From Candidatus Omnitrophota bacterium (GTDB lineage: Bacteria; Omnitrophota; Gorgyraeia; Duberdicusellales; 4484-171): a stretch of 64,000 nucleotides of DNA. Positions 1 through 64,000 of this stretch are shown here, one piece after another. Below the pieces are notes generated by a model. The model saw nothing but the letters and a program-made list of their open reading frames with translations, was not told where the DNA came from and ran no database searches. The stretch is from contig JBDRAN010000059.1 in NCBI GenBank assembly GCA_043823745.1, positions 9,105 to 73,104 on the forward strand. The letters are read 5' to 3'. Within the stretch, counting starts at the first letter, position 1. Every line of letters begins with the position of its first letter. Both the position numbers and the translations under genes were made by a program.

Positions 1-2
1 GT

Positions 3-1652
3 TTGGTATGCTTTCTTAAAAAGAAAAGTTTAGAAAGGAAGGGCGGGGTGAAGATAGCAGTCATTGGCTCAGGTGCGATCGGGGGGCTCCTCGCAGGGTA
101 TCTAAGCAAGATCGGTGAGGATGTGGTGCTCGTTTGTCGTTCTGAATCGGCAAGGATTATCAGTCGGGATGGGATTTCCATAAGCGGTGTGCGGGGAACG
201 CATACGATAAAGATCAAGGCAGTGAGCGTGTTGGGTGAGCATGTTGATCTGGTTATTCTGGCGACTAAGACGCAGGACTTAAAGGAAGCTTTGATCGCAA
301 ACAAAAAATATGTAAGCGCTGCGATGGTACTTACCACGCAAAACGGCGTTGCCGCTGATACCATTGTTTCCGAATATGCGGATGCAAAGAATATTATTTC
401 AAGCATTGTGATGTTTGGAGCGACCTCGCTTGAGGCAGGGCGCATCGTCCATAACTTCGAAGGCACGTGGGTTTTGGGAAAACCATTTGGCGCTAGCGGC
501 GATGACGTTAAAGAGGTCGCCGACGTTTTAGAAAAGATCATTCCCGTTGAGGTCTCAAGCGACATCACCGGGATGAAATGGTTGAAAGTCTTTGTAAATT
601 CCAGCAACTGCATCCCGGCGATTCTGGGTAAAAGTATGCAGGAATGTTTCACCAATCTTGATGCCTGCGCGGTGGCGATGGGCATCTGGCAGGAGGGCCT
701 GGGTGCGGTCGGGAAAGCGGGAATTAAACTTGTTTCGTTACCCGATTTTCCTTTAGAGCGATTGACCAAGCTTGCCGGCTTGCCGGTTAGCGAATCAGCG
801 AAAATATTTTCCGGCATTATGACCAATTTGAGTAAAGAACCGGTATACGGCTCGATCTTACAGAGCATTAAAAGAAAAAAATCTTCTGAAATAGATTATA
901 TTAACGGAGCGTTTGTGGCGTTGGGTAAACAACATTCGTTTCATACGCCGCTTAACAAACGGTTGGTGGAAATGGTGCATAAGGTTGAGCAAACCGGAAT
1001 GTTTTTTTCTTTTGATGAGTTTGTTGAGAAAGCAAAAAATCTTATTCCGCAGAAGCGCGTGCACAATGCTGATGCGGTGAATACGCCCTTTCCGAAACTG
1101 AAACTTACCGTGAGCAAGGTTGAGGGCGAGTGCTACCATGGGTATAAAATCGGCGATGAAATCATTTTGGAAGATTTTACGCACGCGCCCAAGCATTTCT
1201 GTTTGGGTCTTGCACACGCGCTTTTTCCGGTAATTTATGCGTTAAGTTTTGGCGCGAAGTTTCCGTTTAGGGATAACCAGCGAACGCTCCCGGTTACCTG
1301 TCCCGATGGTGGAAAACTAGAGTTTAAGGCGGAGATCCTCGCTCAAGACGGCACCATTGAATCAATCGAGAAAGACCCTAACCATAAAGGCCCCAACCCC
1401 AAAGATATGGTGTTGGAGGTTGTTCGAGCCAAAGGGCATTGCGCGTATAAGTATAAATTGGGTGATACCTTTGAAGTGAAGGGCCTTAAGTGTCCCGAAG
1501 GTTTTTGCGGCGCGGCGTATCACTGCGCGTTTCCGGCGCTCTTTGCTCTTAATTTCGGCGCAAAATTTTTCTTCATGGATGATCCGGAGGGTATTGATAC
1601 CGTAACCTGCCCGGACGGCGGGAACATTGTGTTTAAGGTGAGTAGACGCTAA
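3..1652 (+). CDS. Fusion protein: N-terminal 2-dehydropantoate 2-reductase (ApbA/PanE, KPR)-like NAD(P)-binding domain plus two tandem C-terminal TIGR04076-like Cys-rich domains. True start may be the GTG at 49.
   Basis: Rossmann motif KIAVIGSGAIGG at the N-terminus. Two repeats of ~90 aa each carrying C-x-x-G, FC, FG-AKF-F and TCPDGG motifs (CYHGYKIGD...TCPDGGKLEF and CAYKYKLGD...TCPDGGNIVF). Confidence 0.6.
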   Translation: MVCFLKKKSLERKGGVKIAVIGSGAIGGLLAGYLSKIGEDVVLVCRSESARIISRDGISISGVRGTHTIKIKAVSVLGEHVDLVILATKTQDLKEALIANKKYVSAAMVLTTQNGVAADTIVSEYADAKNIISSIVMFGATSLEAGRIVHNFEGTWVLGKPFGASGDDVKEVADVLEKIIPVEVSSDITGMKWLKVFVNSSNCIPAILGKSMQECFTNLDACAVAMGIWQEGLGAVGKAGIKLVSLPDFPLERLTKLAGLPVSESAKIFSGIMTNLSKEPVYGSILQSIKRKKSSEIDYINGAFVALGKQHSFHTPLNKRLVEMVHKVEQTGMFFSFDEFVEKAKNLIPQKRVHNADAVNTPFPKLKLTVSKVEGECYHGYKIGDEIILEDFTHAPKHFCLGLAHALFPVIYALSFGAKFPFRDNQRTLPVTCPDGGKLEFKAEILAQDGTIESIEKDPNHKGPNPKDMVLEVVRAKGHCAYKYKLGDTFEVKGLKCPEGFCGAAYHCAFPALFALNFGAKFFFMDDPEGIDTVTCPDGGNIVFKVSRR

Positions 1653-1776
1653 TTACCGCGAATCTGAAGAACGCTAATTTACGCTAATCGAAAGGGGCGA
1701 ATGGGTATGAGTATATTTATTCGCGGCCATTAGCGGTTTAAATTAGCGGGAATTCGCGTTTAAAAAAAGGAATAAA
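1653..1776. repeat. Intergenic cluster of short reverse-complementary words: CGCGAAT/ATTCGCG and CGCTAAT/ATTAGCG, the latter in at least 4 copies
   Basis: CCGCGAATCTGAAGAACGCTAATTTACGCTAATCG...CGCGGCCATTAGCGGTTTAAATTAGCGGGAATTCGCG. The same word set recurs at 33092-33205, 34150-34175, 19890-19915 and 60985-61000. Confidence 0.5.
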
Positions 1777-3024
1777 ATGAAGAGAGTCGTCATTACAGGC
1801 ATTGGTGTTATTTGCGCCGCCGGAGAGGATAAGGATACTTTTTATAATAATCTTATCGCCGGTAAGCCGTTTGTCGAGCGCGTCGAAAATTTCGACGTGA
1901 GTCTTTTTGTCTCAAAAATCGCTTCGCAAGATTTAGAATTTGACCCGCTTACATTCGGGATCAAAGATCATCTGCGCATGGATCGGTACGTGCAATTTGG
2001 TATCGCCGCGGCAAAGCAGGCGGTCGAAGACGCTCACATTGATTTTAAGAAGATAGATCGTAAACGTTGCGGAGTGATCCTTGCCAACGCAATCTGCGGT
2101 ACGCGTTTTATGGAAGAGGAGTTTTTGCTGGTTACCGAGTGGGGTAAGAAACCGATTGACCCTCGTCGTGGCCGGCCCTATTTGTATGACGCAGCGATGT
2201 TTAATACGCCCAGCGCCGAGGTCGGCGCCATCTACGGTACCCAGGGACTTAATTGTACGGTTTCAACCGGATGCACCGCGGCGACTGATTCACTGGGGTT
2301 TTCATTTGAGCTTATTCGCGAAGGAAAGCAGGATATTATTATCGCCGGAGGAACAGAGGCGCCGGTATGCCCGATTACGTTTGGTGCGTTTGACGTGGTG
2401 AATGTTTTGGCGAAAAATAATGACGAGCCGCATAAAGCGAGCCGCCCGTTTGATAATAAAAGAAACGGTTTTGTTATCTCGGAAGCTGCGGGGATCGTCG
2501 TGCTTGAAGAATTAGAGCATGCCAAAGCACGTGGAGCGCATATCTACGGCGAGCTCGTTGGTTATGGCACCAGCTGTAACGCGTTTCATATGACCGATTT
2601 GCCGGAGGATGGCGAGGCCATGGAGCGTTGCATTAAAGATGCGATCAGGGATGCCGGCATCAAAAACGAAGATATCGACTATATTAATACTCATGGTTCT
2701 TCAACCAGGCAGAATGATGTTTTTGAAACCAACGCCTATAAGGCAGTCTTTGGCGATTACGCCTATAAGCTGCCCATAAGCTCCATTAAATCGATGATTG
2801 GACACCCTTTGGCTGCAGCCAACGCGGTTGAAAGCGTTCTGTGCGCGATGATTTTCGAGAAAGGGGTCTTACCGCCGACTATTAATCAGGAAGAGCCTGA
2901 TCCAAAGTGCGATCTCGATTATATCCCTAACGTAAAACGGGAGCTCATGCCCAGATATATACTTAAAACAAGCAGTGGTTTTTCAGGGATCCATTCATCG
3001 ATAATATTTAAAAAATATAAGTAG
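1777..3024 (+). CDS. Beta-ketoacyl synthase (KS-alpha / FabF-like) with an intact Cys-His-His triad
   Basis: N-terminal ITGIGVI motif; active-site Cys in STGCTAATDS; His motifs INTHGSST and MIGHPLAAANAVE. RBS AAAGGAATAAAATG. Confidence 0.85.
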   Translation: MKRVVITGIGVICAAGEDKDTFYNNLIAGKPFVERVENFDVSLFVSKIASQDLEFDPLTFGIKDHLRMDRYVQFGIAAAKQAVEDAHIDFKKIDRKRCGVILANAICGTRFMEEEFLLVTEWGKKPIDPRRGRPYLYDAAMFNTPSAEVGAIYGTQGLNCTVSTGCTAATDSLGFSFELIREGKQDIIIAGGTEAPVCPITFGAFDVVNVLAKNNDEPHKASRPFDNKRNGFVISEAAGIVVLEELEHAKARGAHIYGELVGYGTSCNAFHMTDLPEDGEAMERCIKDAIRDAGIKNEDIDYINTHGSSTRQNDVFETNAYKAVFGDYAYKLPISSIKSMIGHPLAAANAVESVLCAMIFEKGVLPPTINQEEPDPKCDLDYIPNVKRELMPRYILKTSSGFSGIHSSIIFKKYK

Positions 3025-3125
3025 AAGCGGAACAACGCGGAACGAAACGCGGAAGTACGCAGAAATTCAGCGTAAATCCGCGTAGATATCCGCGGGAATC
3101 CGCTTCTATAAACAAAGAGGTCAAA
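3025..3125. repeat. Intergenic GCGGAA/TTCCGC word cluster with terminal inverted repeat (GAAGCGGAAC...GAATCCGCTTC) between the KS-alpha and KS-beta genes
   Basis: AAGCGGAACAACGCGGAACGAAACGCGGAAGTACGC...CCGCGTAGATATCCGCGGGAATCCGCTTC. Confidence 0.45.
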
Positions 3126-4358
3126 ATGAAAGAACGAGTCGCAATCACCGGTATTGGGGTCGTTTCCCCGGCAGGCTTGAAGAAGGAGACATTTTGGGCG
3201 AATTTAAAGCGCGGCGATTCTTTTATCGATGAAGTAACACGTTTTGACGCGACTCTCTATCCTTCGCGCATCGCAGGTCAGGTCCATGAACTTGACCATT
3301 ACTCGCATCTCCCCAGCCGCCTGGTAAAAAAGATCGATGTTTTTTCTCATATGGCATTGGTTGCCAGCGAACAGGCCCTGCAGGATGCAAAGATCGATTT
3401 GAGTAATGTCGATAAGAAACGCGTCGGGGTGTTTATGGGTAACGCTATCGGCGGCTGGCTCTTTGCCGAAACTGAATTACGCGATATGTACATCGAAGGC
3501 CGGGAGGGTGTTTCTCCGTATATGGCAAGCGCCTGGTTTCCCGCAGCTCCCCAGGGCCAGGTTACTATTTACTATGGTTTCAAGGGTTACAGCAAGACCA
3601 TTGTGGCGGATAAAGCTTCTTCGGCCCTGGCGCTTTGGTATGCGGCAAAAAATATTATTGACGGAAAGAATGATTATATTCTTGCCGGAGGCATGGAGGC
3701 GCCGATTACTCCCTACGCGCTCCTGAGTGCAAATTCCTGTGGTCAGCTTTCAAAGAATAATCTTAATCCCAAGTCTGCCTATAAGCCGTATGATCTATAT
3801 CGCGACGGTTTCGTGCTGGCAGAGGGCGCCGGGATCGTTAATCTTGAAAAAGAAGCCCACGCAAAAAAACGCGGCGTCTATGTGCACGCATTTTTAAAAG
3901 GCGTTGGATTCTCTTCGGACGGGTATCACTACGCGCGCTATAGTCCATCAAGCGAAAGCCTTGAGTATGCTATTAAGACGTGTCTTGATGATGCCGGCTG
4001 GTCAATAAAAGATGTTGATTATATCTGTCTTGATGCTGAGGCGACCGTGATGGGAGACTATCTTGAAACGCAGGCGCTTAAGCATGTATTTGGTAAGGAG
4101 TTAGCCCATATTGCATTGAGCGCCCCCAAAAGCATGTACGGTAATTTGCTGGGTGCCCAAACAGCGCTTGATCTTATCACGACTGTTTATTCAATGAATA
4201 ATAACCTGGTGTTTCCGACAATTAATTACCAGATGCACGACCCCTATTGTGATCTTGATTACACGCCGAACAGTCCACGAACGAAAGAAATTAAAAAAGC
4301 GCTTTTGCTCGCGCGCGGCAGGGGCGGTATTAATGTTGCGTTAGCGGTCGAAAAGTAG
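3126..4358 (+). CDS. Ketosynthase-like protein lacking the catalytic Cys/His residues (KS-beta / chain-length-factor-like partner)
   Basis: KS fold (ITGIGVVSPAG, GGMEAP). The position of the active-site Cys reads VADKASSALA, and both catalytic His motifs are absent (LDAEAT, YGNLLGA). Sits immediately downstream of the KS-alpha gene. Confidence 0.75.
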   Translation: MKERVAITGIGVVSPAGLKKETFWANLKRGDSFIDEVTRFDATLYPSRIAGQVHELDHYSHLPSRLVKKIDVFSHMALVASEQALQDAKIDLSNVDKKRVGVFMGNAIGGWLFAETELRDMYIEGREGVSPYMASAWFPAAPQGQVTIYYGFKGYSKTIVADKASSALALWYAAKNIIDGKNDYILAGGMEAPITPYALLSANSCGQLSKNNLNPKSAYKPYDLYRDGFVLAEGAGIVNLEKEAHAKKRGVYVHAFLKGVGFSSDGYHYARYSPSSESLEYAIKTCLDDAGWSIKDVDYICLDAEATVMGDYLETQALKHVFGKELAHIALSAPKSMYGNLLGAQTALDLITTVYSMNNNLVFPTINYQMHDPYCDLDYTPNSPRTKEIKKALLLARGRGGINVALAVEK

Positions 4359-4367
4359 GGTTATACA

Positions 4368-5150
4368 ATGAAAAAGCTATTTTTTGTTTTACTTTTTTTG
4401 TGCAGTGTCGCATTTGCGGCGCCAATCGATGATGTCGAGAAAGCATTTCAGAAAGGGCTACAATTAGGTAACCAGGGCAACATTGAAGAAGCGCTACAGG
4501 AATTTCAAAAGGTAGTTGCTGCAGATCAAAATAATTTACCAAAAGATTATTATTTTCAAACCGTCAGAGAAGCATATTTTAATATCGGCCTGCTACAATC
4601 AAAAAAGGGTGATTTGCGGGAAGGAAATCAGAGTTACCAGAAGGCATTACGCATAGACCCTAAGCATGCAAAGTCATTGTATTACCTTGCTATTAATTCT
4701 ATTGTAGCCGGAGAGATTGCCCAGGCGGCTACCTATTATAACCAAGCTAAAGCGTTAGGATTTACTAAAGATCCTCAGCAGCCAAGCACTCTTGTCGCTG
4801 ATCCACTCGCCGTCCTCACGCAACGAAGTATAACTATTGATTATCAATCCTATTTCGATCACAACAAACGCGTTATGATAAATGTCGAAGGAAATCCGAT
4901 CGGAGAGAACCAATTGATTCATGATGCCATTGGCGGCATCGAGAGAGTTCTAAAGATTTCTGGATTCGGCTTGTTCTCGCGAGCAACGGTAGAGTATATT
5001 CGAGAGCGAAATAAAACAATCGACATTGAACGGTGGAACGTTCAAGGTGAAGGGTGGGAGAAAACTCTTTGGGTCAAATATGATTTTGCTCCGCCGGCAG
5101 GTTTTCCTTATAAGGTTATGATCGAAGTTTCGGAGATGGAGATTAACTAA
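4368..5150 (+). CDS. Secreted TPR-repeat protein
   Basis: Signal peptide MKKLFFVLLFLCSVAFA-AP; TPR-like repeats (ALQEFQKVV, YFNIGLLQSKKGD, YQKALRIDPKHAKSLYYLAI). Confidence 0.5.
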   Translation: MKKLFFVLLFLCSVAFAAPIDDVEKAFQKGLQLGNQGNIEEALQEFQKVVAADQNNLPKDYYFQTVREAYFNIGLLQSKKGDLREGNQSYQKALRIDPKHAKSLYYLAINSIVAGEIAQAATYYNQAKALGFTKDPQQPSTLVADPLAVLTQRSITIDYQSYFDHNKRVMINVEGNPIGENQLIHDAIGGIERVLKISGFGLFSRATVEYIRERNKTIDIERWNVQGEGWEKTLWVKYDFAPPAGFPYKVMIEVSEMEIN

Positions 5151-5237
5151 AAAGTCTACCATCTTAATCGGGAAGATTATTTCTTTGTATTCTCGATAAT
5201 CATAACTATCTACGACTATTAGAGAGGAGGTAAAGAA

Positions 5238-5471
5238 ATGGCTTTAAACGAGGACGTTGTTAATGCGATAGCAGAGATTCTTGACGTGGACGCGGCAGGA
5301 TTGGCGCAGGATAAGAAGTTATATGATTCTATTGGTGTTGATTCCACGGAAATCGTGGAGCTGACCGTGGCGCTGGGAAAGCGTTTCGGCGTCAAAATCG
5401 CCACCAACGAGATAACAAAATTCTCAACACCCATAGAGATCGCGCAGGTGATTGAGAGTAAAAAACAATGA
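5238..5471 (+). CDS. Acyl carrier protein
   Basis: 77 aa, acidic; phosphopantetheine-attachment motif GVDSTEIVEL; strong RBS GAGGAGG upstream. Confidence 0.8.
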   Translation: MALNEDVVNAIAEILDVDAAGLAQDKKLYDSIGVDSTEIVELTVALGKRFGVKIATNEITKFSTPIEIAQVIESKKQ

Positions 5472-5539
5472 TTACAGCGTTTAGGGGATGATTCTAAAAT
5501 CTCCGGAATCTTTTTATAATCACTGGAATCATAATAATC

Positions 5540-6349
5540 ATGAAAATAATTGACCTCAGTTTGCCCATTGACGATAAAGCTTTCGAGGTACACCACGTTG
5601 CCATTGAGCGGGTGTCTCATAAAGCGGGGGTTGAGAAGTTTAACCGCGTGCTGATGGGGAAAACCTTACGGGGTAGGCTCCAATATCTTCTGGGCAAGCG
5701 CATTGTAAAAAAAGAAGACCTGCCGGATGAAGAATTTCTTTCTCTTGAAGTAGTGCATTCCCCGGTCCATATCGGCACTCATCTTGATTATTCATTTCAT
5801 TACGGTTCACAGTCAGAAAATCGTCCATCGAAAACCGCCGAGGAAATACCGCTTGAGTGGTGCTACCAGCGGGGCGTCAGGCTTGACTTGACCCATAAAA
5901 AGCCCAATGAGGTAATTACCGCGATTGACCTTGAGGCCGCACTTGGAAAAATTAATTATTCCCTGAAAGCGCTTGATATTGTTCTTTTATATACCGGGGC
6001 GGATAAATTATACGGCGGACCGAAATATTTTAGTGATTACCCGGGTGTGGATATCTCAGCTATTGATTATCTCCTTGATCACGAAGTTAAGATTTTCGGC
6101 GTGGATACGATGGGCATTGACCGGCCCTATCGTTTTATGCTTGGTGAGTTCCTTAAATCAAAGGATTCTAAGAAATTATACCCGGCGCATTTTTATGGCC
6201 GCATTCGCGAGTTCATCCATATAGAACGTTTAGCGAATTTGGAAAAATTACCTGATTCAGGTTTTATGGTCAACTGTTTTCCGGTGAAGATCAAGAATAC
6301 GGGTGCAGCCTGGGCAAGGGTGGTTGCGTTTATTGATAACGATAGGTAA
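5540..6349 (+). CDS. Cyclase-family protein (PF04199; kynurenine-formamidase / polyketide-cyclase-like metal hydrolase fold)
   Basis: H-x-G-T-H-x-D signature VHSPVHIGTHLDYSFHYG; length ~270 aa, typical of the family. Confidence 0.7.
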   Translation: MKIIDLSLPIDDKAFEVHHVAIERVSHKAGVEKFNRVLMGKTLRGRLQYLLGKRIVKKEDLPDEEFLSLEVVHSPVHIGTHLDYSFHYGSQSENRPSKTAEEIPLEWCYQRGVRLDLTHKKPNEVITAIDLEAALGKINYSLKALDIVLLYTGADKLYGGPKYFSDYPGVDISAIDYLLDHEVKIFGVDTMGIDRPYRFMLGEFLKSKDSKKLYPAHFYGRIREFIHIERLANLEKLPDSGFMVNCFPVKIKNTGAAWARVVAFIDNDR

Positions 6350-6430
6350 TCCCGTTTCGCGGCTTACGCCAAAATTATCATGCTTGCAAAGTAAGCGCGA
6401 TAATTTTGACGCGCTCAACGGGATAATTCT

Positions 6431-6519
6431 CCCCATTTTGCACCCGATAAGGTCTCTCGCAATTTCCTCACCGCAGGGCGGCGAGAAATTGCGAAAATAT
6501 CAATAGAGGCAAAATGGGG
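6431..6519. repeat. Copy A of a ~95-bp nested-palindrome intergenic element. Outer stem CCCCATTTTGC/GCAAAATGGGG; inner stem TCGCAATTTCC/GGAAATTGCGA.
   Basis: Near-identical copies at 8820-8915 and, inverted, at 11450-11546. Each lies just downstream of a stop codon. Confidence 0.7.
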
Positions 6520-6713
6520 ATCATTGAGGTGCAGTGGTGGGCGCGCGCGGCGGCACTATGGGGCAAATAATGTGTTACGTATCCCGACTCGCCTAAATAT
6601 TGGTGAAATTTTCAAAGAAAATTTCACTCAAAGCTCGTCGGGATAATTTGCACTATTATTTTTTCTACGCGCATATGCGCTTGAAAAAATAATGTGCGCA
6701 TTAGGAGGTGCAC

Positions 6714-7154
6714 ATGGGTCATACGGTTAATTCGATTGTTATTAACGCTCCTTATGAAAAGATATTCGATATCTCAAACGATATCACCCGTTGGACGGAA
6801 CTTTTTGGAGGAGAATATAAAAAAGCAGAAGTTGTAAAGAAGGAAGATAACAAGATCACGTTTAGGCTTACTGATGATGAAGGCAGGAGCTGGCAGTCTT
6901 GGCGGCTTTTATTAAAAGAAAAATATCTTGCCTACGCCGAAAGAGAGGAACCGAAGTTCCCCTTCAAGTTTATGAAAATTATCTGGCTTTATACCGAGCG
7001 TCCCACCGGCATTGAGATGACCTGGATCCAGCATTTTGAAATGGATGAGAAAGCAAAGTTTAACGACGAACAAGTTGAAGGTTTTATTAATAAGCATTCC
7101 AAGGATAACCTGAAAATATTTAAGGAAGTTATCGAGAGAGAATCACAGAAATAA
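6714..7154 (+). CDS. SRPBCC-family protein (polyketide cyclase/dehydrase-like, Polyketide_cyc2 fold)
   Basis: ~147 aa with an N-terminal VNSIVINAPYEKIFDISNDITRW pattern typical of the START/Bet v1-like polyketide cyclase family. RBS AGGAGG 9 nt upstream of ATG 6714. Confidence 0.6.
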   Translation: MGHTVNSIVINAPYEKIFDISNDITRWTELFGGEYKKAEVVKKEDNKITFRLTDDEGRSWQSWRLLLKEKYLAYAEREEPKFPFKFMKIIWLYTERPTGIEMTWIQHFEMDEKAKFNDEQVEGFINKHSKDNLKIFKEVIERESQK

Positions 7155-7226
7155 TGCAGTATCACGTCGCACGTAACAGGTAACACGTTCTCAAAACCTG
7201 ATACGTGTTGCTTATTACTTGATACA

Positions 7227-8351
7227 ATGAAAAAACTTACTTTTATTATCCTTTGTCTTGAAGGCGCGATTCTTTCGTTTAACGTGGCGGCAGCCGCGGC
7301 TTTGATCCCTTCCATCGCGCGCGATTTCGGAGTGCCCGCGGTTACGCTAGGCTCGATTGTCTGGCTTTATATGATACCGTATGGTCTCGCGGCTCTTGCC
7401 TATGGGCCCCTGGTGCGCGTATTCGATGCCAAGCGCGTGGAGCTGGTGTGTTTCTTTTTCTTCTCGGTGGCGAATCTTATGGCGGCATTTTCGCGCACCC
7501 TGGTAAGTCTTTCGGTCGCGCGGTTCTTGATGGGCGCTTTTGGAGCCTCAGTTATACCGCTTGTTCTTATTCTGATCGCGCGTCATACCGAGAGCGCCTG
7601 GCGCGGGAAGCTCGTGGGTACTTTTTTTAGCGCGACATTTGTGGCATCGCTGGTTGGCCTTCTTTTAAGCGGCGTTCTGCATTGGCGCCTGATTTTTCTT
7701 ATTCCGGCGATTGCCGGATTTTTGCTTCTGGTGTGCATGGCGGTTTTTCTGCCGCGCTTTGCGCCTGAGGCTTCGCATCAAAAGAGTAATTATAAGGCGA
7801 CTCTTGCCGATACGCGGGTACTGAAGTTTTTTACCTATATATTCTTGATTAGTTTCTTATATCATGGTGTTCAGCAATGGCTCGGCGTTTATTTTAGCGT
7901 CCGTTATGGTCTTTCTCAAATGCTGGTCAGCGCCCTGGTGACCTTGACCAGCTTAAGCGGTATCTTTGGAGAGGTCATCGGCGGGTGGTTCTCTGATAGT
8001 GTAGGTAGAATTCTTACCGCAAATGTAGGTATTGTTCTCATGGTGGCCAGTTGCGCGCTGCTTGTTTTTAAAATGCCTTTTGTTGCGCTTAGTGTGCTTA
8101 TGATTGTCTGGGGACTCGGTTGGACACTCAATCATGCCGGCATATCAACGATACTTACGGATTTGCCGCGTGAGTTTTTAAACGAAGCAGCGAGTTTAAA
8201 TAGCGGTGTACGTTTTCTTTCAGGGGGCCTGGGGATGTTTCTGGGGGGCATCGTGATGCAGAAAAGCTTTATCTTAGGGTTTTCTGTCGCGGCTGTTTTG
8301 CTGGCGGCTTTATTGCTATTTTCTAAACGACTAACTAAAGCCATCGCATGA
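7227..8351 (+). CDS. MFS transporter (probable efflux pump)
   Basis: 374 aa, ~12 predicted hydrophobic helices; MFS-like motif GPLVRVFDAKR between TM2 and TM3. Confidence 0.75.
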   Translation: MKKLTFIILCLEGAILSFNVAAAAALIPSIARDFGVPAVTLGSIVWLYMIPYGLAALAYGPLVRVFDAKRVELVCFFFFSVANLMAAFSRTLVSLSVARFLMGAFGASVIPLVLILIARHTESAWRGKLVGTFFSATFVASLVGLLLSGVLHWRLIFLIPAIAGFLLLVCMAVFLPRFAPEASHQKSNYKATLADTRVLKFFTYIFLISFLYHGVQQWLGVYFSVRYGLSQMLVSALVTLTSLSGIFGEVIGGWFSDSVGRILTANVGIVLMVASCALLVFKMPFVALSVLMIVWGLGWTLNHAGISTILTDLPREFLNEAASLNSGVRFLSGGLGMFLGGIVMQKSFILGFSVAAVLLAALLLFSKRLTKAIA

Positions 8352-8755
8352 GCTTGTACGAACTTTTTTTCGCAGGGAGTCTATGCGTATTTTTATTATT
8401 ATCGCACGTACCAGCTGCGCGCGCTCAGAATCCTGCGGAGCCGGCTCTTAAATTTTTTGTCGTTAATTGTGATGAGAAGCTTACGTGGATTGATTCTTCA
8501 GGACCGTCGGAAGGCATTATCCGTAAATATTGGCTCGATGACGGAGTATTTGTTGTTGAGTATTTTGTGAAAGCAGATTGCAGCGGCGTTACTTTTTCCG
8601 GAGACTATGAGCTGCGCGATAGCCTTTTGGTGTTAAAGCGTACGGTTGCACAAGATCAAGGCTCGGCGCGATGTGTTTGTGCGCATAGACTTGTGTATGA
8701 GTTTTCAGGGTTGCCTAAACGCGATTACGGTATTGCTATAGAGGCGAAGAGATAA
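8348..8755 (+). CDS. Hypothetical secreted protein
   Basis: Signal peptide (LLLSHVPAARA-QN); no recognisable domain. Start overlaps the MFS stop codon (ATGA). Confidence 0.35.
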   Translation: MSLYELFFAGSLCVFLLLSHVPAARAQNPAEPALKFFVVNCDEKLTWIDSSGPSEGIIRKYWLDDGVFVVEYFVKADCSGVTFSGDYELRDSLLVLKRTVAQDQGSARCVCAHRLVYEFSGLPKRDYGIAIEAKR

Positions 8756-8819
8756 GGGCAAACGAGATAGCAACTTTTCAAGCGACCAAAGGGAGTGCCG
8801 GAAAGGTGCGTAATCGAAT

Positions 8820-8915
8820 GAGTCCCGTTTTTGCACCCGATAGGTTCTCTCGCAATTTCCTGCCGGAGAGAGGCAAGGAAATTGCGAAAATATCAATGGA
8901 GGCAAAAACGGGGTC
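8820..8915. repeat. Copy B of the ~95-bp nested-palindrome element
   Basis: GAGTCCCGTTTTTGCACCCGATAGG...TCGCAATTTCC...GGAAATTGCGAAAATATCAATGGAGGCAAAAACGGGGTC. Confidence 0.7.
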
Positions 8916-8998
8916 AATTCGCGCAGGTGACTTATGAGCGCTTACGTGCGAACGCTTCATACGTCACGCGCTCATTGAATACCTGGCCATATCGGATG

Positions 8999-9064
8999 GG
9001 CCAGTATGCATCTCTATGCAACACCCGGCCGAATTGGAACGGCCAGTATGCATCTCTATGCAAG
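8999..9064. promoter_or_regulatory. Two perfect 23-bp direct repeats, GGCCAGTATGCATCTCTATGCAA, 43 bp apart. Each contains the dyad TGCAT-N4-ATGCA. They lie directly upstream of the SDR gene, so I read them as candidate operator sites.
   Basis: Copies at 8999-9021 and 9042-9064. The second copy ends 4 nt before the RBS AGGAGG of the SDR gene. Confidence 0.45.
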
Positions 9065-9073
9065 GAGGATATA

Positions 9074-9846
9074 TGGTAAATCTTAAAGGAAAAACAGCAA
9101 TTGTAACCGGCGCAAGCCGTGGTATTGGCAAGGCCTTGGCCTGCACTGCCGCAAGCCTTGGTATTAATCTTGGTATCGCCGCGCGCGGTGAGGGGCCTTT
9201 AAAGGAAACCGCCAAAGAGATCGAGAAAAAATATAAGGTACAAGTTGTGGCGGTGCCTTGCGATGTGACTAAACTTTCAGATTTAGAAAATCTGGTTGAA
9301 GAAACCAAGAAGCACTTTGGTTTTATTGATATCCTTATTAATAATGCCGGTGTTTCAAGCCAATATCCGTTCGAGAAGCAACCGATAGAGGATTTAGAGA
9401 GGCTTGCCTACACCAATTATCTTGGGTACGTGCGCCTGATTCGTCTGGTGATCAATGATATGATCGCGCGTAAATCCGGCGCTATCATCAATATGGTTTC
9501 CGGCTCGACTCTGGTTGATCCGGTTCCGCGTAATTTTATCGTGTATAGTTCCTTGAAGGTTGGGTTACGCGCGTTCTGCAAGGGGTTATTCTGGGAGATG
9601 CGCGATCACGGTATTAAGGTTACTTCAATTTTACCCGGCGTTACCGATACCGATTTAACTGGTAAGCTTGCGGAGGTAACGAATGATGCAGGTCGGCTCA
9701 TGACTACCGAGGCAATCGAGAATGCAGTGAAGTTCGCTTTGACGGTCCCGGCAAATGTCTGTCCTTTGGAAATTGCAGTTATCAACCAGCAGACCCCCTG
9801 GACTAAACCGGTGATACCGTTTAAGCAGACGCATCCGGATAAATAG
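9074..9846 (+). CDS. Short-chain dehydrogenase/reductase (ketoreductase-like SDR)
   Basis: TGASRGIGKA cofactor motif, NNAG motif, and catalytic Y-x3-K within YSSLKVGLRAF. The real start is likely ATG 9074 after the AGGAGG RBS, not the longer ORF from 9016. Confidence 0.8.
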
Positions 9847-9980
9847 AGAGATTGTTAATTGGTGATTACATAATAATATATTATCCCGACAGCTAAGCAC
9901 TGCGAAAATTTATACTAAATTTTCTTGTAGCCGTCGGGATGCTTCGCTCCATAGGAATGGGGCTCGCAAGGAGGTTTTAG

Positions 9981-11438
9981 ATGAAGGTTTTATTTGTGCA
10001 ACCAAAAATCGGCGCGTGGGCAACACATGGAACACACTTTGCACCGAATCAGCTGTACGCGCAATGGGGAGCGTATATTCGCGCCAAGGGGTATAGTAAC
10101 CTTGAGGTGTTGGACGCGACGGTTCTCGCTATCGGGCTTGAGCAGATCGGGGAAAAAGTTAAAGAAAAAAATCCCGATGTCGTCGTGCTTGGCGATATGA
10201 TTCATTGTTCTGTCGGTTTTGGCATCATCTGGCATTTTAACCAGGCCGCCGCGCGCGTTAAGCAGGCGCTGCCAAAAGTGAAAGTGGTGATGGGCGGGCT
10301 GTGGTATTCCGCGCTTCCGGTGCAAACGTTAGAGGACAATCCAGCGATTGACTATGTGGTTATGGGAGAGGAAGAATCATTTTTTGATCTCATTGACGCG
10401 CTTGCCAAAGGCAAAAGCACCAAAGATATTGGCGGCGTTACTTCGCGCGTAGACGGCTTGCCCGTAATGGGCCCGCATAGGCCTTTACTGCAGGATTTAG
10501 ATCAGCTGCCGCTTCCGGCGTATGATTTGTTTCCGATGGATAAATATGTGGGGCATACCTTCTGGAAGCCGTTTGTGGAAATGATTACTTCCCGGGGGTG
10601 TCCTTCAGCGTGCACATTCTGCTACGAGTGGGATCAGTATGATCCTCGTTCACCTAATGATTTTTTAACCTGGCGCGCAAAATCTCCGGAGCGTGTTATT
10701 GAGGAGCTCGAGCTCTTGCATAAAATGGGCACGAAAGTCGTTGTTATCCAGGATGATAATTTCAATGTGGATGCTAGCCGCGTTGAGAAGTTTTGTCAGT
10801 TGAAAAAAGCAAAGAATAATCCGATTAAATGGGTGTCGCTCGGCCGCGCCGTTGACTGGGTCAACTGTGAAAAAATATTGCCGCTTATGAAAGAAACCGG
10901 TATGTTTATGGGGGTTTTCGGCATTGAGGTCACCACACCGGAAGAGCTTAAGAAAATAGCCAAAGGTATCACTATCGATCAAATCAAAAAGACCATTGAT
11001 ATTTTGCGTGCGCAAGATATCGCCATCGTCGCGGATATCATGATGGGCTTTGATGAGGACACGGAATATTCGATTAAGCAGCGTTATGAGTTTACCGATG
11101 AAGTTGATCCTGATATTCTGTGGGTCGGGTATGTTACGCCGGCCCCTAATTCTCCTATTTGGCGCCAGAGAGTCAAGCGCGGCGAGATCGATATCAAAAA
11201 GATTGATTTTCTTAAATGGGATTTTCTGCATCCGGTCATGGCAACCCCGCACCTTTCGCTTGAAGATTATGGAAGGCTCGGAGCGTGGTGCATGCGTGAA
11301 TTTTTTTCAAAGCCCGGTAGGATCCAGCGCATTATGACCAGCAACTTCGATCCCTTGGCAAAGCTTTGTTTTGAGGATGTTATGCGCGGGGTAACCAAGT
11401 GGGAAGCCGGCGCGGTGAAGGGAGAGAAGCATATTTAA
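9981..11438 (+). CDS. B12-binding-domain radical SAM protein
   Basis: N-terminal cobalamin-binding-like domain followed by the radical SAM motif SRGCPSACTFCYEW (C-x3-C-x2-C). Confidence 0.8.
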   Translation: MKVLFVQPKIGAWATHGTHFAPNQLYAQWGAYIRAKGYSNLEVLDATVLAIGLEQIGEKVKEKNPDVVVLGDMIHCSVGFGIIWHFNQAAARVKQALPKVKVVMGGLWYSALPVQTLEDNPAIDYVVMGEEESFFDLIDALAKGKSTKDIGGVTSRVDGLPVMGPHRPLLQDLDQLPLPAYDLFPMDKYVGHTFWKPFVEMITSRGCPSACTFCYEWDQYDPRSPNDFLTWRAKSPERVIEELELLHKMGTKVVVIQDDNFNVDASRVEKFCQLKKAKNNPIKWVSLGRAVDWVNCEKILPLMKETGMFMGVFGIEVTTPEELKKIAKGITIDQIKKTIDILRAQDIAIVADIMMGFDEDTEYSIKQRYEFTDEVDPDILWVGYVTPAPNSPIWRQRVKRGEIDIKKIDFLKWDFLHPVMATPHLSLEDYGRLGAWCMREFFSKPGRIQRIMTSNFDPLAKLCFEDVMRGVTKWEAGAVKGEKHI

Positions 11439-11449
11439 TGAGTCCTGTT

Positions 11450-11546
11450 TTTGCCTCAGTTGATTATTTTCGCAATTTCCTGTGCCCCAAAAGCGTAGGA
11501 AATTGCGAGAGAAACTATCGGGTGCAAAAACAGGACGAATTACCCC
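11450..11546. repeat. Copy C (inverted orientation) of the ~95-bp nested-palindrome element
   Basis: The reverse complement matches copies A and B. It starts 12 nt after the radical SAM stop codon. Confidence 0.7.
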
Positions 11547-11590
11547 GGACCACTTTCAAAAAAAATCGAAGAGATTTTTTGAACATGTAG

Positions 11591-12523
11591 GTGGTTCTGG
11601 TTGTATCTTCTCGATTACTAAGCAATTTTAAATCTATGTTGTGTGACGCACATCTTCATTTTATTCCCGAAGAGCTCGCCGGCCACACCTCTTTTTATAA
11701 AGGGGTATGGACGGACAAGGGGAAACTGTACGCTTTTCTTGATGCCCAAGGTATCGAGAGGGCACTCCTGGTGTATCCTTCGACGGATGCTCATTTGAAG
11801 CTTGGAGGGTATGCGCGTGTGTGCCATATGTATAATGCTTCCTGTCTTTCCCTTGCGAAAGAAAACAAGAAGATTATCCCCTCTGCGATTGTCGATATCG
11901 AAAACCTTACCGACATTACTTCTTGCGTTGCGGCGTTGCGTCAGGATGGTTTTCGCGCGATCAGCCTTGCCTCAAGCTACGCCGGCCGGTTCATCATTAA
12001 GGAACTTATACCTCTTTTTGAGGCGGTCGAGAAATATGGACTCGCAATTTTTGTCCACCCGCAAACTATAAACCCCATCGGTTTTGATCGTGTTAATGAT
12101 CCGCTGCTTATGCCGGTGCTTGAGTATAGCTTTGACAGCTCCATGTTTATGGGGCTTTTAATGATGGAGGGGGTTTTAGAAAAATTCGATATCCCTTTTA
12201 TCTTTTCATCATTAGGGGGGGTAATGCCGTTTTTAAAAGAGCGCTTTGACCGCGTCTACGGGATGCTTAGAGCCCGCAGTATCGTGAAAGATTTAGGGAA
12301 AAATCCCTCCGAGGTTCTCAAAAAAGTTTATGTGGATACTTCAAGTGCGTCTCTTGTACACATCAGGCTTGCGATTGAGCTTTTCGGGGAAGATAAAATT
12401 CTCTGGGGTTCTGATTATCCGGTGGCAGGCGATGTGACTGCAAGTATTGCGATGTTTGATGCGCTTGACCCGGCTCTAAAAGAAAAAATTACCGGTAGTA
12501 ACTTTCTGAAGCTTTTTGGTTAA
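11591..12523 (+). CDS. Amidohydrolase-2 family protein (ACMSD / aromatic-acid decarboxylase-like metal-dependent hydrolase)
   Basis: HLHFIP metal-binding His pair near the N-terminus, and a D-x-P motif (WGSDYPV) near the C-terminus, typical of PF04909. The start could instead be the internal Met at 11636. Confidence 0.6.
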   Translation: MVLVVSSRLLSNFKSMLCDAHLHFIPEELAGHTSFYKGVWTDKGKLYAFLDAQGIERALLVYPSTDAHLKLGGYARVCHMYNASCLSLAKENKKIIPSAIVDIENLTDITSCVAALRQDGFRAISLASSYAGRFIIKELIPLFEAVEKYGLAIFVHPQTINPIGFDRVNDPLLMPVLEYSFDSSMFMGLLMMEGVLEKFDIPFIFSSLGGVMPFLKERFDRVYGMLRARSIVKDLGKNPSEVLKKVYVDTSSASLVHIRLAIELFGEDKILWGSDYPVAGDVTASIAMFDALDPALKEKITGSNFLKLFG

Positions 12524-12619
12524 CAGTAACACGTATCACGTACCACGTAACATGTTTTTTATATAGTCAAAAGGCCTGATACCTGCTACGTGTAGCGTGC
12601 TACAGATACGTTTAAATAA
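12524..12619. repeat. CACGT/ACGTG word cluster (TAACACGTATCACGTACCACGTAACATG ... CTGCTACGTGTAGCGTGCTACAG). A related cluster lies at 7155-7226 (ATCACGTCGCACGTAACAGGTAACACGTTC...GATACGTGTTGC).
   Basis: Read directly; shared words ATCACGT, TAACACGT and CACGTAACA in both intergenic regions. Confidence 0.45.
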
Positions 12620-13423
12620 ATGAAAATATATAATAACGGTCAATTAGTCGATAAAGAGGGTATGCTTGAGATTTTTGAACCGGGGTTTCTTTTTGGCTGG
12701 GGAGCTTTTGAGACACTGCGCGCCTACCAGGGAAAGATACCGTTCCTGGCGCAACACATCGCGCGTCTGAACGAAACCTCAAAACATCTTGCGCTTGAGC
12801 TCGTGAGTCTTAACTTCGAAGAAATAATCAAAACGTTATTGCGCGAGAACAATGTGCTCGATGCCTACATACGTATTACCGCGTACAAGAGACGAGAAGG
12901 CACCGGTGTTCTGGTGTATATCGATCAATTCGGTTATTATCCGCAAAGCGTTTACGATAAGGGTTTTCGCGCTATCTTCACGCGCCATCGCCGGGATGCG
13001 GGGAATTATTTTTCAAAGATAAAGGCGCTCAGCTATCTTGAAAATCGCATGGCCTGGCACTCCGCGCAGGCCTCCGGCAATGATGAGGCGCTTATCTTAA
13101 ATAAAGAAGGGTTTTTGGTTGGAGGGTCTCGGAGTAATTTATTCTTGGTACGTAAAAAAGAAGTGCTCACGCCTTCGTTTGCAAATGGTGCGACAAATGG
13201 GATTACGCGTGATATAGTTATGGAATTGGCGCGTCAGATGCATATTGAGGTGCATGAGGCTGAACTTACCCAGGAAGACCTTTTTAGTTGTGATGAAGCT
13301 TTTCTGACTAGCGCTTTACTGGAGGTTATGCCTTTGGTAGAATGTGATGGTGATCCTATCGGTACCGCAAAGCCCGGCCCGGCCACACGTTTATTTTTAG
13401 AAGAATATAGGAAAAGTTTATGA
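12620..13423 (+). CDS. Class IV PLP aminotransferase-fold protein (BCAT / 4-amino-4-deoxychorismate-lyase-like), short form
   Basis: 267 aa with overall fold-type-IV architecture; the PLP-lysine region is near YKGFRAIFTRHRR. The size matches ADC lyase or D-amino-acid aminotransferase. Confidence 0.6.
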   Translation: MKIYNNGQLVDKEGMLEIFEPGFLFGWGAFETLRAYQGKIPFLAQHIARLNETSKHLALELVSLNFEEIIKTLLRENNVLDAYIRITAYKRREGTGVLVYIDQFGYYPQSVYDKGFRAIFTRHRRDAGNYFSKIKALSYLENRMAWHSAQASGNDEALILNKEGFLVGGSRSNLFLVRKKEVLTPSFANGATNGITRDIVMELARQMHIEVHEAELTQEDLFSCDEAFLTSALLEVMPLVECDGDPIGTAKPGPATRLFLEEYRKSL

Positions 13424-14370
13424 CAATGCATGATCTAAAGTTTTCCCCCTTATTCTGTCCCATTCACTTGAAAGCGGATAGTATCGCTATCCTTGATGAG
13501 ACGCTTCTGCCCCATAAAGTCAAATATATTGAAGTCAAAGACTATCGCGCGGCCTGCGATGCTATCAAGGGGATGAAGACTCGCGCGGTCGGACAGGTTA
13601 TTCTTGTTTTTTATACGTTTCTTTTGACCATACGTAAGAACCAGGATAAAAAAGATCTATTGCCTCTTTTAGAAGAGGTGGCGCAGGCAATCAACGCGAC
13701 CCGGCCGACATTATCGTTTAAGTATTTAACCGATATGATTCTGGGTTGGGCCCAAGCCGGGGCGCCCCTCGAGAAAAGTATTCTTGGATTTTTGGAGGGG
13801 CTTAAATACACGCGAATCGAGCAAGCCAAAGAAGCTGCGGCACTACTTTCTGACGGCGATACCATACTCACACATTGTAACATCAGTGGCCTTATGCCTT
13901 TAATTGGCCAGCTTGCCCACGCTGGAAATAAAAAAGTAACTTTCTTTGCTACCGAAACCAGGCCTTATTTGCAAGGTTCCCGGCTTACCGCCTGGGAACT
14001 AAAAGAAGCTGGTTTTGAGGTAATAGTTATTACTGATAACATGGTTGCTCAGGTAATGCATGAAGGAAAGATTGATAAGGTTATTGTGGGGGCAGACCAT
14101 CTTGCTGTGAACGGTGATGTTGCCAATAAGATCGGTACCTATCAAATCGCGATTGTCGCGCGAAACTTCAATATTCCTTTTTACGTGGTTTGCCCACCGG
14201 CTTCACGCGCCAAAAGCGGTAAGGATATTACCATCGAGATACGGCCGGATAAAGAATTGCTTGAGTACCAGGGTCTTCGGCTTGCGCCCAAGGGAGCACG
14301 AGGGTATTATCCGGCGTTTGACGTGACACCGAATGAGCTTATTAGTAAACATATTTATTTTAAAATATAA
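13420..14370 (+). CDS. eIF-2B alpha/beta/delta-family sugar-phosphate isomerase (MtnA / 5-deoxyribose-1-phosphate isomerase-like)
   Basis: 316 aa; conserved C-terminal GADhlavNGdvaNKiGTyqiAi block typical of S-methyl-5-thioribose-1-P isomerase and relatives. Confidence 0.7.
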   Translation: MTMHDLKFSPLFCPIHLKADSIAILDETLLPHKVKYIEVKDYRAACDAIKGMKTRAVGQVILVFYTFLLTIRKNQDKKDLLPLLEEVAQAINATRPTLSFKYLTDMILGWAQAGAPLEKSILGFLEGLKYTRIEQAKEAAALLSDGDTILTHCNISGLMPLIGQLAHAGNKKVTFFATETRPYLQGSRLTAWELKEAGFEVIVITDNMVAQVMHEGKIDKVIVGADHLAVNGDVANKIGTYQIAIVARNFNIPFYVVCPPASRAKSGKDITIEIRPDKELLEYQGLRLAPKGARGYYPAFDVTPNELISKHIYFKI

Positions 14371-14483
14371 CACGATTACCCTGATTTCCGCCACTTTGAT
14401 ATTTTATGTCGGCTGGTCCGCCTCCGGCGGAAGAGAAAGATTGCACAGGTTAATAACGATCTGCGCAAATACAAAAAGGAAAT

Positions 14484-15488
14484 ATGATAATCAATAACAA
14501 CGAAAAAATATTAAAAAAAGAAATAATCAATATTGGTAAAAAATTATATGAGTTGCGCCTTGTGGTTGCGCGCGCGGGAAATTTGAGTGCGCGGCTTGAT
14601 GGAAACACTGTCTTAGTTACTGCGAGCGGTACAAGTTTGGGGAATCTCACCGTAGATGATATTATCCGGATTGACATCCATAATGAGGAGGATGCAAAAA
14701 ATCCCCGTATAACGTCCGAGTTTCCTTTGCATCGTCTCGTGTATAAGAATTTTCCAAACAAAGTAACCATTCATTGCCACCCCACATTGATTAACGCTTA
14801 TTTTGCCCTTTTCTCTGACTTAAAGGCATTGACGTTTGAAACCAAACTTTATGTGGGCACCATTCCGGTTGTCGAGCAAGACACCCCATCAATCACGAAA
14901 CCGCAACTCGTGATTGATGCGTTAAAAATCAGCAATCTGGTTGTTATAAAAAATCATGGCGTGGTTGCAATCGCAGATACATTTAGGGATGCGTTATATG
15001 TAATCGAGACTTTGGAAGAGGCAGTAAAGGTAGCAGCAACTGCTCGTTTATTTAAAAAAGAAATTCTTGATAGTTTAGATACGGAATTAAAAGAAAATTT
15101 TCAAAGTGATTCGGCATTCGTAATGTTTTCAGAAGATCATATTCGCGCTATCGTGGATTTGGTAAATAAAGATGAGCTTATTGCAGCCAAAGGCAAAGAA
15201 TTGGATTTGACGTTAAAGCTGGCCATACAACTTGACGGTCATGACAAAATCTATAAATTTAATTTCGAAAAAGGAACAATCGTCAAATTAGATTTTGATG
15301 CAGATGCTCCCTTTGTGATCTCTGCGCCGACTGATGTTTGGGAATTAATCTTTTTGGGAAAACTTGATCCCTTTGTCGCCACCACACAAGGAAAAATGAA
15401 ATTACAGGGGCACTTAGGCCAGCTGAGCCGCTGGTATGTGCCGTTTACCCGGCTGTTTCAGTTGTTTAAACAAGTAAGAATTAAATAA
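14484..15488 (+). CDS. Class II aldolase/adducin-domain protein (MtnB / fuculose-P aldolase-like) fused to a C-terminal SCP2 sterol-carrier-like domain
   Basis: N-terminal class II aldolase pattern (VARAGNLSARLDG, IHCHPT). The C-terminal ~100 aa carry the SCP2 pattern (ATTQGKMKLQGHLGQLSRW). Confidence 0.65.
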   Translation: MIINNNEKILKKEIINIGKKLYELRLVVARAGNLSARLDGNTVLVTASGTSLGNLTVDDIIRIDIHNEEDAKNPRITSEFPLHRLVYKNFPNKVTIHCHPTLINAYFALFSDLKALTFETKLYVGTIPVVEQDTPSITKPQLVIDALKISNLVVIKNHGVVAIADTFRDALYVIETLEEAVKVAATARLFKKEILDSLDTELKENFQSDSAFVMFSEDHIRAIVDLVNKDELIAAKGKELDLTLKLAIQLDGHDKIYKFNFEKGTIVKLDFDADAPFVISAPTDVWELIFLGKLDPFVATTQGKMKLQGHLGQLSRWYVPFTRLFQLFKQVRIK

Positions 15489-15534
15489 TAACGCGAATAA
15501 ATTCACGTTTTTTCGCGCAATACAAGGAGGCCTT

Positions 15535-16347
15535 ATGGATTGGGGAATGAAAAATCGTTTAGAGCAACTTATTCCAAAAGGTCGGTGTTTCTTTTTGCCC
15601 ATCGACCATGGATATTTCCAAGGTCCAACTCGTTGCCTTGAGCAACCCGGAGAAACCATTAAGCCTTTGCTGGCGTATTGCGATGCCTTGTTCGTCACGA
15701 GGGGGGTATTGCGCGCAGCAGTAGAACCAGCTCTTGGTAAACCTATTATATTAAGGGTATCCGGCGGAACAAGCATGGCGGGAAAAGATTTAACCGATGA
15801 AGGAATTACAACTTCCATAGAGGAAATCATCCGCGTGAACGCTTCGGCAGTTGGCGTTTCTGTTTTTATCGGCAGCGACCATGAACACAAAACATTAATG
15901 AGCCTGGCACATATGGTCAATGAATGCGAAACGTACGGAATTCCGGTTATGGCGGTGACCGCAGTGGGAAAGGAACTGGAAAAACGTGATGCGCGCTATC
16001 TTGGTTTATGCTGTCGCATCGCCGCGGAACTCGGCGCGCGCATTGTAAAAACATATTGGTGTGAAGGCTTTGATAAAGTAGTGCGTGGTTGTCCCGTGCC
16101 CGTAGTGATAGCCGGCGGACCTGCATGCGATACAGAACATCAGGTATTCGAATTCGTCCATGATGGGATCACACGTGGCGCTATCGGCGTAAATCTGGGA
16201 AGAAATGTCTGGCAGAGTCCCCATCCCGTTGCGATGGCAAAAGCATTACGGGCAATCATTCATGAGAACGTCTCAGTCAAAAAAGCACAGGAAATATTTA
16301 ATGAGGAAGCATCTTTTTCGAAGCGGCGCAATAGAAAAAGTGGGTAG
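15535..16347 (+). CDS. DhnA-type class I aldolase (archaeal FBP aldolase / ADH-synthase AroA' / GriI-like)
   Basis: 270 aa, TIM-barrel class I aldolase pattern with the Schiff-base Lys region RIVKTYW and a typical LPIDHGY N-terminus. Confidence 0.65.
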   Translation: MDWGMKNRLEQLIPKGRCFFLPIDHGYFQGPTRCLEQPGETIKPLLAYCDALFVTRGVLRAAVEPALGKPIILRVSGGTSMAGKDLTDEGITTSIEEIIRVNASAVGVSVFIGSDHEHKTLMSLAHMVNECETYGIPVMAVTAVGKELEKRDARYLGLCCRIAAELGARIVKTYWCEGFDKVVRGCPVPVVIAGGPACDTEHQVFEFVHDGITRGAIGVNLGRNVWQSPHPVAMAKALRAIIHENVSVKKAQEIFNEEASFSKRRNRKSG

Positions 16348-16378
16348 TCCAACAGGACACCCGGCTGGGTAGCCGAAT
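16341..16378. terminator. Palindromic element TGGGTAG-TCCAACAGGacaCCCGGCTGGGTAG overlapping the aldolase stop codon. It belongs to the CCAACAGG-N3-CCTGTTGG hairpin family.
   Basis: Inverted repeat CCAACAGG/CCGGCTGG (one G-C mismatch class). The same motif recurs at 32719-32753 and 32824-32849. Confidence 0.4.
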
Positions 16379-16588
16379 TAATCCCGCCGTATAAAGCGAA
16401 GGCGGGATAATGAGTTTAATGATGTTAAGGGGAATAAATAAAATCCGAAGCACGAAATCCGAAATACGAGACAAACCTGAATGTCCGAATTTTCCAAAAT
16501 TCAAAAAGAGTAGTTCTTGTTATTGGTTATCCGTGTTTTGGGAACTTAAACATTGTTTCGGATTTACCTCTTAATAAGGAATAGTTAT

Positions 16589-17620
16589 ATGAAAGTAGCA
16601 ATGTATTACAGTAATAGCGATGTTCGTATCGAAGAAATGCCAAAACCAACAGTCGGTGCTGTTGAGCTCTTGCTTAAAGTAAAAGCCAGCGGTATCTGCG
16701 GTAGTGATGTTCTAGAATGGTATCGAATAAAGAAAGCGCCCATTGTGTTAGGCCACGAGGTTACCGGAGAGATTGTCGAACGAGGCTCTGCGGTAAAGCG
16801 CTATAACATTGGCGATAGGGTTTTCGTTTCGCATCACGTGCCGTGCAATAGCTGCCGTTATTGTCTTAGCGGAAATCATACCGTATGCGAGACTTTGCAC
16901 ACTACGAATTATTATCCGGGAGGATTTTCAGAGTATATCCGTGTACCGCAGATTAACATCGAGCGAGGCACTTTTTTACTACCTAAAAACGTTTCTTTTG
17001 AAGAAGGAACTTTCATTGAACCTTTAGCATGCGTAATCCGCGGGCAAAGGTTAGCGGGCCTTACGAAAGGCCAAAGCATACTAATACTGGGAGCGGGTAT
17101 TTCGGGGTTGCTCCATTTATTAGTGGCACGCACTAGAACAGATGCATGCGTAGCGGTCACTGATATTAACGAATATCGTTTAACGATGGCAACGAAATTT
17201 GGGGCAGACGCTGCCATAAACGCCAAAGACGATATTGCCCAACATTTCCGTCGCATCAATAACGATAGATTGGCGGACGTAGTAATCGTATGCACCTCTG
17301 CAGTGTCTGCATTCGCGCAAGCAATGAGATGCGTGGACCGCGCAGGCACCATTCTTTGCTTTGCTTCTACCGAACCAGGCATTGATGTTGCGGTTCCGGT
17401 GAATGATTTCTGGCGCAAGAGCATTAAGATTGTACATTCCTACGGTGCAAGCCCTTCTGACTTAAACGAAGCTCTAGAGATTCTGCGCGACAAAGAAGTT
17501 AGTGTGGCAGGCCTCATTACCCATCGTTTAAGCCTGCCAGAGGTAGGTTTAGGTTTTAAGCTTGCTAGTGAAGCTAAAGAGTGTATTAAGGTGATTATTG
17601 TTCCATTAAATAAAAAATGA
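16589..17620 (+). CDS. Zinc-dependent medium-chain alcohol dehydrogenase (threonine/sorbitol dehydrogenase-like MDR)
   Basis: GICGSDV...GHE catalytic-zinc motif, structural-zinc cysteines C-x2-C-x2-C-x7-C (CNSCRYCLSGNHTVC), and GAGISG NAD motif. Start chosen at ATG 16589 after the AAGGAA RBS. Confidence 0.8.
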   Translation: MKVAMYYSNSDVRIEEMPKPTVGAVELLLKVKASGICGSDVLEWYRIKKAPIVLGHEVTGEIVERGSAVKRYNIGDRVFVSHHVPCNSCRYCLSGNHTVCETLHTTNYYPGGFSEYIRVPQINIERGTFLLPKNVSFEEGTFIEPLACVIRGQRLAGLTKGQSILILGAGISGLLHLLVARTRTDACVAVTDINEYRLTMATKFGADAAINAKDDIAQHFRRINNDRLADVVIVCTSAVSAFAQAMRCVDRAGTILCFASTEPGIDVAVPVNDFWRKSIKIVHSYGASPSDLNEALEILRDKEVSVAGLITHRLSLPEVGLGFKLASEAKECIKVIIVPLNKK

Positions 17621-19113
17621 CCCCACATTATTCTTTATTTATTAACGGTGAGTTTAGGGATACGAAGATAGACCAGAATGTTATTAATCCGGCAAACGGA
17701 GAAATTATCGCAACCGCGTCAGTAGCAAGCCTTGCCCAGGTGGGTGCGGCGGTTGACGCTGCCCGGCAGGCGTTTGACAGCGGGCCATGGAGAACGTTTA
17801 GTCGCATTCAGCGTAAAGAAGCTCTTTTGAAAATAATGCAGGGCATTCTTGAAGAAGCAGGTACGCTTGCCGACCTTGAAACAGCGAACGTCGGAAAACC
17901 CATCAAAGAATCTACGTTCATGGATATACCAGCGTCCGCGGCCACCTTTGAGCATTTCGCTCATAACCTGGATCGGTACTTGCAGAGCGAAAATATTGAG
18001 ATCAATTCAAATATCGCCCAGGCTAACGCGACCATCGCTCGTGAGCCGGTAGGAGTAACGGCATTGGTCGTGCCCTGGAATTACCCTTTACTGATTGCTT
18101 CATGGAAGCTGGCGCAAAGTCTTGCTGCCGGCAATACCGTTGTGCTTAAGCCCTCGAGTCTTACGCCGCTTTCAGCGCTCCTGTTGGGTACGATTATACA
18201 TAAAGCAGGGCTTCCGGCCGGTGTGGTTAACGTTATTAATGCGCCCGGTGAAGCAGTAGGGGAGCTTTTGTGCGGTGACCCGCGCGTTGACATGATTTCG
18301 TTTACCGGTTCAAATACTGTCGGCAAAAAAATTGTAGGCTACAGCGCAAGACATGCCAAAAAAACCATTATGGAGCTGGGAGGAAAATCAGCCGGAATTG
18401 TTTTAGCTGACGCTGACCGTGAGTTTGCGGTTAATGGCTCGCTTTGTTCTATATTTCTAAATCAAGGCCAGATGTGCACCGCGATGTCCCGGATTCTTAT
18501 CCATGAGCGTCTCTACGATAGGTTTGTCAGTGATTTTGTAGAAAAGGCAAAACGGATTAAGCTCGGTGACCCGCGTGATTTCGAGACGCAGATGGGCCCG
18601 CTTATTTCGCGCCGGCAGCAAGATGAGGTCTGTGCATGTGTCGAGCGAGCAGCGGCGCAGGGCGCGAAAGTGCTCTGCGGGGGAAAGATCCCGCGCGCCC
18701 CCCAATTTTCGCAAGGATTTTTCTTTGAGCCCACGGTACTTGAGAACGTTAACCCTGATTCAGAAGTTTTCCGGGAAGAGGTATTCGGGCCGGTTGTCTG
18801 CGTAAGCAGCTTTAAAACTGACGAAGAAGCGATTGCGTGCGCAAACGATTCGCGCTTTGGCCTGGCGTCTTCGGTATGGTCAGCCGATACCTCAAACGCG
18901 CGCTCGCTCGCGCAAAAAATTAGCGCCGGTACAGTTTGGATCAATACGTATGGAATGTTTTTTAACGAGCTTCCCTATGGAGGTTTTAAAGAAAGTGGTT
19001 TTGGCAAAGAGTTGGGGAAAGAAGGGTTGCGTGAGTATACGCGGCTTAAGAACGTGGTTGTTGACGCTACGGTCAACGCGCGGCCGCTCGTGCATTATTG
19101 GTATGGGTTTTAA
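17617..19113 (+). CDS. NAD(P)-dependent aldehyde dehydrogenase
   Basis: ALDH signature ELGGKS, catalytic Cys in NQGQMCTA, and the FTGS-VG motif. Start overlaps the ADH stop (ATGA). Confidence 0.85.
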   Translation: MTPHYSLFINGEFRDTKIDQNVINPANGEIIATASVASLAQVGAAVDAARQAFDSGPWRTFSRIQRKEALLKIMQGILEEAGTLADLETANVGKPIKESTFMDIPASAATFEHFAHNLDRYLQSENIEINSNIAQANATIAREPVGVTALVVPWNYPLLIASWKLAQSLAAGNTVVLKPSSLTPLSALLLGTIIHKAGLPAGVVNVINAPGEAVGELLCGDPRVDMISFTGSNTVGKKIVGYSARHAKKTIMELGGKSAGIVLADADREFAVNGSLCSIFLNQGQMCTAMSRILIHERLYDRFVSDFVEKAKRIKLGDPRDFETQMGPLISRRQQDEVCACVERAAAQGAKVLCGGKIPRAPQFSQGFFFEPTVLENVNPDSEVFREEVFGPVVCVSSFKTDEEAIACANDSRFGLASSVWSADTSNARSLAQKISAGTVWINTYGMFFNELPYGGFKESGFGKELGKEGLREYTRLKNVVVDATVNARPLVHYWYGF

Positions 19114-19119
19114 TACGCT

Positions 19120-19866
19120 ATGACGGTTTGGGTTTATAGTATTGTAAGCGTCGTTCTGGTGAGCCTGGTTTCACTGGTTGGCCTTTTTACGCTGGCGCTC
19201 AAAAAAGAATACTTGCAGCGTATCACGCTATTTTTAGTAAGTTTTGCCGTAGGGGCGCTCTTTGGGGATGCGTTCATCCATCTCTTGCCCGAATCCTTCA
19301 AAGAACTCGGAGCAAATCTTCCTACCTCGCTTTTGGTCATTGCCGGAATTCTTTTGTTTTTTATTCTTGAGAAGTTTTTACGCTGGCGTCATTGTCACGC
19401 CGAGCCTTGTGATTTTCATGCTCGACCGGTTGTGGCGATAAATCTTATCGGCGATGCGGTACACAATCTTCTTGACGGTATGATCATCGCCGCAAGCTTT
19501 ATGGCCAGCACTACGATTGGCGTTACGACAACCTTGGCCGTGCTTTTGCATGAGATCCCTCAGGAGATCGGCGATTTCGGCATTCTTGTTCACGGCGGAC
19601 TTTCGGTGCGCCGCGCGTTGTTTTTTAACTTTCTCTGCGCGTTATGCGCGGTGGTTGGCGCGCTTATTTCGTTGTTGATCGGAACCCATCTAAGTGATTA
19701 TGTGCCGATGTTATTGCCGATTATCGCCGGAGGATTTTTGTATATCGCGGGCTCTGATCTTATCCCTGAGCTGCAGCATGAGGTGAAGATCTCTTCTTCA
19801 GTGGGGCAATTTGTCTGCATCATTCTTGGTGTCGCGGTGATGGCCGCGCTTACCTTGGTGCATTAA
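19120..19866 (+). CDS. ZIP-family metal cation transporter (ZupT-like)
   Basis: HEIPQEIGDFGIL and HNLLDG motifs; ~8 TM helices. Confidence 0.8.
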   Translation: MTVWVYSIVSVVLVSLVSLVGLFTLALKKEYLQRITLFLVSFAVGALFGDAFIHLLPESFKELGANLPTSLLVIAGILLFFILEKFLRWRHCHAEPCDFHARPVVAINLIGDAVHNLLDGMIIAASFMASTTIGVTTTLAVLLHEIPQEIGDFGILVHGGLSVRRALFFNFLCALCAVVGALISLLIGTHLSDYVPMLLPIIAGGFLYIAGSDLIPELQHEVKISSSVGQFVCIILGVAVMAALTLVH

Positions 19867-19922
19867 ACCCAGAATTTGCATTAGCTCGCGGCGAAGATGG
19901 CTAATCTTTTGGGCTATAAGAA

Positions 19923-19974
19923 GTTACAAAAATGCTCGCCGTACTTTTTAAGTACGCCTGCGCTTTTTGTAACT
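19923..19974. terminator. Candidate bidirectional terminator between convergent genes. Inverted repeat GTTACAAAAA/TTTTTGTAAC encloses an inner palindrome GTACTTTTTAAGTAC.
   Basis: Seen directly in the sequence, located between the ZIP gene (+) and the radical SAM gene (-). Confidence 0.4.
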
Positions 19975-19991
19975 CTTCTATCTCCAAAATC

Positions 19992-20918
19992 TTAGCTATC
20001 TTCATCCACCCCTAACGCAAAATCTGGGTTAAAAAGAGAGGATCCGTCACAAAAAGCAGTATTTAATTCAGTAAGACCTTCCCTGCAGCTTGAGAAGAGC
20101 AAGCTTTCCGCTTGAGCCGCCTTACGAACTTCATTGATTATCTTTTCGCGTATCGGTCTCGGTAAATATATATAACCCGCATTCCGCTCGCCTTCTTTGC
20201 GGTAGAATGCTTTCCATAACTCTGCATGTTCGGGAAATGCCCGGCACATGCGTTTGAAGTTATCGGGTTTTGCTTTGTATGTCGAAGTAATAATCTGCTT
20301 GGCACCGCATCGTTTGACCGCACTCACCATCTTTTTTATTTCCGGGGTATTAAGCGGATATAGTAACGGGTCAATTCGTACTGCAACCGGTATAACGCCG
20401 GAGAGTTTCTTGATCGCCCCAAGGCGCTCGCCTGGTGCGGATGCCCTCGGTTCAAGTTTATTACTCAGGCTTTCTTTAAGCGTCGTCAGCGTAACGCTTA
20501 CTACCAGATTTTTGCATTGTTGCAGGATATCGATATCGCGTGCAACGAGCGCTGACTTTGTGACTATATGAATGCGGATATCATGATGTTTCAGTATTGC
20601 GAGTGCCTCGCGGGTGAGCTGCAAATTTTTTTCAAGAGCGAGGTACGGGTCAGAGGAATTCGCGATGGTGATGATGGAGCCGGAAGGGATCTTTTTTATT
20701 TCTCGCGCCAGGCGCTTGATGAAATATTTTTTAGGCCGCGGCCGCGAAAAATCCCGTATATAGGACGTTGCGTAACAGTAGAGGCAGCCGTGGGAGCATC
20801 CCGTATACGCTGAGAGACTGAATTTTTCCGGGCAGCTGCATGATGGATTTACCCAAGGGTCAAAAGGGGCAATAAGGCTCATTACTCTATATTGTAAGGA
20901 ACCAGGCAGCAAAGTCAA
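19992..20918 (-). CDS. Radical SAM protein (COG1533 / SplB-like small radical SAM family)
   Basis: CSHGCLYCYA (C-x3-C-x2-C) near the N-terminus; ~300 aa. Confidence 0.6.
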   Translation of the reverse strand: MTLLPGSLQYRVMSLIAPFDPWVNPSCSCPEKFSLSAYTGCSHGCLYCYATSYIRDFSRPRPKKYFIKRLAREIKKIPSGSIITIANSSDPYLALEKNLQLTREALAILKHHDIRIHIVTKSALVARDIDILQQCKNLVVSVTLTTLKESLSNKLEPRASAPGERLGAIKKLSGVIPVAVRIDPLLYPLNTPEIKKMVSAVKRCGAKQIITSTYKAKPDNFKRMCRAFPEHAELWKAFYRKEGERNAGYIYLPRPIREKIINEVRKAAQAESLLFSSCREGLTELNTAFCDGSSLFNPDFALGVDEDS

Positions 20919-21011
20919 ACAGTGCGTGCGTGGTGATTATTCTTGTTTACCTGTGCCATCATTGTTATAATTAGTAAGGTCTATGTTACCATTTCGATCA
21001 TCGGAAATCAT

Positions 21012-22496
21012 ATGCTTTTTAGCGAAGAATTAAAACTTCTTGTTCAATCGAAATACCCCGTTATTGCGGTTGAGTCCACCGATGAGGATTATGTTGTCCA
21101 ACAACTGGTGGAAATAGCGCCTCAACTTGAATTGGTATTTTTTCAGTGGTCGCTTACGTCTGGTCTGCAAAGAGAGGGTGGACAGGGAGCATACTACCAG
21201 ACCAAAGATCCGGTTTTTATGTGTAAAACCATTGTTAGTTTTCTTGAAGCAGGAGATTTTAAGGAAAGTTTATTTGTATTGAAGGATTTCAATCGCTATC
21301 TGGAAGACCCGCTTACCTCCAGGATTTTTAAAGACGTAGTCGGTCTCATTAAGGGCACCAAAAATACTATTGTTCTTTTGGCTGCCGAGTACAAACTGCC
21401 AAAAGATATTGAAGCCATATCGGGCCACTTGATCGGCGGATATCCCGCCCAAGAAGAAATTAGAGGCGTGGTGTGGGAAACTATTTCTGAGTTAAAGCGT
21501 ACCGGTCAGGATATGCGCATGACCTTTGTTCCTGGCGAATTTGAGCGTATCTCAAAAATCTTGGAAGGTTTATCGATTCAGCAGATTCGCAATATCATTC
21601 ATCAGTGTGTGGCGGAAGACAGGGAGTTTGATATCAACGATTTACCGGCAGTTGAAAAATACAAAAAGCAGATATTTGATCAAGAAGGATTGCTTGAGTT
21701 CTGCATTACTGAGGATAAAAGGAATATCGCTGGCTTTCATAATTTAAAGCGATGGATTTCTGAGCGCAGCGTTAGTTTTTCCTCCGGCGCGCCTGGGTTG
21801 CCCCAGCCCAAAGGAGTGCTTCTGATGGGAGTGCAGGGGTGCGGCAAGAGTCTTGCTATCAAGGTGCTCGCGCGTGAACTTAATTTACACTTATACCGGC
21901 TTGACTTGGCGCGTTTGTACAGCAAATATATAGGCGAAACAGAGCAAAACCTCCGTAAGGCGCTAGCGATTGTAGAAAAGTTATGTCCATTATGTTTGTG
22001 GATCGATGAGATCGAGAAAGGATTTGCTTCTTCAGATGGGGATATTGACGGAGGAGTATCGCAGCGTATACTGGGCACGTTTCTGACCTGGATGCAGGAA
22101 CGCGGAGCAGGCTGTTTTGTCGCGGCGACCGCCAATAATATTTATCAGTTGCCTCCTGAATTTTTGCGTAAAGGGCGATTTGATGAGATATTTTTCGTTG
22201 ATTTGCCCGATGAAACAATGCGTTTTGAACTTTTCAAAATTCATCTCAAGAAACGTGGTCTTACGGCTTCAGGGTTTGATTGCAAGGTACTCGCCGGTCG
22301 CTCGGTTGATTACAGCGGCGCCGAGATCGAACAGATTATAATTTCAGCGCTCTACCGGGCTTCAAGCGAAAAGACAGTTCTTACCCAGGACCATCTCTTT
22401 GAACAGATTGAGGCAACAAAACCCCTGGCGGTTTTGAAAGCCGAAGAAATTGCGAGTCTGAGGGAATGGGCGCGTCAGCGCACTATTGCCGCCTGA
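21012..22496 (+). CDS. AAA+ ATPase with an N-terminal domain of unknown function
   Basis: Walker A GVQGCGKS, Walker B LWIDEIEK, and a second region of homology. The N-terminal ~250 aa have no recognisable motif. Start chosen at ATG 21012. Confidence 0.7.
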   Translation: MLFSEELKLLVQSKYPVIAVESTDEDYVVQQLVEIAPQLELVFFQWSLTSGLQREGGQGAYYQTKDPVFMCKTIVSFLEAGDFKESLFVLKDFNRYLEDPLTSRIFKDVVGLIKGTKNTIVLLAAEYKLPKDIEAISGHLIGGYPAQEEIRGVVWETISELKRTGQDMRMTFVPGEFERISKILEGLSIQQIRNIIHQCVAEDREFDINDLPAVEKYKKQIFDQEGLLEFCITEDKRNIAGFHNLKRWISERSVSFSSGAPGLPQPKGVLLMGVQGCGKSLAIKVLARELNLHLYRLDLARLYSKYIGETEQNLRKALAIVEKLCPLCLWIDEIEKGFASSDGDIDGGVSQRILGTFLTWMQERGAGCFVAATANNIYQLPPEFLRKGRFDEIFFVDLPDETMRFELFKIHLKKRGLTASGFDCKVLAGRSVDYSGAEIEQIIISALYRASSEKTVLTQDHLFEQIEATKPLAVLKAEEIASLREWARQRTIAA

Positions 22497-23613
22497 AGTT
22501 TTTATAAACTTCGATAAAGACAACCCCGGCCATAAATCCTCCAATGTGCCCCCAGAAAGCGACTCGTGAGGAGTCCTTTGCTAATTGCGCAACACCGAAC
22601 CAGATATTCATCCCTATCCAAAATGCAATATAGTAAAAAGATGAAACAGCAGTTGTGATTTTTTTAGAAAGGCCGTAGACATCAAAAATTATTTTTGCCT
22701 TTGGAAAAAGGATAAGATGAGCGCCGATAACGCCGGAGATCGCGCCGCTTGCACCCACACAGGGAAGATTCTTTCCGGAAGGCGTTGCAAGAAACAATAT
22801 TCCTGAAAAGACAGCGCTGATCGCGTATAGTGCCGTAAATTTCTCCCAGCCCAATTCATCTTCCACGCCGCGCGCAAACGCCCAAAGAAAAAGCATATTG
22901 CCGGCTAAATGAAAGATATTCGCGTGCAGGAACGAATAAGTAATGAGTCGATACCATTGAAATTCCTGGATCGTTTCGTGCGCGCTTAAAAAAAGAAGTC
23001 CAGAAAAACTAAAAAGCATATCGGCCAGAAAAATCGCTATGCAGGCGATTAAGATCGTCCTGGTGGCGATCGGCGGTTTCTTGGTCAGGATGTTGTCGCC
23101 GCGGGGGATTACGGGGAGCATGCCCGTAAAAACGATAAAAGGAGCGATGATCTCATCGAGGGAGCGCGGCTTTACCCCGCGCTTTGCGGCCAGCGCTTTG
23201 TAGAGCGTTTCAATGGTTGCCTTGAAGTTTTCATCGTCTGTAGTTTTTTCAATGAATGCGATTGCAACCAGTGGCGCTTGAATTGCATTGAGCCATGTCG
23301 CGTGGCAGGAGATGCATTGGTTGACCAGGAAGCGTATTTTTTTATCGAGATCGTACTGACGCATATACGATTTACACTTTGGGCAGGCAAACTCTGCATG
23401 CGGTCCCAGCAAACTTTTATTGTAGACCAGAGAATTATCCGCTATGCGCTCAAGGAGCATTGATAAGATTTCCTGGGTGCAGAAATATTTTAACGCTCGT
23501 ACGCTCACCAGGGACGGTAGCATGATTGAGAAACATTGAGGACAGACAAGTATTTCATGGTTGCCTTTTACAAAAATTTCTAATTCTATTTTACAATCGG
23601 GGCAGCGCATCAA
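22483..23613 (-). CDS. Rhomboid-family intramembrane serine protease with an N-terminal double zinc-ribbon domain
   Basis: N-terminal CPDC...CPQC and CPKC...C pairs; rhomboid catalytic motifs GASGAISG (Ser) and WGHIGGFMAG (His) in the TM region. Confidence 0.7.
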   Translation of the reverse strand: MMRCPDCKIELEIFVKGNHEILVCPQCFSIMLPSLVSVRALKYFCTQEILSMLLERIADNSLVYNKSLLGPHAEFACPKCKSYMRQYDLDKKIRFLVNQCISCHATWLNAIQAPLVAIAFIEKTTDDENFKATIETLYKALAAKRGVKPRSLDEIIAPFIVFTGMLPVIPRGDNILTKKPPIATRTILIACIAIFLADMLFSFSGLLFLSAHETIQEFQWYRLITYSFLHANIFHLAGNMLFLWAFARGVEDELGWEKFTALYAISAVFSGILFLATPSGKNLPCVGASGAISGVIGAHLILFPKAKIIFDVYGLSKKITTAVSSFYYIAFWIGMNIWFGVAQLAKDSSRVAFWGHIGGFMAGVVFIEVYKNFRRQ

Positions 23614-23767
23614 AGCCTCCGCGGTCTGTTTTGAGCGATTATGACAACAATGAATGTCGATTAATTATACCAATAATCGTTTTGTGTAGCTATATTTTAT
23701 ATAATTTTTTGATATAATAACGGTAATAATAAAGATTGAGTCTAATGGTAAAATATTATAAAAATCC

Positions 23768-25063
23768 ATGTGTTACGCAATTCCCGGAAAAATAGTAGAG
23801 ATTAAAGGCAAAATCGGCGTTGTCGACTATTTTGGCGAGCAGAAGAATGTTTTGATGGATTTCGCCAAAGCCAAGGTAGGCGATTATGTCTATGCGCAGG
23901 GCGGCCTTGTGGTTAACACCATTTCAGAGCGCGAAGCTTTAGAAATCCTAGAAGCCTGGAAGGATATGTTTTTTGCGCTTAAAAAAGCAGATGAAAAACT
24001 TTCAGTTATCGAAGATATCCCGGCTTCGCAGAAGCTGCTTGCGATTTTGCAAAAGGTTAATCTGGGCAAGCCGTTCGTCAAGGAAGAACTTCTATCTTTG
24101 TTGCGCACGAGCAATAAAGATGAGTTGCGCTTGTTCTATGAGAATGCCAATAATGTTCGTCAGAAAACACACGGGAATGCCTGTTGTGTGCATGGGATAC
24201 TTGAATTTTCCAATGTGTGTGAACAGAACTGTTTTTATTGCGGGATCAGGAAGGGCAAGCGCCTGAAACACTACCGTATGAGCTCCGGGGAGATCATTGG
24301 CGCGGCGCGTTACGCGGCAGAGGAGCTGGGGTTTAAGGCGCTAGTTTTACAGTCGGGAGAGGACAGCTGGTATACTGCCGAAATACTTGCACCGGTGGTT
24401 GAGGCTATACGCGCAATGGGCGTTCTTGTTTTCTTAAGTATCGGTTCGCGGGAAAAGGAGCTCTATAAAAGCTTATACGAGGCGGGCGCGCGCGCTGCGC
24501 TTTTGCGTTTTGAAACTTCCAATGAAAAGATATTTGAAAGTGTGCGTCCCGGCACGACCTTAAAAGGGCGCCTTGAACTGATCGAGTACCTTAAGAAACT
24601 CGGATATGTGCTTGCGACCGGCTTTATTGTTGGTCTTCCTAATGAGCGTGAGGAAGATGTTGTTAATAATATTCTGCTGACAAAATCTCTAAAACCAGAG
24701 ATGTACTCGTTTGGCCCGTTTATCCCTGCGGCCGGGACCCCGTTAGTCAAGCACGCGTTAGTTGATAAAAATTTGCTTTTAAAGGTAATCGCCATTGCGC
24801 GGCTTGCGGATCAGGATTCTAACATTTTAGTTACAACCGCACTTGAAACGTTAGATAAGCGCGCCAAGCGCGAGGGTATGCTCGCCGGCGCCAATTCTTT
24901 GATGATTAATATTACGCCCCGGCGCTATAAAAAATTATATTGTATTTACGATAATCGTGCGGATAATAATATCGCAATTAAAAAGGGCATTAAGGAAACG
25001 ATCGACTTACTGCATTCCTTAGGAAGGGCACCGACTGATTTAGGTGTCCATATCGCCCGGTAA
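23768..25063 (+). CDS. Fusion of a HypC/HybG/HupF-like domain (N-terminal ~75 aa) with a HydE/BioB-like radical SAM enzyme
   Basis: N-terminal MCYAIPGKIVEI...KVGDYVYAQGGLVVNTISEREA matches the HypC MC(L/I)AIP...KVGDYVLVHVG...EEEA pattern. Radical SAM motif CEQNCFYCGIRKG. The C-terminal GFIVGLPNEREEDVVNNILLTKSLKPEMYSFGPFIPAAGTPL is HydE/BioB-like. Confidence 0.6.
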   Translation: MCYAIPGKIVEIKGKIGVVDYFGEQKNVLMDFAKAKVGDYVYAQGGLVVNTISEREALEILEAWKDMFFALKKADEKLSVIEDIPASQKLLAILQKVNLGKPFVKEELLSLLRTSNKDELRLFYENANNVRQKTHGNACCVHGILEFSNVCEQNCFYCGIRKGKRLKHYRMSSGEIIGAARYAAEELGFKALVLQSGEDSWYTAEILAPVVEAIRAMGVLVFLSIGSREKELYKSLYEAGARAALLRFETSNEKIFESVRPGTTLKGRLELIEYLKKLGYVLATGFIVGLPNEREEDVVNNILLTKSLKPEMYSFGPFIPAAGTPLVKHALVDKNLLLKVIAIARLADQDSNILVTTALETLDKRAKREGMLAGANSLMINITPRRYKKLYCIYDNRADNNIAIKKGIKETIDLLHSLGRAPTDLGVHIAR

Positions 25064-25085
25064 AAGTAGGGCACAAGGGGGCTAT

Positions 25086-25937
25086 ATGAGACGGATAGTA
25101 ACGTTTAAGGAAGCGCCGCTGACGCTGGTAGGGAGAGTCATTAGACAGGATGATGCCGGTCCTGGTTTTAAAGCAGTTTCGAATGACCTGCAAGATATTA
25201 CGCTTGCTTCTTTTGGAAATAAAATTAAAGTTATCACTTCGTTTCCATCCGCAGATACGCCGGTTTGCGATCTTCAGATCAAGGAGTTTAATAAACGCGC
25301 AACCGGATTTTCCGCTGATGTCGTTGTTATCGGCGTTAGCAAGGATCTTCCGTTTGCCCAGGCCCGCTTTTGCCAGCTCAACGGCATTAAAAATGTGACG
25401 ACGCTTTCGGATTACAAATATTCTTCATTCGGCATTAATTACGGTTTGCTTGTTAAAGAGTTGAACCTCCTTGCCCGCGCGGCGCTTATTCTTGATGGGG
25501 CTAACGTGGTGCGTTATATCCAGGTGGTGAGCGAAATAACCCAGCCGCCTGATTACGAGGCAGTGTTGGTTGCCCTGGAGACTATCGTAAAGAACCCTCA
25601 GGCTGGCACTGTCACAGAATCCGGCCATTGTAAGCCCTGCGAAGGGGGAGTACTTGCGCTTTCAAAGAATATGATCGAACGATTTCTCGCCGGTAATCCG
25701 GGCTGGGAGCTCGTTGATGATACGAAGCTCGTTCGCGAATTCAAATTCAAGGATTTCGCGGAAGCAAAATATTTTCTCGATCTTGTTGCTATCATTGCCG
25801 AAGAGCAAGGACATCATCCAACATTGACGCTTATGTACAATAAGCTTAGAGTTATTCTGACCACTCATATGGCTGGTGGCGTAACGGATAATGATTTTGT
25901 AATGGCAAGAATTATTGATGAGATAAGAGGCGAATGA
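25086..25937 (+). CDS. Fusion: thiol peroxidase (Tpx, atypical 2-Cys peroxiredoxin) domain plus pterin-4a-carbinolamine dehydratase (PCD/DCoH) domain
   Basis: Tpx motif SFPSADTPVCDLQ with its resolving Cys region. C-terminal EEQGHHPTLTLMYNKLRVILTTH is the PCD signature. Start chosen at ATG 25086 after an AAGGGGG RBS. Confidence 0.6.
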   Translation: MRRIVTFKEAPLTLVGRVIRQDDAGPGFKAVSNDLQDITLASFGNKIKVITSFPSADTPVCDLQIKEFNKRATGFSADVVVIGVSKDLPFAQARFCQLNGIKNVTTLSDYKYSSFGINYGLLVKELNLLARAALILDGANVVRYIQVVSEITQPPDYEAVLVALETIVKNPQAGTVTESGHCKPCEGGVLALSKNMIERFLAGNPGWELVDDTKLVREFKFKDFAEAKYFLDLVAIIAEEQGHHPTLTLMYNKLRVILTTHMAGGVTDNDFVMARIIDEIRGE

Positions 25938-26251
25938 AACCCCAAACAAAGAAAACAATATTGCGCGAGTTTCTCATATTCTTGATATTTGTTCCCTTAC
26001 CTATCAGGTTGATATATCTTTACGATCTTTGGCAATTTATTACCGACAGATATACGATATTGTTACCCACCAGCTCTAGTTTGTTTGCTTTTTTCGGGAT
26101 GCTTTATCCGATTTATTTTATTATTCGTAGTATAGTAAAATTTATACAAGGTATAAGACATACAGAAAAGGCTCTGGCAGCAAGACAAATTGTTTATATT
26201 GTGCTCTTTGCGTTCATTGCGTGGCCAACTACTAGTGTAGTGTCTTCATAA
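25934..26251 (+). CDS. Hypothetical small membrane protein (3 predicted TM helices), in an AT-rich stretch
   Basis: ORF only, hydrophobic; no motif. Confidence 0.25.
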   Translation: MKPQTKKTILREFLIFLIFVPLPIRLIYLYDLWQFITDRYTILLPTSSSLFAFFGMLYPIYFIIRSIVKFIQGIRHTEKALAARQIVYIVLFAFIAWPTTSVVSS

Positions 26252-26318
26252 ATCAATATATCTCCTTGCATCGCAATCCAATTACTGTAAGGTAGACGAG
26301 GATTGTCGCGGGATTGTA

Positions 26319-26561
26319 ATGGGTTGTTGCGGTTACGGCCCTGTTATTAATAAAAAGGATAGTTTTCTCCTTGGCGGTTTATTTGCAAATCTCTATGAAA
26401 TATATTGTAGACATCCGAATGAGTGCCAGGTGGTGGATTGTATAGATACCTGGCCTCCTGTTTGCCGTAATAATAAATGTACGGAAACAAGTTATGAAGA
26501 CGGATATTTTAGAAACAAGTTGGGAGAGAAGCAAAAGGAGAGTTTGGAGAATAGGAGGTAA
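26319..26561 (+). CDS. Hypothetical small Cys-rich protein (80 aa, 9 Cys)
   Basis: ORF only; begins MGCCGYG; no recognisable family. Confidence 0.2.
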   Translation: MGCCGYGPVINKKDSFLLGGLFANLYEIYCRHPNECQVVDCIDTWPPVCRNNKCTETSYEDGYFRNKLGEKQKESLENRR

Positions 26562-26567
26562 ATAACG

Positions 26568-27080
26568 ATGAAGGTGGCGATTCTTGTAGAAGACCAATAT
26601 CAGGTGCTTGAAGTCTGGTATCCGTATCTGCGCTTACGCGAAGAGGGTTTTAAAACCGTGTTGTTGGGTACGAAACGGGAATTTTATAAGAGCAAAGAGG
26701 GTTATCCGGCAGAGGAAGAAGCGGTGATTCAAGAAGCGCGGCCGAATGATTATGATGGGGTGATCATCCCCGGAGGATATGCGCCGGATATCTTGCGTCG
26801 TTACAAAGAGGTCAATCGATTCGTTAAGGGGATGTTTGAAAAAGGAAAGCTTGTTGCCTCCATTTGCCATGGCGGCTGGGTGCTTGTTTCTGCGGGGGTC
26901 TTGCGAGGTAAAACCGCGACCGCCTTTTACGCGATACAGGATGATTTAGTAAATGCCGGCGCCACATTCGTCGATAAAGAGGTCGTGGTTGACGGAAATC
27001 TCATTACGTCCCGTAATCCGTATGATCTACCTGCGTTTTCCCGGGAAATTATCCGCTTTTTATCAAAAAAGAAAAATTAA
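26568..27080 (+). CDS. DJ-1/PfpI-family protein (class I glutamine amidotransferase-like)
   Basis: Nucleophile elbow AS-ICHGGWVL; size 170 aa. Confidence 0.8.
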   Translation: MKVAILVEDQYQVLEVWYPYLRLREEGFKTVLLGTKREFYKSKEGYPAEEEAVIQEARPNDYDGVIIPGGYAPDILRRYKEVNRFVKGMFEKGKLVASICHGGWVLVSAGVLRGKTATAFYAIQDDLVNAGATFVDKEVVVDGNLITSRNPYDLPAFSREIIRFLSKKKN

Positions 27081-27091
27081 GGGCCTAACGT

Positions 27092-27988
27092 ATGAGCCAC
27101 CCTCATTTAGAGCACCGCCACCAGCATCACCGCGCCGACAAACTAACTCGTCTTCGATTGTCTATTATCTTGACCGCCGCCGGTATGATTGTTGAGTTTG
27201 CCGGAGGGTTCCTGTCCAACAGCTTAGCGCTTATTTCGGACGCCGGGCATATGCTCACTCATCTTTTTGCTCTGGGGATGAGTTACTTTGCGGTCGTGCT
27301 CGCGCTTAAGCCTGCCAGCAAACATCACACCTATGGGTTTTACCGCGCTGAGGTTTTAACCGCTTTTGTGAATGGCATCGTGCTTGTCGGTATTGCGGGC
27401 TATATCGCGTATGAAGCTCTGGGCCGGCTTGTGCACCCGGAGGAAATTAAGATCCAGGAGATGTTTCTGGTGGCTCTCTTTGGTCTGGTGATTAACGGCG
27501 TCAGTATCGCTCTCTTGACCAAAGTGAGCGAACATGATTTAAACATAAAAAGCGCAATCTTGCATGAGTTAGGGGATATGATCTCAAGCATAGCGGTCGT
27601 TGCCGGCGCGATCATTATTTTCTATACCAAAAATTATCTAGTTGATTCGCTCCTGTCGCTGGTTATCGCAGGGCTCATTGTCGTTTGGGCAGTGCGTCTT
27701 CTTCTTGACTCCGCGCACATATTGCTTGAATCAACTCCCAAGCACCTTGATATCGATGAAATTGTTGCCGCAGTCAAAAAAGAAATCCCGGATATTCATG
27801 GAATGCACCATGTTCATGTCTGGACTATCGCCACTTCAATGTACGCGCTCACTGCGCATCTTATTATCGAAGATTGCAGTATCAGCACCTCAAGTGAGCT
27901 CCTGCGCCGCGTTAATGAATTCTTGAAAGAACGTTTTCACATCGAACATACGAATATCCAATGTGAGTGCGTGGCAACACAGATTTGA
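27092..27988 (+). CDS. Cation diffusion facilitator (CDF) family metal efflux transporter
   Basis: SDAGHMLTH motif in TM2, HELGD in TM5, and a C-terminal cytoplasmic domain. Confidence 0.85.
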   Translation: MSHPHLEHRHQHHRADKLTRLRLSIILTAAGMIVEFAGGFLSNSLALISDAGHMLTHLFALGMSYFAVVLALKPASKHHTYGFYRAEVLTAFVNGIVLVGIAGYIAYEALGRLVHPEEIKIQEMFLVALFGLVINGVSIALLTKVSEHDLNIKSAILHELGDMISSIAVVAGAIIIFYTKNYLVDSLLSLVIAGLIVVWAVRLLLDSAHILLESTPKHLDIDEIVAAVKKEIPDIHGMHHVHVWTIATSMYALTAHLIIEDCSISTSSELLRRVNEFLKERFHIEHTNIQCECVATQI

Positions 27989-28081
27989 ACGGATTTCGTT
28001 TATCCATGAGGCCGCGGCGCAATGGGAAAATTCCTTGACGAACGGACACCATAGCGGTATTAAAGGTTTAGGGGGAGCACC

Positions 28082-29041
28082 ATGTTTGTGCACGCACGAG
28101 AAAAAATTTTAAGCGCCAAACGGATCTTAATCGCCTGCCATATTCATCCTGACGGAGATTGTATCGGTTCGCTTCTGGCGCTTGGCCTGGCGCTTCGAAC
28201 GCTGGGGAAAGAGGTGTGTATGCTCTCCAGCGACGGCCTGCCGCGACGGTACGCTTCCCTGCCGGGCGCATACCGCATCGTAAAAACTACCCGCGCGCGT
28301 TTCGACGTCGCGATCGCGGTTGATTGCGGGAGCAAGGAGTTGCTTGGTAGCGTATTCAAGCATTTTGAGCAAACTCCGTGCACGATCGAGATCGATCATC
28401 ATGAGTTCAGGGTGCCCTTCGCCGGCATACGCATTGTGGATACCGATGCCGCCGCGGTAGGAGAGATTATTTTTCGATTCCTTAAAGATTCAGGCATCAG
28501 TATCACCAAAGAAATTGCTCAAAATATTTTAACTTCGATCATCGTTGAGACCAATTCGTTTCGCCTACCCAATGTACGAGCCCTTACGTTTAACGTGTGC
28601 GGCGACTTAATGCGGCTTGGTGTCGATTTTTACTCGTTGGTCGATGCGGTGTTCTGGTCGCGCAGCAAGGAGGAGGCGATTCTTTCAGGGTTGTGTCTCG
28701 CGCGTTGTCAATTTATATACCGGGGGCAAATTGCCTGGTCGATCGTGCGCGCGGCAGACATGAAAAAAATAAAAGGAAAAGAAGAAGATGTTGACGCGGT
28801 GGCTGATCAGATGCGCTCAATAACAAAAGTTAAAATCGTAATTGTTTTCCGGGAACAAGAGGGCAGCCTTCTGCGTGTGAGTTTGCGCTCAAAAGAAAAA
28901 ATCAATATAGCGCAATTAGCCAAGCGTTACGGCGGCGGCGGGCATTTTGATACCGCGGGTTGCCTTATTCCCAACAGCAGGTTTGCCAGAAATAAATTCC
29001 TGCGCGATGCGCAGGCGATGCTTAAGAAGCAGACGGTATAA
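28082..29041 (+). CDS. DHH-family phosphoesterase (NrnA-like nanoRNase / pAp phosphatase)
   Basis: DHH motifs CHIHPDGDCIGS, AVDCG and IDHH; DHHA1 GGGH near the C-terminus. Confidence 0.75.
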   Translation: MFVHAREKILSAKRILIACHIHPDGDCIGSLLALGLALRTLGKEVCMLSSDGLPRRYASLPGAYRIVKTTRARFDVAIAVDCGSKELLGSVFKHFEQTPCTIEIDHHEFRVPFAGIRIVDTDAAAVGEIIFRFLKDSGISITKEIAQNILTSIIVETNSFRLPNVRALTFNVCGDLMRLGVDFYSLVDAVFWSRSKEEAILSGLCLARCQFIYRGQIAWSIVRAADMKKIKGKEEDVDAVADQMRSITKVKIVIVFREQEGSLLRVSLRSKEKINIAQLAKRYGGGGHFDTAGCLIPNSRFARNKFLRDAQAMLKKQTV

Positions 29042-29042
29042 C

Positions 29043-29552
29043 ATGTCAATTACTACTAAACGCGGCGATAACGGATATACTGCGTTATGCGCAGGGCCTC
29101 GCGTGCGCAAGGACGATCTTCGTATAGAAGCGCTGGGGTTTGTCGATGAGCTTTCTTCGTTCCTTGGCCTTGCTAAAAGCGCTCTTCCCGCGCGCTCCGC
29201 GAAATTTCTGATTAGTTCTGTGCAGAAAGATTTGTTTATGGTGGGAGCAGAGGTTGCGGCAGGCCCGAACGCAAAACGTGTCGGGCGCATCAGCCCGCGT
29301 GACGTCGCGCGTCTCGAGAAACAGATTGCCGCTTTAGAGAAGCGAAACACCCGGCACGGGTTTATCGCGCCCGGTGAAAATCTTATTTCCGCTACTTTTG
29401 ACGTGGCGCGGGCGATATCGCGCAGACTTGAGCGTCGCATTGTTACCTTGAAGCGAAAAAGGCTTTTTAACAATACTGACGCGTCGGTCTATTGCAATCG
29501 TCTTTCCGATCTTTTATTTTTGCTTGCCCGCAGTCACGAGAAGAAACCGTAG
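29043..29552 (+). CDS. PduO-type ATP:cob(I)alamin adenosyltransferase
   Basis: N-terminal TKRGDNGYT signature; ~170 aa. The annotated ORF from 28947 is an over-extension overlapping the previous gene. Confidence 0.8.
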   Translation: MSITTKRGDNGYTALCAGPRVRKDDLRIEALGFVDELSSFLGLAKSALPARSAKFLISSVQKDLFMVGAEVAAGPNAKRVGRISPRDVARLEKQIAALEKRNTRHGFIAPGENLISATFDVARAISRRLERRIVTLKRKRLFNNTDASVYCNRLSDLLFLLARSHEKKP

Positions 29553-29641
29553 AGGATAAAACAAGGAAACGAGAGTAGCTGGTGGAATCCCAGGGTATTC
29601 TCCTGGTTGCTTTTTTAAGAAAAAAAAGTGGGGGTGTTCAT

Positions 29642-29974
29642 ATGCGTGTCCTATTGTTTTCTATTTTGTTCTTTTTGGCGAGTTTGCCGGTATTTGCGCA
29701 TTCGCCTGAAGCGGTTACCATATCAGCCGAAGGAGCTATGGTAGCGGTCATCGTTGAGCATCAGGTAGCCGATCCCCGCGGTCATTATATTAAGCGCATT
29801 GAGATTTCTTTAAATGGAAGGCATATCATTGTCCAGGAATTCTCGTTACAGGGCTCGAATACCCAGCAGAAGGCAGTCTATGAGATCCCTGGACTAAAGA
29901 AAGGGGATATCCTCGCGGTAGACGCTGATTGTAATAAGGGAGGTGATCGTTCCGCGAAGATAGAGGTACCGTAA
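29642..29974 (+). CDS. Secreted desulfoferrodoxin-Fe-binding-domain-like (superoxide-reductase-like) protein with an atypical Cys motif
   Basis: Signal peptide [27 protein letters not shown] and HY motifs align with SOR centre II ligands, and the Cys in ADCNKGG aligns too. The His of the canonical C-N-x-H is replaced by Gly. Confidence 0.45.
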
Positions 29975-30107
29975 AAGCGCTTGCAAGCATAGTGTTGGTG
30001 GGCGTGTAATTTTATGGTACAATTGGATTTTAAGAGGGAAGGGGACGCCAAAAACAGGGTATTGGCGCTCAAATACATTAACGATGTTACTCTTTGGAGG
30101 TGCAGCT

Positions 30108-30275
30108 ATGACTAAATATCGTTGTCTTGTCTGTAGTTATGTGTATGATCCCGAGCTAGGCGACCCGGACGGGGGGATTGAACCGGGAACAGCCTTTGAG
30201 AGCATATCTAATACCTGGCTTTGCCCGGTATGCGGGGCCGATAAGACTCAATTTGAGTCTGTTATTGAAGGGTAA
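30108..30275 (+). CDS. Rubredoxin
   Basis: CLVCSYVYD and CPVCGA C-x2-C pairs; 55 aa; RBS GGAGG. Confidence 0.85.
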
Positions 30276-30350
30276 ACATTCCTTGGTGGCTCGCGGGATT
30301 TCGATCCTGTACGCGCGTAGAGTTCTCTGCGTAAAGAAAAGGAGGATATA

Positions 30351-30713
30351 ATGTCTGAGGTTGTTGGAGCATTGGACCCCAAGCAAGAACGAACATATGC
30401 GATGTTATGCCATCTTTCGGCATTGGCAGGCTATCTTATACCGCTTGGTAATATCATTGGTCCTTTGGTTATGTGGTTGATAAAGAAAGATCAGTCTGCG
30501 CTGGTTGACGCTGAAGGAAAAAAAGCGCTTAATTTCCAGATCTCTATTCTTATCTATTTACTGGTCTCCGGAATTCTCTGTCTGGTTTTAATCGGATTCG
30601 CGCTTGTAGCGGTGATTGGAATATTTGAGCTGGTCATGGTTATCGTCGCGGCAGTTAAAACCAGTAACGGTGAAGAATTCAAATATCCTTTAAGTATTAC
30701 ATTTTTGAAATAA
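30351..30713 (+). CDS. DUF4870-like small membrane protein
   Basis: Conserved N-terminal E-R-x-x-A-x-L-C-H-L-S pattern and two TM helices. Confidence 0.5.
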   Translation: MSEVVGALDPKQERTYAMLCHLSALAGYLIPLGNIIGPLVMWLIKKDQSALVDAEGKKALNFQISILIYLLVSGILCLVLIGFALVAVIGIFELVMVIVAAVKTSNGEEFKYPLSITFLK

Positions 30714-30762
30714 CGGGGCCGCTGCGATTGGGGTCCTGCCGCGCGTGCGCACGAGAAACAAT

Positions 30763-31953
30763 ATGACCGAAATACGGAAAAATATCCATTGGGTTGGAGC
30801 GATTGATTGGGATTTACGTAATTTTCACGGCTATTCTACGCCATTTGGCTCAACCTATAACGCCTATCTTATTCTTGATGAACAACCAACTTTGGTTGAT
30901 ACGGTAAAACATTATTGTTACGATGAAATGGTTTCCCGTATTAAACAGATCATCGATCCCGCCAAAATCAGGTATATTATTTCTAACCACACTGAGATGG
31001 ATCATTCGGGCTCTATCGGAAAGCTTCTCGCGATATGCCCTGCCGCCGAAGTTGTGTGTTCCCTGAAAGGCCACGAAGGGCTCACGAAGCACTTTCAGAA
31101 TGCCGGTGCGGGGAATTGGAAATTTAAGGTGGTTGGTAGCGGTGATACGCTTATGATCGGAAGTCGCGCCCTCGAGTTTTTCTTGATGCCGATGGTGCAC
31201 TGGCCTGATTCTATGGCTACCTATAGTCGTAGCGATAAGGTGTTGCTTCCCAATGACGCGTTTGGCCAGCATTATGCTTCGAGCCAGCGCTTTGTTGACG
31301 AAGTGGGGTTGGAATTTGCGCTTACGGAAGCTCAAAAATATTATGCCAATATTGTGTTGCCGTATGGCGGCCAGGTTGTTCGCGCCCTTGAGGCGCTCGG
31401 GAAACTCCCCGTTGAAGTGATTGCTCCGTCGCACGGTCTCATCTGGCGGCGCGAGCAGGATATTTCACAAATACTTACGCGTTACCGGTCTTGGGCTCAT
31501 TATGAAGCAGGCTCACAGGCGGTGATCGTGTACGATACGATGTGGCATTCAACAGAGGTGCTGGCGCGCGATCTCTATGATGCGCTTGGGAATGAAGGGA
31601 TTCCGGCACGCTTATGTAATCTGCAAGTTACCCATATTTCCGATATCATGGCTCAGGTATTAGCGTCAGGCGCCCTGCTGGTAGGAAGCCCGATTTTAAA
31701 TGGCAGGATTCTCCCGAGCATGGCAGCGTTTCTTACCTATCTGCGCGGTCTTAAGCCTAAGAATAGAGTGGGTTTTACCTTTGGTTCTTATGGCTGGGCC
31801 CCGGCTGGGTTTCGTGAAATGGAAGATGCGTTAAAGGACTCCGGTATAACGCTGGTTAAGGAAGGCGTATACGTTAATTATGTGCCTGATCAGGCAGCTC
31901 GTGCTCAAATGGCCGATGTTGCCCGAGAGCTTAAAGCGGCGCTTACACGGTAA
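30763..31953 (+). CDS. Flavodiiron protein (FprA / rubredoxin:oxygen oxidoreductase family; metallo-beta-lactamase-like plus flavodoxin domains)
   Basis: Di-iron motif H-x-E-x-D-H (NHTEMDHSGS); C-terminal flavodoxin-like domain. Confidence 0.85.
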   Translation: MTEIRKNIHWVGAIDWDLRNFHGYSTPFGSTYNAYLILDEQPTLVDTVKHYCYDEMVSRIKQIIDPAKIRYIISNHTEMDHSGSIGKLLAICPAAEVVCSLKGHEGLTKHFQNAGAGNWKFKVVGSGDTLMIGSRALEFFLMPMVHWPDSMATYSRSDKVLLPNDAFGQHYASSQRFVDEVGLEFALTEAQKYYANIVLPYGGQVVRALEALGKLPVEVIAPSHGLIWRREQDISQILTRYRSWAHYEAGSQAVIVYDTMWHSTEVLARDLYDALGNEGIPARLCNLQVTHISDIMAQVLASGALLVGSPILNGRILPSMAAFLTYLRGLKPKNRVGFTFGSYGWAPAGFREMEDALKDSGITLVKEGVYVNYVPDQAARAQMADVARELKAALTR

Positions 31954-32000
31954 ATAAAAATTTTCGGTGTGCCTGATCAGATTACAAAAAAAGGAGTGTT

Positions 32001-32501
32001 ATGGCAAATATTTTTAACCCTGAGGAAATTCTACGTATCGCGATTACGGTGGAAACAAACGGAAAAGCGCTTTATGGTACGTTGGAAGCAAACGCGCGCG
32101 AAGAAAAAATAAAAGAAACATGGCGTTATCTGAAAGAGCAGGAAGGGGTGCATCAAAAAATTTTTCAGGAGATGCTTGATAAGGGGGGTGATTTCATCGT
32201 CGCGGAATTCAATCCCGGAGAATACGACGCCTACATGCGGGCGATTGCTTCCGAGTATGTTTTTACGCAGAACATGGTAAGTAAAAAAGTGAAAGAGGGC
32301 TTTGTGTCTGACATGGAAGCGGTTGATTTCGGAATATACGTCGAGAAAGAGTCGATTCTTACTTACTCGGCGTTACGTGCATATATCCTGCCGGTAAAAC
32401 AGGCAGTGATTGATAAAGTGATTGACGAGGAGCGCAAGCATTTGGTGGATCTTACGAATATAAAACGCTCGCTACAAAAAAAGGATAACGATGGATATTA
32501 A
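32001..32501 (+). CDS. Ferritin-like / rubrerythrin-like domain protein
   Basis: Paired E-x-x-H-like helices (EQEGVHQK, DEERKHL); 166 aa; sits between the FDP and glutaredoxin genes. Confidence 0.45.
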   Translation: MANIFNPEEILRIAITVETNGKALYGTLEANAREEKIKETWRYLKEQEGVHQKIFQEMLDKGGDFIVAEFNPGEYDAYMRAIASEYVFTQNMVSKKVKEGFVSDMEAVDFGIYVEKESILTYSALRAYILPVKQAVIDKVIDEERKHLVDLTNIKRSLQKKDNDGY

Positions 32502-32721
32502 AATCTATTCAACACCAACGTGTCCCTATTGCAAGATGGTGAAGAATTATCTTTCATCAAAAGGAATACCTTATACGGATTACGATGTTTCAGTAAACCA
32601 GGTGGCGCTTGAGGAGATGACCAAGCAGACCGGGCAAATGGGGGTTCCGGTTGTCGTAATCGGCGATCAGGTTATTATCGGTTTTGACCAGGCGCGCATT
32701 GACGCTCTCCTGAAGCTCTAG
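32491..32721 (+). CDS. Glutaredoxin-like protein (NrdH/Grx thioredoxin fold)
   Basis: CPYC active site in IYSTPTCPYCKMVK; 76 aa; GVPVV motif. Confidence 0.75.
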   Translation: MDIKIYSTPTCPYCKMVKNYLSSKGIPYTDYDVSVNQVALEEMTKQTGQMGVPVVVIGDQVIIGFDQARIDALLKL

Positions 32722-32753
32722 TCCAACAGGACACCCTGTTGGGTAGTCCACAG
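32719..32753. terminator. Palindromic element TAGTCCAACAGGacaCCCTGTTGGGTAG directly after the glutaredoxin stop codon
   Basis: Perfect 9-bp stem CCAACAGGG/CCCTGTTGG with a 3-nt loop. Related copies at 16341-16378 and 32824-32849. Confidence 0.5.
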
Positions 32754-32823
32754 CCCCGTTACCCTCAATAACGATATTAAGGTTCGGGGCGTCCCATGCC
32801 TTAATGTTTTCTATTTAGGAAAT

Positions 32824-32849
32824 GGGACAGGGCACCCTGTTGGGTAGCC
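32824..32849. repeat. Third copy of the CCCTGTTGGGTAGCC-type palindromic element (ACAGGGcaCCCTGT)
   Basis: GGGACAGGGCACCCTGTTGGGTAGCC; shares the CCCTGTTGGGTAGYC core. Confidence 0.4.
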
Positions 32850-32875
32850 TAGCGAGGCATTCCGGGAGGCAGTTT

Positions 32876-33091
32876 ATGCCTACATACACCTACCTGTGCT
32901 CGATCTGCAACAGAAGTTTTGAGCTGCTGGTCAGTATGAGTCACGATATCCGCGAGCTCCCATGCCCTCAGTGCGGGGCAAAGAAATTAGAAAAAGTATT
33001 TTCCGGTTTTCGCATCGGCCGCTCCAATATATCCGAGGCTTCCTCAAAATGCGGTTCCTGCTCGGGCGGTGATTGTTCGAGTTGCTCGTAG
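32876..33091 (+). CDS. FmdB-family zinc-ribbon protein
   Basis: Begins MPTYTYLCSICNRSFE, with a second pair CPQCGA and a C-terminal Cys-rich tail (CGSCSGGDCSSCS). Confidence 0.6.
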   Translation: MPTYTYLCSICNRSFELLVSMSHDIRELPCPQCGAKKLEKVFSGFRIGRSNISEASSKCGSCSGGDCSSCS

Positions 33092-33205
33092 TAACGCGAA
33101 TGACCGCTAATTGAAAGCGCGAATTTCCGCTAATATATTAGGAACTATTAGCGTTTTTAAATTCGCGGAGATTAGCGTTTCCTATTAGCGTAAATTAGCG
33201 TTTAT
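33092..33205. repeat. Second large ATTAGCG/CGCGAAT word cluster, upstream of trxB
   Basis: AACGCGAATGACCGCTAATTGAAAGCGCGAATTTCCGCTAATATATTAGGAACTATTAGCGTTTTTAAATTCGCGGAGATTAGCGTTTCCTATTAGCGTAAATTAGCG. Confidence 0.5.
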
Positions 33206-34123
33206 ATGAAGATATATGATTTACTTATCCTCGGTGCCGGGCCCGCGGGTATTACCGCGGCAGTGTACGCCTCAAGAAAGAAGCTCGATTTTCTGGTTGT
33301 GACATTAGATATCGGCGGCCAGGCTGCCTGGAGCGGGGATATCGAGAATTATACCGGGTATCAGTTTATTACCGGACCGGAGCTGGCGCTTAAATTCCAG
33401 GAACATATGAACTCGTTCGGCATTGCCGTGCGTATGCCCCAACGGGTGCGCGAGGTCGCCAAAGAGGGCGCGTTAGTCGCGACCACGACCGATAAAGAGC
33501 AATATAGCTCCAAAGCCGTTATTATCGCTACCGGCAAGCGGCCGCGGCCCTTAAACGTACCGGGAGAAAAAGAGTTCAAAAACAAAGGTGTTACGTATTG
33601 CGCGACCTGTGATGGGCCGCTTTTTAAAAATAAGCCGGTCGCGATCATCGGGGGGGGTAACTCCGCGCTTGATGCTGCCGTGCAGATGCTCAAAATTTGC
33701 CCGACAGTATACCTTATTAACATCGGGCCGAAGTTGACCGGCGATCCGGTCATGGTCGATACGGTCACGAAAGCACCCAATGCGATTATTTTGAACGATA
33801 CCAAAATCACTAAGATCTTTGGTGATGCGTTTGTGAAGGGCATTGAAGTTGTGCATCAGGGCGCAACTCAGACCTTCGATGTCGCCGGCGTTTTTGTCGA
33901 GATCGGCCTTATTCCTAACTATGATTTTTCAACTCTGGTAAACTGCAACGAGGCAGGCGAAGTAATCGTTGATTGTCATAACCAGACAAATATTGAAGGT
34001 ATTTTTGCCGCCGGAGACGTCACCAATGTTCCGGAGAAGCAAATTGTTATCGCCTGCGGCGAGGGTTCCAAGGCCTGTCTTTCGGCAGGTAAGTATTTAG
34101 CGACGCATATATTTAGCGTTTAG
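33206..34123 (+). CDS. trxB: Thioredoxin-disulfide reductase-like FAD/NAD(P) oxidoreductase
   Basis: GAGPAG FAD motif, redox-active CATCDG, and GGGNSA NAD(P) motif; 305 aa. Confidence 0.75.
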   Translation: MKIYDLLILGAGPAGITAAVYASRKKLDFLVVTLDIGGQAAWSGDIENYTGYQFITGPELALKFQEHMNSFGIAVRMPQRVREVAKEGALVATTTDKEQYSSKAVIIATGKRPRPLNVPGEKEFKNKGVTYCATCDGPLFKNKPVAIIGGGNSALDAAVQMLKICPTVYLINIGPKLTGDPVMVDTVTKAPNAIILNDTKITKIFGDAFVKGIEVVHQGATQTFDVAGVFVEIGLIPNYDFSTLVNCNEAGEVIVDCHNQTNIEGIFAAGDVTNVPEKQIVIACGEGSKACLSAGKYLATHIFSV

Positions 34124-34233
34124 TTCCCTTCGGGAAGGCTACGCACCGTATAGCGAATAGCGTTTAGAGAGGAAGAGAATACCAATTATAAAACTCTGTG
34201 CTCTGCGATGACCGCTCTACGCTATTTATTATA

Positions 34234-34710
34234 ATGAAGTTATCCAAAGACATTATTCATTTTTTTGAGAAACAGGGGTTTGTGATTGTCTCGACGCTCG
34301 ATGAATCCTGCGGCAGCATCCATTGTTCGGCGAAGGGCATCGGGAGCATCACACCGGCCGGCAAGATCTATCTTATTGATCTTTACCGGTCAAAGACTTT
34401 TAGGAACCTGCAGGCTAACTCTACGGTAAGCCTGACTGCCGTTGATGAGCATCATTTTATCGGCTATACATTAAAAGGAAAAGCGCGCATCATTGAGCGC
34501 GAGAAGATAAAAAATTATATTATCAAGCAATGGGAGGAACGCGTTACCGCGCGTATATCCCGCCGGCTCATTAAGAACGTGCGCGGCGACAAGCGTTTTG
34601 CGCGCCACCCGGAAGCCCGCTTCCCTGCGCCTCAATATCTGATTGTTGTCGAGGTGACCGCGGTCGTTGATCTTGCGCCCGGCCAGCGTAACCAGCTTCC
34701 TAAACAGTAA
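34234..34710 (+). CDS. Pyridoxamine 5'-phosphate oxidase-like FMN-binding split-barrel protein
   Basis: ~158 aa with the PNPOx-like N-terminal pattern. Start chosen at the internal Met (MKLSKDIIHFF). Confidence 0.45.
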   Translation: MKLSKDIIHFFEKQGFVIVSTLDESCGSIHCSAKGIGSITPAGKIYLIDLYRSKTFRNLQANSTVSLTAVDEHHFIGYTLKGKARIIEREKIKNYIIKQWEERVTARISRRLIKNVRGDKRFARHPEARFPAPQYLIVVEVTAVVDLAPGQRNQLPKQ

Positions 34711-34793
34711 AAAAAGTCATTTTTTTCTTGATTTTTCTATAATCCACGTTAATCTAATAGCGAAACAATTATAAAAATTTAGGAGGATATACG

Positions 34794-36560
34794 ATGGCAA
34801 ACGCGGTAGAAAAATGGGTTGATGAGGCAGCGCGGCTCTTTGAGCCAAAGCGTATTCATTTTTGTGACGGCTCCCAGAAAGAGGCCGAGCGTCTTATCGA
34901 AGTCGGCATGAACGAAGAAACTATTGAAGGTAAGCCGATTTTTTCAAAGCTTAACCACGACTCCTGGCCCAACGCGTATCTGCACCGTAGTCATTCCAGC
35001 GACGTCGCCCGTACGGAAAATCTCACCTTTGTCTGTCATCAAACCAAGGCCCTTGCAGGCCCCAATAATAACTGGATGGCGCCGCAAGAGGCAAAAGAGC
35101 GCCTTACGAAGTTAAGCCGCGGCGCGATGGCTGGACGCACGATGTATGTAATGCCGTTTGTCATGGGCCATCCCGATTCGCCTGCGGCAAAATTTTGCGT
35201 GCAAGTGACCGATGTAAGTTATGTAGTTTTAAGTATGCGCATCATGACGCGTATGGGCAGTGACGCTTTAGCGCGCATCGGTACGCGCAGCGATTTTATC
35301 AAAGGGCTTCATTCAATCGGAGAGCTTGATCCTGCCAAGCGTCTTATCGTGCATTTTCCGCAGGATAGCTTAGTCTGGAGTGTTGGTTCAGGCTACGGTG
35401 GCAACGCGCTTCTTGGTAAAAAATGTATTTCATTGAGGCTTGCCTCATGGATCGGTTTTAACGAAGGCTGGCTCGCCGAGCATATGATTATTATCGGCGT
35501 GGAGGATCCGCAAGGGAACATTGAATATCTTGCCGCGGCACTTCCTTCGGCATGTGGCAAGACGAATCTTGCCATGTTGCGTTCAAGTTTGCCCGGCTAC
35601 AAAGTGTGGACCCTCGGCGATGATATCGCCTGGCTTCGGGTTGGAACAGATGGTAGGCTTTGGGCTAACAACCCTGAGATGGGTTTCTTTGGCGTTGCTC
35701 CCGGAACAAGCACTAAAACAAATCCTTTAATGATCGAGACACTTAAAAAAGGGACATTTTATCCTACTCTTTTTACCAATACCGCGCTTAATACCGACAC
35801 CAATGAACCGTGGTGGGAGGATTTAAGCGAAAAGCATCCGGCGCATTTACTTGATTGGCAGGGAAACGCTTACACCCTGGGGCAGAAAGCGGCACATCCG
35901 AATTCCCGTTTTACCGTTTCTGTTACCCAATGCCCCGCGCTATCCAAAGAATTCAATAATCCCCAGGGCGTGCCCATTTCGGGAATTATTTTAGGAGGCC
36001 GGCGCTCAAGCCTGATTCCCCTGGTCTATGAGAGCTTTGACTGGAAGCATGGGGTTTTCTCCGGCGCGATGATGGGCTCTGAAACGACTGCTGCCGCTGC
36101 CGGTCAGGTGGGCATATTGCGCAGAGACCCGATGGCTATGCTTCCTTTCTGTGGCTATAATATGGGTGATTATTTCAGTCATTGGCTTCGCGTAGGCAAG
36201 AAACTCACCCATCCGCCGAAGATGTTTTTTGTGAACTGGTTTAAGAAAGATGAGTCGGGAAAGTTTCTCTGGCCCGGTTTTGGCGAGAATATCCGCGTGC
36301 TCAAATGGGTCATCGAGCGCACCAGGGGCTCCGGCGGAACAAAAGAAACACACATCGGCCATGTTCCCGATATTAAAAGTTTTGACACAACTGGTCTAGC
36401 GATCCCTCAGGAAAATCTAGCCAAGCTCTTTTCTATCGATGAAGATAAATGGGATACGGAGTTAAAAGAGGCAGAGGGATTTTTTGAGAAGTTTGGCGCG
36501 CAGATGCCTGCCGAGCTTCACGAAGAGTTTGATGTTTTAGAGAAAAAATTAAAGGGCTGA
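34794..36560 (+). CDS. pckG: Phosphoenolpyruvate carboxykinase (GTP)
   Basis: 588 aa; PEPCK-GTP motifs including the kinase-1a GSGYGGN region and the phosphate-binding AALPSACGKTNLAML; conserved N-terminus. Confidence 0.9.
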   Translation: MANAVEKWVDEAARLFEPKRIHFCDGSQKEAERLIEVGMNEETIEGKPIFSKLNHDSWPNAYLHRSHSSDVARTENLTFVCHQTKALAGPNNNWMAPQEAKERLTKLSRGAMAGRTMYVMPFVMGHPDSPAAKFCVQVTDVSYVVLSMRIMTRMGSDALARIGTRSDFIKGLHSIGELDPAKRLIVHFPQDSLVWSVGSGYGGNALLGKKCISLRLASWIGFNEGWLAEHMIIIGVEDPQGNIEYLAAALPSACGKTNLAMLRSSLPGYKVWTLGDDIAWLRVGTDGRLWANNPEMGFFGVAPGTSTKTNPLMIETLKKGTFYPTLFTNTALNTDTNEPWWEDLSEKHPAHLLDWQGNAYTLGQKAAHPNSRFTVSVTQCPALSKEFNNPQGVPISGIILGGRRSSLIPLVYESFDWKHGVFSGAMMGSETTAAAAGQVGILRRDPMAMLPFCGYNMGDYFSHWLRVGKKLTHPPKMFFVNWFKKDESGKFLWPGFGENIRVLKWVIERTRGSGGTKETHIGHVPDIKSFDTTGLAIPQENLAKLFSIDEDKWDTELKEAEGFFEKFGAQMPAELHEEFDVLEKKLKG

Positions 36561-37447
36561 TGGAAGAAGTGCTGCTGACGACAAATCTGGCCGGGGTCAA
36601 ACTTGCCAAGCGAGGTAAGGTGCGCGACGTGTATGACGTTGGAGAGCACCTGCTCATTGTTTCCACCGACCGCATTTCCGCCTTTGATGTAGTGATGCCT
36701 AACGGCATCCCCAATAAAGGAAAAGTTCTCAATACAATCTCGCTCTTTTGGTTTGATTATGTAAAAGATATTATCCCTAATCACGTCGTTACTGCAGACG
36801 TTAATGAATACCCCCGTGAACTTGCGCCGCATCGCGACATTTTGCGTGGTCGCTCGATGCTGGTGAAAAAAACAAAACCGCTGGCTTTCGAGTGCGTTGT
36901 CCGCGGTTACCTTGCGGGTTCTGCGTACAAAGAATATAAGGAAAAGCAGGAAATTGCAGGAATAAAGCTTCCTTCGGGATTGCTGGAAAGTTCACGTTTC
37001 CCCGAGCCGCTCTTTACGCCTGCAACCAAAGAAGAACAGGGCCATGATATTAATGTTAGCGTCTCCGATATGGAGCGCGGCGCGGGCGTTGAACTAACGA
37101 GCCGCGTTAAAGACGCCAGTTTAAAGGTCTATAACGCAGCGGTTGAATACGCCGCCGCCAAGAGCATCATTATTGCCGACACCAAGTTTGAGTTTGGTGT
37201 CGCCGGCGATGCGGTTATTTTAATCGATGAGGTGCTGACGCCGGACTCTTCGCGTTTCTGGCCAAGCGCCGATTACTCACCCGGCAGGCCACAGGCAAGT
37301 TTTGATAAGCAGTTTGTCCGTGATTACCTCGAGAGTATTTCCTGGAACAAAACTCCACCCGCTCCGATTCTTCCCCGCGACGTGGTCGCAAAGACCGAAG
37401 AAAAATACAAAGAAGCTTTAAAAGTGCTCACCGGGATTTCTCTTTAA
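36560..37447 (+). CDS. purC: Phosphoribosylaminoimidazole-succinocarboxamide synthase (SAICAR synthetase)
   Basis: RGKVRDVYDVGEHLLIVSTDRISAFD N-terminal signature of PurC; 295 aa. Confidence 0.9.
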   Translation: MEEVLLTTNLAGVKLAKRGKVRDVYDVGEHLLIVSTDRISAFDVVMPNGIPNKGKVLNTISLFWFDYVKDIIPNHVVTADVNEYPRELAPHRDILRGRSMLVKKTKPLAFECVVRGYLAGSAYKEYKEKQEIAGIKLPSGLLESSRFPEPLFTPATKEEQGHDINVSVSDMERGAGVELTSRVKDASLKVYNAAVEYAAAKSIIIADTKFEFGVAGDAVILIDEVLTPDSSRFWPSADYSPGRPQASFDKQFVRDYLESISWNKTPPAPILPRDVVAKTEEKYKEALKVLTGISL

Positions 37448-38049
37448 CTTCACTAAGGCATTAGTGTTATTTACCCGAACCCCCTTACAGGAAGACTTCG
37501 TTTGGGCCGACTCCTAATCTTCCATAGCCTCGGGCTTGGAAAATTTTGATAAGTCGGGGGGTCCTATGAGAAATATATCTCACATCGCTTCGCAATTATT
37601 AACCGGAAAAATGCCTTTGCCTACTAAAATGTTTTATACGTGTCTTATGCGCCTCACGTTAAACAATGAGTGGACTGTACCATTTGGTTCTCGGCATTTT
37701 TTCCGGTAACCTCGCCGTGATCTGAACTTTACCTTTATGTTTCTTTGATATTTAACGGTAAAGTTCAGCCCAACAGGGCGTCCTGGTGGACAGCGGCGCC
37801 CCACAGGGCAAAAAATGCAACTGCATTTTTTGGGTTAAGGTAAAACCGCGGGATATCCAAAAATATTTTTTTACCCATGGCCTGACTTGTCAGGCGACCG
37901 ATTGAGGGTTTCACTCCATGAGCCTTAAGTCCTGCCGAGGAGTAGTCGCCGTTACAAGGCGGCTAAACTTCACGATACGCATTGTTTTTTTTATACGCAA
38001 TGGTATAATTTTTTTAAGCCAGAAGAATAGTGTATAATTTATAAAGGGT
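37448..38049. other. 600-bp non-coding region with several strong hairpins: CTGAACTTTACC/GGTAAAGTTCAG with a ~30-nt loop; AAAAAATGCA-ac-TGCATTTTTT; GGCGAC/GTCGCC. Possible structured ncRNA and/or regulatory leader for the downstream PilZ genes.
   Basis: No ORF longer than 60 aa on either strand; inverted repeats read directly from the sequence. I could find no match to tmRNA, RNase P or SRP consensus cores. Confidence 0.2.
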
Positions 38050-38412
38050 ATGTTGATAGCAAAGACAAAGAAGGAAAAGCGTAAAAGTCAAAGGCTCTCT
38101 ATTTGTTTTCCGGTAAAGTACAAACTCAAGCAACATACCCCCCTTAGAAACGCAATTGTCTGCCGTGACATTAGCGGCCATGGCGTAAGCATTCTTGCGC
38201 ACGAAGTATTAAAGACAAATCATAAACTTAATGTAATGCTCTACCCGAAGGGGAGTTGTAAGCCCATAGATGCGTTGTGTAAAGTAGTCTGGTGCAGGCA
38301 AAGCTATAAGGGTGCATTTGAGGCAGGCCTTGAATTCTTAAAAATTAAACAGGAACAACAATTCATAGATTTTCTTTGCAGTAATCTTATTGAATCGTCG
38401 CTTAAAAAGTGA
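38050..38412 (+). CDS. PilZ-domain protein (c-di-GMP-binding)
   Basis: RxxxR-like KRKSQRL and D-x-S-x-x-G (CRDISGHGVSI) motifs. Confidence 0.6.
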   Translation: MLIAKTKKEKRKSQRLSICFPVKYKLKQHTPLRNAIVCRDISGHGVSILAHEVLKTNHKLNVMLYPKGSCKPIDALCKVVWCRQSYKGAFEAGLEFLKIKQEQQFIDFLCSNLIESSLKK

Positions 38413-38511
38413 AGCTCCGTCGCCTTATGACGGTGGTTAGGGCTTACATCCATGGAACGAAACCCTGAGCCATGCGTGGTTTATGGGTAAATACAACGGA
38501 GGGATGCGTGT

Positions 38512-38913
38512 ATGCGTAAGAAGTCTTACAAAGAAAAGAGGAAAGCGCAACGTCTCAACCTTTCTTTACCCTTCGAATATCACTCTGCACGAGGCAAGAA
38601 GGTCTCTTCGAAAAGAATATGTACGAGAGATATAAGTGGTTCAGGAATAGGGTTTCGTCTCGCTCACCCCGTAGCCGTGAGGGCGCGTTTAGGGATATTA
38701 TTATATTTTCCTACTGATAAGCGGCCTATATCGTCAGTGGCCGAGGTTGTACGGTGCACCAAACGTGTGATTAAGGGAAAACCTTTGTATGATGTAGGGG
38801 TAAAGCATCTTAAGATTGCCGCCAAAGACAGAGAGAGGTTTGTTTTTTCTTTCTGTGAAACGATGATAAATCATTTCGTGTTGCCCGTGGGGGTAGCAGT
38901 TGATGAAAAATGA
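38512..38913 (+). CDS. PilZ-domain protein (second paralogue)
   Basis: KRKAQRLNL and TRDISGSGIGF motifs. Confidence 0.6.
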   Translation: MRKKSYKEKRKAQRLNLSLPFEYHSARGKKVSSKRICTRDISGSGIGFRLAHPVAVRARLGILLYFPTDKRPISSVAEVVRCTKRVIKGKPLYDVGVKHLKIAAKDRERFVFSFCETMINHFVLPVGVAVDEK

Positions 38914-39295
38914 TCCGGTAAAGAAAATTCTTATTGTCGACGATGAAACAGAAACCCGCCGACTTATCGCTGCGTATCTGGCGAGACGAAAAAAGTATGA
39001 GACGCATGAAGTAGGGAGCGGTATCGAAGCCTTAGAGGTTCTCAATACAATTAAGCCAGACCTGATTATTCTCGACGTAATAATGCCTTGTATGGATGGT
39101 TTCCAGCTTTTAAAAAAACTCAAAGAAGAGCCAAAGTATTTCACTATACCGGTGATTATGTTGACCGTTAAAAGTTCTTCTAAATGTCTTGACGCGGGGA
39201 TTTCTTTGGGGGCAGATTTCTACCTGCCCAAGCCGTTTCAGCTTTCTAACCTTATGAAATTTATCAATTTGGTGTTAGATAATGGCGTCCAATAA
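38900..39295 (+). CDS. Single-domain response regulator (CheY-like receiver)
   Basis: ILIVDDE, phospho-acceptor Asp in LIILDVIMP, and conserved T and K positions (MLTVKSS...YLPKPF). Confidence 0.8.
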   Translation: MMKNDPVKKILIVDDETETRRLIAAYLARRKKYETHEVGSGIEALEVLNTIKPDLIILDVIMPCMDGFQLLKKLKEEPKYFTIPVIMLTVKSSSKCLDAGISLGADFYLPKPFQLSNLMKFINLVLDNGVQ

Positions 39296-40085
39296 GGTTA
39301 TTTATCGCGTTGCACGTACGAGAGATGAACTTGAAGGGGTCTACGCACTTGTTTACAAAGAGTACCTGCGGCGCGGTTATATCCCCAAAGGCTACAGCAA
39401 TAACTTACGTCTTTCCCTCTATAACGCTCTTCCCGATACAACTACTTTTATTGCGAAACAACAACGTACGCTGGCAGCGACGGTGACGCTGGTCCCCGAT
39501 TCAAAGCTGGGCATTCTCATGGATAAACTCTATAAAAATGAAGTTGATGTCCTGCGTAGTCAGGGTCGCCGCGTTGCGGAAGTCTCACAGCTTGCTATTA
39601 ACAGCGCATTTTTTCCACAAGGATTATTTTCGATGTTTAATTTCAACAAATTAATTTTTCTTTTCAAACTTTTTAGACAGGTGCTTGATTATGCATTTTT
39701 CGTCGAAAAACTGACTGATCTGTGCATTGCGTTTAATCCTCGGCACCAGCATCTGTATCGCTTTCTGCAATTTGAACAAATAGGAGGGCTTAAATATTAC
39801 GGAGCGTTTCACTCTCCGGCTATCGCCATGCATCTCGATCTTACAAGAGTCCAGGAAAAAGCAAAAAAGCGCAAAGGTCTCTACAAAATATTTTTTTCGG
39901 GAAAACCCGATCTATCAGCTTTTAAAGGAAAATATCACATAACGCCGGAGGACCTGGAATATTTTTTTATAAAGAAATCAGATATTTTTAAAAAAGCATC
40001 AAAGGTAGAGCTAGGCGCTCTTAAGTGCTATTATCCGCCGGATGCGTTTTCAGCGCTTATCAAAAAAATAAGCGCGCGGCCTTAA
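39282..40085 (+). CDS. FeeM/OlsB/LuxI-fold N-acyltransferase-like protein (acyl-CoA N-acyltransferase superfamily, N-acyl amino acid synthase-like)
   Basis: R-x-x-E-V-S-Q-L-A-I motif (RVAEVSQLAIN), resembling the E-x-S-R-L-A-V core of the LuxI/FeeM/OlsB fold; ~267 aa. Confidence 0.5.
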   Translation: MASNKVIYRVARTRDELEGVYALVYKEYLRRGYIPKGYSNNLRLSLYNALPDTTTFIAKQQRTLAATVTLVPDSKLGILMDKLYKNEVDVLRSQGRRVAEVSQLAINSAFFPQGLFSMFNFNKLIFLFKLFRQVLDYAFFVEKLTDLCIAFNPRHQHLYRFLQFEQIGGLKYYGAFHSPAIAMHLDLTRVQEKAKKRKGLYKIFFSGKPDLSAFKGKYHITPEDLEYFFIKKSDIFKKASKVELGALKCYYPPDAFSALIKKISARP

Positions 40086-40100
40086 GGGGGAGGAAATTTT

Positions 40101-40358
40101 ATGCAGCGCTGTAAAAAATGTATAATGCCTTCAAATTATCCCGGTATATCATTCAACGAAAAAGGCATTTGTAATTTTTGCGCAGCACAGATGTCTCCGG
40201 ATGTTGCGAAAGACGCACAAGAAGCATTCTATAATGATTTCCGGAATACCGTGAATAATGCGCGCGGAAAGGGAAGAGAATATGACTGTTTAATTTCCTT
40301 AAGCGGCGGCAAGGATAACGTGTGCCGAGCATATTTGGGAATAAGGAGTATAAGGTAA
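40101..40358 (+). pseudogene. Remnant of an N-acetyl-sugar amidotransferase-type PP-loop ATP-pyrophosphatase (WbuX/LPS-biosynthesis family): N-terminal zinc ribbon plus the start of the PP-loop only
   Basis: CKKC...CNFC zinc ribbon followed by LISLSGGKDN (an SGGxDS PP-loop variant). The ORF stops ~20 aa later at 85 aa, whereas full-length family members are ~370 aa. Confidence 0.45.
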
Positions 40359-40470
40359 AGTCCCGACTCTTAGGATAGCGAGTGGTTAGAAGGGCCGCGG
40401 CGATGGCAATAAGAGTGCTAGTTTTTTATGAATGGCGTCATTGGCATGCAACGCGCGCAAATAGCAAGGG

Positions 40471-42207
40471 GTGATTTTGGCAAAAGGGATATTGATTAGT
40501 TACGCGGGTTACCCTTACACTCCCTCCAGTCTTCTACCAGATAATGGGTTAGCTAATTTGGCAGGTGCCCTTATTCAGAACGGTCATGAGGTGTTGGTGC
40601 TCGATTATGGAACCGTGGATGTGGTTAAAAGATTGGTGCCAACAGATATCGGCATTGCCTTGAAGGATATATATAACAAGGCCAAGAAAATAAAAGAGAA
40701 AAAAGGTTCTTCCGCGCTCCAGAAAATGTTTCTTTTCCATACATTGCGGCACATTGATAGAGCGCTCACGAAACACCAGAACAATCAGACGTTAATGATG
40801 GCCGAAGAGCTTCTCGATTTAATAAAAGAACAAAAACCCGATTTTGTTGGTTTTAAATTATGGGTCGGAGATGGTTTTGCTGCGTCCGTGAAGATGGCGG
40901 AAATCATAAAAAGAAAGTTTCCGCACATAAAACTGTTTGGCGGCGGGCCATTGTTGGATGAAGCCGAAGAAGTAACCATGGAGGTTGCACCAGTATTTGA
41001 TGCAGTCTCCTTTGCTGAGGGTGAAGAAACTATTGTAGATTTGGCCCTGTACTGTGAGGGCAAGAAAGCCCTATCCGAGATCAGTAATCTTATTTACAAA
41101 ACGGACAAGAAGCGTATTGTTAAAACAGGAAAGAAGATAATAGACGATTTAGATAGTTTGTCCTTACCGGTGTATGACGAAGCCATATATCCTGCGATGA
41201 AAGACGGTCAGAAAATTAAGATAATATTATTAGATGAAAGCAGAGGGTGTCCGTATCGATGTTTTTTTTGCCCCCATGAGCATAAGAGTGGAGGCAAACG
41301 AAGGACTAAATCACCTCAACGGATTTTTCAAGAAATAAAACGTTTGGTCGAATCGTACGGTATCCATGCCTTTCGATATGCCGGTTCATGCACTCCCTTT
41401 GAGACTTTGAACGAGGTAGCCAACAATATTTTAAGTGATAATTTAGACGTACTGTATACTTCATACGCCAACGCAAAACTTGCCGATCTTAATAATCTTG
41501 ATCTACTGAAAAGGAGTGGTCTTCATGCTTTATTCTTTGGGATTGAAACTGGAGACGACAGAATATTGCATGAAATGATGAATAAACGAATGGTTTCTGT
41601 AGAACTGATAAAAAATAAAGTGCAGGGCGCCATTGAAAAGGGCATCTTTTGTGTCGGGAGCGTAATCTTTCCCGCACCAGGAGAAACTCCTCAGACTCGA
41701 GATAAATTATTGGGTGTGCTTAAGGAAATATATACGCATGAGGAGAGTGGCTCTGTGCAAGTTCAATTTCCGGGACTTTTTACGGGAACTGAGTGGTATA
41801 GAAACACAGCAAAATTCGGATTTAAAATAAAAAATCAGAAGACCTATAAACGGGATATGCTTAATTATAAAATAAAACTGCTTTTTCCTCCGACCTTCTG
41901 GAAACCCCTGCCGTATACTATCGATGGAAAGGGTTACAAACAGTTTGCTAAGGAAACAGAAAAGTTCGCTAATGAATTAGAAAAAAGTAATATTTTAACT
42001 CTGGTTACCGATGAAATGGCTCTTTCGGCGCGTTTACTTGGGGTAACCCCAAAACAGTATAGAGATCGTTCCCGGCTTCAACTACTGACTGGAGACTGGG
42101 AGAGTATTTCGAGAGATGTTCAGACAATAAATCGCGGTATAACGAGTGACGAGCAGTTAAGAATCAATATTCGGCATTCAAACTTCCAAGGGTCTGATAA
42201 CACATGA
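40471..42207 (+). CDS. B12-binding-domain radical SAM protein
   Basis: N-terminal B12-binding-like domain; radical SAM motif ESRGCPYRCFFCPHEH. Confidence 0.8.
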   Translation: MILAKGILISYAGYPYTPSSLLPDNGLANLAGALIQNGHEVLVLDYGTVDVVKRLVPTDIGIALKDIYNKAKKIKEKKGSSALQKMFLFHTLRHIDRALTKHQNNQTLMMAEELLDLIKEQKPDFVGFKLWVGDGFAASVKMAEIIKRKFPHIKLFGGGPLLDEAEEVTMEVAPVFDAVSFAEGEETIVDLALYCEGKKALSEISNLIYKTDKKRIVKTGKKIIDDLDSLSLPVYDEAIYPAMKDGQKIKIILLDESRGCPYRCFFCPHEHKSGGKRRTKSPQRIFQEIKRLVESYGIHAFRYAGSCTPFETLNEVANNILSDNLDVLYTSYANAKLADLNNLDLLKRSGLHALFFGIETGDDRILHEMMNKRMVSVELIKNKVQGAIEKGIFCVGSVIFPAPGETPQTRDKLLGVLKEIYTHEESGSVQVQFPGLFTGTEWYRNTAKFGFKIKNQKTYKRDMLNYKIKLLFPPTFWKPLPYTIDGKGYKQFAKETEKFANELEKSNILTLVTDEMALSARLLGVTPKQYRDRSRLQLLTGDWESISRDVQTINRGITSDEQLRINIRHSNFQGSDNT

Positions 42208-42231
42208 GGATTAAGTTCTTTCTTGTTTCTT

Positions 42232-42624
42232 TCATGGAGAAGTGTACGCCGCTTTCTTGAGTGCATCATCGACAGCTCGTTTGAGCGCATTACTGCTCAT
42301 CGTAGCGCCGCTTACCGCATCAACCTGCGTAGATTGTTCCTCAATTATTTTATCGACAAGAGGCCAAAGCATACTCGTATATCTTCGAAGAGATAGTTGT
42401 GTAATATTTTTTATAGCTTCTATCTTCCCATCTTTTATAATTACTGATACTTTCATTTGTCCGGGAAATTTAAAAGATCTGCCCTCGTACGTTCCATCCG
42501 TAAATTGTTTTTTTTGTTCAATTCCGTCCACGCAGACGGTGACATTCTTTGCGGCAAGGAAAGCAATCAGTAAGAATATGCTTACACTCAGTAAAGAAAT
42601 TTTTATTATTCTTGGCTTATTCAT
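42232..42624 (-). CDS. Secreted or membrane-anchored FMN-binding-domain protein
   Basis: N-terminal signal/anchor; FMN_bind motif VDAVSGATMSSNAL (covalent-FMN Thr/Ser site as in RnfG/NqrC). Confidence 0.6.
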   Translation of the reverse strand: MNKPRIIKISLLSVSIFLLIAFLAAKNVTVCVDGIEQKKQFTDGTYEGRSFKFPGQMKVSVIIKDGKIEAIKNITQLSLRRYTSMLWPLVDKIIEEQSTQVDAVSGATMSSNALKRAVDDALKKAAYTSP

Positions 42625-42717
42625 CGTGCCAGCACAAAACTGTTTTAACTATTAAAATCGTATGATATACTAAAAAATATCATATTTTTCTATTATAGTC
42701 AAGCTTATGCGGAACAT

Positions 42718-43989
42718 ATGCGAATTTTCTTAATAGAAGCGGAAAAAGATAAAACGCGATCCCCGACCTCAGATTGGTTCGACAGCGATACCCACAAATT
42801 TTTATGTCCTTCATTAGGCCCTATTACGCTAGCATCGTTAACTCCAAACGATATAGAGATTAAAGTTCTTGATGAGAAGATCGAGGAAATAGATTTTGAT
42901 GATTTACCCGATATTGCTGCGATTTCATTTAAGACGATGTCGAGTACGAGGGCTTATGAAATAGCGCAGATATACAGAAAAAAGAATGTAAAAGTAATAC
43001 TTGGGGGAATACATGCGTCTCTTCTGCCCGATGAGGCTAAGCAGTATTGCGATACGGTGATTATTGGTGAAGGTGAAGAAGTTTGGCCCCATGTAATAAA
43101 CGATTTACATCGTAACCAACTTTGCCCCTCGTATCATACGCCTCATTTAACTGACCTTTCAACATTGCCTATCCCCAATTTTGGATTATTACAGAACGAA
43201 CGATATATGTGCCACCCCATCCAGGCTTCCCGCGGGTGTTCCTTAAACTGCGATTTTTGCCCCACGCGAGAGATGTTCGGTGGAATTTTTCGCAAAAAGC
43301 CTATCAAGAAAATAGCGGAAGAGGTAAGAGCTGCATTGTCTATCGAGAAAAAATATATTTTTTTTACCGATGACATATTCTGTGCGGGCGATGAACGTTT
43401 TACATTGGAGCTTTTAAAAGAGATACGGAAACTAAAAATTAAGTTTTTTATTATTTCAGATTTCTTAGTGCTGAATAAAAAAATAGTTATTGAGCTTGCG
43501 CGAAGCGGGTGTTGTTATCTATGTCTCAATTTGCCCGGCACTTGCACCCGTGAAGAAATAAAAGCTATCAAGATGATGCAGATGCTCGGTATCAATGTAT
43601 GGGGGTATTTTATGTTTGGATTCCGTTTTCATGGAAAAGATGTTTTTAAGAAAGCATACGATTTTGTCCATACAACTAAGATGAGGCACGTTTCTTTTAC
43701 GGTAATGGCGCCGTATCCTAATACTACCGCCGGAAAAATCCTTGAGAGTCAAGGTAGAATTTTAACCACTGATTGGTCGCTCTACGATCAAGCACACGTA
43801 GTGTGCAAGCCAGAAAAAATGAGTAGCCAGGAGCTTACGGAAGGTTTTATGTGGATAAAAGAAAAGCTTGGATATTTGTCTTATTTTAGTTCGCAAGAGA
43901 GGATGTCGATATGGAGGACATTGACAAGTAAATGTTTGGCAGAAACATTGGGGATATTGCCGGGTAGGGAGAGTAAAAGGTGTCAATAG
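42718..43989 (+). CDS. B12-binding-domain radical SAM protein
   Basis: Radical SAM motif ASRGCSLNCDFCPT, preceded by a B12-binding-like domain. Confidence 0.75.
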   Translation: MRIFLIEAEKDKTRSPTSDWFDSDTHKFLCPSLGPITLASLTPNDIEIKVLDEKIEEIDFDDLPDIAAISFKTMSSTRAYEIAQIYRKKNVKVILGGIHASLLPDEAKQYCDTVIIGEGEEVWPHVINDLHRNQLCPSYHTPHLTDLSTLPIPNFGLLQNERYMCHPIQASRGCSLNCDFCPTREMFGGIFRKKPIKKIAEEVRAALSIEKKYIFFTDDIFCAGDERFTLELLKEIRKLKIKFFIISDFLVLNKKIVIELARSGCCYLCLNLPGTCTREEIKAIKMMQMLGINVWGYFMFGFRFHGKDVFKKAYDFVHTTKMRHVSFTVMAPYPNTTAGKILESQGRILTTDWSLYDQAHVVCKPEKMSSQELTEGFMWIKEKLGYLSYFSSQERMSIWRTLTSKCLAETLGILPGRESKRCQ

Positions 43990-44013
43990 ATTGCTTTCTA
44001 GAGAGGTGGAGAG

Positions 44014-44832
44014 GTGGATAAGGATAAATATTTTTATGATTTTTTAAATCGTTGTATCCCCCTTTTAACTAAAGAAGGCGTTGATAAACTAAGAAACTCT
44101 TCAATTGCAATTGCAGGTTGTGGAGGGGCGGGCGGAGCAGCAGCCATTACCCTGGCACGGATGGGCGTGGGAAATTTTACATTGGCCGATCCCGGCATCT
44201 TTGATGAGCCGGACATCAATCGGCAATGGGCGGCAAATATTCATAATTTGGGAAGAAATAAAACAGATGCCTATGAGGAAATGCTCCTTGATATAAATCC
44301 TCTGGTTTCGATAAAGAAATATCGAGAAGGTGTCGCCGATAATAATGTTACAGATTTTTTAGATGGTGTCGACCTTGTGATTGATTGTCTTGATATTGCG
44401 GTGAGCACCCATCTGAGGTCGACCTTGCATGAAGAAGCCAGAAAAAACGGTGCCTATAGCCTTGTTGCTCCTATATTAAGCTTTGGCGCTATATTTTGTT
44501 GTTCTGCGCCTACGGGGATGTCGATGGAAAGAATAGTAAAGATGATAGAAAAAGGGGGTACGGGAGAAAAATTTCCTAATATTTTTCGAAAGGTTTTTAT
44601 GCCGCAACATTTAGATATTATCGAGAATATGATTGCGACGCATAAGATTCCATCGGTTCCAATCTCCTCCATGATCGCAGCCGCGATGTTAGCCACAGAG
44701 AGTATTTTGATCCTGCTTGACAAAATTATTGTAGGCTCACGCAAGCCTATATGTTTGCCTAAGGTAATAATAACAGACTTTTTTAGGCTGGCTTACCACA
44801 TTGTTGATATCGATACGCTACCCTTAGAGTAA
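44014..44832 (+). CDS. ThiF/MoeB/HesA-family E1-like adenylyltransferase
   Basis: Nucleotide-binding GCGGAGGAAAITLARMGVGNFTLAD; lacks an obvious C-terminal Cys-x2-Cys pair. Confidence 0.75.
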   Translation: MDKDKYFYDFLNRCIPLLTKEGVDKLRNSSIAIAGCGGAGGAAAITLARMGVGNFTLADPGIFDEPDINRQWAANIHNLGRNKTDAYEEMLLDINPLVSIKKYREGVADNNVTDFLDGVDLVIDCLDIAVSTHLRSTLHEEARKNGAYSLVAPILSFGAIFCCSAPTGMSMERIVKMIEKGGTGEKFPNIFRKVFMPQHLDIIENMIATHKIPSVPISSMIAAAMLATESILILLDKIIVGSRKPICLPKVIITDFFRLAYHIVDIDTLPLE

Positions 44833-44872
44833 GCCAGGGTATTCATAAATCACGGGGAGCTAATACGCATAT

Positions 44873-46240
44873 ATGGAAAAAAAAATGTCCAAACATCTGC
44901 TTACGCTACACAGCTTAGGCATGATTAAGCCATTCGCTAAAATCGTTCGAAATCTTAGGGCTAAAATCATTAAAAGTGTGGGTTACAATACCAACTTAGT
45001 GCCTAATCAGCTCACGCGCATAGATATGCTTACGGACAGTCTTATGCATTTTATTTTGCCACAGAGAAACTTTTTTAATAGCAGTAGCATAGAATCTTCT
45101 TATCTTAATCTGGAAGACACTTTTAAAAGATATTTTGGATATAAGCATGTCTTACCGATTGCGCAGGGAAGGATGGCCGAGATCATTCTCGCTAAGGTTA
45201 TGGTTACCAATGGGACTGTAATACCAAGCAACATGCTTTTTGTTACTACGCGCGTGCACCAAGAGCTAAGCGGCGCGACCGTGCTTGAGATGCCTGTTAA
45301 GGAAGCTTACAAATTTGATAGTTGTTTTGCCTTTAAAGGAAATATGGATACGCAAATGCTGGAGCGTACCATCATGGAATATGGGCCTTGCTGGATCCCT
45401 TATATATATGTTGAAACTTGTGTAAACGCATCGGGCGGACATCCTGTTTCAATGGAGAATATCAAGGAAGTCAGCCGTATCGCAAAAAAATATAAAATTC
45501 CTCTTATTTTGGATGCGTGCAGAATATTAGAGAATGCGTATCTTATAAAGGAAAGAGAACAGGGTTATAGCCACCAATCCATACGTGATATCGTAAAAGA
45601 ATTTTGTTCTTTTAGCGACGGTTGCACCATGAGCGCCACTAAAGATTTTTTTGTTGAAAGCGGAGGCTTCATCGCTACAAATAATCAAGAATTATATTAT
45701 GCCGCACAAGATGTCATGTCCGTATTTGGCTATGGACTTTCCGTGAGAGCAAAGGCCATATTAAACGATGTGATGAACACGACGTTTCATAGAGAAGCAT
45801 GGGTTAAAGATCGCGTAGAAAAAGTTTATCATCTATGGAATAAGCTTAAAAATTTTGGCCTGCCCGTGGTAAATCCTTCCGGCGGCCATGCGGTTTTTCT
45901 TGACTCAAGAGATTTACATAAACTGTTACCCGCTGAATATTATCCAGAAAAGGCATTCCTGGCGCACTTATATGTAACTTCAGGGATAAGGGCAGGAGAA
46001 AACATTCTTACGCCTTATCAAAAGAAGTGTGGCACTCAGATGATTCGTTTAGCAATACCAACTCGTATGTATTCGCTGAGGCAAATTAATTATATAGCTA
46101 AGAGTTTAAGGTCTGCATGGGAGGAGAAAGGAAAACTCGGGGGATTGAAAAAAATTTCTCAGCCGCCTTCATTGAGCGGATCATTCTTTGCGAAATATGA
46201 GTTACTTTCCTCTCGAGTGGTTAATAAGGGGTGCATATGA
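44873..46240 (+). CDS. Beta-eliminating lyase family PLP enzyme (tryptophanase / tyrosine phenol-lyase-like)
   Basis: Blocks aligning to tryptophanase: IDMLTDS (IDLLTDSGT), SGGHPVSMENIKEVSRIAKKYKIPLILDACRILENAYLIK (SGGQPVSLANL...DSARFAENAYFIK), PLP-Lys region CTMSATKD (LAMSAKKD), and RLAIPTRMYS (RLTIPRATYT). Confidence 0.7.
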   Translation: MEKKMSKHLLTLHSLGMIKPFAKIVRNLRAKIIKSVGYNTNLVPNQLTRIDMLTDSLMHFILPQRNFFNSSSIESSYLNLEDTFKRYFGYKHVLPIAQGRMAEIILAKVMVTNGTVIPSNMLFVTTRVHQELSGATVLEMPVKEAYKFDSCFAFKGNMDTQMLERTIMEYGPCWIPYIYVETCVNASGGHPVSMENIKEVSRIAKKYKIPLILDACRILENAYLIKEREQGYSHQSIRDIVKEFCSFSDGCTMSATKDFFVESGGFIATNNQELYYAAQDVMSVFGYGLSVRAKAILNDVMNTTFHREAWVKDRVEKVYHLWNKLKNFGLPVVNPSGGHAVFLDSRDLHKLLPAEYYPEKAFLAHLYVTSGIRAGENILTPYQKKCGTQMIRLAIPTRMYSLRQINYIAKSLRSAWEEKGKLGGLKKISQPPSLSGSFFAKYELLSSRVVNKGCI

Positions 46241-46734
46241 CGGAAGGCTCTTACAGATAAATGTTTGGCCGCAACCGTGGCAATTTTTTCACCACACAAT
46301 CCACCTTTCGATGAGGTTTTTGGACCAAAACCAGAAACTGCGGATGCATCCGACCTAATAAATTTTGGAAGAACGTATGTTTCGAAATTTCCAAGATATA
46401 TAAATCTTGCGGCGTATATTGCAGCCATGAAAAAGGCAGATCCATGCTTTTACGCATAACAAGCTGTGCGCTTTCAGAAGCCGTTACCGCAGCCGCAGCC
46501 GCATTCATTCTGCTAAATAACCCCTTCTATGTATACCTTTTATAAGAAATTACGGCTTATATACCGCAAAAGTTAAAGCATTGGGGAGTCATGAAAAGAA
46601 GCTGAATTTTTTCAGAAGTTAATCCTCAGGATATTTATTAGCAGAAATGAATAGCGTGCCATACATAAAGATTTTCTCAGAAGTCTTTAGTTCTTCAACA
46701 AGTACTCGACATAGAGATCATTCCTCAAAATTTA

Positions 46735-49026
46735 TTATTTGATTTTAGGTTTGAAAGTAATAAGAATCCATGGGGTGATGAGAAGGTCGCAGCAGAGCGC
46801 TACAAATGTTGTTAGGGCACACAGGAAACCAAAGAGCATGGTGAGACGAAACTGCGAGAATAGTAAAACAAGATAACTGGCAATCATTACGTAGGAACTG
46901 AACATCATGGGTTCTCCCAGAAGCGAAAGCGTATGGCGCGTATTTTCGAGATAATCCGGATGTTGCGCCTGTTCTATCTTGAAACGGTTTAAAAAATGCG
47001 TCGTATCATCCATAGCAAGGCCAAGGGCTATTCCCGCCGTGAGTGCGGTTCCCACATTTAAGGTAATCCCGGCCCAACCCATAAACCCAAAGGTACATAG
47101 TGTCGGAATCACATTGGGTATCATCGTAAGCACACCTAATTTCAAAGAGCGAAAATAAATAATAGCGGCCAGAAGGAGCGTAAGGCCGACAAAGAGAAGG
47201 TCTTTTATCTGCCCCGTAGTGATAGAATTGACCATATTGGAATATATGACCGGGTATGAGGTTATTTTTATTTCAAGTGCCGGGTCCAGTCGGTCTTCGG
47301 AGAATTTTTTTATCCTGTTTACCAGCTTAATCGTCTCTACGGAGTTATGTTCTGAAATGCGGCAACGAATACGCGCCAGGCGGTAAGGGTAATCGACGAA
47401 ATCCTTTTCAACGTCGTTGCGTCGCGGCGACATAGAGTAAAGTAAAAGATACTGAGCAACCATTTCCCTTGTTTCAGGAAGCCGGTAATAGGCCTGGTCA
47501 TTATCATGCATTGCCCTGTTCATGTCTTTTAAAAAATCAACGATTGACACCGCCTTATCGACTTTCGGTTGTTGCCGCACAAACGTGGTTAGCATATCGA
47601 TTTGACGTAATACGGTTGGCTCTTTTATTGTATCGGCAATGTGCGTATCTACGGTTATTTCAAGATTAGAAACACCCGCAATATTTTTCTCTATAAAAAC
47701 AGTAGCTTGGCGTACTTCGCTGTTTTTATGGAAAAACTCAAGATGGTCAGTCTCGGCGCGTATGCGTAGAATACCCGCAATACAGAAAATTATTAAAAGC
47801 GGCAAGCCCACCCAGAACCAGCGTCTCCGGCGTTCTATGAAACGTATGATTGCGGCAATAAGAGGGGCGGCATTGATTTTTAGAACCGGTTTTTTTTGCA
47901 AATCCGGAAGTGTTTTTAGCAGTATGTGGAAACTGGGGATAAGAATCAGGGAAATGATAAATGCCAAAGTGGCCGCAATGCTGCCGAGAATTCCAAAATC
48001 AACAATAGGTTTTATGTTGTTGACCATCAACGAAGCGAATCCTATAACTGTGGTAAAGCTTGCGAAGAAACAAGGCCCGAATATCAAGATGAGTGCTTCC
48101 CGAAACGCACCCCGCCTGTCCGGGTAGGTGCGGCGGAGTTGGCGATAATAAATGTCGTGAATGTAATAAATATTTTCCAGCGCGATACAGAAAATAAGAG
48201 GAATAATGCCTATAGTCACATTGTTAAAAGTTTTGCCCATGACCGCGATGGCTCCCATTGACCAGATTAAAGAAAGGGTGATGACGAGCAGCGCAGCGAT
48301 AGTATCCCGCCAGCGCCCCATGGTAAGCCGCATCAATGCGGTTATGATTAGGTAGATGGGAATGATAAAGACAAAAAAATCCCGTTGCATGTATTCGCCG
48401 AGCGAATGGTTGATGATTGCATCTCCGGCAAGGTAAAGTTTATATTTTCTGTGGGCATTTTCTTTCAGCAGTATTGTTTTTATTTTTTTTACTACTTCAT
48501 TCGTTCGTTGTTTCTTAGGATCACTTTTGATATCCACGAGCAATGAATAGAATTTACCGTCCGCAGAGGCAAGGTCTTTTACATAAAGATAATTAGTAAT
48601 AGCATGTATGCGGATTATGTCGCTTTCCTGGCGTGACTGCGGTATTTTTTCCATCAGCGCTTTTACCTGGAACATGTCGGGGGTCGTGGTAATCAAGTTT
48701 GCCGTGGAGAGGGACTTGACGTTACGAACAAAATCAATTTCTTCTATTTTTTTACTTAAATTTTTGATGAACGTAAGGTCTTCTTTTGAGAATAATGAGC
48801 CGCCTTTAAACCCGATGACTACCGTTTCGTCCGTTTCGAAAAGTTCCTTTATTTTGTTGTAGTAGAGCATATCCGGATCGTTACGGATGACGAACGCAGA
48901 AAGTGAGGTATCAAACTCGAGATGAGCTAACGCCCAGCCGAAGAGGAGCGTAACGATAGCCAATATGAGCAGGTTCGTGCGGGGGAATCGAACAATAAGC
49001 TTTGCAATCAGGCGTATCAATGACAT
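46735..49026 (-). CDS. MMPL/RND-superfamily exporter (two 6-TM bundles with sterol-sensing-like domains and periplasmic loops; HpnN-like)
   Basis: 763 aa, 12 predicted TM helices in a 1+5 / 1+5 arrangement with large loops. Confidence 0.75.
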   Translation of the reverse strand: MSLIRLIAKLIVRFPRTNLLILAIVTLLFGWALAHLEFDTSLSAFVIRNDPDMLYYNKIKELFETDETVVIGFKGGSLFSKEDLTFIKNLSKKIEEIDFVRNVKSLSTANLITTTPDMFQVKALMEKIPQSRQESDIIRIHAITNYLYVKDLASADGKFYSLLVDIKSDPKKQRTNEVVKKIKTILLKENAHRKYKLYLAGDAIINHSLGEYMQRDFFVFIIPIYLIITALMRLTMGRWRDTIAALLVITLSLIWSMGAIAVMGKTFNNVTIGIIPLIFCIALENIYYIHDIYYRQLRRTYPDRRGAFREALILIFGPCFFASFTTVIGFASLMVNNIKPIVDFGILGSIAATLAFIISLILIPSFHILLKTLPDLQKKPVLKINAAPLIAAIIRFIERRRRWFWVGLPLLIIFCIAGILRIRAETDHLEFFHKNSEVRQATVFIEKNIAGVSNLEITVDTHIADTIKEPTVLRQIDMLTTFVRQQPKVDKAVSIVDFLKDMNRAMHDNDQAYYRLPETREMVAQYLLLYSMSPRRNDVEKDFVDYPYRLARIRCRISEHNSVETIKLVNRIKKFSEDRLDPALEIKITSYPVIYSNMVNSITTGQIKDLLFVGLTLLLAAIIYFRSLKLGVLTMIPNVIPTLCTFGFMGWAGITLNVGTALTAGIALGLAMDDTTHFLNRFKIEQAQHPDYLENTRHTLSLLGEPMMFSSYVMIASYLVLLFSQFRLTMLFGFLCALTTFVALCCDLLITPWILITFKPKIK

Positions 49027-49033
49027 GGATACA

Positions 49034-50506
49034 TTACTTTGCGTCGTTTTTTAAATACCGGAATTGATAACCGTCTTGTAGGGAAGGCGGAAGCGTATCC
49101 TTTACATCATCGTAGGTAACGCTTTTTTCCTCAATGATTTGCTGCGTTACATTCAATATATAGGGCGGTATGGCCCGCAGCACGATGGCAATTTTCCATA
49201 GGTATGCTTTACAAGACATATATTTACGCATACGTAGATAATTGAGCGGCGAGATGCTTTTGAGCCACAACAGAACATATTCAAAATAAAAGCGCCACTT
49301 AGGAAGTGTGGTTTTGCAAACCATATATTCTAGATTAAAGAAACCGTAGTTATATATGCTTAATTGTTTTTTCTCCTTCATCTCTTTAAAAAGTATCGTT
49401 CCGGGCGTGGGGGTGAGCGGCACGAAATAGGGTTGTGCGATTTTGTATTTTTTAATAAATGCCCAAAGTTCTCTGAATTCCTTTTGCTTGAAATGTGGGA
49501 AAATGATGAAGTGGGCGAAGCATTCGATGCCCAGCTGATTTAAAATTTCTATCGCTTTTACGTTGTTTTCCAATGTCGTGCGTTTATTAAGTCCGTCAAG
49601 CCCCGCATTGTTGACCACTTCAAAGCCCACGACAAGGCAATAAAGACCTATTTTTCTCCAGCGTTGGAAAACTTCCGGGTGTTCGACGATAGTGTCGGTG
49701 CGGGCGTACGCGCCGTATTGTTTTTTTACCCCGCGTTTTTCCAGGGCGTCAGCCATCTTCATCGCGTGTATATGATCGTGAAAGGTATTATCGTCGGCGA
49801 TATAAACGCGGCGTTGCGGTAATTGGGCGATATCATCGGTAACATCTTGAATATCGCGCAGTCGATAGGTACCCCGTGCAGTAAACCAGAGAGAGCAGAA
49901 AGTGCAGCGGTGAGGGCATCCGTGTGTCGTAATGGTGATGCCGGCGTGAAAGTGTCTGCGATATCGCGCGGCGAGCGTCCTGTCTAAGACAGGCCAGCGG
50001 AACGTCCCGGAAACAAGGGCGCGCTCTTCTGTGAAGATGAATTTATTTCCTTTGCGGATGGCCAGTCCTTTAACCTGTTCTAGCGGGGTATTGTCCCGTA
50101 AGGCTTTGACGACTTCAGGGAATGTTTCTTCTCCGGGGCCTATACAAATAAGATCAAAACAAGGTTGGTTAAAATCATCAGGGAGCAGCGTGGGGTGCTG
50201 GCCGCCGATGATAGTGATTACCTCCGGTATGATGCATTTTGCTTCTTCGAGCATCCTGCGCGTAGTAAAGATTTCTCCTGATGTGTGTATACGCGCCGCG
50301 ATTAAGTCCGGCTTAAATTGTTTAAGTACTTTCTGCCAGGACCGCGGACTTTCGTAGCGTCGGTCAAATATTTTCACCTCAGCAAAATCTTTTACCAGTG
50401 AGCCAAGTAAAATTGCAACGAGAGGCTCATAAAAAGGCAGAAAAGGAACAAAAGACCTATGAAAATTGGGATAGGTGACGAGGACGCGCGGTTTTGTTGT
50501 CATCAA
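49034..50506 (-). CDS. B12-binding-domain radical SAM protein
   Basis: Radical SAM motif TTHGCPHRCTFCSLW; N-terminal B12-binding-like domain. Transcribed in the same direction as the MMPL gene and directly upstream of it. Confidence 0.75.
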   Translation of the reverse strand: MMTTKPRVLVTYPNFHRSFVPFLPFYEPLVAILLGSLVKDFAEVKIFDRRYESPRSWQKVLKQFKPDLIAARIHTSGEIFTTRRMLEEAKCIIPEVITIIGGQHPTLLPDDFNQPCFDLICIGPGEETFPEVVKALRDNTPLEQVKGLAIRKGNKFIFTEERALVSGTFRWPVLDRTLAARYRRHFHAGITITTHGCPHRCTFCSLWFTARGTYRLRDIQDVTDDIAQLPQRRVYIADDNTFHDHIHAMKMADALEKRGVKKQYGAYARTDTIVEHPEVFQRWRKIGLYCLVVGFEVVNNAGLDGLNKRTTLENNVKAIEILNQLGIECFAHFIIFPHFKQKEFRELWAFIKKYKIAQPYFVPLTPTPGTILFKEMKEKKQLSIYNYGFFNLEYMVCKTTLPKWRFYFEYVLLWLKSISPLNYLRMRKYMSCKAYLWKIAIVLRAIPPYILNVTQQIIEEKSVTYDDVKDTLPPSLQDGYQFRYLKNDAK

Positions 50507-50514
50507 GCTTCTCT

Positions 50515-51987
50515 TTAAAAAGAGTATTTTGCTTTTACAAAAAACTGGTCATTTTTATTGTACTGACCAAAGGTAGTATCAGGGGGTCCGAAGAAGTTAT
50601 CGTAACCTACAGCCATGGTGAGTGCGTCAGTGAGTGCATATTCGCATTTAAGTTCCCAGTAACGATCAAGGTTATATAGGTACAGCCGGCCTGTTGCTTC
50701 AAGGAGCAAGGTATCATGAATAAATTTCCTTGAGACTTTATAAATAAGACTATCCTCGTATCGGCGCGAGGTCATTCCTGCTTCATGGTCTGGAATGTAT
50801 TGCATATAATATTGAACGTTTACATAGACTCTATTTTTAAAAGTATAATCGCCCCCCACGATGCCGACAAAAGCATCCTTTTTAACCGTTCCGTCAGTTC
50901 TCTCGGGAGAATCGCTTACGAAACGGTCCCCCCACGTATACGCGAATTCCCCTCGTACACCGGCTTTTCCCAGGAGCGTTTCAAAATCAGAACCAATCGT
51001 ATGCTCGCGATGGTAACGCTGGGATACTTCATAGTTTGGCGCAAAGAAAGGAGGAGAGCCTATACTGACGAGATCGCGGTGTAGAGACGGTAATTCATCG
51101 TAATGGTAGGCATAGCTTAAGGAGAGGTCATAATCCTGCGTTGTTTTGCTCACTTTAAGCGCTCCTACTTGGCTGTGCAGGTTTTGTGCCGGCCGTGAAG
51201 GTGTATCAACAGGGATCTCGTTGAGATGATACTGGCGTAACAGATACGGTTCCCAGTCAGAGCCTGTTTCCGGAATACGGCTTGCTTCGAAAAAAGGAAG
51301 CCATATGACCTCGACATTAAACGGCTCAAATGCGTAATCAAGTTTTGTCATCCAGACGGGAAGTTTGCGTTCCGCCCGCGTTAAATTCAGATATTCGGTC
51401 CAGTCCTCAGGCGTAAAATTATCGGTTGGGTTTAGCTCATCCGATTTTCCCCAGCGTATAACTTGTCTTCCTAGGCGCAGGTTAAGGTTGCTCGTGGCAT
51501 AATTAAGGTAGCATTCCCAAAGTTTAAAGCGCTTTTCTTCATCACTCGTGTGCTTCGCGCTGCTATGTACCAGGTCGTATTGCCCATCAAGCGAGAGAAA
51601 TGATGAGAAACGTTCGGAGAACCATTGCGATGATTCAAGGCGCAAATCCTGACGTAGCTCATAGGCATGCTCTGTTGTAGTATCTTTTTTTCTGTCGAAG
51701 TAATTACGGTTTTGGTAGTAGCCGTGGATGTTTACTCGTTCCCAGAAGGTTTTTTCTTCTGCGGTGGATTTTTTATCGACCGCGGCGGTTGTAGCGGGAA
51801 GTGTTTCTTTTTCCTTTGGTGCCGACGCGTCAGTTTTTTTTACAAGTTGTGTATTTTTTTCACATTCATCGAGCATCTGGTGTATTATTTTTACTTTTGG
51901 CTGCACGATTTTCTCAGCACCGAAAGAGTTTCCATGTGTTGAAACGATAATGGCACCGATAAGGAGAAAATTTTTTTTACCCATCAA
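50515..51987 (-). CDS. Outer-membrane beta-barrel protein (DUF1302-like partner of MMPL exporters)
   Basis: Signal peptide; alternating amphipathic beta-strand pattern; C-terminal aromatic residue (…KAKYSF). Confidence 0.45.
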   Translation of the reverse strand: MMGKKNFLLIGAIIVSTHGNSFGAEKIVQPKVKIIHQMLDECEKNTQLVKKTDASAPKEKETLPATTAAVDKKSTAEEKTFWERVNIHGYYQNRNYFDRKKDTTTEHAYELRQDLRLESSQWFSERFSSFLSLDGQYDLVHSSAKHTSDEEKRFKLWECYLNYATSNLNLRLGRQVIRWGKSDELNPTDNFTPEDWTEYLNLTRAERKLPVWMTKLDYAFEPFNVEVIWLPFFEASRIPETGSDWEPYLLRQYHLNEIPVDTPSRPAQNLHSQVGALKVSKTTQDYDLSLSYAYHYDELPSLHRDLVSIGSPPFFAPNYEVSQRYHREHTIGSDFETLLGKAGVRGEFAYTWGDRFVSDSPERTDGTVKKDAFVGIVGGDYTFKNRVYVNVQYYMQYIPDHEAGMTSRRYEDSLIYKVSRKFIHDTLLLEATGRLYLYNLDRYWELKCEYALTDALTMAVGYDNFFGPPDTTFGQYNKNDQFFVKAKYSF

Positions 51988-52829
51988 TTAAAATTTTCTA
52001 ACGCTGCTGTTTGTAAATTAAGCTGTTCAAAAAGCTCATCCGAAAGGCCGGAATTATAAACAACGTTTGTTGTAACAATCTCTGTTTTATGGCCGTCCAT
52101 CAGGCTTTCCATAGAGACATAGCGCGGCGTCCAGATGCCGTCTATTTGCTCTATGTTTTTGGCCCTGCCTATTTTAACCAGGTGCCCCTTTTTATCGAAA
52201 TATTCAACGTGTATACGGATAAAACTTTCTTTGTCCGTCCAGGTGCGCATGCGGCTATAGACGGTATTGGCGCCGGGTTTTGCCGTTGCTTCGTAAAAAT
52301 AGCATTCTTTTCCTTCACGCATATCGTCACCTGCCGCGGAGTAAGTGTAATTATCGACTTTTAAATTTTCGAGGTCCTCGTAGTTGAAATCGGTTCCGAC
52401 AAAAGTTTGTTCTTTATCGTTTGTGGCGATGCGCCGTATTTTCTTTAATGCCGGAAGGTACAGAAACTGTGTATCGTCGGCTCCGGTATTTTCCCACGTG
52501 AGCAGTCCCGTCTGGCGGATGTCGGCGGGGGAAAGAAAGCGGATCATAATTTTCCGCAGCCCCCCCCTGTCTTTCATGTAGCGATACGCAGAACGTTTGC
52601 GGGCATATCCGGTTTTGTTGGTAAGCAGCATGTCCCACCGCCAGACTTGGTCGTCTCCGGCGTACTGGTTTTTTACACTCAATTGGATTTCGCGGCCATC
52701 TCTTATCTCTGCGGTTGCACCGGAAGCGCCAATACACAGATACCCGGCGATGAAGATAGCAAATAAGAAACTCATTTTTTTTATTAGGTCCGACATTTTA
52801 TCACATGCTTCAAGCGGTATCCCGCACAT
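51984..52829 (-). CDS. LolA-like outer-membrane lipoprotein-sorting / lipid-carrier protein
   Basis: Signal peptide with a lipobox-like region (IAGYLCIGASG); ~280 aa. The context (MMPL exporter plus OMP) is typical for this family. Confidence 0.45.
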   Translation of the reverse strand: MCGIPLEACDKMSDLIKKMSFLFAIFIAGYLCIGASGATAEIRDGREIQLSVKNQYAGDDQVWRWDMLLTNKTGYARKRSAYRYMKDRGGLRKIMIRFLSPADIRQTGLLTWENTGADDTQFLYLPALKKIRRIATNDKEQTFVGTDFNYEDLENLKVDNYTYSAAGDDMREGKECYFYEATAKPGANTVYSRMRTWTDKESFIRIHVEYFDKKGHLVKIGRAKNIEQIDGIWTPRYVSMESLMDGHKTEIVTTNVVYNSGLSDELFEQLNLQTAALENFN

Positions 52830-52920
52830 TTAATGTTACGTACATTATAATATATCGTGAAGAGAATGTAATTTTTAAAAACTACTTAAATCCTTACGTA
52901 TAGGATTCAAGAGATACGCT

Positions 52921-53601
52921 TTATTGGTTTAATTCGGTTATTCGCCGCACCAGTTCCTCGGTTGTATTTGCGAGCAGCGTTTCGTCTATTTTTTCTTGAT
53001 GCATTGCTTCAAACGAAAATGGTTTTCCTACGGTTAAGGTTATGGTGTGTGCGGTGTGTAATTCGAATGAGTGAGGCGAAAGGACATTGCCCGCTCCGTG
53101 TATATTGACGGGAACGATCGTAACTCCGGTTGAGAGCGCGATGGCTGCAGTGCCTGTTCCGGGTTTTTTGTTTTGTGGGTGTTTTTTCGAATACCATCGC
53201 GCCGCGCCTTCCGGAAAAATGACTATCCAACAACCTTCGCTTAATGCTTTCTTGACTTTTTCGACGGTTCCATTCACCACGATTACCGGGTATAATGCGT
53301 AGAACCATTTTAAATACCATATTCTATAGTTTTCTTTAGAAATGACCCACAGTACATTGGCCAGATTGCTATAAAAGGCGGTCCCGATCAGAAGTACATC
53401 CAGGTAGCTCGAATGATTTGATACGATAAGCGCGCTGGAGGTATCCGGGATATTTTCAAGCCCTTTAAATACAATTTTAAAATTTGCCTTTACGAAAAAT
53501 TTGGTGATAGGAAATGCCCATGCGCGTAGGTATACTCTTTTGCGGTTAAGAAATAATACAAAATTTTTTAAATAAAGCAGGATTTTTTTCATTTGGAACA
53601 A
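52921..53601 (-). CDS. Lysophospholipid / 1-acyl-sn-glycerol-3-phosphate acyltransferase family protein (PlsC/OlsA-like)
   Basis: H-x4-D motif NHSSYLD and the second-block motif FPEGAARW. Confidence 0.75.
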   Translation of the reverse strand: MFQMKKILLYLKNFVLFLNRKRVYLRAWAFPITKFFVKANFKIVFKGLENIPDTSSALIVSNHSSYLDVLLIGTAFYSNLANVLWVISKENYRIWYLKWFYALYPVIVVNGTVEKVKKALSEGCWIVIFPEGAARWYSKKHPQNKKPGTGTAAIALSTGVTIVPVNIHGAGNVLSPHSFELHTAHTITLTVGKPFSFEAMHQEKIDETLLANTTEELVRRITELNQ

Positions 53602-53756
53602 AAATTTGCTATATAAGAATTATAGCAGGTAACGATAGCCTTTACAATAATGGTATATTATTTTTTGCAGTATTTTTAATTAAAAATTGTAGTATAATCA
53701 ATACTAAATCAATTGTTTTTATTGACAATTGCTAAATATATAGTATTTTAGGGAAG

Positions 53757-54545
53757 ATGAAAATAATCGTCTGCATAAAACAGGTTCCGGATACCACCGA
53801 AGTAAAGATTAACCCTGAAACCAACACGCTCATTCGCGAAGGCGTTTCTTCGATTATCAATCCCTTTGATATGTATGCGATCGAGGAAGCGCTACGCATA
53901 AAAGAAAAACATGGTGCTGAAACGGTCGTCATTACCATGGGTCCGCCCCAGGCAGAGGGAGCGCTTCGCGAGGCTTTGGCCATGGGAATTGACCAGGCAG
54001 TGCATTTATCCGATCGCGCCTTTGCCGGTTCTGATACTTGGTCAACCAGCCTTATCCTTGCCAAGGCAATCAAAAAAATAGGACAATTTGATATGGTAAT
54101 CTGCGGGAAGCAGGCTTCTGACGGCGATACTGCCCAGGTTGGTCCGGGTATTGCCACGCATATCAATCTTACTCAAGCAACCTATGTGCGTAAAATTGAT
54201 GCGGTTGATACTACTCGTAAAACCGTGCGTCTTGAGCGATTGCTTGAGGATGGTATAGAGATTCTTGAGGTTACGATGCCTACGCTTATCACAGTGGTGA
54301 AAGAGATTAATGAGCCGCGTTTTCCTTCGTTGCGGGGAAAGATGCGCGCAAAGAGCCAGGTTATTACCGTTTGGAAACATACTGATATAGGCCTTGGCGA
54401 AGAGGAATTGGGTCTTAAAGGTTCACCTACGCAGGTAGTGCGTATTTTTACCCCGCCGCCGCGCGATAAGGGGGTCATGTTTGAAGGTGAACCCGAGGCG
54501 ATCGTCGGGAAATTGGTTGAGGAATTGAAAAAAAATCTTGTATGA
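53757..54545 (+). CDS. etfB: Electron transfer flavoprotein beta subunit
   Basis: MKIIVCIKQVPDT N-terminus; 262 aa. Confidence 0.85.
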   Translation: MKIIVCIKQVPDTTEVKINPETNTLIREGVSSIINPFDMYAIEEALRIKEKHGAETVVITMGPPQAEGALREALAMGIDQAVHLSDRAFAGSDTWSTSLILAKAIKKIGQFDMVICGKQASDGDTAQVGPGIATHINLTQATYVRKIDAVDTTRKTVRLERLLEDGIEILEVTMPTLITVVKEINEPRFPSLRGKMRAKSQVITVWKHTDIGLGEEELGLKGSPTQVVRIFTPPPRDKGVMFEGEPEAIVGKLVEELKKNLV

Positions 54546-54628
54546 GATTGTAGTGATTAGAAAAAGATTACGGTGATTTTTAATCTTTGTAATCGTTCCC
54601 CTAATCGCTGGAATCATCAATAAAAAAT

Positions 54629-55828
54629 ATGAGTGGATCGATAAAAGTTATTTTTGATAAGTGTATCGGCTGCGGATTGTGCGTGAAGGTTTGTCCTTTT
54701 GACGCAATCAGTATTGTCAATAAAAAAGCAGTGATTGATCTTGCCAAATGTACGCTCTGCGGCGCCTGCAAAGAAGCGTGCAAATTTGACGCTATTGTTA
54801 TTACCAAACCCCAAGGTGCTAAGAAAGATCTTTCCGGCTACAAAGATATTTGGGTATTCATAGAGCGTGAGCACGGCGTTATTGCGGGTGTTTCCTATGA
54901 GCTGTTAGGTAAAGCCGTCGAGCTCGCGGCTGACCGGCATTCAAAGGTAGTGGCGGTGTATTTGGGCCACAACATCAAGCGAAACGCCGAGGTACTTATC
55001 CATCGTGGTGCGGATAAAGTAATTGTTGTAGACGCTCCCGGACTTGATAATTTTATTTCTGAAAATTACGCGAACGTTATCAGCCGGCTCATTAGCACGT
55101 ATAAACCGGAGGTTTTTCTTGCAGGCGCAACCACCTGCGGCCGTTCTGTTGTATCGCGTATCGCGGTGACTATTCAGACAGGCCTGACGGCTGACTGCAC
55201 CGGCCTTGATATTGATAAAGAGAAAGGGCTTCTGATTCAAACCAGGCCCGCGTTCGGGGGTAATATAATGGCTCAGATTATTACACCGAATTACCGACCA
55301 CAAATGGCGACGGTGCGGCATAAAGTCATGCAGGAGTTTGCCCCGGATGCTACGCGCGTCGGCCAGATCATCGAGGAAAGCCTAGACGATGCCTGCATAG
55401 ATACGAGAGTTCGATTTATCGAATTTCTCAAGGAAGAGGCTGCCAAAATAAACCTGGCGGACGCCGATATTATTGTTTCAGGAGGTAGGGGCTTACAGGA
55501 TGCTAAGAACTTCCAGCTTATTCGAGATCTTGCCGATGCTATCGGTGGCGCCGTTGGATCATCGCGTTCTGCGGTTGATAGCGGTTGGATTTCTTATTCT
55601 CACCAGGTAGGCCAGACCGGCAGAACCGTCGCGCCGAAGCTTTATATAGCCTGCGGTATATCAGGTCAGATCCAGCATCTTGTGGGGATGCAATCGTCAA
55701 AAACTATCGTTGCTATCAACAAAGATCCTGACGCACCTATTTTTAGAGTTGCTGATTACGGTATCGTAGGAGATCTTTTCCAGATTGTCCCCCTTTTAAC
55801 GAAGGCGTTGAGAAACAGTAATAAATAA
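54629..55828 (+). CDS. etfA: Electron transfer flavoprotein alpha subunit with an N-terminal 2x[4Fe-4S] ferredoxin domain (FixB-type)
   Basis: CIGCGLCVKVCP and CTLCGACKEAC clusters, followed by the EtfA FAD-binding domain (SGGRGL...AVGSSR). Confidence 0.85.
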   Translation: MSGSIKVIFDKCIGCGLCVKVCPFDAISIVNKKAVIDLAKCTLCGACKEACKFDAIVITKPQGAKKDLSGYKDIWVFIEREHGVIAGVSYELLGKAVELAADRHSKVVAVYLGHNIKRNAEVLIHRGADKVIVVDAPGLDNFISENYANVISRLISTYKPEVFLAGATTCGRSVVSRIAVTIQTGLTADCTGLDIDKEKGLLIQTRPAFGGNIMAQIITPNYRPQMATVRHKVMQEFAPDATRVGQIIEESLDDACIDTRVRFIEFLKEEAAKINLADADIIVSGGRGLQDAKNFQLIRDLADAIGGAVGSSRSAVDSGWISYSHQVGQTGRTVAPKLYIACGISGQIQHLVGMQSSKTIVAINKDPDAPIFRVADYGIVGDLFQIVPLLTKALRNSNK

Positions 55829-55830
55829 TT

Positions 55831-55917
55831 GCTGCAAGCCGCAGGCTTCAAGCTAAAAAAGTAAAACCGGTAGCGGCGTCTATAGCCTGTAGCATGCAGC
55901 TTGTAGCTTGAAGCAGA
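55831..55917. repeat. ~85-bp intergenic element GCTGCAAGCCGCAGGCTTCAAGCT...GCATGCAGCTTGTAGCTTGAAGCA with internal dyad symmetry (GGCTTCAAGC/GCTTGAAGC). A second copy lies at 62639-62706.
   Basis: Both copies lie immediately upstream of a start codon (smc and queA). Confidence 0.55.
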
Positions 55918-55924
55918 CAACAAT

Positions 55925-58900
55925 ATGTATCTAAAAGAACTCGATATTTTTGGTTTCAAATCATTCCCCGAGAAAACCAATCTTAAATTTGAACCGGGCA
56001 TTACCGTCGTCGTGGGACCAAACGGGTGCGGAAAATGCCTGCATCCTGAATCGCTTGTTTGCTTGGCCGATGGGACGATCGTTAAAATCGGAGAGCTGGT
56101 AGAACGCAATATCGCCTCTTCGAAAAAAGTTGCTCTCTTTGATGATGGCTTGAGTAGTCTTGAGAATGAGCACAACCTTAAAGTTTTTTCACTCAATCCG
56201 CAAACGCAAAAAATAGAAAAAAGAAGAATCGCTGCATTTGTCAAAAGAAAATCACCCCCCTTCCTTCTTAAGATTAGAACACACAAAGGCGAGGAGGTGA
56301 TAACTACTCATTATCACCCCTTCTTTACCGTAGAGAACGGTTCTCTTAAAGTATTAACCGCTGGAGAGCTCAAGGAGGGTATAAAGATTGCGCTTCCGAG
56401 GGTATTAAACGTCGATACCGGCACGTGCCGATTGGATGCAACTGATGTTTTAAGAAAGTTTTCCGTTGATGACCATGTTTATGTGCCATATTCAGGGCGT
56501 CTCAAAGAACTGATTTATTCGCAGAAAGAATTATGCGGCAGCTGGGAGAACTTGACTACGCAGCGAGCGCTTTCATCGGGGAGCATCCTAGGGGTGCAAA
56601 GCTCTCAGGCGGTCAACGCCGCACAGGTAACAGCTGTGTTAGATAGTGATGCACTTAGTGAGTTGTCGCCTACTTCACTTAAGTCGCGCTCGAATGGTTA
56701 TGTCGGGATTCCTTCTTGTTTAGATAAAAATCTAGCTCGTTTTCTCGGGTACATTATTTCCGAAGGAAGAACGACGTTATCTAATCAAGTTTGGTTTGTT
56801 AACGAAGATGAAGATGTTATCAGCGATTTTTGTGCTGTGAGCCAGAAAGTTTTTTCAGTAGCACCGAAGGTATTTTCATATAAAGAGCGGGCAAAGGATG
56901 TCATTATATTTTCCTCCGTTCTCTGTAAATTTCTCGATCGAGTATTCTCGGTGCGGCATAACGGGGTATCGCACGAGAAAGTTATTCCTGCGCAAATTTT
57001 CTCTGCTCCCCGGGAAGTCGTGTCAGAATTCATTTCTGCTCTTTTTGAAGGCGACGCATATCTTAAGAATAAATTCGAACGCAATCGGAATAACTATTAT
57101 ATAGAATATGCGACCGCCAGCCGCCAATTAGCCTATGGTCTTTCGACGCTCCTTTTACGATTCGGCGTACAGGCGGTGATTAGGGAAAAACGCAAATGCG
57201 CGGCCAATGCTGTCAAAAAGATTAAGCGTACCTATTATTCAGTTTATATTTATGGTATTGATAACCTTCATAAAATAACCCCTCATCTTCATTTTGTAGG
57301 CAGAAAGCGAAAAGTCTTAGATGCAATGAAAGCGTTGTCAACAAAATCAAACCCTAATTATGACGTTGTTCCCGGCATCCACGCGCTCATGAAACAATTC
57401 ACGCAGTCCTCGGGGGTGTCTATTAAAAGGGAGAAACGGCATTGCCCTAGGCTTGCTGCGTATTACGAGGGTGCCTGTCTTCCCTCACGTCAGGGAATCT
57501 TGGAAGTTGTTGATTACCTGCAGCGGGTTTCCGTTTCATGCGCCGCCGGCCTCTCAGAGCGCCTGAATGCATTTGCTATGTCTGATATTTATTGGGATGA
57601 GATTGTGTGTATCGAAAAAATCGCGCGAGACACGGAATGGGTCTATGATTTATGTGTTGAAGATACTCACAATTTCGTGGCAAACAATTTTATCGTCCAT
57701 AACAGTAATGTTTTTGACGGTATCAAGTGGGCGCTCGGCGAGCAAAGCCCAAAGTCTTTGCGCGGTTCAAAAATGGAAGATATTATTTTCAACGGTACCG
57801 ATCACTACCCTGCCTTGAACTACGCGGAAGTCACGCTTACGTTTCTTAACGACGATAAATACCTGCCGATTGACTATAAAGAAGTCTCGATTACCCGTAA
57901 GCTTTACCGTTCCGGTGAAAGCGAATACTACATCAATAAAAATATCGTACGCCTCAAAGATATTGAAGAGCTGTTCATGGGAACCGGTATCGGGGAATCA
58001 ACATACTCTTTTATTGAGCAGGGTAAGATCGAGATTTTCTTAAGCTATAAGCCGGAGGACAAGCGGCTCATCTTTGATGAGGCAAGCGGCATTGTCAAAT
58101 ACAAGGAACGTAAAAAAGAAACGATGCGCAGGCTTGAGGAAGTCGACGAGAATCTTCTGCGCCTTGAGGATATCATTTCCGAAGTAAAACGCCAGACACG
58201 CTACCTTGAGCGCCAGGTTGAGAAGGCGCGTAAATATCGCGAAACGCAAGACGCGCTCCTTGCCGTTGAAAAAAAGATCGCGACAATCCAGTCAAAAGAG
58301 GTGCAAGAAAAAATCGACAAGCACCTTGAAGAATTAGGCGTCCTGAAGGCGTGCGAGGAAGAAAAAAGCTTGATTCTTGAGGAAGCAAAAAATGAGTACG
58401 AGGTACGCGGCAGCCGCGTAAAAGAGGTGCGGAGCGCCCTTGAAGCGGTCAACACTGCGTTTATCGCTCTCAATGCAGATATTACCGCGGCGCAGAATAA
58501 TATTAAATTTTATGAGCAGATGATCGTTGAGTTGCGCGAGCGAAACGGCACCATTGAACAGGCAAGCGCGGAGCTTACTGAGCGCTATGCGATTCAGGAA
58601 AAGCGCCTAACCGAGGAACGCGTGCGTTTTGAGGGTATTGATGCAGGCGTGGCGGCGGCAGAGCGCGAGATCGTCGCACTCAGCACCGAAAAAGACGAGC
58701 TTAAATCTCAAAGCCATGATGCATCAAAAAATATAGAGCTCGAGAAACTTTCCATACTTCAGCATGAGAGCAAAAAGGCTAATTTTAACAATAGTCTTAT
58801 TGAAATTCAGACGAACCTCGCGGGATTAGTAAACAGGAAAAAACGCCTGTTGCTTGATCGGGGGCGACTTGAGGCTCTGCGTTCCGAAAGCGAAAGCGCG

Positions 58901-60949
58901 CAAAGTGCGAAAGAGGAGGAGGTAACCTCCCGTGCGGCGGAGCTTGAGAGTTTTAAACAACGCAAGAATGTGCTGGTTCTTCGAGAACAGGAATTGTCGC
59001 GCAGTAAAGAAACCTTAAAAGAAAACCTTATCGAAAAAGACAAGGAATTGTTCGAGTTGCAATCGTATTATGAATTTTTAAAAGATCTGCACACTAAATA
59101 CGAAACGTTTTCGGTCACCAAAAAGATAACCATTATTTTTGATGAAGAGCCTGTTAAGATAAATAAACTGGTCGCTTCGCTCTCCGGTGTCCAGTTTAGC
59201 CGTGAGGGGGCAGTTTATAAGGCGGTTGTGGAGGCTAAAGTCGTATCGCTGGAGGAGAACCAGCTCCAAGACCGTATTGCCCAGGCAAAGCAGGTTATGA
59301 GCCAGACGCGTGAGAGCCTTGAGCAGCTTGCGCAGCAAAAAGAAGAGGTAAGCCAGGAAGCTGTTGTTGAGGATCGTCAGATTGAGGAGGCGGAAGGTAT
59401 TTTGCGTGATCGTTTCCAGGAAAAAGAAGCGTTACGCAGGGAGTGCGCGCGCCTTGACGAGGAGTATGTGCTCCTTGAAGACGAGACGCAGACGACTGCA
59501 AGCGATATTGCTTCTTTTGAAGCTAATCAAAAGGATTTTGAAATCCAACTCGTGCACGTAGAACAGGCGCTGGCCACGGTCCAGGAGAGCCTTGGGAGCC
59601 TTCATCAGTGTGTCGCTACCTGCGCCCAGCGTGCCAATGCTATCGATATCGAAAATACCAAGAAAGAAGCGTTAAAGGATTCATTACGTAAAGAGAAAGA
59701 AACGCTCCAGTCAAAAATAATTTTCCTTGAGGAAGAAAAAGACAACATTACGAAAAATATTGAAACGCTGGCCCGAGAAAAAGAGGAAAACGGTAAGCGA
59801 GCACAGACGTTGGCTGCTGATATCGAGAACGGCAGTGTCAGCATTGGTAATTTTGAGCGCACCATGGCGGAGCAAACTCTGAGCAAGGCAACGCTTGAGC
59901 AGGAAGAGGTGACGCTGGGCGAGCGGCTTGAGGCTGTCAGGCAAAAAGAACAGGCTTTTGAGAAAGAGTGCGAAGCCCTGCGGGGTGAGCTTTACAATAA
60001 GAAGCTCGAAATCCAGAGCTTTGAATATGAAAAAGGGAAGATAACTGATTATCTGGCGCAGGTGTATCATGTTACGTTCGAGCCTTTGCTGCCTGGGGAA
60101 ACAAGTCAGCCTCTTGGTGTCTATATCGATGAGCGCAATATGTTGAAGAAGAAAGTAGAGGCATTGGGTGAGGTTAATCTTGTCGCGATCGAGGAGTTCG
60201 AGGAGCTTAAAAAACGCGATGATTTTTTGGTAAAACAAAAAGATGATTTGATCACGTCAAAAGAGAATTTGAAAAAAGCGATCCAGAAGATCAATAAGAC
60301 ATCCAAAGAGCTCTTTCTGGATACCTTCACCAAGGTGCAGGAAGAGTTTAACAAGAATTTCAGGTTTTTATTCGGCGGCGGCAAAGCGCAGCTTCTTTTG
60401 CTTGATCCGGAAAATGTTTTGGAGTCAGGTGTGGAAATAGAAGTGCAGCCTCCAGGGAAAAAATTACAAAATGTTTCGCTCCTCTCGGGAGGAGAGAAGG
60501 CGCTTACGGCAATTTCGCTGATATTCGCTATTTTCAGGGTTCGGCCATCACCGATATGCGTTGTTGATGAGATCGACGCGCCGCTCGATGAGGCTAACGT
60601 CGATCGTTTTAACCTTATGCTTAAAGAATTTGTCCATTTTTCGCAATTTATCGTAATTACCCATAATAAAAAGACCATGAGTAACGCCGATGTGCTCTAT
60701 GGCGTGACCATGCAGGAGAAAGGCATTTCTAAGCTTGTTTCGGTTAAGTTTGCCGAGCGCGAACGAGCCAAACATCCGCTTGTTTCGCCGCCGCGCGTTC
60801 CTACCATCGAAGATCTGGAAAAAGAAGCGCTGGAAGAGAAAACCACCGTAGATGAATCCAGCGACGATACCTCAAAAGACTCGCAGCATCGAGAGACCAT
60901 CGCGCAAGAACCCCAAGCAGCAAATCCCCACGATACTCCAGCGCAATAG
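55925..60949 (+). CDS. smc: Chromosome segregation protein SMC, interrupted in-frame by an intein in the Walker-A loop. The exteins total ~1118 aa.
   Basis: N-extein ends GPNGCGK and C-extein resumes SNVFDGIKWALGEQS (canonical GPNGSGKSN(V/I)DA...LGE). Long coiled coils, a hinge, a C-terminal LSGGEK signature motif and Walker B CVVDEIDAPLDE. Confidence 0.85.
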   Translation: MYLKELDIFGFKSFPEKTNLKFEPGITVVVGPNGCGKCLHPESLVCLADGTIVKIGELVERNIASSKKVALFDDGLSSLENEHNLKVFSLNPQTQKIEKRRIAAFVKRKSPPFLLKIRTHKGEEVITTHYHPFFTVENGSLKVLTAGELKEGIKIALPRVLNVDTGTCRLDATDVLRKFSVDDHVYVPYSGRLKELIYSQKELCGSWENLTTQRALSSGSILGVQSSQAVNAAQVTAVLDSDALSELSPTSLKSRSNGYVGIPSCLDKNLARFLGYIISEGRTTLSNQVWFVNEDEDVISDFCAVSQKVFSVAPKVFSYKERAKDVIIFSSVLCKFLDRVFSVRHNGVSHEKVIPAQIFSAPREVVSEFISALFEGDAYLKNKFERNRNNYYIEYATASRQLAYGLSTLLLRFGVQAVIREKRKCAANAVKKIKRTYYSVYIYGIDNLHKITPHLHFVGRKRKVLDAMKALSTKSNPNYDVVPGIHALMKQFTQSSGVSIKREKRHCPRLAAYYEGACLPSRQGILEVVDYLQRVSVSCAAGLSERLNAFAMSDIYWDEIVCIEKIARDTEWVYDLCVEDTHNFVANNFIVHNSNVFDGIKWALGEQSPKSLRGSKMEDIIFNGTDHYPALNYAEVTLTFLNDDKYLPIDYKEVSITRKLYRSGESEYYINKNIVRLKDIEELFMGTGIGESTYSFIEQGKIEIFLSYKPEDKRLIFDEASGIVKYKERKKETMRRLEEVDENLLRLEDIISEVKRQTRYLERQVEKARKYRETQDALLAVEKKIATIQSKEVQEKIDKHLEELGVLKACEEEKSLILEEAKNEYEVRGSRVKEVRSALEAVNTAFIALNADITAAQNNIKFYEQMIVELRERNGTIEQASAELTERYAIQEKRLTEERVRFEGIDAGVAAAEREIVALSTEKDELKSQSHDASKNIELEKLSILQHESKKANFNNSLIEIQTNLAGLVNRKKRLLLDRGRLEALRSESESAQSAKEEEVTSRAAELESFKQRKNVLVLREQELSRSKETLKENLIEKDKELFELQSYYEFLKDLHTKYETFSVTKKITIIFDEEPVKINKLVASLSGVQFSREGAVYKAVVEAKVVSLEENQLQDRIAQAKQVMSQTRESLEQLAQQKEEVSQEAVVEDRQIEEAEGILRDRFQEKEALRRECARLDEEYVLLEDETQTTASDIASFEANQKDFEIQLVHVEQALATVQESLGSLHQCVATCAQRANAIDIENTKKEALKDSLRKEKETLQSKIIFLEEEKDNITKNIETLAREKEENGKRAQTLAADIENGSVSIGNFERTMAEQTLSKATLEQEEVTLGERLEAVRQKEQAFEKECEALRGELYNKKLEIQSFEYEKGKITDYLAQVYHVTFEPLLPGETSQPLGVYIDERNMLKKKVEALGEVNLVAIEEFEELKKRDDFLVKQKDDLITSKENLKKAIQKINKTSKELFLDTFTKVQEEFNKNFRFLFGGGKAQLLLLDPENVLESGVEIEVQPPGKKLQNVSLLSGGEKALTAISLIFAIFRVRPSPICVVDEIDAPLDEANVDRFNLMLKEFVHFSQFIVITHNKKTMSNADVLYGVTMQEKGISKLVSVKFAERERAKHPLVSPPRVPTIEDLEKEALEEKTTVDESSDDTSKDSQHRETIAQEPQAANPHDTPAQ
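56036..57703 (+). mobile_element. Intein (556 aa) with a LAGLIDADG-type homing endonuclease domain, inserted after the P-loop Lys of SMC
   Basis: Starts with Cys (CLHPESLVCLADGTIVKIGELV, block A). Block B TxxH (ITTHYHPFF). Endonuclease motifs LARFLGYIISEGR and FISALFEGDAYL. Ends ...NNFIVHN, followed by the +1 Ser. Confidence 0.75.
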
Positions 60950-61115
60950 GAAGCGGAAGCTACCATCTTTCAGTCATTAGCTATTAGCAAAAAATCATCA
61001 AAAATTGTAACAAAATAATTTTACGCGCTCAGCAATTAACCTCTTCTTGGAGGTTGGTGTTGTCTTGATTTTTTAGCTTTAAGCTGAAAGCTGAGAGTTG
61101 AAGACGGAGGGCTCG

Positions 61116-62291
61116 TTAGAATGCCAGGACGATCCGGTTTTTCCCCTCTCGTTTTGCGCGGTATAGGGCGACGTCAGCTTTTTTAATTAAGGTATCCTTG
61201 TCAAGGCCATCGCCGGGGTAACTGGCAAGGCCAATGCTGATGGTGAATTTATTACCCAGGATATCGCTTTGGCTGATATGGTTTCGCAGCGCTTCAGCGA
61301 TCACCCAGGATTTTTCGCAGGTAGTTTGGGGAAGGATAATGGAGAATTCTTCTCCACCGTATCGACAGATGACATCGTGCGCGTGCGCCGTGCTTTTTAA
61401 GGCGTCGCTGATCTTACGCAGCGCGTCATCTCCCTGCATGTGTCCATAGGTATCGTTGAACTTCTTAAAATCATCCAGGTCAATCATCATAATTGAGAGG
61501 GGAAGGTTCTTGGCTTTTGCTTTCATGAGGTCTTCGTCGAGCTTGTATTGGAAATATCCGTGGTTCCAGAGTCCGGTTAAAGGGTCGGTATGCGCTTTGA
61601 CGAGTGAATCCTCAAAGGTTTGAGAGTTCTCGAGGGCTCCGGCGGCCTGCTCAACAAACATATTAAAAATCCTAATGTCCTCATCGCTGATTTTCTTGCG
61701 GGTAATGTAATTATCGACAATGATCAATCCGGCAGGTCTTTCTTTTATCCATACGGGCGATATCAGAAATTCTTTAAGCTGCAATTGGATGCTTAAGGGG
61801 TCATTCTCATATTCGTTTATTTTATTTTCTTTTATATGTAACGTGCCTTTTTCCATCAGGATGTCATAGATAAAGCCGCTTTCTTCGTTCAAAGGAAATG
61901 AGAGTGATTGTATAAATTCCATAAACTTAGGCTTGAGTTTCTCTTCTTTGATGCGGTTGTAGGTCTTGATGAGATCATACAGGTCCATCTTTTGCTGGTC
62001 AATGCTCTGCCAGATAGCATTTGCCTCGTGACTGTCCATGGGGCCGATACCCATAAAACCGTTGATTGTTTTATCGTGCTCGTCAACCAGGAACAAAATG
62101 GCCCGATTAAAAGCGAGACCCTGATGAGCGGTTAAGCCGGTTAAGATGATGTAGACAATTTCTTCAAGATGCAGCGTTGTACGCATGGCTTTGGTAAGCT
62201 CATAAAAAATGTAGAGTTGATAGCGGATTCGATCAGCCTCTTCGCGTAGCTTGTTGTTTTGTTCCTGCAGGTGTTTTAGCGTATCATCCAT
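61116..62291 (-). CDS. Diguanylate cyclase (GGDEF) with an N-terminal coiled-coil/GAF-like sensory region
   Basis: GGEEF active site in RYGGEEFSIILP; no I-site RxxD visible directly upstream; 391 aa. Confidence 0.85.
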   Translation of the reverse strand: MDDTLKHLQEQNNKLREEADRIRYQLYIFYELTKAMRTTLHLEEIVYIILTGLTAHQGLAFNRAILFLVDEHDKTINGFMGIGPMDSHEANAIWQSIDQQKMDLYDLIKTYNRIKEEKLKPKFMEFIQSLSFPLNEESGFIYDILMEKGTLHIKENKINEYENDPLSIQLQLKEFLISPVWIKERPAGLIIVDNYITRKKISDEDIRIFNMFVEQAAGALENSQTFEDSLVKAHTDPLTGLWNHGYFQYKLDEDLMKAKAKNLPLSIMMIDLDDFKKFNDTYGHMQGDDALRKISDALKSTAHAHDVICRYGGEEFSIILPQTTCEKSWVIAEALRNHISQSDILGNKFTISIGLASYPGDGLDKDTLIKKADVALYRAKREGKNRIVLAF

Positions 62292-62380
62292 ATAGTCTCA
62301 TAAATAACACATTTGGAGCCAAAAGTCAACCTGGTGGGGGTAGTGAGATGTCAAGAAGTTAGGAAGCTCATAGGAAAGAT

Positions 62381-62417
62381 GACAGATGGTAGATTCCAGA
62401 TGGCAGATAGCAGATAG
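62381..62417. promoter_or_regulatory. Tandem imperfect heptamer repeats CAGATRG (ACAGATGG-tAGATtc-CAGATGG-CAGATAG-CAGATAG) in the divergent GGDEF/queA intergenic region
   Basis: Read directly; 4-5 head-to-tail copies. Confidence 0.4.
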
Positions 62418-62638
62418 AAAAATCAGGTTGCGTCTATGGGTTGAGAGGCTCGTAGCGGTTATGTCAATCGTTAATCGTCTTGATGCTTAAATAGTGTTTT
62501 TGACGCAACCGTTATACGTGTAACGGGCGAGCTACGCAACCCCAAGGACGTTTGACAAGATCATACGATGTACGTATATCTTAATGAATACACTTATGGC
62601 TTTGCGTTTTTGGTTTATCTGGTAGAATAACGAATTAT

Positions 62639-62706
62639 GCTGCAAGCCTCAGGCTTCAAGCTCTAAATCCCGCTTTTGTAATTTTGCAGCTTGTAGCCTG
62701 CAGCCG
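62639..62706. repeat. Second copy of the GCTGCAAGCC-YCAGGCTTCAAGCT...CAGCTTGTAGC element
   Basis: GCTGCAAGCCTCAGGCTTCAAGCTCTAAATCCCGCTTTTGTAATTTTGCAGCTTGTAGCCTGCAGCC, ending 9 nt before the queA ATG. Confidence 0.55.
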
Positions 62707-62715
62707 CCACTAATC

Positions 62716-63762
62716 ATGGAAAACTCTATCTTCAACCTTTCAAGCTACGACTATACGCTGCCACCGGAATTAATCGCTCAGGAGCCGCTCGAGGTTCGTG
62801 ACAGCGCGCGGCTGCTTGTTATCGACCGCGCTCAATCGCTTATCAAGAAAGGGCTTTTCAGTGATATACTCACGATGCTTCGCCCGGGAGATGTGCTGGT
62901 TCTTAATAACACCAAGGTTATCAAAGCAAAACTTCTGGGTAGAAAGCGAACCGGCGCGGTCATTGATGTGCTCCTGGTTAAGGAACGAGCTCCCGGAGTC
63001 TGGGAAGTGCTGGCCAACCCCGGTAAGCGCTGTCGCCGCGGGGATATCATTATCTTTGGGAGCGGAGAGGTGACCGCGCATGTTATTGATACAACCGTTT
63101 CGGGCGGTAGAGTTTTGGAATTTAGCCATCCGAATATTCTTTCTCTTCTGGAACGTATCGGCCAGCCACCCTTGCCGCACTACATAAAAAAAGACTTGCA
63201 TGATGCGCAAAAATATCAAACATTGTACGCAGCAATCGAAGGGGCAATCGCCGCGCCTACCGCAGGATTTCATTTTACGCTCCCGCTCCTTGATGCGCTC
63301 TGTGCCAAGGGTATTCGTATCGTGTACGTGACCTTGCATTGCGGTCCCGCTACTTTTCGTCCGGTTAAAACCGCGGATATCAGAGAGCATCATATTGATT
63401 CGGAATGGATCCAAATCAGTGAATCCGCCGCCGAGGCTATTAATAACGCAAAAAAAGCAAACCGCCGCATCGTTGCGGTGGGAACAACGTCAATCCGAAC
63501 GCTCGAAAGCGTCGCTACCGCATCAGTTGACGGAAGGTTTAGGGTGCGCAGCTATTGCGGGCCGACGCAACTCTACATTACGCCGGGATATGCCTTTAAG
63601 ATTATTGACGCAGCTGTTACCAACTTTCATACCCCCTGCTCGACTAACCTCATTTTAGCTGCTTCTTTTGCCGGATTTGACCTCCTCATGGCTGCCTATA
63701 GGTTCGCCATAGCGGAAAACTTTAGGTTTTTCAGTTTCGGTGACGCGACCATCATTATCTAA
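62716..63762 (+). CDS. queA: S-adenosylmethionine:tRNA ribosyltransferase-isomerase
   Basis: N-terminal FNLSSYDYTLPPELIAQEPLEVRDSARLLV signature; 348 aa. Confidence 0.9.
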   Translation: MENSIFNLSSYDYTLPPELIAQEPLEVRDSARLLVIDRAQSLIKKGLFSDILTMLRPGDVLVLNNTKVIKAKLLGRKRTGAVIDVLLVKERAPGVWEVLANPGKRCRRGDIIIFGSGEVTAHVIDTTVSGGRVLEFSHPNILSLLERIGQPPLPHYIKKDLHDAQKYQTLYAAIEGAIAAPTAGFHFTLPLLDALCAKGIRIVYVTLHCGPATFRPVKTADIREHHIDSEWIQISESAAEAINNAKKANRRIVAVGTTSIRTLESVATASVDGRFRVRSYCGPTQLYITPGYAFKIIDAAVTNFHTPCSTNLILAASFAGFDLLMAAYRFAIAENFRFFSFGDATIII

Positions 63763-63902
63763 AAAATATATAAATTGCTGTGGGGCAATAACTTAGGTAA
63801 AATAAAAAATATAAGTATTACGTTGACGCACCATTTTGAGAGGACTATAATAATATCTTCGACACCCTATATTAACGCGCTACCGCCAAAGGGAGGGCAA
63901 GT

Positions 63903-64000
63903 ATGAGAGGAGATCTGACAAAAAAGAGGATTTTTCTTCTGTGCGGGCATGCTCAATCAGGTAAAACGTCGGTTGTGGAAACACTACTTTTTAAGTGCGG
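63903..64000 (+). CDS. 5' fragment of a translational GTPase (EF-G-like); continues beyond the window
   Basis: G1 motif GHAQSGKTS in RIFLLCGHAQSGKTSVVETLLF. Confidence 0.5.
   Translation, partial: MRGDLTKKRIFLLCGHAQSGKTSVVETLLFKC

Follow-up and report, generated by a model that had tools for sequence, protein, structure and literature searches.

A probable aromatic type II polyketide synthase cluster with conserved gene order in the Omnitrophota

Two adjacent ketosynthase (KS) genes in an Omnitrophota genome raise the question of whether an anaerobic member of this phylum encodes an aromatic type II polyketide synthase (PKS). The genes lie in a 64,000-nucleotide stretch of contig JBDRAN010000059.1, the whole of which is referred to here as the window. 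A preliminary description had assigned positions 1777–9846 to an aromatic type II PKS, and that interpretation is upheld by the KS phylogeny, the cyclases and the gene content. The cluster very probably encodes a type II PKS of the "ancestral", non-actinomycete kind, by which an aromatic polyketide would be formed in an anaerobic host, and it appears to be related to the few systems known from anaerobes, such as those of clostrubin producers. All gene functions in the cluster are inferred by homology. KS–chain-length factor (CLF) pairs have previously been catalogued for Omnitrophica, so that their existence is already known; the cluster is noteworthy because at least 80 species of a small-genome phylum keep its gene order almost unchanged.

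The gene set first described was recovered at 1777–9846, entirely on the + strand, but the extent of the locus, as well as the accounts of the KS-beta active site and of a tetratricopeptide repeat (TPR) protein, required revision. The conserved unit begins with the first gene of the window (3–1652) and extends to at least 15488, and in relatives it takes in further genes, at places corresponding to upstream of window position 1, among them those for an AMP-dependent ligase and a phosphorylase. The features are as follows, with presence counted among 31 related loci having full flanks:

3–1652, + strand: ketopantoate-reductase-like (ApbA/PanE) oxidoreductase (PF02558, PF08546) with a C-terminal tandem TIGR04076 repeat domain (residues ~365–549); pair in 29/31, as a fusion or two genes
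1777–3024, + strand: KS-alpha, catalytic ketosynthase, Cys-His-His intact (PF00109 6e-44, PF02801 7e-35)
3126–4358, + strand: KS-beta, CLF-like partner with a predicted inactive site (PF00109 2e-45, PF02801 5e-24)
4368–5150, + strand: secreted TPR protein, signal-like N-terminus (TPR Pfam hits)
5238–5471, + strand: discrete ACP, Ser in DSTE (PF00550 6e-11); 30/31
5540–6349, + strand: metal-dependent cyclase, HxGTHxD motif as HIGTHLD (PF04199 4.5e-28); 31/31
6708–7154, + strand: TcmN/WhiE-type monodomain aromatase/cyclase (ARO/CYC), SRPBCC (PF10604, PF03364); 31/31
7227–8351, + strand: MFS transporter (PF07690 2e-39); 27/31
8348–8755, + strand: 135-aa ORF, signal-like N-terminus, no family match
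9073–9846, + strand: classical SDR (PF00106 1e-48); the ORF opens at 9016, likely start 9073; 29/31
9981–11438, + strand: B12-binding radical SAM enzyme, BchE/HpnJ-like but under both cut-offs (PF02310, PF04055); 29/31
11591–12523, + strand: Amidohydro_2 protein of the family of non-oxidative aromatic-acid decarboxylases (PF04909); 27/31
12620–13423, + strand: class IV aminotransferase or lyase, a variable neighbour (PF01063); 12/31
13420–14370, + strand: MtnA-like 5-(methylthio/deoxy)ribose-1-phosphate isomerase (PF01008); 26/31
14484–15488, + strand: class II aldolase fused to an SCP2 lipid-binding domain (PF00596, PF02036); 23/31
17617–19113, + strand: aldehyde dehydrogenase, often but not always a neighbour (PF00171 1e-164); 16/31

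These Pfam matches bear out the families expected for both KS proteins, the ACP, the two cyclases and the MFS transporter. The core cluster genes are present in 27–31 of the 31 loci.

The Cys-His-His triad of KS-alpha is intact, as first described, with motifs and alignment in agreement. KS-alpha shares with ActKS and AntD the motifs STGCT, HMTD, and HGSSTRQND and a 5-residue insertion, all of which are missing from FabF in the alignment, and its PDB scores are 357 bits to AntD, 341 bits to ActKS, and 312 bits to E. coli FabF. Identity is 45% to AntD and to a Clostridium KS-alpha, ~40% to actinomycete KS-alpha, and 37–42% to FabF, a thiolase-fold KS of equal length. In a neighbor-joining (NJ) tree (60 sequences, 410 columns, 100 bootstraps), KS-alpha clusters with AntD and the Clostridium KS-alpha in a non-actinomycete group (bootstrap 89), inside a wider "STGCT"-motif clade that includes Streptomyces/actinorhodin KS-alpha and is separate from FabF (bootstrap 97). 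The score against the FabF equivalog model (451 bits) is under its cut-off of 494. KS-alpha is thus predicted to be a type II PKS KS-alpha and not FabF.

KS-beta had been described as lacking the entire catalytic triad. In an alignment with E. coli FabF, it has Lys at the Cys position (VADKASS) and Asp for the second His (ICLDAEA), the latter as in Streptomyces CLFs, but the first His is retained (GYHYAR). In more distant orthologues this His is Asp, and the position is therefore not under constraint; KS-beta is predicted to be catalytically dead. The diagnostic CLF Gln is missing, and the nearest relatives without exception carry Arg, Lys, or Ile at the Cys position, in keeping with the earlier suggestion of a distinct Lys-type lineage. 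In the NJ tree, KS-beta sits outside FabF and joins the Clostridium KS-beta and three Streptomyces proteins annotated as "ketosynthase chain-length factor" in a clade lacking the Cys (bootstrap 99). A Clostridium beijerinckii/C. puniceum protein is the nearest named relative (42% identity), compared with 31% to Streptomyces CLF and 34–37% to FabF. Structure matching scores FabF (280 bits) above the actinorhodin CLF (220 bits), AntE aligns in its N-terminal part alone (128 bits), and KS-beta, like KS-alpha, is under the FabF equivalog cut-off. Membership of the CLF lineage is supported, although this placement comes from a distance tree, which is open to mutual attraction between rapidly evolving Cys-less sequences. 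KS-alpha and KS-beta yield subtrees of identical topology, which argues for co-inheritance.

The SRPBCC protein, previously called polyketide cyclase/aromatase-like, can be assigned more closely: its significant PDB matches are solely TcmN and WhiE ARO/CYC structures (E 1e-23, full length), so that it is no generic hydrolase. It retains Tyr35, Arg69, and Arg82, the key ARO/CYC residues (PMC13525633), and the remaining pocket. Across 73 orthologues, the equivalents of W28, E34, Y35, W65, S67, R69, M91, W95, W108, Q110, and N136 are invariant, and that of R82 is Arg or Lys. The ACP aligns with AcpP and with type II PKS ACPs.

Fatty acid synthesis genes are missing from this context: the larger ORFs of the window include no FabD, FabH, FabZ, or FabI, in line with the earlier exclusion of FAS II, and dehydratase and enoyl reductase genes occur neither in the cluster nor elsewhere in the window. 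These absences bear on an alternative in which the locus is a type II synthase specialised for fatty acids or lipids: acyl chains destined for an unusual ("ladderane-like") membrane lipid would be extended by the KS pair, and the SRPBCC and PF04199 proteins would serve as accessories with a lipid-binding or hydrolytic function. In its favour, KS-alpha exceeds the cut-off (387) of NCBIfam's broad subfamily model for "beta-ketoacyl-ACP synthase II" with 437 bits, there is a weak match between the B12-radical SAM enzyme and TIGR04072, a lipid-associated model, an SCP2 domain is present in the aldolase, and ladderane-type BGC calls are known from Omnitrophota MAGs (PMC9902471). Nevertheless, we regard a lipid synthase as very unlikely, given also the grouping of KS-alpha with PKS enzymes under the FabF equivalog cut-off, the full TcmN catalytic pocket, and closest named relatives in two Clostridium species known for clostrubin, an aromatic polyketide.

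A highly reducing or other non-aromatic type II PKS (ishigamide, cispentacin, or aryl-polyene type) with a KS/CLF-like heterodimer appears more improbable still. Cys-less KS partners are also used in such systems and the cluster has two conserved reductases, but matches to the AmcF model are weak (KS-alpha 161 bits, KS-beta 123 bits) and far under its cut-off of 325, and the TcmN-type ARO/CYC and PF04199 cyclase are present. Dehydratases and Ape-type genes (thioesterase, LolA-like, MMPL) are absent from the cluster, which is therefore not of aryl-polyene or PUFA type; MMPL/LolA-like genes at 46.7–53.6 kb of the window show no synteny with the PKS in other Omnitrophota.

The label of ketoreductase proved too strong for the SDR, which has NNAGVSSQY where the Streptomyces KR has NNAGRSGGG and lacks the XGG motif of act-type C9 ketoreductases; it is better described as a putative tailoring reductase. 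It is missing from a "Deltaproteobacteria" version of the cluster. The fusion protein at 3–1652 scores 172 bits against TIGR00745 and 94 bits, in two stretches, against TIGR04076. The B12-radical SAM enzyme (192 bits against the BchE model, cut-off 481) has an orthologue in the "Deltaproteobacteria" cluster (E 2e-185), and its gene is sometimes relocated between KS-beta and ACP or upstream of the cluster. PDB matches of the Amidohydro_2 protein are the decarboxylases ACMSD, LigW, and IDCase. The MtnA-like isomerase exceeds the TIGR00524 cut-off (205 bits), and the aldolase-SCP2 fusion is also found in locus L081; genes resembling those of 5'-deoxyadenosine salvage belong to the conserved cluster.

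Among known systems, the Clostridium beijerinckii/puniceum locus, which, judging by its species and by how the CLF is described, is probably the published clr cluster (ClrA/ClrB), also has an anaerobic host and the order KS-alpha, KS-beta, carrier protein, PF04199 cyclase (E 4e-76), and monodomain SRPBCC cyclase (E 4e-39). Its KS-beta has Arg at the Cys position, and it encodes an Amidohydro_2 homologue (E 1e-33) and a TIGR04076 domain, there fused to the PKS ACP. In addition, it encodes two phosphopantetheinyl transferases, KS III, a second ACP, two alpha/beta hydrolases, CMD, DUF362, and DUF169 proteins, and an ABC transporter, whereas it lacks the ketopantoate-reductase-like protein, SDR, B12-radical SAM enzyme, MFS transporter, and salvage-like genes.

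ClrB (clostrubin), DenB, AntE, and PcyF belong to ancestral non-actinomycete type II PKSs with the architecture KS-CLF-ACP-TcmN-OxyN (PMC7693217). The AQ-256 anthraquinone (AntA–I, Photorhabdus), dendrubin (DenA–F), and pyxidicycline systems resemble the Omnitrophota cluster in combining a minimal PKS with TcmN-type and OxyN-type cyclases and in a proposed terminal decarboxylation (for dendrubins, PMC7693217), but they have a didomain TcmN-TcmN aromatase (PMC7693217) in place of a monodomain enzyme. Their clusters are sporadic and confined to single genera, with no spread across a phylum. We know of no B12-radical SAM or TIGR04076 component in them, and the ant cluster encodes a C9-type ketoreductase, in contrast to the Omnitrophota SDR without the act-type motif. 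Actinomycete PKSs (actinorhodin, tetracenomycin, WhiE spore pigment) share the KS-alpha/CLF/ACP core, the Asp for the second catalytic His of CLF, and a TcmN/WhiE-type ARO/CYC with identical pocket residues; they differ in the CLF Gln, which is Lys or Arg in the Omnitrophota KS-beta and orthologues. The Omnitrophota cluster, in an anaerobic, Gram-negative host, lacks O2-dependent tailoring enzymes and TcmI-/TcmJ-type cyclases.

For the preferred reading, an aromatic type II PKS, the following pathway can be proposed. The KS-alpha/KS-beta heterodimer would condense malonyl-ACP units, with malonyl transfer and phosphopantetheinylation provided from other parts of the genome; neither transferase is encoded inside the cluster, and type II PKS clusters usually lack their own. 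In canonical systems, the CLF Gln primes synthesis by decarboxylating malonyl-ACP; because Lys or Arg replaces it, priming is probably different, possibly via the AMP-dependent ligase encoded just upstream in most relatives. An unreduced poly-beta-keto chain would result, its length set by the heterodimer tunnel. The ARO/CYC would fold this chain and close and aromatise the first ring (C9–C14 for TcmN-type enzymes), later ring(s) would presumably be closed by the PF04199 cyclase, and the Amidohydro_2 protein would carry out a terminal decarboxylation, a step also proposed for intermediates of dendrubin and pyxidicycline. The reductases and B12-radical SAM enzyme may tailor the product without O2, by carbonyl reduction and by C-methylation or some other radical step, and the MFS transporter, a likely exporter, would release the product. 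The roles proposed here for the Amidohydro_2, B12-radical SAM, TIGR04076, and salvage-like genes are guesswork. Unreduced chains are the normal substrates of TcmN-type cyclases, and we count the two conserved reductases alongside this cyclase against the preferred reading.

The cluster occurs with near-identical gene order in 80 species genomes, including chromosomes of 1.3–1.8 Mb, with KS-beta identities of 55–90%; the TIGR04076 half is 76–87% identical among >120 protein clusters. That such small genomes retain the cluster almost universally and in synteny speaks for a conserved role in physiology rather than for a sporadic antibiotic. The same machinery might even make a core metabolite of Omnitrophota instead of a secondary metabolite, candidates being a polyphenol or quinone with redox activity, or an aromatic compound that resembles a cofactor or is associated with the envelope; we consider this conceivable but rather doubtful. 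Salvage of SAM by-products could then feed or service the pathway, for example by converting 5'-deoxyadenosine/methylthioadenosine to an acyl starter unit via PNP_UDP_1 phosphorylase, MtnA-like isomerase, aldolase-SCP2, and aldehyde dehydrogenase plus AMP-ligase. The lost priming Gln would fit, as would the phosphorylase gene between ligase and PKS genes in relatives, and the isomerase and aldolase genes, which adjoin the cluster even where they switch sides and in the "Deltaproteobacteria" version. Omnitrophota also have polyprenyltransferase but no chorismate lyase, and their quinones may derive from an alternative aromatic source (Seymour et al., PMC10066038). However, no prenyltransferase or other quinone gene lies within 10 kb of any locus, the ligase (directly upstream) is present in just 21/31 loci and the aldehyde dehydrogenase in barely more than half, and the MFS transporter suggests export. 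The salvage genes could also be a mere housekeeping operon beside the radical SAM gene, and the conservation may stem from sampling of related lineages.

The TPR protein lies between KS-beta and ACP, as first described, but it is no cluster component: its gene and the 135-aa ORF, which has no match in Pfam or NCBIfam, are each present in 0/31 related loci, and both are thus lineage-specific insertions. In loci L004, L005, L007, L008, and L010, the KS-beta/ACP gap is occupied by unrelated secreted esterase-like ORFs.

[quoted passage not shown] The aromatic type II PKS proposed in the preliminary description is thereby backed, and its component genes were all found on the plus strand with strong family matches:

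1777-3024, plus strand, KS-alpha, ketosynthase (PF00109/PF02801 family match)
3126-4358, plus strand, KS-beta, chain-length-factor (CLF)-like ketosynthase (PF00109/PF02801 family match)
4368-5150, plus strand, TPR protein with signal peptide
5238-5471, plus strand, ACP (PF00550, 'DSTE')
5540-6349, plus strand, PF04199 cyclase (HIGTHLD)
6708-7154, plus strand, SRPBCC protein (aromatase/cyclase, ARO/CYC)
7227-8351, plus strand, MFS transporter
9016/9073-9846, plus strand, SDR (likely start 9073)

KS-alpha has the Cys-His-His triad in alignment. Among its best PDB matches are Photorhabdus AntD, from an anthraquinone PKS (357 bits), and the actinorhodin KS (ActKS, 341 bits), both of which outscore most FabF proteins in this search (E. 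coli FabF, 312 bits). KS-alpha, ActKS, and AntD have in common an insertion of 5 residues and three motifs (STGCT, HMTD(L), and HGSSTRQND), none of which is present in FabF. Against TIGR03150, the NCBIfam FabF equivalog, both KS-alpha (451 bits) and KS-beta (365 bits) score below the cut-off of 493.75. A neighbor-joining (NJ) tree (60 sequences, 410 columns, 100 bootstraps; distance method only) was built with, for reference, three plasmid-borne and annotated Streptomyces KS/CLF pairs, ActKS, AntD, FabF from three species (E. coli, B. subtilis, and T. thermophilus), and the top-scoring single-domain proteins of a representative library; the search of this library with KS-beta was dominated by giant type I PKSs, for which domain scores are summed, and single-domain hits alone were used. 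In this tree, KS-alpha clusters with AntD and the KS-alpha of Clostridium (NJ bootstrap 89), and with the Streptomyces KS-alpha proteins in a wider clade separate from FabF (NJ bootstrap 97). KS-beta falls in a clade (NJ bootstrap 99, with long-branch attraction possible) in which all members are Cys-less and which contains the three annotated Streptomyces CLFs. Both ketosynthases are placed outside FabF, with type II PKS KS-alpha proteins and CLFs, respectively, and their NJ subtrees are congruent. Proteins of ~800-870 aa from the same library search, such as P0122 (869 aa) and P0132 (824 aa), each have two KS-beta-matching stretches, and from these matches appear to be fused KS-KS (KS-alpha/KS-beta-like) proteins of metagenomic organisms.

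KS-beta had been described as lacking all three catalytic residues. Alignment to E. coli FabF bears this out for the Cys, which is replaced by Lys, and for the second His, which is replaced by Asp as in the Streptomyces CLFs, but the first His is retained ('GYHYAR'); this residue is unconstrained, as it is Asp in more distant orthologues. At the position of the Cys, the aligned Streptomyces CLFs have Gln; every Omnitrophota orthologue instead has a basic residue (Lys or Arg), and the nearest non-Omnitrophota relatives all have Arg, Lys, or Ile, so the suggestion of a distinct lineage holds. Actinomycete CLFs carry out Gln-dependent decarboxylative priming; since KS-beta is without this Gln, canonical priming in the same form is unlikely. 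KS-beta has ~31% identity to actinomycete CLFs, a divergence at which neither chain length (from the CLF gatekeeper residues) nor structure can be reliably predicted.

The ACP has a predicted phosphopantetheine attachment site at the Ser of 'DSTE', which aligns with that of AcpP ('DSLD'). The SRPBCC protein matches the TcmN and WhiE aromatase/cyclases over its full length (E 1e-23), with no other significant match in the PDB. Residues equivalent to the TcmN pocket (W28, E34, Y35, W65, S67, R69, M91, W95, W108, Q110, and N136) are invariant across 73 orthologues of this protein, and the equivalent of TcmN R82 is Arg or Lys; Tyr35, Arg69, and Arg82 are conserved residues of monodomain ARO/CYCs (2026 review, PMC13525633). 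The SDR has 'NNAGVSSQY' vs. 'NNAGRSGGG' in the Streptomyces ketoreductase (KR), and is without the KR insertion and with a C-terminal extension. An act-type C9 ketoreductase is marked by a FabG-like SDR with an XGG motif after NNAG; this motif is missing, and the SDR is not of that type. An SDR that is not act-type, together with a monodomain TcmN-type cyclase, suggests that the chain is left unreduced and that any reduction would come later. Abutting the likely SDR start (9073) upstream is a 23-nt direct repeat (GGCCAGTATGCATCTCTATGCAA), with two copies 42 nt apart (8999-9063), which could be an operator or a duplication scar.

The predicted product is a malonyl-derived aromatic polyketide. 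A KS-alpha/KS-beta dimer would assemble an unreduced poly-beta-keto chain on the ACP, the first ring would be closed and aromatised by the ARO/CYC, and the PF04199 cyclase would close the later ring(s). The Amidohydro_2 protein belongs to the same family as the decarboxylases ACMSD, LigW, and IDCase, and probably strips the terminal carboxylate; such a decarboxylation has been proposed for dendrubins and pyxidicyclines (PMC7693217). O2-independent tailoring could be performed by a ketopantoate-reductase-like (KPR-like) protein, the SDR, and a B12-radical SAM enzyme, and the MFS pump could export the product.

A lipid or fatty acid synthase (FAS) role, including ladderane synthesis, was rejected: a dehydratase and an enoyl reductase are missing, the FabF scores stay below threshold, the tree speaks against it, and the aromatase pocket is intact. 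The gene context of the KS pair lacks fabD, fabG, fabZ, fabI, and fabH; FabD, FabH, FabZ, and FabI are missing among the larger ORFs of the entire 64-kb window, in agreement with the earlier remark that no FAS II genes lie nearby. A PUFA assignment was also considered and rejected. For aryl-polyene, highly reducing, and cispentacin types, the diagnostic genes are missing (AmcF, 161 bits vs. a cut-off of 325); the conserved cluster contains no dehydratases, thioesterase, LolA-like or MMPL export genes, or AmcF/AmcG-type proteins.

A Candidatus Omnitrophota MAG encodes a protein identical to KS-beta, and the best 120 matches are all 69-100% identical. A scan of one genome per GTDB species gave 102 genomes with a relative, 80 of which were retained; almost all are Omnitrophota MAGs, with some labelled Planctomycetia and one Methanosarcinales, probably through binning or naming errors. 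Loci tagged 'uncultured Planctomycetia' (L013, L014, L021, and others) carry an Omnitrophota-type cluster, as does L030 (JAIWAR010000044.1, 'Methanosarcinales archaeon'), all with 76-80% KS-beta identity. These contigs are relevant to the archaeal type II PKS CLFs claimed in a catalogue (PMC10132072).

Gene order was compared by tblastn of window proteins against related loci. The window opens at the KPR-like gene, and genes 5' of position 1 were inferred from relatives with 84-90% KS-beta identity; in the closest relatives (L002, L003, L004, L007, and L009) the ligase and phosphorylase lie directly upstream of this gene. The stable order is (AMP-ligase)-(PNP_UDP_1 phosphorylase)-(94-aa protein)-KPR-like/TIGR04076-KS-alpha-KS-beta-ACP-PF04199-SRPBCC, followed by MFS-SDR-B12-radical SAM-Amidohydro_2-(class IV aminotransferase)-MtnA-like isomerase-class II aldolase/SCP2-(aldehyde dehydrogenase).

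Presence of cluster genes in the 31 related loci with full 10-kb flanks
KS-alpha, KS-beta, PF04199 cyclase, SRPBCC: each 31/31
ACP: 30/31
KPR-like protein, SDR, B12-radical SAM, 94-aa protein: each 29/31
PNP_UDP_1 phosphorylase: 28/31
MFS transporter, Amidohydro_2: each 27/31
MtnA-like isomerase: 26/31
Class II aldolase: 23/31
AMP-ligase: 21/31
Aldehyde dehydrogenase: 16/31
Class IV aminotransferase: 12/31
TPR gene, 135-aa ORF at 8348-8755: each 0/31

The TPR protein does lie between KS-beta and the ACP, as first described, but its absence from all 31 loci marks it as a local insertion rather than an embedded cluster component. In L004, L005, L007, L008, and L010, the same gap holds unrelated secreted esterase/depolymerase-like ORFs (332-391 aa), and it appears to be a hotspot for insertion of secreted-protein genes. 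The ~94-aa protein upstream of the KPR-like gene (e.g., L023 and L064; 29/31 loci) has weak similarity to the PCP_red/DUF2621 domain, known as the C-terminal part of protochlorophyllide reductase subunit B; the gene for the ~94-aa protein is expected just beyond the window edge. Three copies of a ~95-nt palindromic element occupy intergenic gaps of the cluster, at 6415-6530 (plus strand), 8808-8925 (plus strand), and 11440-11560 (minus strand). The element, with the core TTTGCACCCGATAGGTTCTCTCGCAATTTCC, forms a long hairpin (-49 kcal/mol, z -8.3), with compensatory outer-stem differences between copies; it was found in 0/87 related loci and looks like a genome-specific REP/MITE-like element. 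An Rfam scan of the whole window at the gathering threshold gave zero matches, and hence no riboswitch in the cluster; promoter and terminator scans gave no useful excess over shuffled expectation.

Outside this lineage, the nearest named KS-beta relative (42% identity) is found in Clostridium beijerinckii and C. puniceum, the two producers of clostrubin. The Clostridium locus is ordered like the window (KS-alpha, KS-beta, carrier protein, PF04199 cyclase, SRPBCC) and also has an Amidohydro_2 gene; pairwise E-values are 4e-76 for the cyclase, 4e-39 for SRPBCC, and 1e-33 for Amidohydro_2. Seven components are shared with this presumed clostrubin-type (clr) cluster: KS-alpha, KS-beta, ACP, a TIGR04076 domain, PF04199, SRPBCC, and Amidohydro_2. 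Of the two, only the Clostridium locus has a KS III, a second ACP, hydrolases, phosphopantetheinyl transferases, DUF362, and DUF169, and only the window cluster has the KPR-like protein, the SDR, the B12-radical SAM enzyme, and the MFS transporter. The gene complements are not the same, as they would be in orthologous clusters; the Clostridium locus was matched to clr by producer species. ClrB, the clostrubin CLF, lies in an ancestral clade of type II PKS, and the ancestral non-actinomycete architecture is KS-CLF-ACP-TcmN-OxyN; known non-actinomycete or anaerobe systems are clostrubin, wexrubicin, dendrubin, AQ-256, and pyxidicycline (dendrubin paper, PMC7693217). The same cluster as in the window is present in 'Deltaproteobacteria' MAGs (L081, GCA_964580455.1, 1-21242; KS-beta 56% identity), in which the SDR is missing and is replaced by two aldehyde:ferredoxin oxidoreductase genes and a FAD amine-oxidase-like gene, and MMPL and DUF1329 genes lie directly upstream.

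Several partner genes are unusual. In the first window gene, a KPR-like domain is fused to two TIGR04076 repeats. Conservation within the cluster is highest for the Cys/His-rich TIGR04076 domain (76-87% identity, >120 protein clusters), which is a stand-alone 196-aa gene in many relatives and in L081; the Clostridium version is joined to the N-terminal end of the PKS ACP, a fusion that points to a direct role together with the carrier protein. The B12-radical SAM enzyme is BchE/HpnJ-like, well under both family cut-offs, and is represented in 29/31 loci and by an orthologue in the 'Deltaproteobacteria' cluster (E 2e-185). The DeoD-like phosphorylase, MtnA-like isomerase, and SCP2-fused class II aldolase together resemble the 5'-deoxyadenosine/methylthioadenosine 'DHAP shunt'; these salvage-like genes stay with the cluster in both Omnitrophota and 'Deltaproteobacteria', on varying sides.

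The cluster is conserved and syntenic like a core operon, in genomes of 1.3-1.8 Mb, and together with the congruence of the KS-alpha and KS-beta subtrees this suggests that the product may matter physiologically. With the chemistry as above but in another role, the product might be a core redox-active or envelope compound, possibly primed from an acid derived from SAM by-products via aldehyde dehydrogenase and AMP-ligase; Omnitrophota are without chorismate lyase and may depend on a different supply of aromatics to make quinones (Seymour et al., PMC10066038), but no prenyltransferase was seen near the cluster, and we regard this explanation as unlikely. Doubtful, too, is a quasi-housekeeping operon producing a conserved redox-active or envelope-associated aromatic, with O2-independent B12-radical SAM tailoring, TIGR04076 as a new ACP-partner subunit, and priming by a salvage-derived acyl unit (phosphorylase, MtnA-like isomerase, class II aldolase-SCP2, aldehyde dehydrogenase) activated by the AMP-ligase in place of CLF-Gln decarboxylation.

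Candidatus Omnitrophica is already among 14 phyla with KS-CLF pairs (2023 catalogue, PMC10132072); two Omnitrophota-wide genomic studies do not mention polyketides. In the literature examined, we found no description of the extended, phylum-wide syntenic cluster, of the Lys/Arg-type CLF lineage common to Omnitrophota, Clostridium, and 'Deltaproteobacteria' MAGs, or of TIGR04076, B12-radical SAM, and salvage-like partners of a type II PKS. To our knowledge, the TIGR04076 repeat protein, B12-radical SAM enzyme, and SAM by-product salvage genes are not present in characterised type II PKS, and only a handful of anaerobe systems (clostrubin, wexrubicin, and dendrubin) have been characterised. Type II PKS are usually viewed as patchy, actinomycete-centred antibiotic or pigment systems; here, conservation approaching that of a core operon occurs in an uncultivated phylum of ultra-small, possibly host-dependent bacteria. 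Identification of the product would reveal the role of aromatic polyketides in strictly anoxic, streamlined cells and their O2-free priming and tailoring, and give a picture of early, pre-actinomycete type II PKS. KS-alpha, KS-beta, ACP, and the two cyclases are a defined set for plug-and-play expression in E. coli, in which non-actinomycete type II PKS tend to be soluble.

Elsewhere in the window, a flavodiiron protein, a ferredoxin-domain ETF, and at least seven radical SAM proteins fit an anaerobic host, with which this gene content is compatible without being proof. A second unusual neighbourhood (39282-53601) encodes a FeeM-like N-acyl amino acid synthase, ThiF, a beta-eliminating lyase, MMPL, DUF1302, a LolA-like/DUF1329 protein, a PlsC-type acyltransferase, and three further B12-radical SAM genes (40471, 42718, and 49034, minus strand), and may be a lipid modification and export cluster. 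A link between the PKS and the MMPL/LolA-like/DUF1302/B12-radical SAM genes at 46.7-53.6 kb, which have 24-25% identity to L081 genes, was rejected, as other Omnitrophota show no synteny between this neighbourhood and the PKS. Two unusual fusions are encoded at 23768-25063 (HypC/HupF with a radical SAM/BATS domain) and 25044-25937 (AhpC/Redoxin peroxiredoxin with pterin-4a-carbinolamine dehydratase), and a 1674-aa SMC protein (55925-60949) has an intein near its N-terminus with a LAGLIDADG homing-endonuclease domain.

Follow-up and report, generated by a model that had tools for sequence, protein, structure and literature searches.

The closest described systems to the repeat studied here are families of palindromic elements of bacterial genomes. 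They include the bacterial interspersed mosaic elements (BIMEs) of E. coli and the bacterial MITEs, i.e., Correia/NEMIS in Neisseria and RUP in Streptococcus pneumoniae. The ERIC/IRU elements are reportedly a feature of enterobacteria (Hulton et al. 1991; Sharples & Lloyd 1990; De Gregorio et al. 2005), and effects of ERIC on mRNA have been shown in Yersinia. REP and REPIN families usually count tens to hundreds of copies. REPINs are REP doublets that fold into hairpins and owe their mobility to RAYT transposases (Bertels & Rainey 2011, PMC3116915). The GTAG/CGTC-tagged REP superfamilies are defined by an unpaired tag at one end; their families can be species-specific or common to several species, and their units often pair into larger structures (Di Nocera et al. 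2013, PMC3733652). For Candidatus Omnitrophota, an uncultured phylum, we found no description of repeat content.

We analyzed a 64-kb stretch of DNA from a Candidatus Omnitrophota bacterium (hereafter the window) and characterized there a hairpin-forming repeat of about 110 bp, named F1. An earlier note on this DNA had claimed three copies, and these indeed exist: copy A (6418-6530, + strand), copy B (8811-8923, + strand), and the inverted copy C (11433-11547, - strand) are matched by a covariance model with 112, 118, and 120 bits, respectively, and F1 arm probes match only these three sites (0.07-0.25 expected). Neither the arm probes nor the covariance model revealed a fourth copy or a solo arm in the 64 kb. 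The copies were found at the sites given in the note, except that the start of copy C had been set at 11450, about 12 nt too far in. The limits from the model refine narrower ones (6425-6525, 8815-8921, and 11436-11545). When the distance is counted to the outer stem, copy A is located 81 nt past the stop codon of a cyclase gene (6349), copy B 62 nt past the stop of a 135-aa ORF (8755), and copy C at 0 nt, as it begins at the TAA stop (11436-11438) of the B12-radical SAM gene. The position just after stop codons that had been proposed is not a general rule, as the copies of a second genome are placed otherwise (see below). The sequence ATGAGTCC opens copy B (8818) and copy C (11438), as had been noticed, and, because copy C is inverted, this common start is a by-product of the palindromic ends.

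All F1 copies share one layout, which consists of an inner and an outer stem, the latter covarying and 12-13 bp long, of two internal-loop segments that are conserved, and of a hypervariable tip. In the three window copies, the inner stem TCGCAATTTCC/GGAAATTGCGA (11-12 bp) is invariant (6457-6467/6484-6494 in A, 8850-8860/8877-8887 in B, and 11470-11480/11498-11508 in C). With at most one mismatch, its motif has eight matches in the window versus 2.4 expected, a number reached in none of 100 shuffles. The outer stem is CCCCATTTTGC/GCAAAATGGGG in copy A, the tip of which is CACCGCAGGGCGGCGAG, and TCCCGTTTTTGC/GCAAAAACGGGG in copy B; these outer 12-13 bp are paired in every copy, i.e., terminal inverted repeats are present. 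Without the tip, the cores of the window copies are 80-90% identical. The tip, of about 14-20 nt, shows 12-62% identity between copies (mostly around 30%) and is self-pairing in the six copies now known. A conserved fold, which the note had proposed to look for, was found in all window copies: they fold into nested hairpins on either strand (as RNA, -42 to -52 kcal/mol, with z from -6 to -9). In an alignment of only six sequences, double compensatory changes occur at four outer-stem pairs, and standard pairs fill 96.8% of the pair cells versus 36-58% when the partners are slid. The unpaired internal-loop segments are strongly conserved as well, which could equally reflect a host function. F1 is non-coding. 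Indeed, the reading frames that cross it stay open in only part of the copies, hence are not conserved, and the corresponding peptide has no relative in a database search; the ORFs over the repeat fit the spurious ORFs that the note had seen in them.

Three further copies were retrieved by an exact-pattern scan that covered 185,579 species genomes. All three belong to a single MAG of a relative (Ca. Omnitrophota STA_84), where they occupy unrelated sites between genes. This brings the total to six copies in two genomes. With these copies and the conserved stems, F1 is neither unique to the three window sites nor devoid of conserved structure. In STA_84, F1 precedes pyrR at one site and the gene of a small secreted-type protein at another, and the remaining site lies between small ORFs. 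As for distances, one of these copies stops 10 nt short of a start codon, one is located 72 nt upstream of a start, and one lies 130 nt after a stop, past a terminator-like hairpin. Between the window and STA_84, fourfold-degenerate sites are only 37-44% identical, i.e., near saturation, whereas F1 cores are 80-93% identical across copies. Moreover, copies are no less similar between the two genomes than within the window (93% between copy B and the L002 copy, 90% between copy C and the L003 copy).

We also compared the operon that hosts the window copies, a conserved type II polyketide / B12-radical SAM operon, with its counterparts in relatives. Eleven syntenic loci from eight lineages carry the same operon and no F1, and the covariance model found no copy in L004-L011 and L013-L016. 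The F1-less sites are not alignable exactly, since these relatives are different species and not strains. The lengths of the junctions differ: the cyclase / polyketide-cyclase junction measures 358 bp in the window versus 17 bp in L005 and L006, and the ORF / SDR junction 317 bp versus overlapping genes in the same two loci. In STA_84 itself, the orthologous fragment has no F1 at the MFS-SDR-rSAM junctions. Unrelated hairpin families occupy the same junctions in other lineages, with one family at four junctions in L013, and L015 and L016 have no hairpins at the operon junctions. Since other lineages bear different families at the same places and one lineage bears none, these hairpins are dispensable.

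F1 is associated with other hairpin modules. In four of the six copies, it abuts a second hairpin family, F2 (TCCCG...CGGGAT(T/A)AATTCG), against the 3' foot of F2 (CGGGAT(T/A)AATTCG) and in a fixed relative orientation, which suggests either a target preference for hairpin feet or movement as a composite unit. The two families have in common TCCCG/CGGGA stem feet and flanking linkers. An F2 hairpin (TCCCG...CGGGATAATTC; 6350-6423, + strand) directly abuts the left end of copy A, and a degenerate F2-like hairpin (11543-11600, - strand) abuts copy C; taken as one unit, copy C and this module match L003 over 141 nt (81%). The window also contains an F2 hairpin with no F1 attached (6582-6643, + strand), one upstream of the radical SAM gene (9884-9939, + strand), which, judged by eye in the alignment, is the F2 copy nearest to L003 2706-2761, and a short one (16382-16407, - strand) similar to L001 1826-1853. 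Copy B is joined to a module of about 60 nt (8917-8979, + strand), and the resulting 188-nt unit is 83% identical to STA_84 L002 7734-7920, where the gene context is unrelated. A hairpin of a third type, F3 (GCACTA-TTATTTTTT...AAAAAATAA-TGTGC; 6650-6697, + strand), is located just 5' of a ribosome-binding site, and copies related to F3 precede the radical SAM gene in L005 and L010.

How does F1 compare with the known families? Like the Correia/NEMIS and RUP elements, it is small, non-coding, bounded by inverted repeats, located between genes, and of a kind co-transcribed as hairpins; unlike them, no target-site duplication, TA or other, is visible around it and no insertion sequence was found as its parent, and its uniform self-pairing center is not typical of MITEs. 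With BIMEs, it shares an organization in mosaics of hairpin units with short conserved linkers and fixed relative orientation, but its units are much longer nested hairpins. The F1 mosaics in this comparison are F2-TAATTCG-F1 and F1 followed by the 60-nt module. As with ERIC/IRU, we are dealing with imperfect palindromes (about 110-127 bp), intergenic within operons, in either orientation, strongly conserved in sequence between species and differing in location. However, sequence and phylum are unrelated, and F1 has its hypervariable self-pairing tip and is joined to other hairpin modules; when F1 was compared by blastn (word size 11) with 5,426 E. coli genomes, no match came out, hence no ERIC/IRU similarity in sequence. 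The resemblance with REPINs (PMC3116915) extends to two highly conserved inverted arms around a less conserved spacer that keeps length and pairing, to compensatory changes, to a hairpin of about 100 nt outside genes, to clusters and mosaics, and to persistence in related genomes at different sites. F1 differs from REPINs in that no RAYT is known here, its arms are not obvious short REP palindromes, and its sequence resembles no E. coli repeat. Its observed copy number is also low, with three exact-pattern matches in the STA_84 MAG and three copies in the window, all within 5 kb. Finally, as for the GTAG/CGTC REPs (PMC3733652), F1 is palindromic, extragenic, and found mostly between co-directional genes, and the two are alike in belonging to families specific to one or common to several species, with units that often pair into larger structures. 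The F1 unit is, on the other hand, about three times longer than a REP, and the unpaired tag is not consistent among the six copies, GTAG being present in none and CGTC only in copy C (left junctions TTCTCC, GAGTCC, TTCGTC, TTCCCC, TTGTCC, and TTCGCC).

Because F1 occupies non-orthologous intergenic sites in two genomes and is missing from the orthologous junctions of relatives, comparison of these sequences demonstrates that it has multiplied and moved. The MITE/REP/BIME-type reading proposed in the note is supported by this dispersal in a second genome, by the absence from relatives' junctions, by the compensatory stem changes, and by the mosaics with F2; the other reading in the note, small structured RNAs that stabilise or terminate transcripts, has so far gained no support. 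We favor, with moderate confidence, a non-coding, non-autonomous REPIN/ERIC/MITE-like palindromic repeat mobilised in trans. F1 is best read as a member of a superfamily of nested hairpin repeats that is specific to its lineage, a clade within Candidatus Omnitrophota, and is probably a new, previously undescribed family of an ordinary kind, i.e., a small, non-coding, mobile palindromic repeat. A transposase that recognizes the conserved arms, with its gene in another part of the genome, would make or move the copies; no transposase, RAYT, or integrase domain was found among 53 non-overlapping window ORFs of at least 90 aa. Movement would most likely involve a single strand in its folded state, in the way proposed for REPINs (with RAYT) and IS200/IS605 elements, since the tip and the outer stem keep pairing rather than sequence. 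Inside the operon, F1 is presumably co-transcribed and, whichever its orientation, its RNA would fold into a very stable hairpin; an effect of this hairpin on the processing or stability of the mRNA, if any, would be a by-product.

The main alternative, which we hold to be clearly less probable, gives this RNA effect the leading role: F1 would be selected by the host, as an RNA hairpin acting in cis or as an RNA or DNA site to which a protein binds, and would punctuate polycistronic transcripts. It could be a 3' exonuclease barrier, an RNase III/RNase E processing site, or a partial terminator. The conserved internal loops would then be the recognition site, and copying would be no more than the way in which F1 gets to new junctions. 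The conservation of the core, unpaired loops included, despite saturated neutral sites argues for such a function, as does a tip that keeps pairing with a free sequence, like the peripheral helices of functional RNAs. All copies with known neighbors are located between co-directional genes, stable hairpins are enriched in the spacers of this operon (8 of 10, against 2 of 23 in the rest of the window; Fisher p = 1.3e-4), and most relatives have a long hairpin of some kind after the radical SAM gene. However, F1 is found in both orientations relative to transcription (four in the same direction, two opposite), and across 47 spacers neither the stability nor the G-U content of the hairpins was found to differ between sense and antisense (26 vs. 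21, p = 0.34). F1 is neither a T-run terminator nor an Rfam family. A consensus scan for intrinsic (Rho-independent) terminators, with a G+C stem and a T-run, found none coinciding with copies A, B, and C, the outer stems being followed by TCATT or CGAATT. Rfam 15 gave no match over the window at the gathering score, and below this threshold only miRNA-precursor hairpins appeared (28 bits versus a gathering score of 117). Moreover, in a relative whose radical SAM protein is 87% identical, the operon is compact, its genes overlap, and hairpins are absent, and the F1-less STA_84 junctions equally argue against host selection.

More speculatively, this Omnitrophota clade might possess a domesticated system that installs interchangeable nested palindromes (F1, F2, F3, and quasi-repeat hairpins) preferentially at the junctions of particular operons; the internal loops of F1 would be the recognition site of a dedicated protein, and the elements, not merely selfish, would tune or punctuate polycistronic expression.

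We consider it improbable that F1 is a classical MITE, in which the arms of about 46 nt would correspond to the terminal inverted repeats from a DDE-type insertion sequence and each copy would have arisen by internal deletion; that a full-length element mobilises them is just as doubtful. The arms are indeed imperfect inverted repeats (46 nt, 76% complementary) around a variable center, they are conserved across genomes as expected of transposase-binding ends, and presence or absence differs by lineage. Yet the centers are uniform in length and always self-complementary, which independent deletions would not yield. The target-site duplications that the note had proposed to look for are not visible: no direct repeat occurs at any candidate boundary, where the true ends are uncertain because the flanks (TAATTCG, CTCATTA) are conserved parts of neighboring modules. 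Besides the lack of a transposase in the window, no full-length insertion sequence with F1 arms was recovered, and a scan of metagenome contigs with the left arm alone gave one chance match inside a coding sequence.

The confinement of the window copies to 5 kb of one biosynthetic operon, the other 59 kb having none, would fit operator-like DNA sites at which a regulator specific to this pathway controls the polyketide operon. This is very improbable, as in STA_84 the copies lie next to unrelated genes (pyrR and small hypothetical proteins), the operon of the sampled relatives lacks F1, and 110 bp with a hypervariable center is unlike an operator. Hardly credible, finally, are integron attC-like sites at cassette 3' ends, a superficial likeness (palindrome imperfect, center variable, stop codons shortly upstream) set against flanking genes that form a conserved syntenic operon and not cassettes and against one inverted copy, or products of a local segmental duplication including flanking coding sequence, the coding sequences around the copies being unrelated to one another. 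As attC sites proper, the copies were rejected: their ends have no RYYYAAC or GTTRRRY core sites, and the window ORFs include no integrase.

F1 accounts for several spurious ORFs and for the unusually long spacers in the conserved type II polyketide / B12-radical SAM operon. Its sequence and structure model can be used to mark such repeats when MAGs are annotated or assembly breaks analyzed, and F1 is a possible typing marker within this clade. Saturated neutral sites beside F1 cores conserved at 80-93% provide a case from outside the Proteobacteria for the debate on persistent, vertically inherited repeats such as REPINs. Furthermore, different hairpin families at the same junctions, together with one compact lineage, offer a natural comparison between selfish and useful hairpins.

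We confirmed that the three palindromic copies described in the earlier note are present in the polyketide operon, where a covariance model of this ~110-bp repeat, named F1, refined their limits to 6418-6530 (copy A, + strand), 8811-8923 (copy B, + strand) and 11433-11547 (copy C, - strand). Their mean column identity is 81% in a MAFFT alignment. Within the window, the F1 inner-stem motif and two arm probes match these three sites only, and these matches far exceed the shuffle expectation. A nested hairpin (-42 to -52 kcal/mol, z -6 to -9) is formed by every copy, whichever strand is folded, and DNA folding parameters give the same architecture. From the outside inwards, F1 is composed of short linkers (TAATTCG ... 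CTCATTA), a 12-13 bp outer stem (TCCCGTTTTTGC / GCAAAAACGGGA), an internal loop that is conserved though asymmetric (ACCCGATAGGTTCTC opposite AAAATATCAATGGAG), an invariant 11-12 bp inner stem (TCGCAATTTCC / GGAAATTGCGA) and a tip of 14-20 nt, whose sequence is wholly different from copy to copy and which in every copy self-pairs as a short G+C-rich stem. The genes around the copies (cyclase, polyketide cyclase, MFS transporter, 135-aa ORF, SDR, B12-radical SAM, amidohydrolase) are mutually unrelated, which rules out a segmental duplication.

An exact-pattern scan of 185,579 species, with one genome per species, provided three additional copies, each on a different contig of a single MAG, Candidatus Omnitrophota STA_84 (JAQTOI01, GCA_028713415.1). 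They occupy unrelated intergenic contexts: one is flanked by pyrR and by a small protein that has a terminator-like hairpin, one precedes a small secreted-type protein, and a 160-aa ORF has its start codon 10 nt beyond the third. The inner-stem pattern had no match in a first metagenome scan; a second one, with the left arm alone, gave a single match, which lies inside a coding sequence and was discarded as a chance hit outside the family. F1 was not found in viral contigs, nor by blastn against plasmids, phages and E. coli genomes, and no Rfam family matches it. The peptide of an F1 spurious ORF, sought in a set of 5.8 billion proteins for mis-called genes, gave no candidate. Using the six copies, RNAalifold predicted the two helices, and 96.8% of cells were paired in a pair count, versus 36-58% when the partners were slid. 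Double compensatory changes occur at four outer-stem pairs, and the inner helix is invariant. Coming from six related sequences, this evidence is supportive, not conclusive.

The conservation of F1 is better appreciated against neutral divergence. In three genes compared between the window and STA_84, the fourfold-degenerate sites show 37-44% identity, i.e., near saturation, whereas identity among the F1 cores is 80-93% for each of the 15 pairs, pairs across genomes being as similar as pairs inside the window. Hence, the arms are kept unchanged through either exchange between lineages or selection, be it for mobilisation or for a role in the host. Tip identity is close to random, and pairing alone is preserved there. 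Both genomes also have F1 subfamilies in common, adjacent modules included: copy B and its STA_84 counterpart on L002 share 188 nt at 83% identity, and copy C and that on L003 share 141 nt at 81%, with tips 62% identical.

Omnitrophota hold hundreds of close homologues of the window radical SAM protein. We compared eleven syntenic loci representing eight lineages (87-92% protein identity), with same-lineage duplicate contigs (L006/L007, L010/L011, L013/L014, L015/L016), and F1 is absent from all eleven. One of them, the STA_84 contig L009, ends at ~4x coverage about 18 nt short of the stop codon, near the position of copy C; an assembly break caused by a repeat was considered there, but such an end speaks neither for nor against it. 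Comparison with relatives also revealed that the mechanical ORF starts of 9016-9846 and 11591-12523 are too far upstream; the corrected starts, 9073 for the SDR and 11636 for the amidohydrolase, give true spacers of 317 and 197 bp. The cyclase/polyketide-cyclase junction measures 358 bp in the window versus 17 bp in L005 and L006, and at the 317-bp ORF/SDR junction the genes of these two relatives overlap. Given its absence from the syntenic loci, together with these short or overlapping junctions, F1 was gained by insertion in the lineage of the window and is not ancestral.

F1 is associated with other hairpin families. The second family, F2 (TCCCG ... CGGGAT(T/A)AATTCG enclosing an A/T-rich inner hairpin), is found in the window at 6350-6423, 6582-6643, 9884-9939 and 16382-16407, with a degenerate F2-like hairpin at ~11543-11600, and also in L001, L003 and L010. 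Four of the six F1 copies adjoin the 3' foot of an F2 in a constant relative orientation, and the two families have TCCCG/CGGGA stem feet in common. The GATAAT of the F2 foot was considered as part of a promoter, but its spacing to any -35-like hexamer is wrong. A third hairpin family, present in the window, L005 and L010, lies directly 5' of ribosome-binding sites.

The operon itself (1777-15488) encodes KS/CLF, ACP, cyclase, polyketide cyclase, MFS, SDR, B12-radical SAM, amidohydrolase, class IV aminotransferase, an IF-2B/MtnA-like protein and class II aldolase, and is syntenic among the sampled relatives; additional B12-radical SAM genes lie at 40471-42207, 42718-43989 and 49034-50506. Nearly every gene junction of the operon carries a long hairpin: spacers with a hairpin z < -3.5 number 8 of 10 in the operon versus 2 of 23 elsewhere in the window (Fisher p = 1.3e-4). 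The same junctions carry hairpins of unrelated sequence in relatives, with a single family at four junctions in L013, whereas in L015 and L016 the operon is compact, with overlapping genes and no hairpins. The operon hairpins are thus dispensable and lineage-specific.

One set of junction hairpins is long and near-perfect, with arms made of short tandem quasi-repeats of 7-11 nt (e.g., CACGTAAC, CAGAAGT, GATAGCA, GGTTWCTTRA), of a different sequence family per lineage and none in L015/L016. They lie at 1653-1776, 3025-3125, 7155-7226 and 12524-12619 in the window; at L004 11459-11580, L005 11459-11555, L006 11441-11521, L008 2826-2906, L009 146-235 and L010 9004-9101; and at 450-574, 1805-1924, 3308-3416 and 5652-5765 in L013. 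A 'GCGGAA/ATCCGCG' hairpin looks similar by eye at three sites: between KS and CLF in the window (3025-3105), and, in two relatives, 5' of the radical SAM gene (L008 1279-1367, L009 2152-2255). Just 5' of the SDR ribosome-binding site, a 42-nt unit is tandemly duplicated (8978-9061, 83% identical), each unit including small palindromes (TGGCC...GGCCA and TGCAT...ATGCA). This duplication may represent an operator or a further hairpin element. The SMC gene and queA are both preceded by a related hairpin-forming repeat (TGCTGCAAGCC.CAGGCTTCAAGC ... GCAGCTTGTAGC), at 55830-55924 and 62638-62714, respectively. This SMC-family gene (55925-60949, 1674 aa) contains an intein with a LAGLIDADG homing-endonuclease domain, recognised by Pfam Intein_splicing and LAGLIDADG_3.

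Concerning its nature, F1 is probably best explained as a non-autonomous element of the REPIN/ERIC/MITE kind, mobilised in trans and arranged in BIME-like mosaics. The MITE/REP/BIME-type reading of the earlier note is supported by the mosaics and by the dispersed STA_84 copies, and the architecture agrees with the published REPIN description (PMC3116915). No target-site duplication is visible at the F1 copies. The GTAG or CGTC tag of REP superfamilies (PMC3733652) is not consistently found, and the 53 non-overlapping ORFs of at least 90 aa in the window contain no transposase, RAYT or integrase domain. A structural role selected by the host, as RNA or DNA, is compatible with mobility and could also account for constant arms, but we hold it to be rather unlikely. 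Sense and antisense folding energies and G-U counts show no bias over 47 spacers. Within F1, the wobble pairs of the outer stem point to one orientation, those of the inner-stem extension to the other. The attC and operator readings were both rejected, as was a guide-like role, none of the three tips matching the rest of the window beyond chance level. The terminator role proposed earlier is not supported: none of the elements overlaps a T-run terminator. F1 is a real family of nested palindromic repeats that lie between genes in an Omnitrophota clade and had not been described before.

Follow-up and report, generated by a model that had tools for sequence, protein, structure and literature searches.

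Why should a set of sugar-phosphate genes stand directly downstream of a type II polyketide synthase (PKS)? The question is raised by a 64-kb stretch of metagenome-assembled sequence from Candidatus Omnitrophota, referred to here as the window. A sequence-only reading had described eight open reading frames (ORFs) at 9981-19113 as co-oriented with the PKS core, and had proposed that they either recycle 5'-deoxyadenosine or build an amino-aromatic starter for the PKS. Our analysis supported this reading in part. All eight predicted ORFs were confirmed on the plus strand with exactly the borders first given, and every domain call was upheld by Pfam scores above the gathering cut-offs. They run in the same direction as the upstream genes for KS/CLF, ACP, two cyclases, an MFS protein and an SDR. 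The features are as follows.

1777-9846, plus strand: neighbouring type II PKS core with its accessory genes
1777-3024, plus strand: KS, Cys-His-His present
3126-4358, plus strand: CLF-like, Lys replaces Cys and the second His is missing
4368-5150, plus strand: TPR
5238-5474, plus strand: ACP
5540-6349, plus strand: cyclase
6708-7154, plus strand: SRPBCC cyclase
7227-8351, plus strand: MFS
8348-8755, plus strand: ORF without assigned function
9016-9846, plus strand: SDR/KR
9981-11438, plus strand: class B (B12-binding) radical SAM; Pfam Radical_SAM and B12-binding, CPSACTFC (CxxxCxxC) motif
11591-12523, plus strand: Amidohydrolase_2 protein, decarboxylase-like (PF04909, E 4e-18)
12620-13423, plus strand: class IV PLP enzyme, BCAT-like (PF01063, Aminotran_4, E 4e-51)
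13420-14370, plus strand: MtnA/DrdI-family pentose-1-phosphate isomerase (PF01008, IF-2B, E 1e-56)
14484-15104, plus strand: class II (metal, DHAP-type) aldolase domain of the fusion (PF00596, Aldolase_II, E 7e-33)
15105-15488, plus strand: C-terminal SCP2 domain of the fusion, lipid/acyl-CoA carrier fold (PF02036, 23.3 bits, cut-off 21.3)
15535-16347, plus strand: LsrF-type (DhnA-fold) CoA-dependent thiolase homologue (Pfam DeoC, E 3e-25; NF006081)
16553-17620, plus strand: Zn-dependent MDR dehydrogenase (Zn-ADH), polyol/threonine-dehydrogenase type (Pfam ADH_N and ADH_zinc_N)
17617-19113, plus strand: NAD(P)-dependent non-acylating aldehyde dehydrogenase (ALDH; PF00171, Aldedh, E 1e-164)
46735-53601, minus strand: lipid-export block with MMPL/RND, another B12-binding radical SAM, DUF1302, LolA-like/DUF1329 and an acyltransferase

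What each gene encodes, its motifs, the fusion, the synteny counts and the scores against family cut-offs are observations. The stretch 9981-19113 is the distal half of a co-directional array of about 20 kb that is conserved in Candidatus Omnitrophota. Its order, from the KS/CLF type II PKS through the B12-binding radical SAM (B12-rSAM) and Amidohydro_2 to isomerase, aldolase-SCP2 and ALDH, is kept in 38 species-level loci from GTDB species representatives. No intergenic terminator was found, the class IV enzyme/isomerase and ADH/ALDH gene pairs share 4 nt between the stop of one and the start of the next, and linkage between PKS and module is kept in 21 of 22 testable loci. The isomerase/aldolase-SCP2/ALDH trio comes in two forms that share only about 32-38% identity. 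Since both fill the same slot of a cluster that is otherwise 60-83% identical, the trio behaves as a functional cassette. The module stays linked to B12-rSAM and PKS genes through rearrangements, cassette replacement and the insertion of toxin-antitoxin and Schlafen-like genes. The cluster is also carried by the complete genomes CP070807, CP070797 and CP070684, and housekeeping RlmN is another conserved neighbour.

Six radical SAM genes lie in the window. The one that opens the module is a class B enzyme without specific family assignment, its best NCBIfam matches (BchE, 192 bits; HpnJ, 155 bits) all being far under the cut-offs. Whatever the architecture, a B12-rSAM accompanies isomerase and aldolase, even in the two loci that lack adjacent PKS genes. 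In these loci (L047 and L050) it lies beside the isomerase/aldolase genes though no PKS gene is found within the 10-kb flanks, and in L050 it stands between the two ORFs of the isomerase, with the aldolase gene close downstream. The Amidohydro_2 protein (27 of 28 testable related loci; true start likely at about 11636) has intact metal motifs, HLH (HxH...D) and GSD, and among solved structures it comes closest to ACMSD, LigW and IDCase (46-48 bits). The class IV enzyme had been compared in size with ADC lyase or a D-amino-acid aminotransferase. It is BCAT-like and not ADC-lyase-like, with 161 bits against archaeal BCATs, 78 against DAAT and 69 against ADC lyase, under all NCBIfam cut-offs. It is an optional member of the cluster, present in 5 of 31 loci; most relatives lack it or have a nucleoside phosphorylase in its place (22 of 31).

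The lipid-export block of the window is possibly linked to the module. In L047, L050 and L052 the same MMPL-DUF1329-DUF1302 set follows immediately after the module, which in L052 has PKS genes on one side and the MMPL(sterol-sensing)/DUF1329/DUF1302 exporter on the other. This recurrent link had been overlooked in the sequence-only reading.

Pairing of an MtnA-like isomerase with a class II aldolase had been taken as DHAP-shunt logic for 5-deoxyribose, and we found further evidence for this. The isomerase passed the TIGR00524 subfamily model (205 bits, cut-off 186), came just under the cut-off against MtnA models (257 and 237 bits) and matched TM0911 with 188 bits versus about 90 bits for R15P isomerases. 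By these comparisons it is MtnA-type and not R15P-isomerase-type. Its catalytic Cys (THCN) and Asp (GAD) are conserved, and the gene is present in 34 of 35 loci. In the 22 of 31 related loci that carry the phosphorylase, this gene immediately precedes the isomerase, and its stop codon overlaps the isomerase start. Phosphorylase, isomerase and class II aldolase define 5-deoxyribose salvage, the DHAP shunt (PMC6079011), and this signature is also seen in most relatives. The relatives' phosphorylase is Udp/DeoD-like and not MtnP-like (uridine phosphorylase 117 bits, DeoD 95 bits); its match to HpnG is weak (56 bits, far under the cut-off). No phosphorylase, nucleosidase or kinase yielding pentose-1-phosphate is encoded in the 64-kb window, which is one of the type B loci that carry neither the phosphorylase nor a FadD-like ligase. 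In phosphorylase-type loci a FadD-like CoA ligase of the long-chain-fatty-acid-CoA type (NF004837, 428 bits) follows the ALDH gene in 13 of 13 cases; this gene of the sister lineages had also escaped notice.

The three His, the Glu and the phosphate-site residues of the aldolase are intact, and 36 homologues all keep the equivalents of FucA N29, T43/G44, S71/S72, E73, H92, H94 and H155 unchanged. FucA structures are its top Foldseek matches. The domain is divergent, with 52 bits to T. thermophilus FucA and a weak 54 bits to a haloarchaeal ribulose-1-phosphate aldolase model, and DrdA is a distant match (27 bits). An assignment as MtnB was rejected (58 bits, cut-off 137), and MtnC, MtnD and MtnK are absent from the 64 kb. 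Both the HMM score and the predicted fold confirmed the fusion to SCP2: residues 208-334, modelled with AF2 (pLDDT 86), matched T. thermophilus SCP2 (2cx7) with TM 0.82, and also AF1534, UbiJ-SCP2 and human SCP2. More than 1,200 homologues retain the fusion, and so does a second clade with identity of only about 32-36%. It is a phylum-wide feature and not a one-off, which the sequence-only reading had overlooked.

The third aldolase-like protein had been placed with GriI and AroA'. This assignment failed: the protein passed the LsrF equivalog NF006081 (343 bits, cut-off 297) and did not reach ADH_synth (198 versus 299) or the GriI-type BagB/FevI model (105 versus 500). Among PDB entries E. coli LsrF scores highest (247 bits; MJ0400, 143), the K of RIVKTY corresponds to the Schiff-base Lys of that enzyme (K203), and relatives 77-89% identical are named P-HPD thiolase at NCBI. 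It is an LsrF-type CoA-dependent thiolase homologue in which 31 N-terminal model positions, equal to about 33 residues in E. coli LsrF, are missing. Of 27 loci, 12 have both the LsrF-type and the Zn-ADH gene and none has only one of them; the pair is inserted either before or after ALDH. The sequence-only reading had not recognised this obligate pairing. The Zn-ADH (probable start at 16589) has both Zn sites and GAGISG, and an Asp points to NAD preference; in the PDB it scores best against sorbitol dehydrogenase (138), followed by ketose reductase (128) and Tdh (127), with plain ADHs at 120-125. ALDH (31 of 32 loci; catalytic Cys and Glu present) is closest to aminobutyraldehyde/betaine-aldehyde dehydrogenase (501 bits, cut-off 615).

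We propose that the module is a DHAP-shunt-like cassette with a parallel LsrF/ADH oxidative branch, an explanation to which, taken as a whole, we give about an even chance. Our inferred scheme for the substrates, the direction of flow, the coupling of the ADH to the LsrF-type enzyme and a possible hand-over to the PKS runs as follows. A SAM-derived 5'-deoxynucleoside, most simply 5'-deoxyadenosine from the adjoining B12-rSAM, would be converted to 5-deoxyribose-1-phosphate, in sister lineages by the nucleoside phosphorylase that the window does not encode. The isomerase would form 5-deoxyribulose-1-phosphate, which the SCP2-fused aldolase would cleave to DHAP and an aldehyde; ALDH would oxidise the aldehyde to an acid, to be activated in sister lineages by the FadD-like ligase. 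P-HPD (3-hydroxy-2,4-pentanedione-5-phosphate) is a known substrate of LsrF, and by established LsrF chemistry 5-deoxyribulose-1-phosphate is one oxidation away from it. The genes lsrK, lsrG, lsrB and lsrACD are absent from all related contexts examined, and therefore P-HPD needs another source, for which 5-deoxyribulose-1-phosphate is one candidate. We infer an oxidative bypass in which Zn-ADH would oxidise the C4 hydroxyl of this sugar to yield P-HPD, and the LsrF-type thiolase would split P-HPD with CoA into DHAP and acetyl-CoA. None of the papers searched links LsrF with 5-deoxyribose. Since the Zn-ADH scores almost as high against plain alcohol dehydrogenases, it could simply reduce the aldehyde. 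Against the shunt stand the missing pentose-1-phosphate-making enzyme of the window, the phosphorylase type of the relatives and the distance of the aldolase from DrdA. Moreover, cell-wide salvage does not explain the SCP2 fusion, the long-chain type of the ligase, the embedding between PKS and MMPL genes in L052 or the tie to one B12-rSAM.

These features would fit a dedicated biosynthetic branch, which we regard as possible yet rather unlikely. Here, as in the HpnH/HpnG and MqnE/MqnB systems, a radical SAM enzyme would join 5'-deoxyadenosyl to an acceptor that is lipophilic or a polyketide; or else the B12-rSAM would modify the 5-deoxypentose itself. Phosphorylase, isomerase and SCP2-aldolase would trim the ribose to DHAP, leaving a C2-extended aldehyde that becomes an acid through ALDH and an acyl-CoA through the ligase, or through ADH and the LsrF-type thiolase; the acyl-CoA would prime or modify the PKS product, exported by MFS/MMPL. 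The SCP2 lipid-carrier fold in both deep clades, the ligase type, the position of the module at the exporter in L052, L047 and L050 and the B12-rSAM between the two isomerase ORFs in L050 favour such a branch. The Lys of the CLF-like protein stands at the priming-Gln position of CLFs, compatible with the need for an external starter. However, the similarities to HpnG and HpnJ are far under the cut-offs, HpnH or MqnE homologues were not detected, and adenosylation is not known for any B12-type radical SAM. The equivalog-level similarity to E. coli LsrF favours the small substrate P-HPD and transfer of acetyl, not long acyl, and neither phosphorylase nor ligase is present in type B loci, to which the window belongs.

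General nucleoside or pentose catabolism, from ribose-1-phosphate through ribulose-1-phosphate to DHAP and glycolaldehyde and on to glycolate, with incidental PKS proximity, is improbable. It would resemble the last part of the haloarchaeal non-carboxylating pentose bisphosphate route. The Udp/DeoD-like phosphorylase and the weak haloarchaeal aldolase match agree with it, and with RlmN conserved alongside, part of the synteny could be inertia. It is, however, opposed by the MtnA-type isomerase, the lack of a ribose-1-phosphate kinase and the persistent B12-rSAM and PKS linkage, and it leaves the SCP2 fusion and the LsrF-type thiolase unaccounted for.

Very improbable is the amino-aromatic PKS starter, made from aspartate semialdehyde and DHAP or DKFP as by GriI or archaeal ADH synthase: the protein has the same DhnA fold, the sub-threshold ADH synthase match is significant, MJ0400 is matched and a class IV PLP enzyme is nearby, but GriH/DHQ synthase II (PF01959) is missing from the window and from ten Pfam-annotated relative contexts, the LsrF-type gene is optional while the PKS is constant, and its invariable partner is Zn-ADH, not a cyclase. 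Equally remote is Lsr-like AI-2 degradation, with P-HPD from imported, phosphorylated DPD, which the equivalog match and public annotation (P-HPD thiolase or AI-2 aldolase) suggest, but which lacks the LsrK kinase, LsrG isomerase, LsrB/ACD transporter and LsrR in the window and related loci, as well as the LsrF N-terminus.

If the DHAP-shunt-like cassette with its oxidative branch is correct, radical-SAM waste would be turned into DHAP and an activated C2 unit beside a PKS. The known recycling of radical-SAM sugar by-products would here appear as a variant inside a polyketide/lipid-export cluster, one that has taken on an enzyme whose only other known role is in breaking down a quorum signal, and whose aldolase bears a lipid-binding domain. 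There are hints, from the SCP2 fusion, the FadD-like ligase and the repeated presence of the MMPL exporter, that the module may be dedicated to feeding the PKS or lipid product rather than to pure salvage.

The eight co-oriented genes that the sequence-only reading had placed downstream of a PKS core were confirmed as an array. Its borders coincide with ORF borders, all Pfam calls were reproduced above gathering scores, and the catalytic motifs are intact. The array and the core genes of the PKS are as follows:

1777-3024, + strand, KS in which Cys-His-His is kept
3126-4358, + strand, CLF-like partner in which Lys replaces Cys and the second His is missing
5238-5474, + strand, ACP of 78 aa with a GVDS motif
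9981-19113, + strand, the eight ORFs of the module, in the order B12-rSAM, Amidohydro_2, class IV PLP enzyme (AT4), isomerase, aldolase-SCP2, LsrF-type protein, Zn-ADH and ALDH

Further co-directional genes upstream encode a TPR protein, a PF04199 cyclase, an SRPBCC cyclase, an MFS transporter, an SDR/KR and an ORF without assignment. Both the KS and its partner are FabF-like by score. They can be read as a KS/CLF-type pair because Cys-His-His is present in the KS, while the partner has Lys for Cys and no second His. With a discrete ACP and cyclases in addition to this KS and a Cys-less CLF, the window contains the features that define a type II PKS. Canonical CLFs carry a priming Gln at the position of the KS active-site Cys. 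Judged by its residues, a PKS with a Lys-bearing CLF-like partner may be unable to self-prime via malonyl decarboxylation. Directly upstream of the KS, an ORF at 3-1652 that may extend past the window start encodes an ApbA/PanE ketopantoate-reductase-like protein with a C-terminal TIGR04076 domain. The annotated SDR start (9016) is spanned by a tandem 42-nt duplication (8978-9061, 83% identical). Translation probably begins at the second ATG, near 9058; the product would then have ~257 aa, as in relatives.

Within the module, the AT4 and isomerase genes share 4 nt, as do the ADH and ALDH genes, and the remaining gaps measure 46-241 nt. Terminators between the genes, which the sequence-only reading had named as evidence against a link to the PKS, were not found in the intergenic regions, but the consensus promoter/terminator scan gave counts no higher than in shuffled sequence and is uninformative on operon structure. 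Rfam returned no match at gathering threshold in the 64 kb, and hence no SAM, SAH or cobalamin riboswitch. The gaps of the region hold several repeats. A palindromic repeat of ~100 nt occurs in three intergenic copies, one of them inverted, at 6430-6523 (cyclase/SRPBCC gap), 8817-8916 (unknown ORF/SDR gap) and 11436-11542 (B12-rSAM/Amidohydro_2 gap). Its outer stem is formed by CCCGTTTTTGC/GCAAAAACGGG and its inner stem by CGCAATTTCC/GGAAATTGCG. Searching the 64 kb for the exact pattern recovered two of the three copies and none elsewhere; the third differs in one arm. The repeat may account for gaps that are larger here than in relatives, and may be a REP/MITE-like or a regulatory element. 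A second hairpin family (TCCCGAC...GTCGGGA) is found at 6582-6643 in the cyclase/SRPBCC gap and at 9884-9939 in the SDR/B12-rSAM gap, and a shorter, similar GGGAT hairpin lies at ~16380-16412 inside the 241-nt LsrF/ADH gap.

The isomerase is of the MtnA type. It scored 188 bits with TM0911 and 162 with B. subtilis MtnA compared to ~90 bits with ribose-1,5-bisphosphate isomerases, an identity that was rejected. It passes TIGR00524 (205 bits, cut-off 186) and keeps the catalytic Cys (THCN) and Asp (GAD). In the aldolase domain (PF00596) the three FucA-type His zinc ligands, the Glu and the phosphate-site residues are invariant. This aldolase forms a divergent, distinct subfamily (52 bits with T. 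thermophilus FucA, 27 with DrdA). Of the comparison with DrdI/DrdA, kinship with the MtnA/DrdI family therefore stands for the isomerase, while the aldolase is only distantly related to DrdA. Canonical methionine salvage, the outcome that would have spoken against a shunt, was not what we found: an MtnB dehydratase identity was rejected for the aldolase (58 bits, cut-off 137), and neither an enolase-phosphatase nor ARD or MtnK is present among the window ORFs. The fusion of the aldolase to SCP2, seen from the sequence beforehand, was corroborated. The SCP2 Pfam domain passes with 23.3 bits (gathering 21.3), and the C-terminal 127 residues are predicted to fold as SCP2 (AF2 pLDDT 86; Foldseek match to 2cx7, TM 0.82, E 1e-7); the model also resembles UbiJ-SCP2 and human SCP2. 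The domain was modelled alone, since the full-length fusion model gave aldolase matches only in Foldseek. A literature search found no description of SCP2 fused to a class II aldolase.

For the LsrF-type protein, by contrast, the sequence-only reading did not survive. It had proposed a DhnA-type aldolase of the GriI/AroA' kind that could supply an amino-aromatic starter to the PKS. The protein instead passes the curated LsrF equivalog NF006081 (343 bits, cut-off 297), whereas it fails ADH_synth (198 vs 299), BagB/FevI (105 vs 500) and PRK07226 (196 vs 241), so that a GriI/ADH-synthase identity was rejected. No match to GriH/DHQ synthase II (PF01959), which had been suggested as a check, was found in the window or in the annotated related contexts, and the starter proposal falls with it. 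The best solved relative is E. coli LsrF (247 bits, PDB 3gkf/4p2v) compared to 143 bits for MJ0400. The Schiff-base Lys is kept (K in RIVKTY aligns with LsrF K203), and the protein lacks 31 positions at the N-terminal end of the LsrF family model, which correspond to ~33 residues of E. coli LsrF. Among the matches listed, homologues are from Omnitrophota and 77-89% identical. For the Zn-ADH the best scores (127-138 bits) were obtained with sorbitol dehydrogenase, ketose reductase and threonine dehydrogenase, with plain ADHs close behind; it is read as a secondary-alcohol (polyol/threonine-type) dehydrogenase, probably NAD-dependent.

The first three genes of the module were assigned less precisely. 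The B12-rSAM, one of six rSAM genes in the window, has both a B12-binding domain and a CxxxCxxC radical SAM core. Its best scores (BchE 192, HpnJ 155 bits) are far below cut-offs, and membership of the BchE, HpnJ, PhpK, HpnR and ladderane rSAM families was rejected. The amidohydrolase is a PF04909 protein with HxH/D metal ligands and without an NCBIfam match; the decarboxylase kinship claimed for it is weak, as its closest PDB entries, the decarboxylases ACMSD, LigW and IDCase, reach only 46-48 bits. The class IV enzyme was correctly placed as a PLP class IV protein, but ADC lyase was rejected: in PDB comparison it is BCAT-like (BCAT 161 bits, DAAT 78, ADC lyase 69), and it stays below family cut-offs (BCAT subfamily 201 vs 363, ADCL 143 vs 308).

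In order to compare genomic contexts, we started from homologues of the aldolase-SCP2 of the window, as an exact look-up of this protein in the contig index gave no match. An NCBI entry from a Candidatus Omnitrophota MAG agrees with it at 100% identity. More than 1,200 homologues exist, the best 120 of which are 68-85% identical; the named matches are Omnitrophota in every case. A scan with one genome per GTDB species gave 38 loci, nearly all labelled Omnitrophota, with a few third-party Planctomycetes or Patescibacteria labels. Loci were compared by tblastn of the window proteins, and counts were restricted to loci with enough flank. The isomerase lies upstream of the aldolase in 34/35 loci and the ALDH downstream in 31/32, Amidohydro_2 is present in 27/28, and PKS genes are found in 21 of the 22 testable loci, which bears out the linkage claimed for the window. 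The slot before the isomerase holds a nucleoside phosphorylase in 22 of 31 loci, a class IV enzyme in five and neither of them in four. The phosphorylase is Udp/DeoD-like, not MtnP-like, and where contexts carry Pfam annotation, 4-nt overlaps join the phosphorylase, isomerase and aldolase genes. LsrF-type and Zn-ADH genes occur together in 12/27 loci and alone in none, inserted either before or after the ALDH. A FadD-like AMP ligase (NF004837, 428 bits) follows the ALDH in 13/13 phosphorylase-type loci and in 0/5 others, a correlation that may stem from one split between lineages and not from several independent changes. Because ligase and LsrF/ADH pair co-occur in several loci, the ligase was rejected as an alternative to the pair. 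Toxin-antitoxin and Schlafen-like insertions have not dispersed the module. In one locus (L001, 11026-15735) the aldolase, ALDH and LsrF-type genes are interspersed with those of a Schlafen/AlbA_2-type ATPase and a MazE/PIN toxin-antitoxin pair, with the order intact.

A second clade of aldolase-SCP2 proteins is ~32-36% identical to that of the window (251 matches, all Omnitrophota). In its loci the isomerase, aldolase-SCP2 and ALDH are all ~32-38% identical to ours, whereas the surroundings (PKS genes, B12-rSAM, Amidohydro_2, LsrF-type protein and ADH) are mostly 58-83% identical; the MFS transporter, the ACP, the class IV enzyme and one divergent B12-rSAM fall below this range. The trio thus acts like a functional cassette that can be exchanged while its slot stays the same. 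Its isomerase is split in this clade into two ORFs of ~300 and ~158 aa, both matching PF01008. Pieces were located at 6708-7184 in L047, 9528-10004 in L049, 9535-10014 in L050, 9509-9985 in L051 and 9529-10011 in L052, and in L050 the two are separated by a B12-rSAM gene. Two of these loci have no adjacent PKS. L047 (CP070807) comprises B12-rSAM, Amidohydro_2, AT4, isomerase, aldolase-SCP2, ALDH, LsrF-type protein, ADH, MMPL, DUF1329 and DUF1302; L050 comprises PadR, ligase, phosphorylase, isomerase, B12-rSAM, aldolase-SCP2, MMPL, DUF1329 and DUF1302. L052 combines PKS, module, MMPL/DUF1329/DUF1302 exporter and a 4HBT thioesterase in a single array. Taken together, these loci show that the constant partnership is that of B12-rSAM, isomerase and aldolase-SCP2. 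The cluster is conserved across many Omnitrophota species, and the exporter set directly adjoins it in some members (L047, L050 and L052).

In the window itself, this exporter set (MMPL, DUF1302, LolA-like/DUF1329) with another B12-rSAM lies at 46.7-53.6 kb on the strand opposite to the module. It is part of a second lipid-type cluster (39282-53601), which also encodes a FeeM-like N-acyl amino acid synthase, ThiF, a beta-eliminating lyase and a PlsC-type acyltransferase and has three further B12-rSAM genes in all (40471, 42718 and 49034-). Elsewhere, a HypC/HupF chaperone domain is fused N-terminally to a HydE-like radical SAM maturase (23768-25063; HydE model 240 bits, just under the cut-off of 255), the protein at 25044-25937 combines a peroxiredoxin (Redoxin/AhpC-TSA) with a pterin-4a-carbinolamine dehydratase domain, and a 1674-aa SMC protein (55925-60949) is interrupted, close to its N-terminal ATPase head, by an intein that contains a LAGLIDADG homing endonuclease domain.

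What does the cassette do? A trio of phosphorylase, isomerase and class II aldolase is the published signature of 5-deoxyribose salvage by the DHAP shunt (PMC6079011). On the strength of this signature, and of the adjoining radical SAM enzyme as an obvious source of 5'-deoxyadenosine, DHAP-shunt chemistry is what the isomerase/aldolase/ALDH cassette most likely carries out. The shunt-type pairing of isomerase and class II aldolase proposed from sequence is upheld by the MtnA-type scores and the upstream phosphorylase of most loci. Isomerase and aldolase would yield DHAP and an aldehyde, which the ALDH would convert to an acid and, in sister lineages, the ligase to a thioester. As in Drd systems, an MtnA-family isomerase precedes a metal-dependent class II aldolase, a radical SAM gene adjoins, and in most relatives a translationally coupled phosphorylase comes before the isomerase. 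The cassette differs from them in its aldolase subfamily, in the added FadD-like ligase, in the PKS/exporter setting, and in the Udp/DeoD-like phosphorylase of the relatives. It is a DHAP-shunt-type cassette marked by the SCP2-fused aldolase, the invariant ALDH and the recruited LsrF-type/Zn-ADH pair.

This pair can be given a place in the same chemistry. LsrF converts P-HPD (3-hydroxy-2,4-pentanedione-5-phosphate) and CoA to DHAP and acetyl-CoA. P-HPD (CH3-CO-CHOH-CO-CH2OP) and 5-deoxyribulose-1-phosphate (CH3-CHOH-CHOH-CO-CH2OP) differ solely in the oxidation of the C4 hydroxyl. We therefore infer, from this C4 oxidation gap, the obligate secondary-alcohol dehydrogenase partner and the lack of LsrK, LsrG or Lsr transporter genes in any context, an oxidative, thiolytic bypass. 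The Zn-ADH would oxidise the C4 hydroxyl of 5-deoxyribulose-1-phosphate to P-HPD, and the LsrF-type thiolase would split the latter with CoA into DHAP and acetyl-CoA. A literature search retrieved no paper tying LsrF to 5-deoxyribose and nothing relevant for LsrF with MtnA. In Tdh/Kbl (threonine dehydrogenase and 2-amino-3-ketobutyrate CoA ligase), an MDR Zn-dehydrogenase oxidises a secondary alcohol before CoA-dependent C-C cleavage releases acetyl-CoA. The analogy would be formal only, as cleavage here would fall to an enzyme with a Schiff-base DhnA fold and Kbl is a PLP enzyme.

That the module salvages a by-product and possibly feeds the PKS incidentally seems to us an even call. A dedicated pathway that would trim a 5'-substituted deoxyadenosine and so provide or lengthen an acyl unit for the PKS or lipid product is a possible but rather unlikely alternative. 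It is kept alive by the SCP2 fusion conserved in both clades, the long-chain type of the ligase, the embedding of the module between PKS genes and an apolar-compound exporter, and the tie to one particular B12-rSAM among the six rSAM genes. Moreover, a nucleoside phosphorylase or kinase supplying pentose-1-phosphate was not found in the 64-kb window, a poor fit to simple salvage. In the fluoroacetate route of Streptomyces cattleya, an aldehyde dehydrogenase step completes the series. Its first three steps are catalysed by a 5'-FDA phosphorylase, an isomerase and a fuculose-type aldolase (PMC6079011). The order of reaction types is the same as here, leading from a 5'-modified 5'-deoxyadenosine to DHAP, a C2 aldehyde and an acid; a fluorinase/DUF62 gene was not found in the window. 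The hopanoid side-chain system HpnH/HpnG/HpnN follows a logic in which the 5'-deoxyadenosyl group is a building block. Our loci share with it a PNP_UDP_1-family enzyme, radical SAM enzymes and an MMPL exporter with sterol-sensing domain, but lack HpnH, and HpnG (56 bits) and HpnJ scores are far below cut-offs; no squalene-hopene cyclase was seen.

A bolder version, doubtful as a whole, regards the module as a biosynthetic device instead of waste disposal, with the ribose of SAM's 5'-deoxyadenosyl group as carbon donor. The substrate would be a 5'-substituted deoxyadenosine, in which the nucleoside is possibly joined to an acceptor, lipophilic or polyketide in nature, that SCP2 holds. Phosphorylase, isomerase and aldolase might trim it to a C2-extended aldehyde or acid, or else Zn-ADH and LsrF-type thiolase might trim it directly to an acyl-CoA. 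The product might then prime or decorate a phylum-specific polyketide lipid exported by MMPL/DUF1302/DUF1329. General nucleoside catabolism is improbable. AI-2 degradation is hardly tenable: the equivalog score and the Schiff-base Lys are shared with E. coli LsrF, but LsrK, LsrG, LsrACDB and LsrR are absent from the window and all annotated related loci, the N-terminal stretch is missing, Zn-ADH is an obligate partner and an MtnA-type isomerase lies nearby. Equally remote is a GriI/ADH-synthase function, since only the DhnA-type class I aldolase fold is common to GriI/GriH (3,4-AHBA) and MJ0400/MJ1249, and the cyclase partner is absent here.

Automatic labels are probably misleading for these clusters, both "AI-2 aldolase/thiolase" for the LsrF-type gene and "ladderane-like", a possible label of BGC tools. 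Ca. Omnitrophica KS/CLF pairs are listed in a KS-CLF catalogue (PMC10132072), and ladderane-type BGC calls have been reported in Omnitrophota MAGs (PMC9902471); in the passages searched, the two papers are silent on the sugar-phosphate module, on the SCP2 fusion and on the LsrF-type gene. Our comparison defines a phylum-wide cluster of type II PKS, B12-rSAM, shunt and, in some members, exporter in the Omnitrophota, an uncultured and radical-SAM-rich group; what the cluster makes may be a lipid or polyketide that serves as a signature. The proposed bypass would amount to an oxidative, CoA-dependent DHAP shunt in which the C2 fragment of 5'-deoxyadenosine is conserved as acetyl-CoA, and it assigns to LsrF-type thiolases a function beyond AI-2 quenching that can be tested. 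If the ribose indeed serves as carbon donor, these thiolases would have a primary metabolic role beyond the degradation of a quorum signal.
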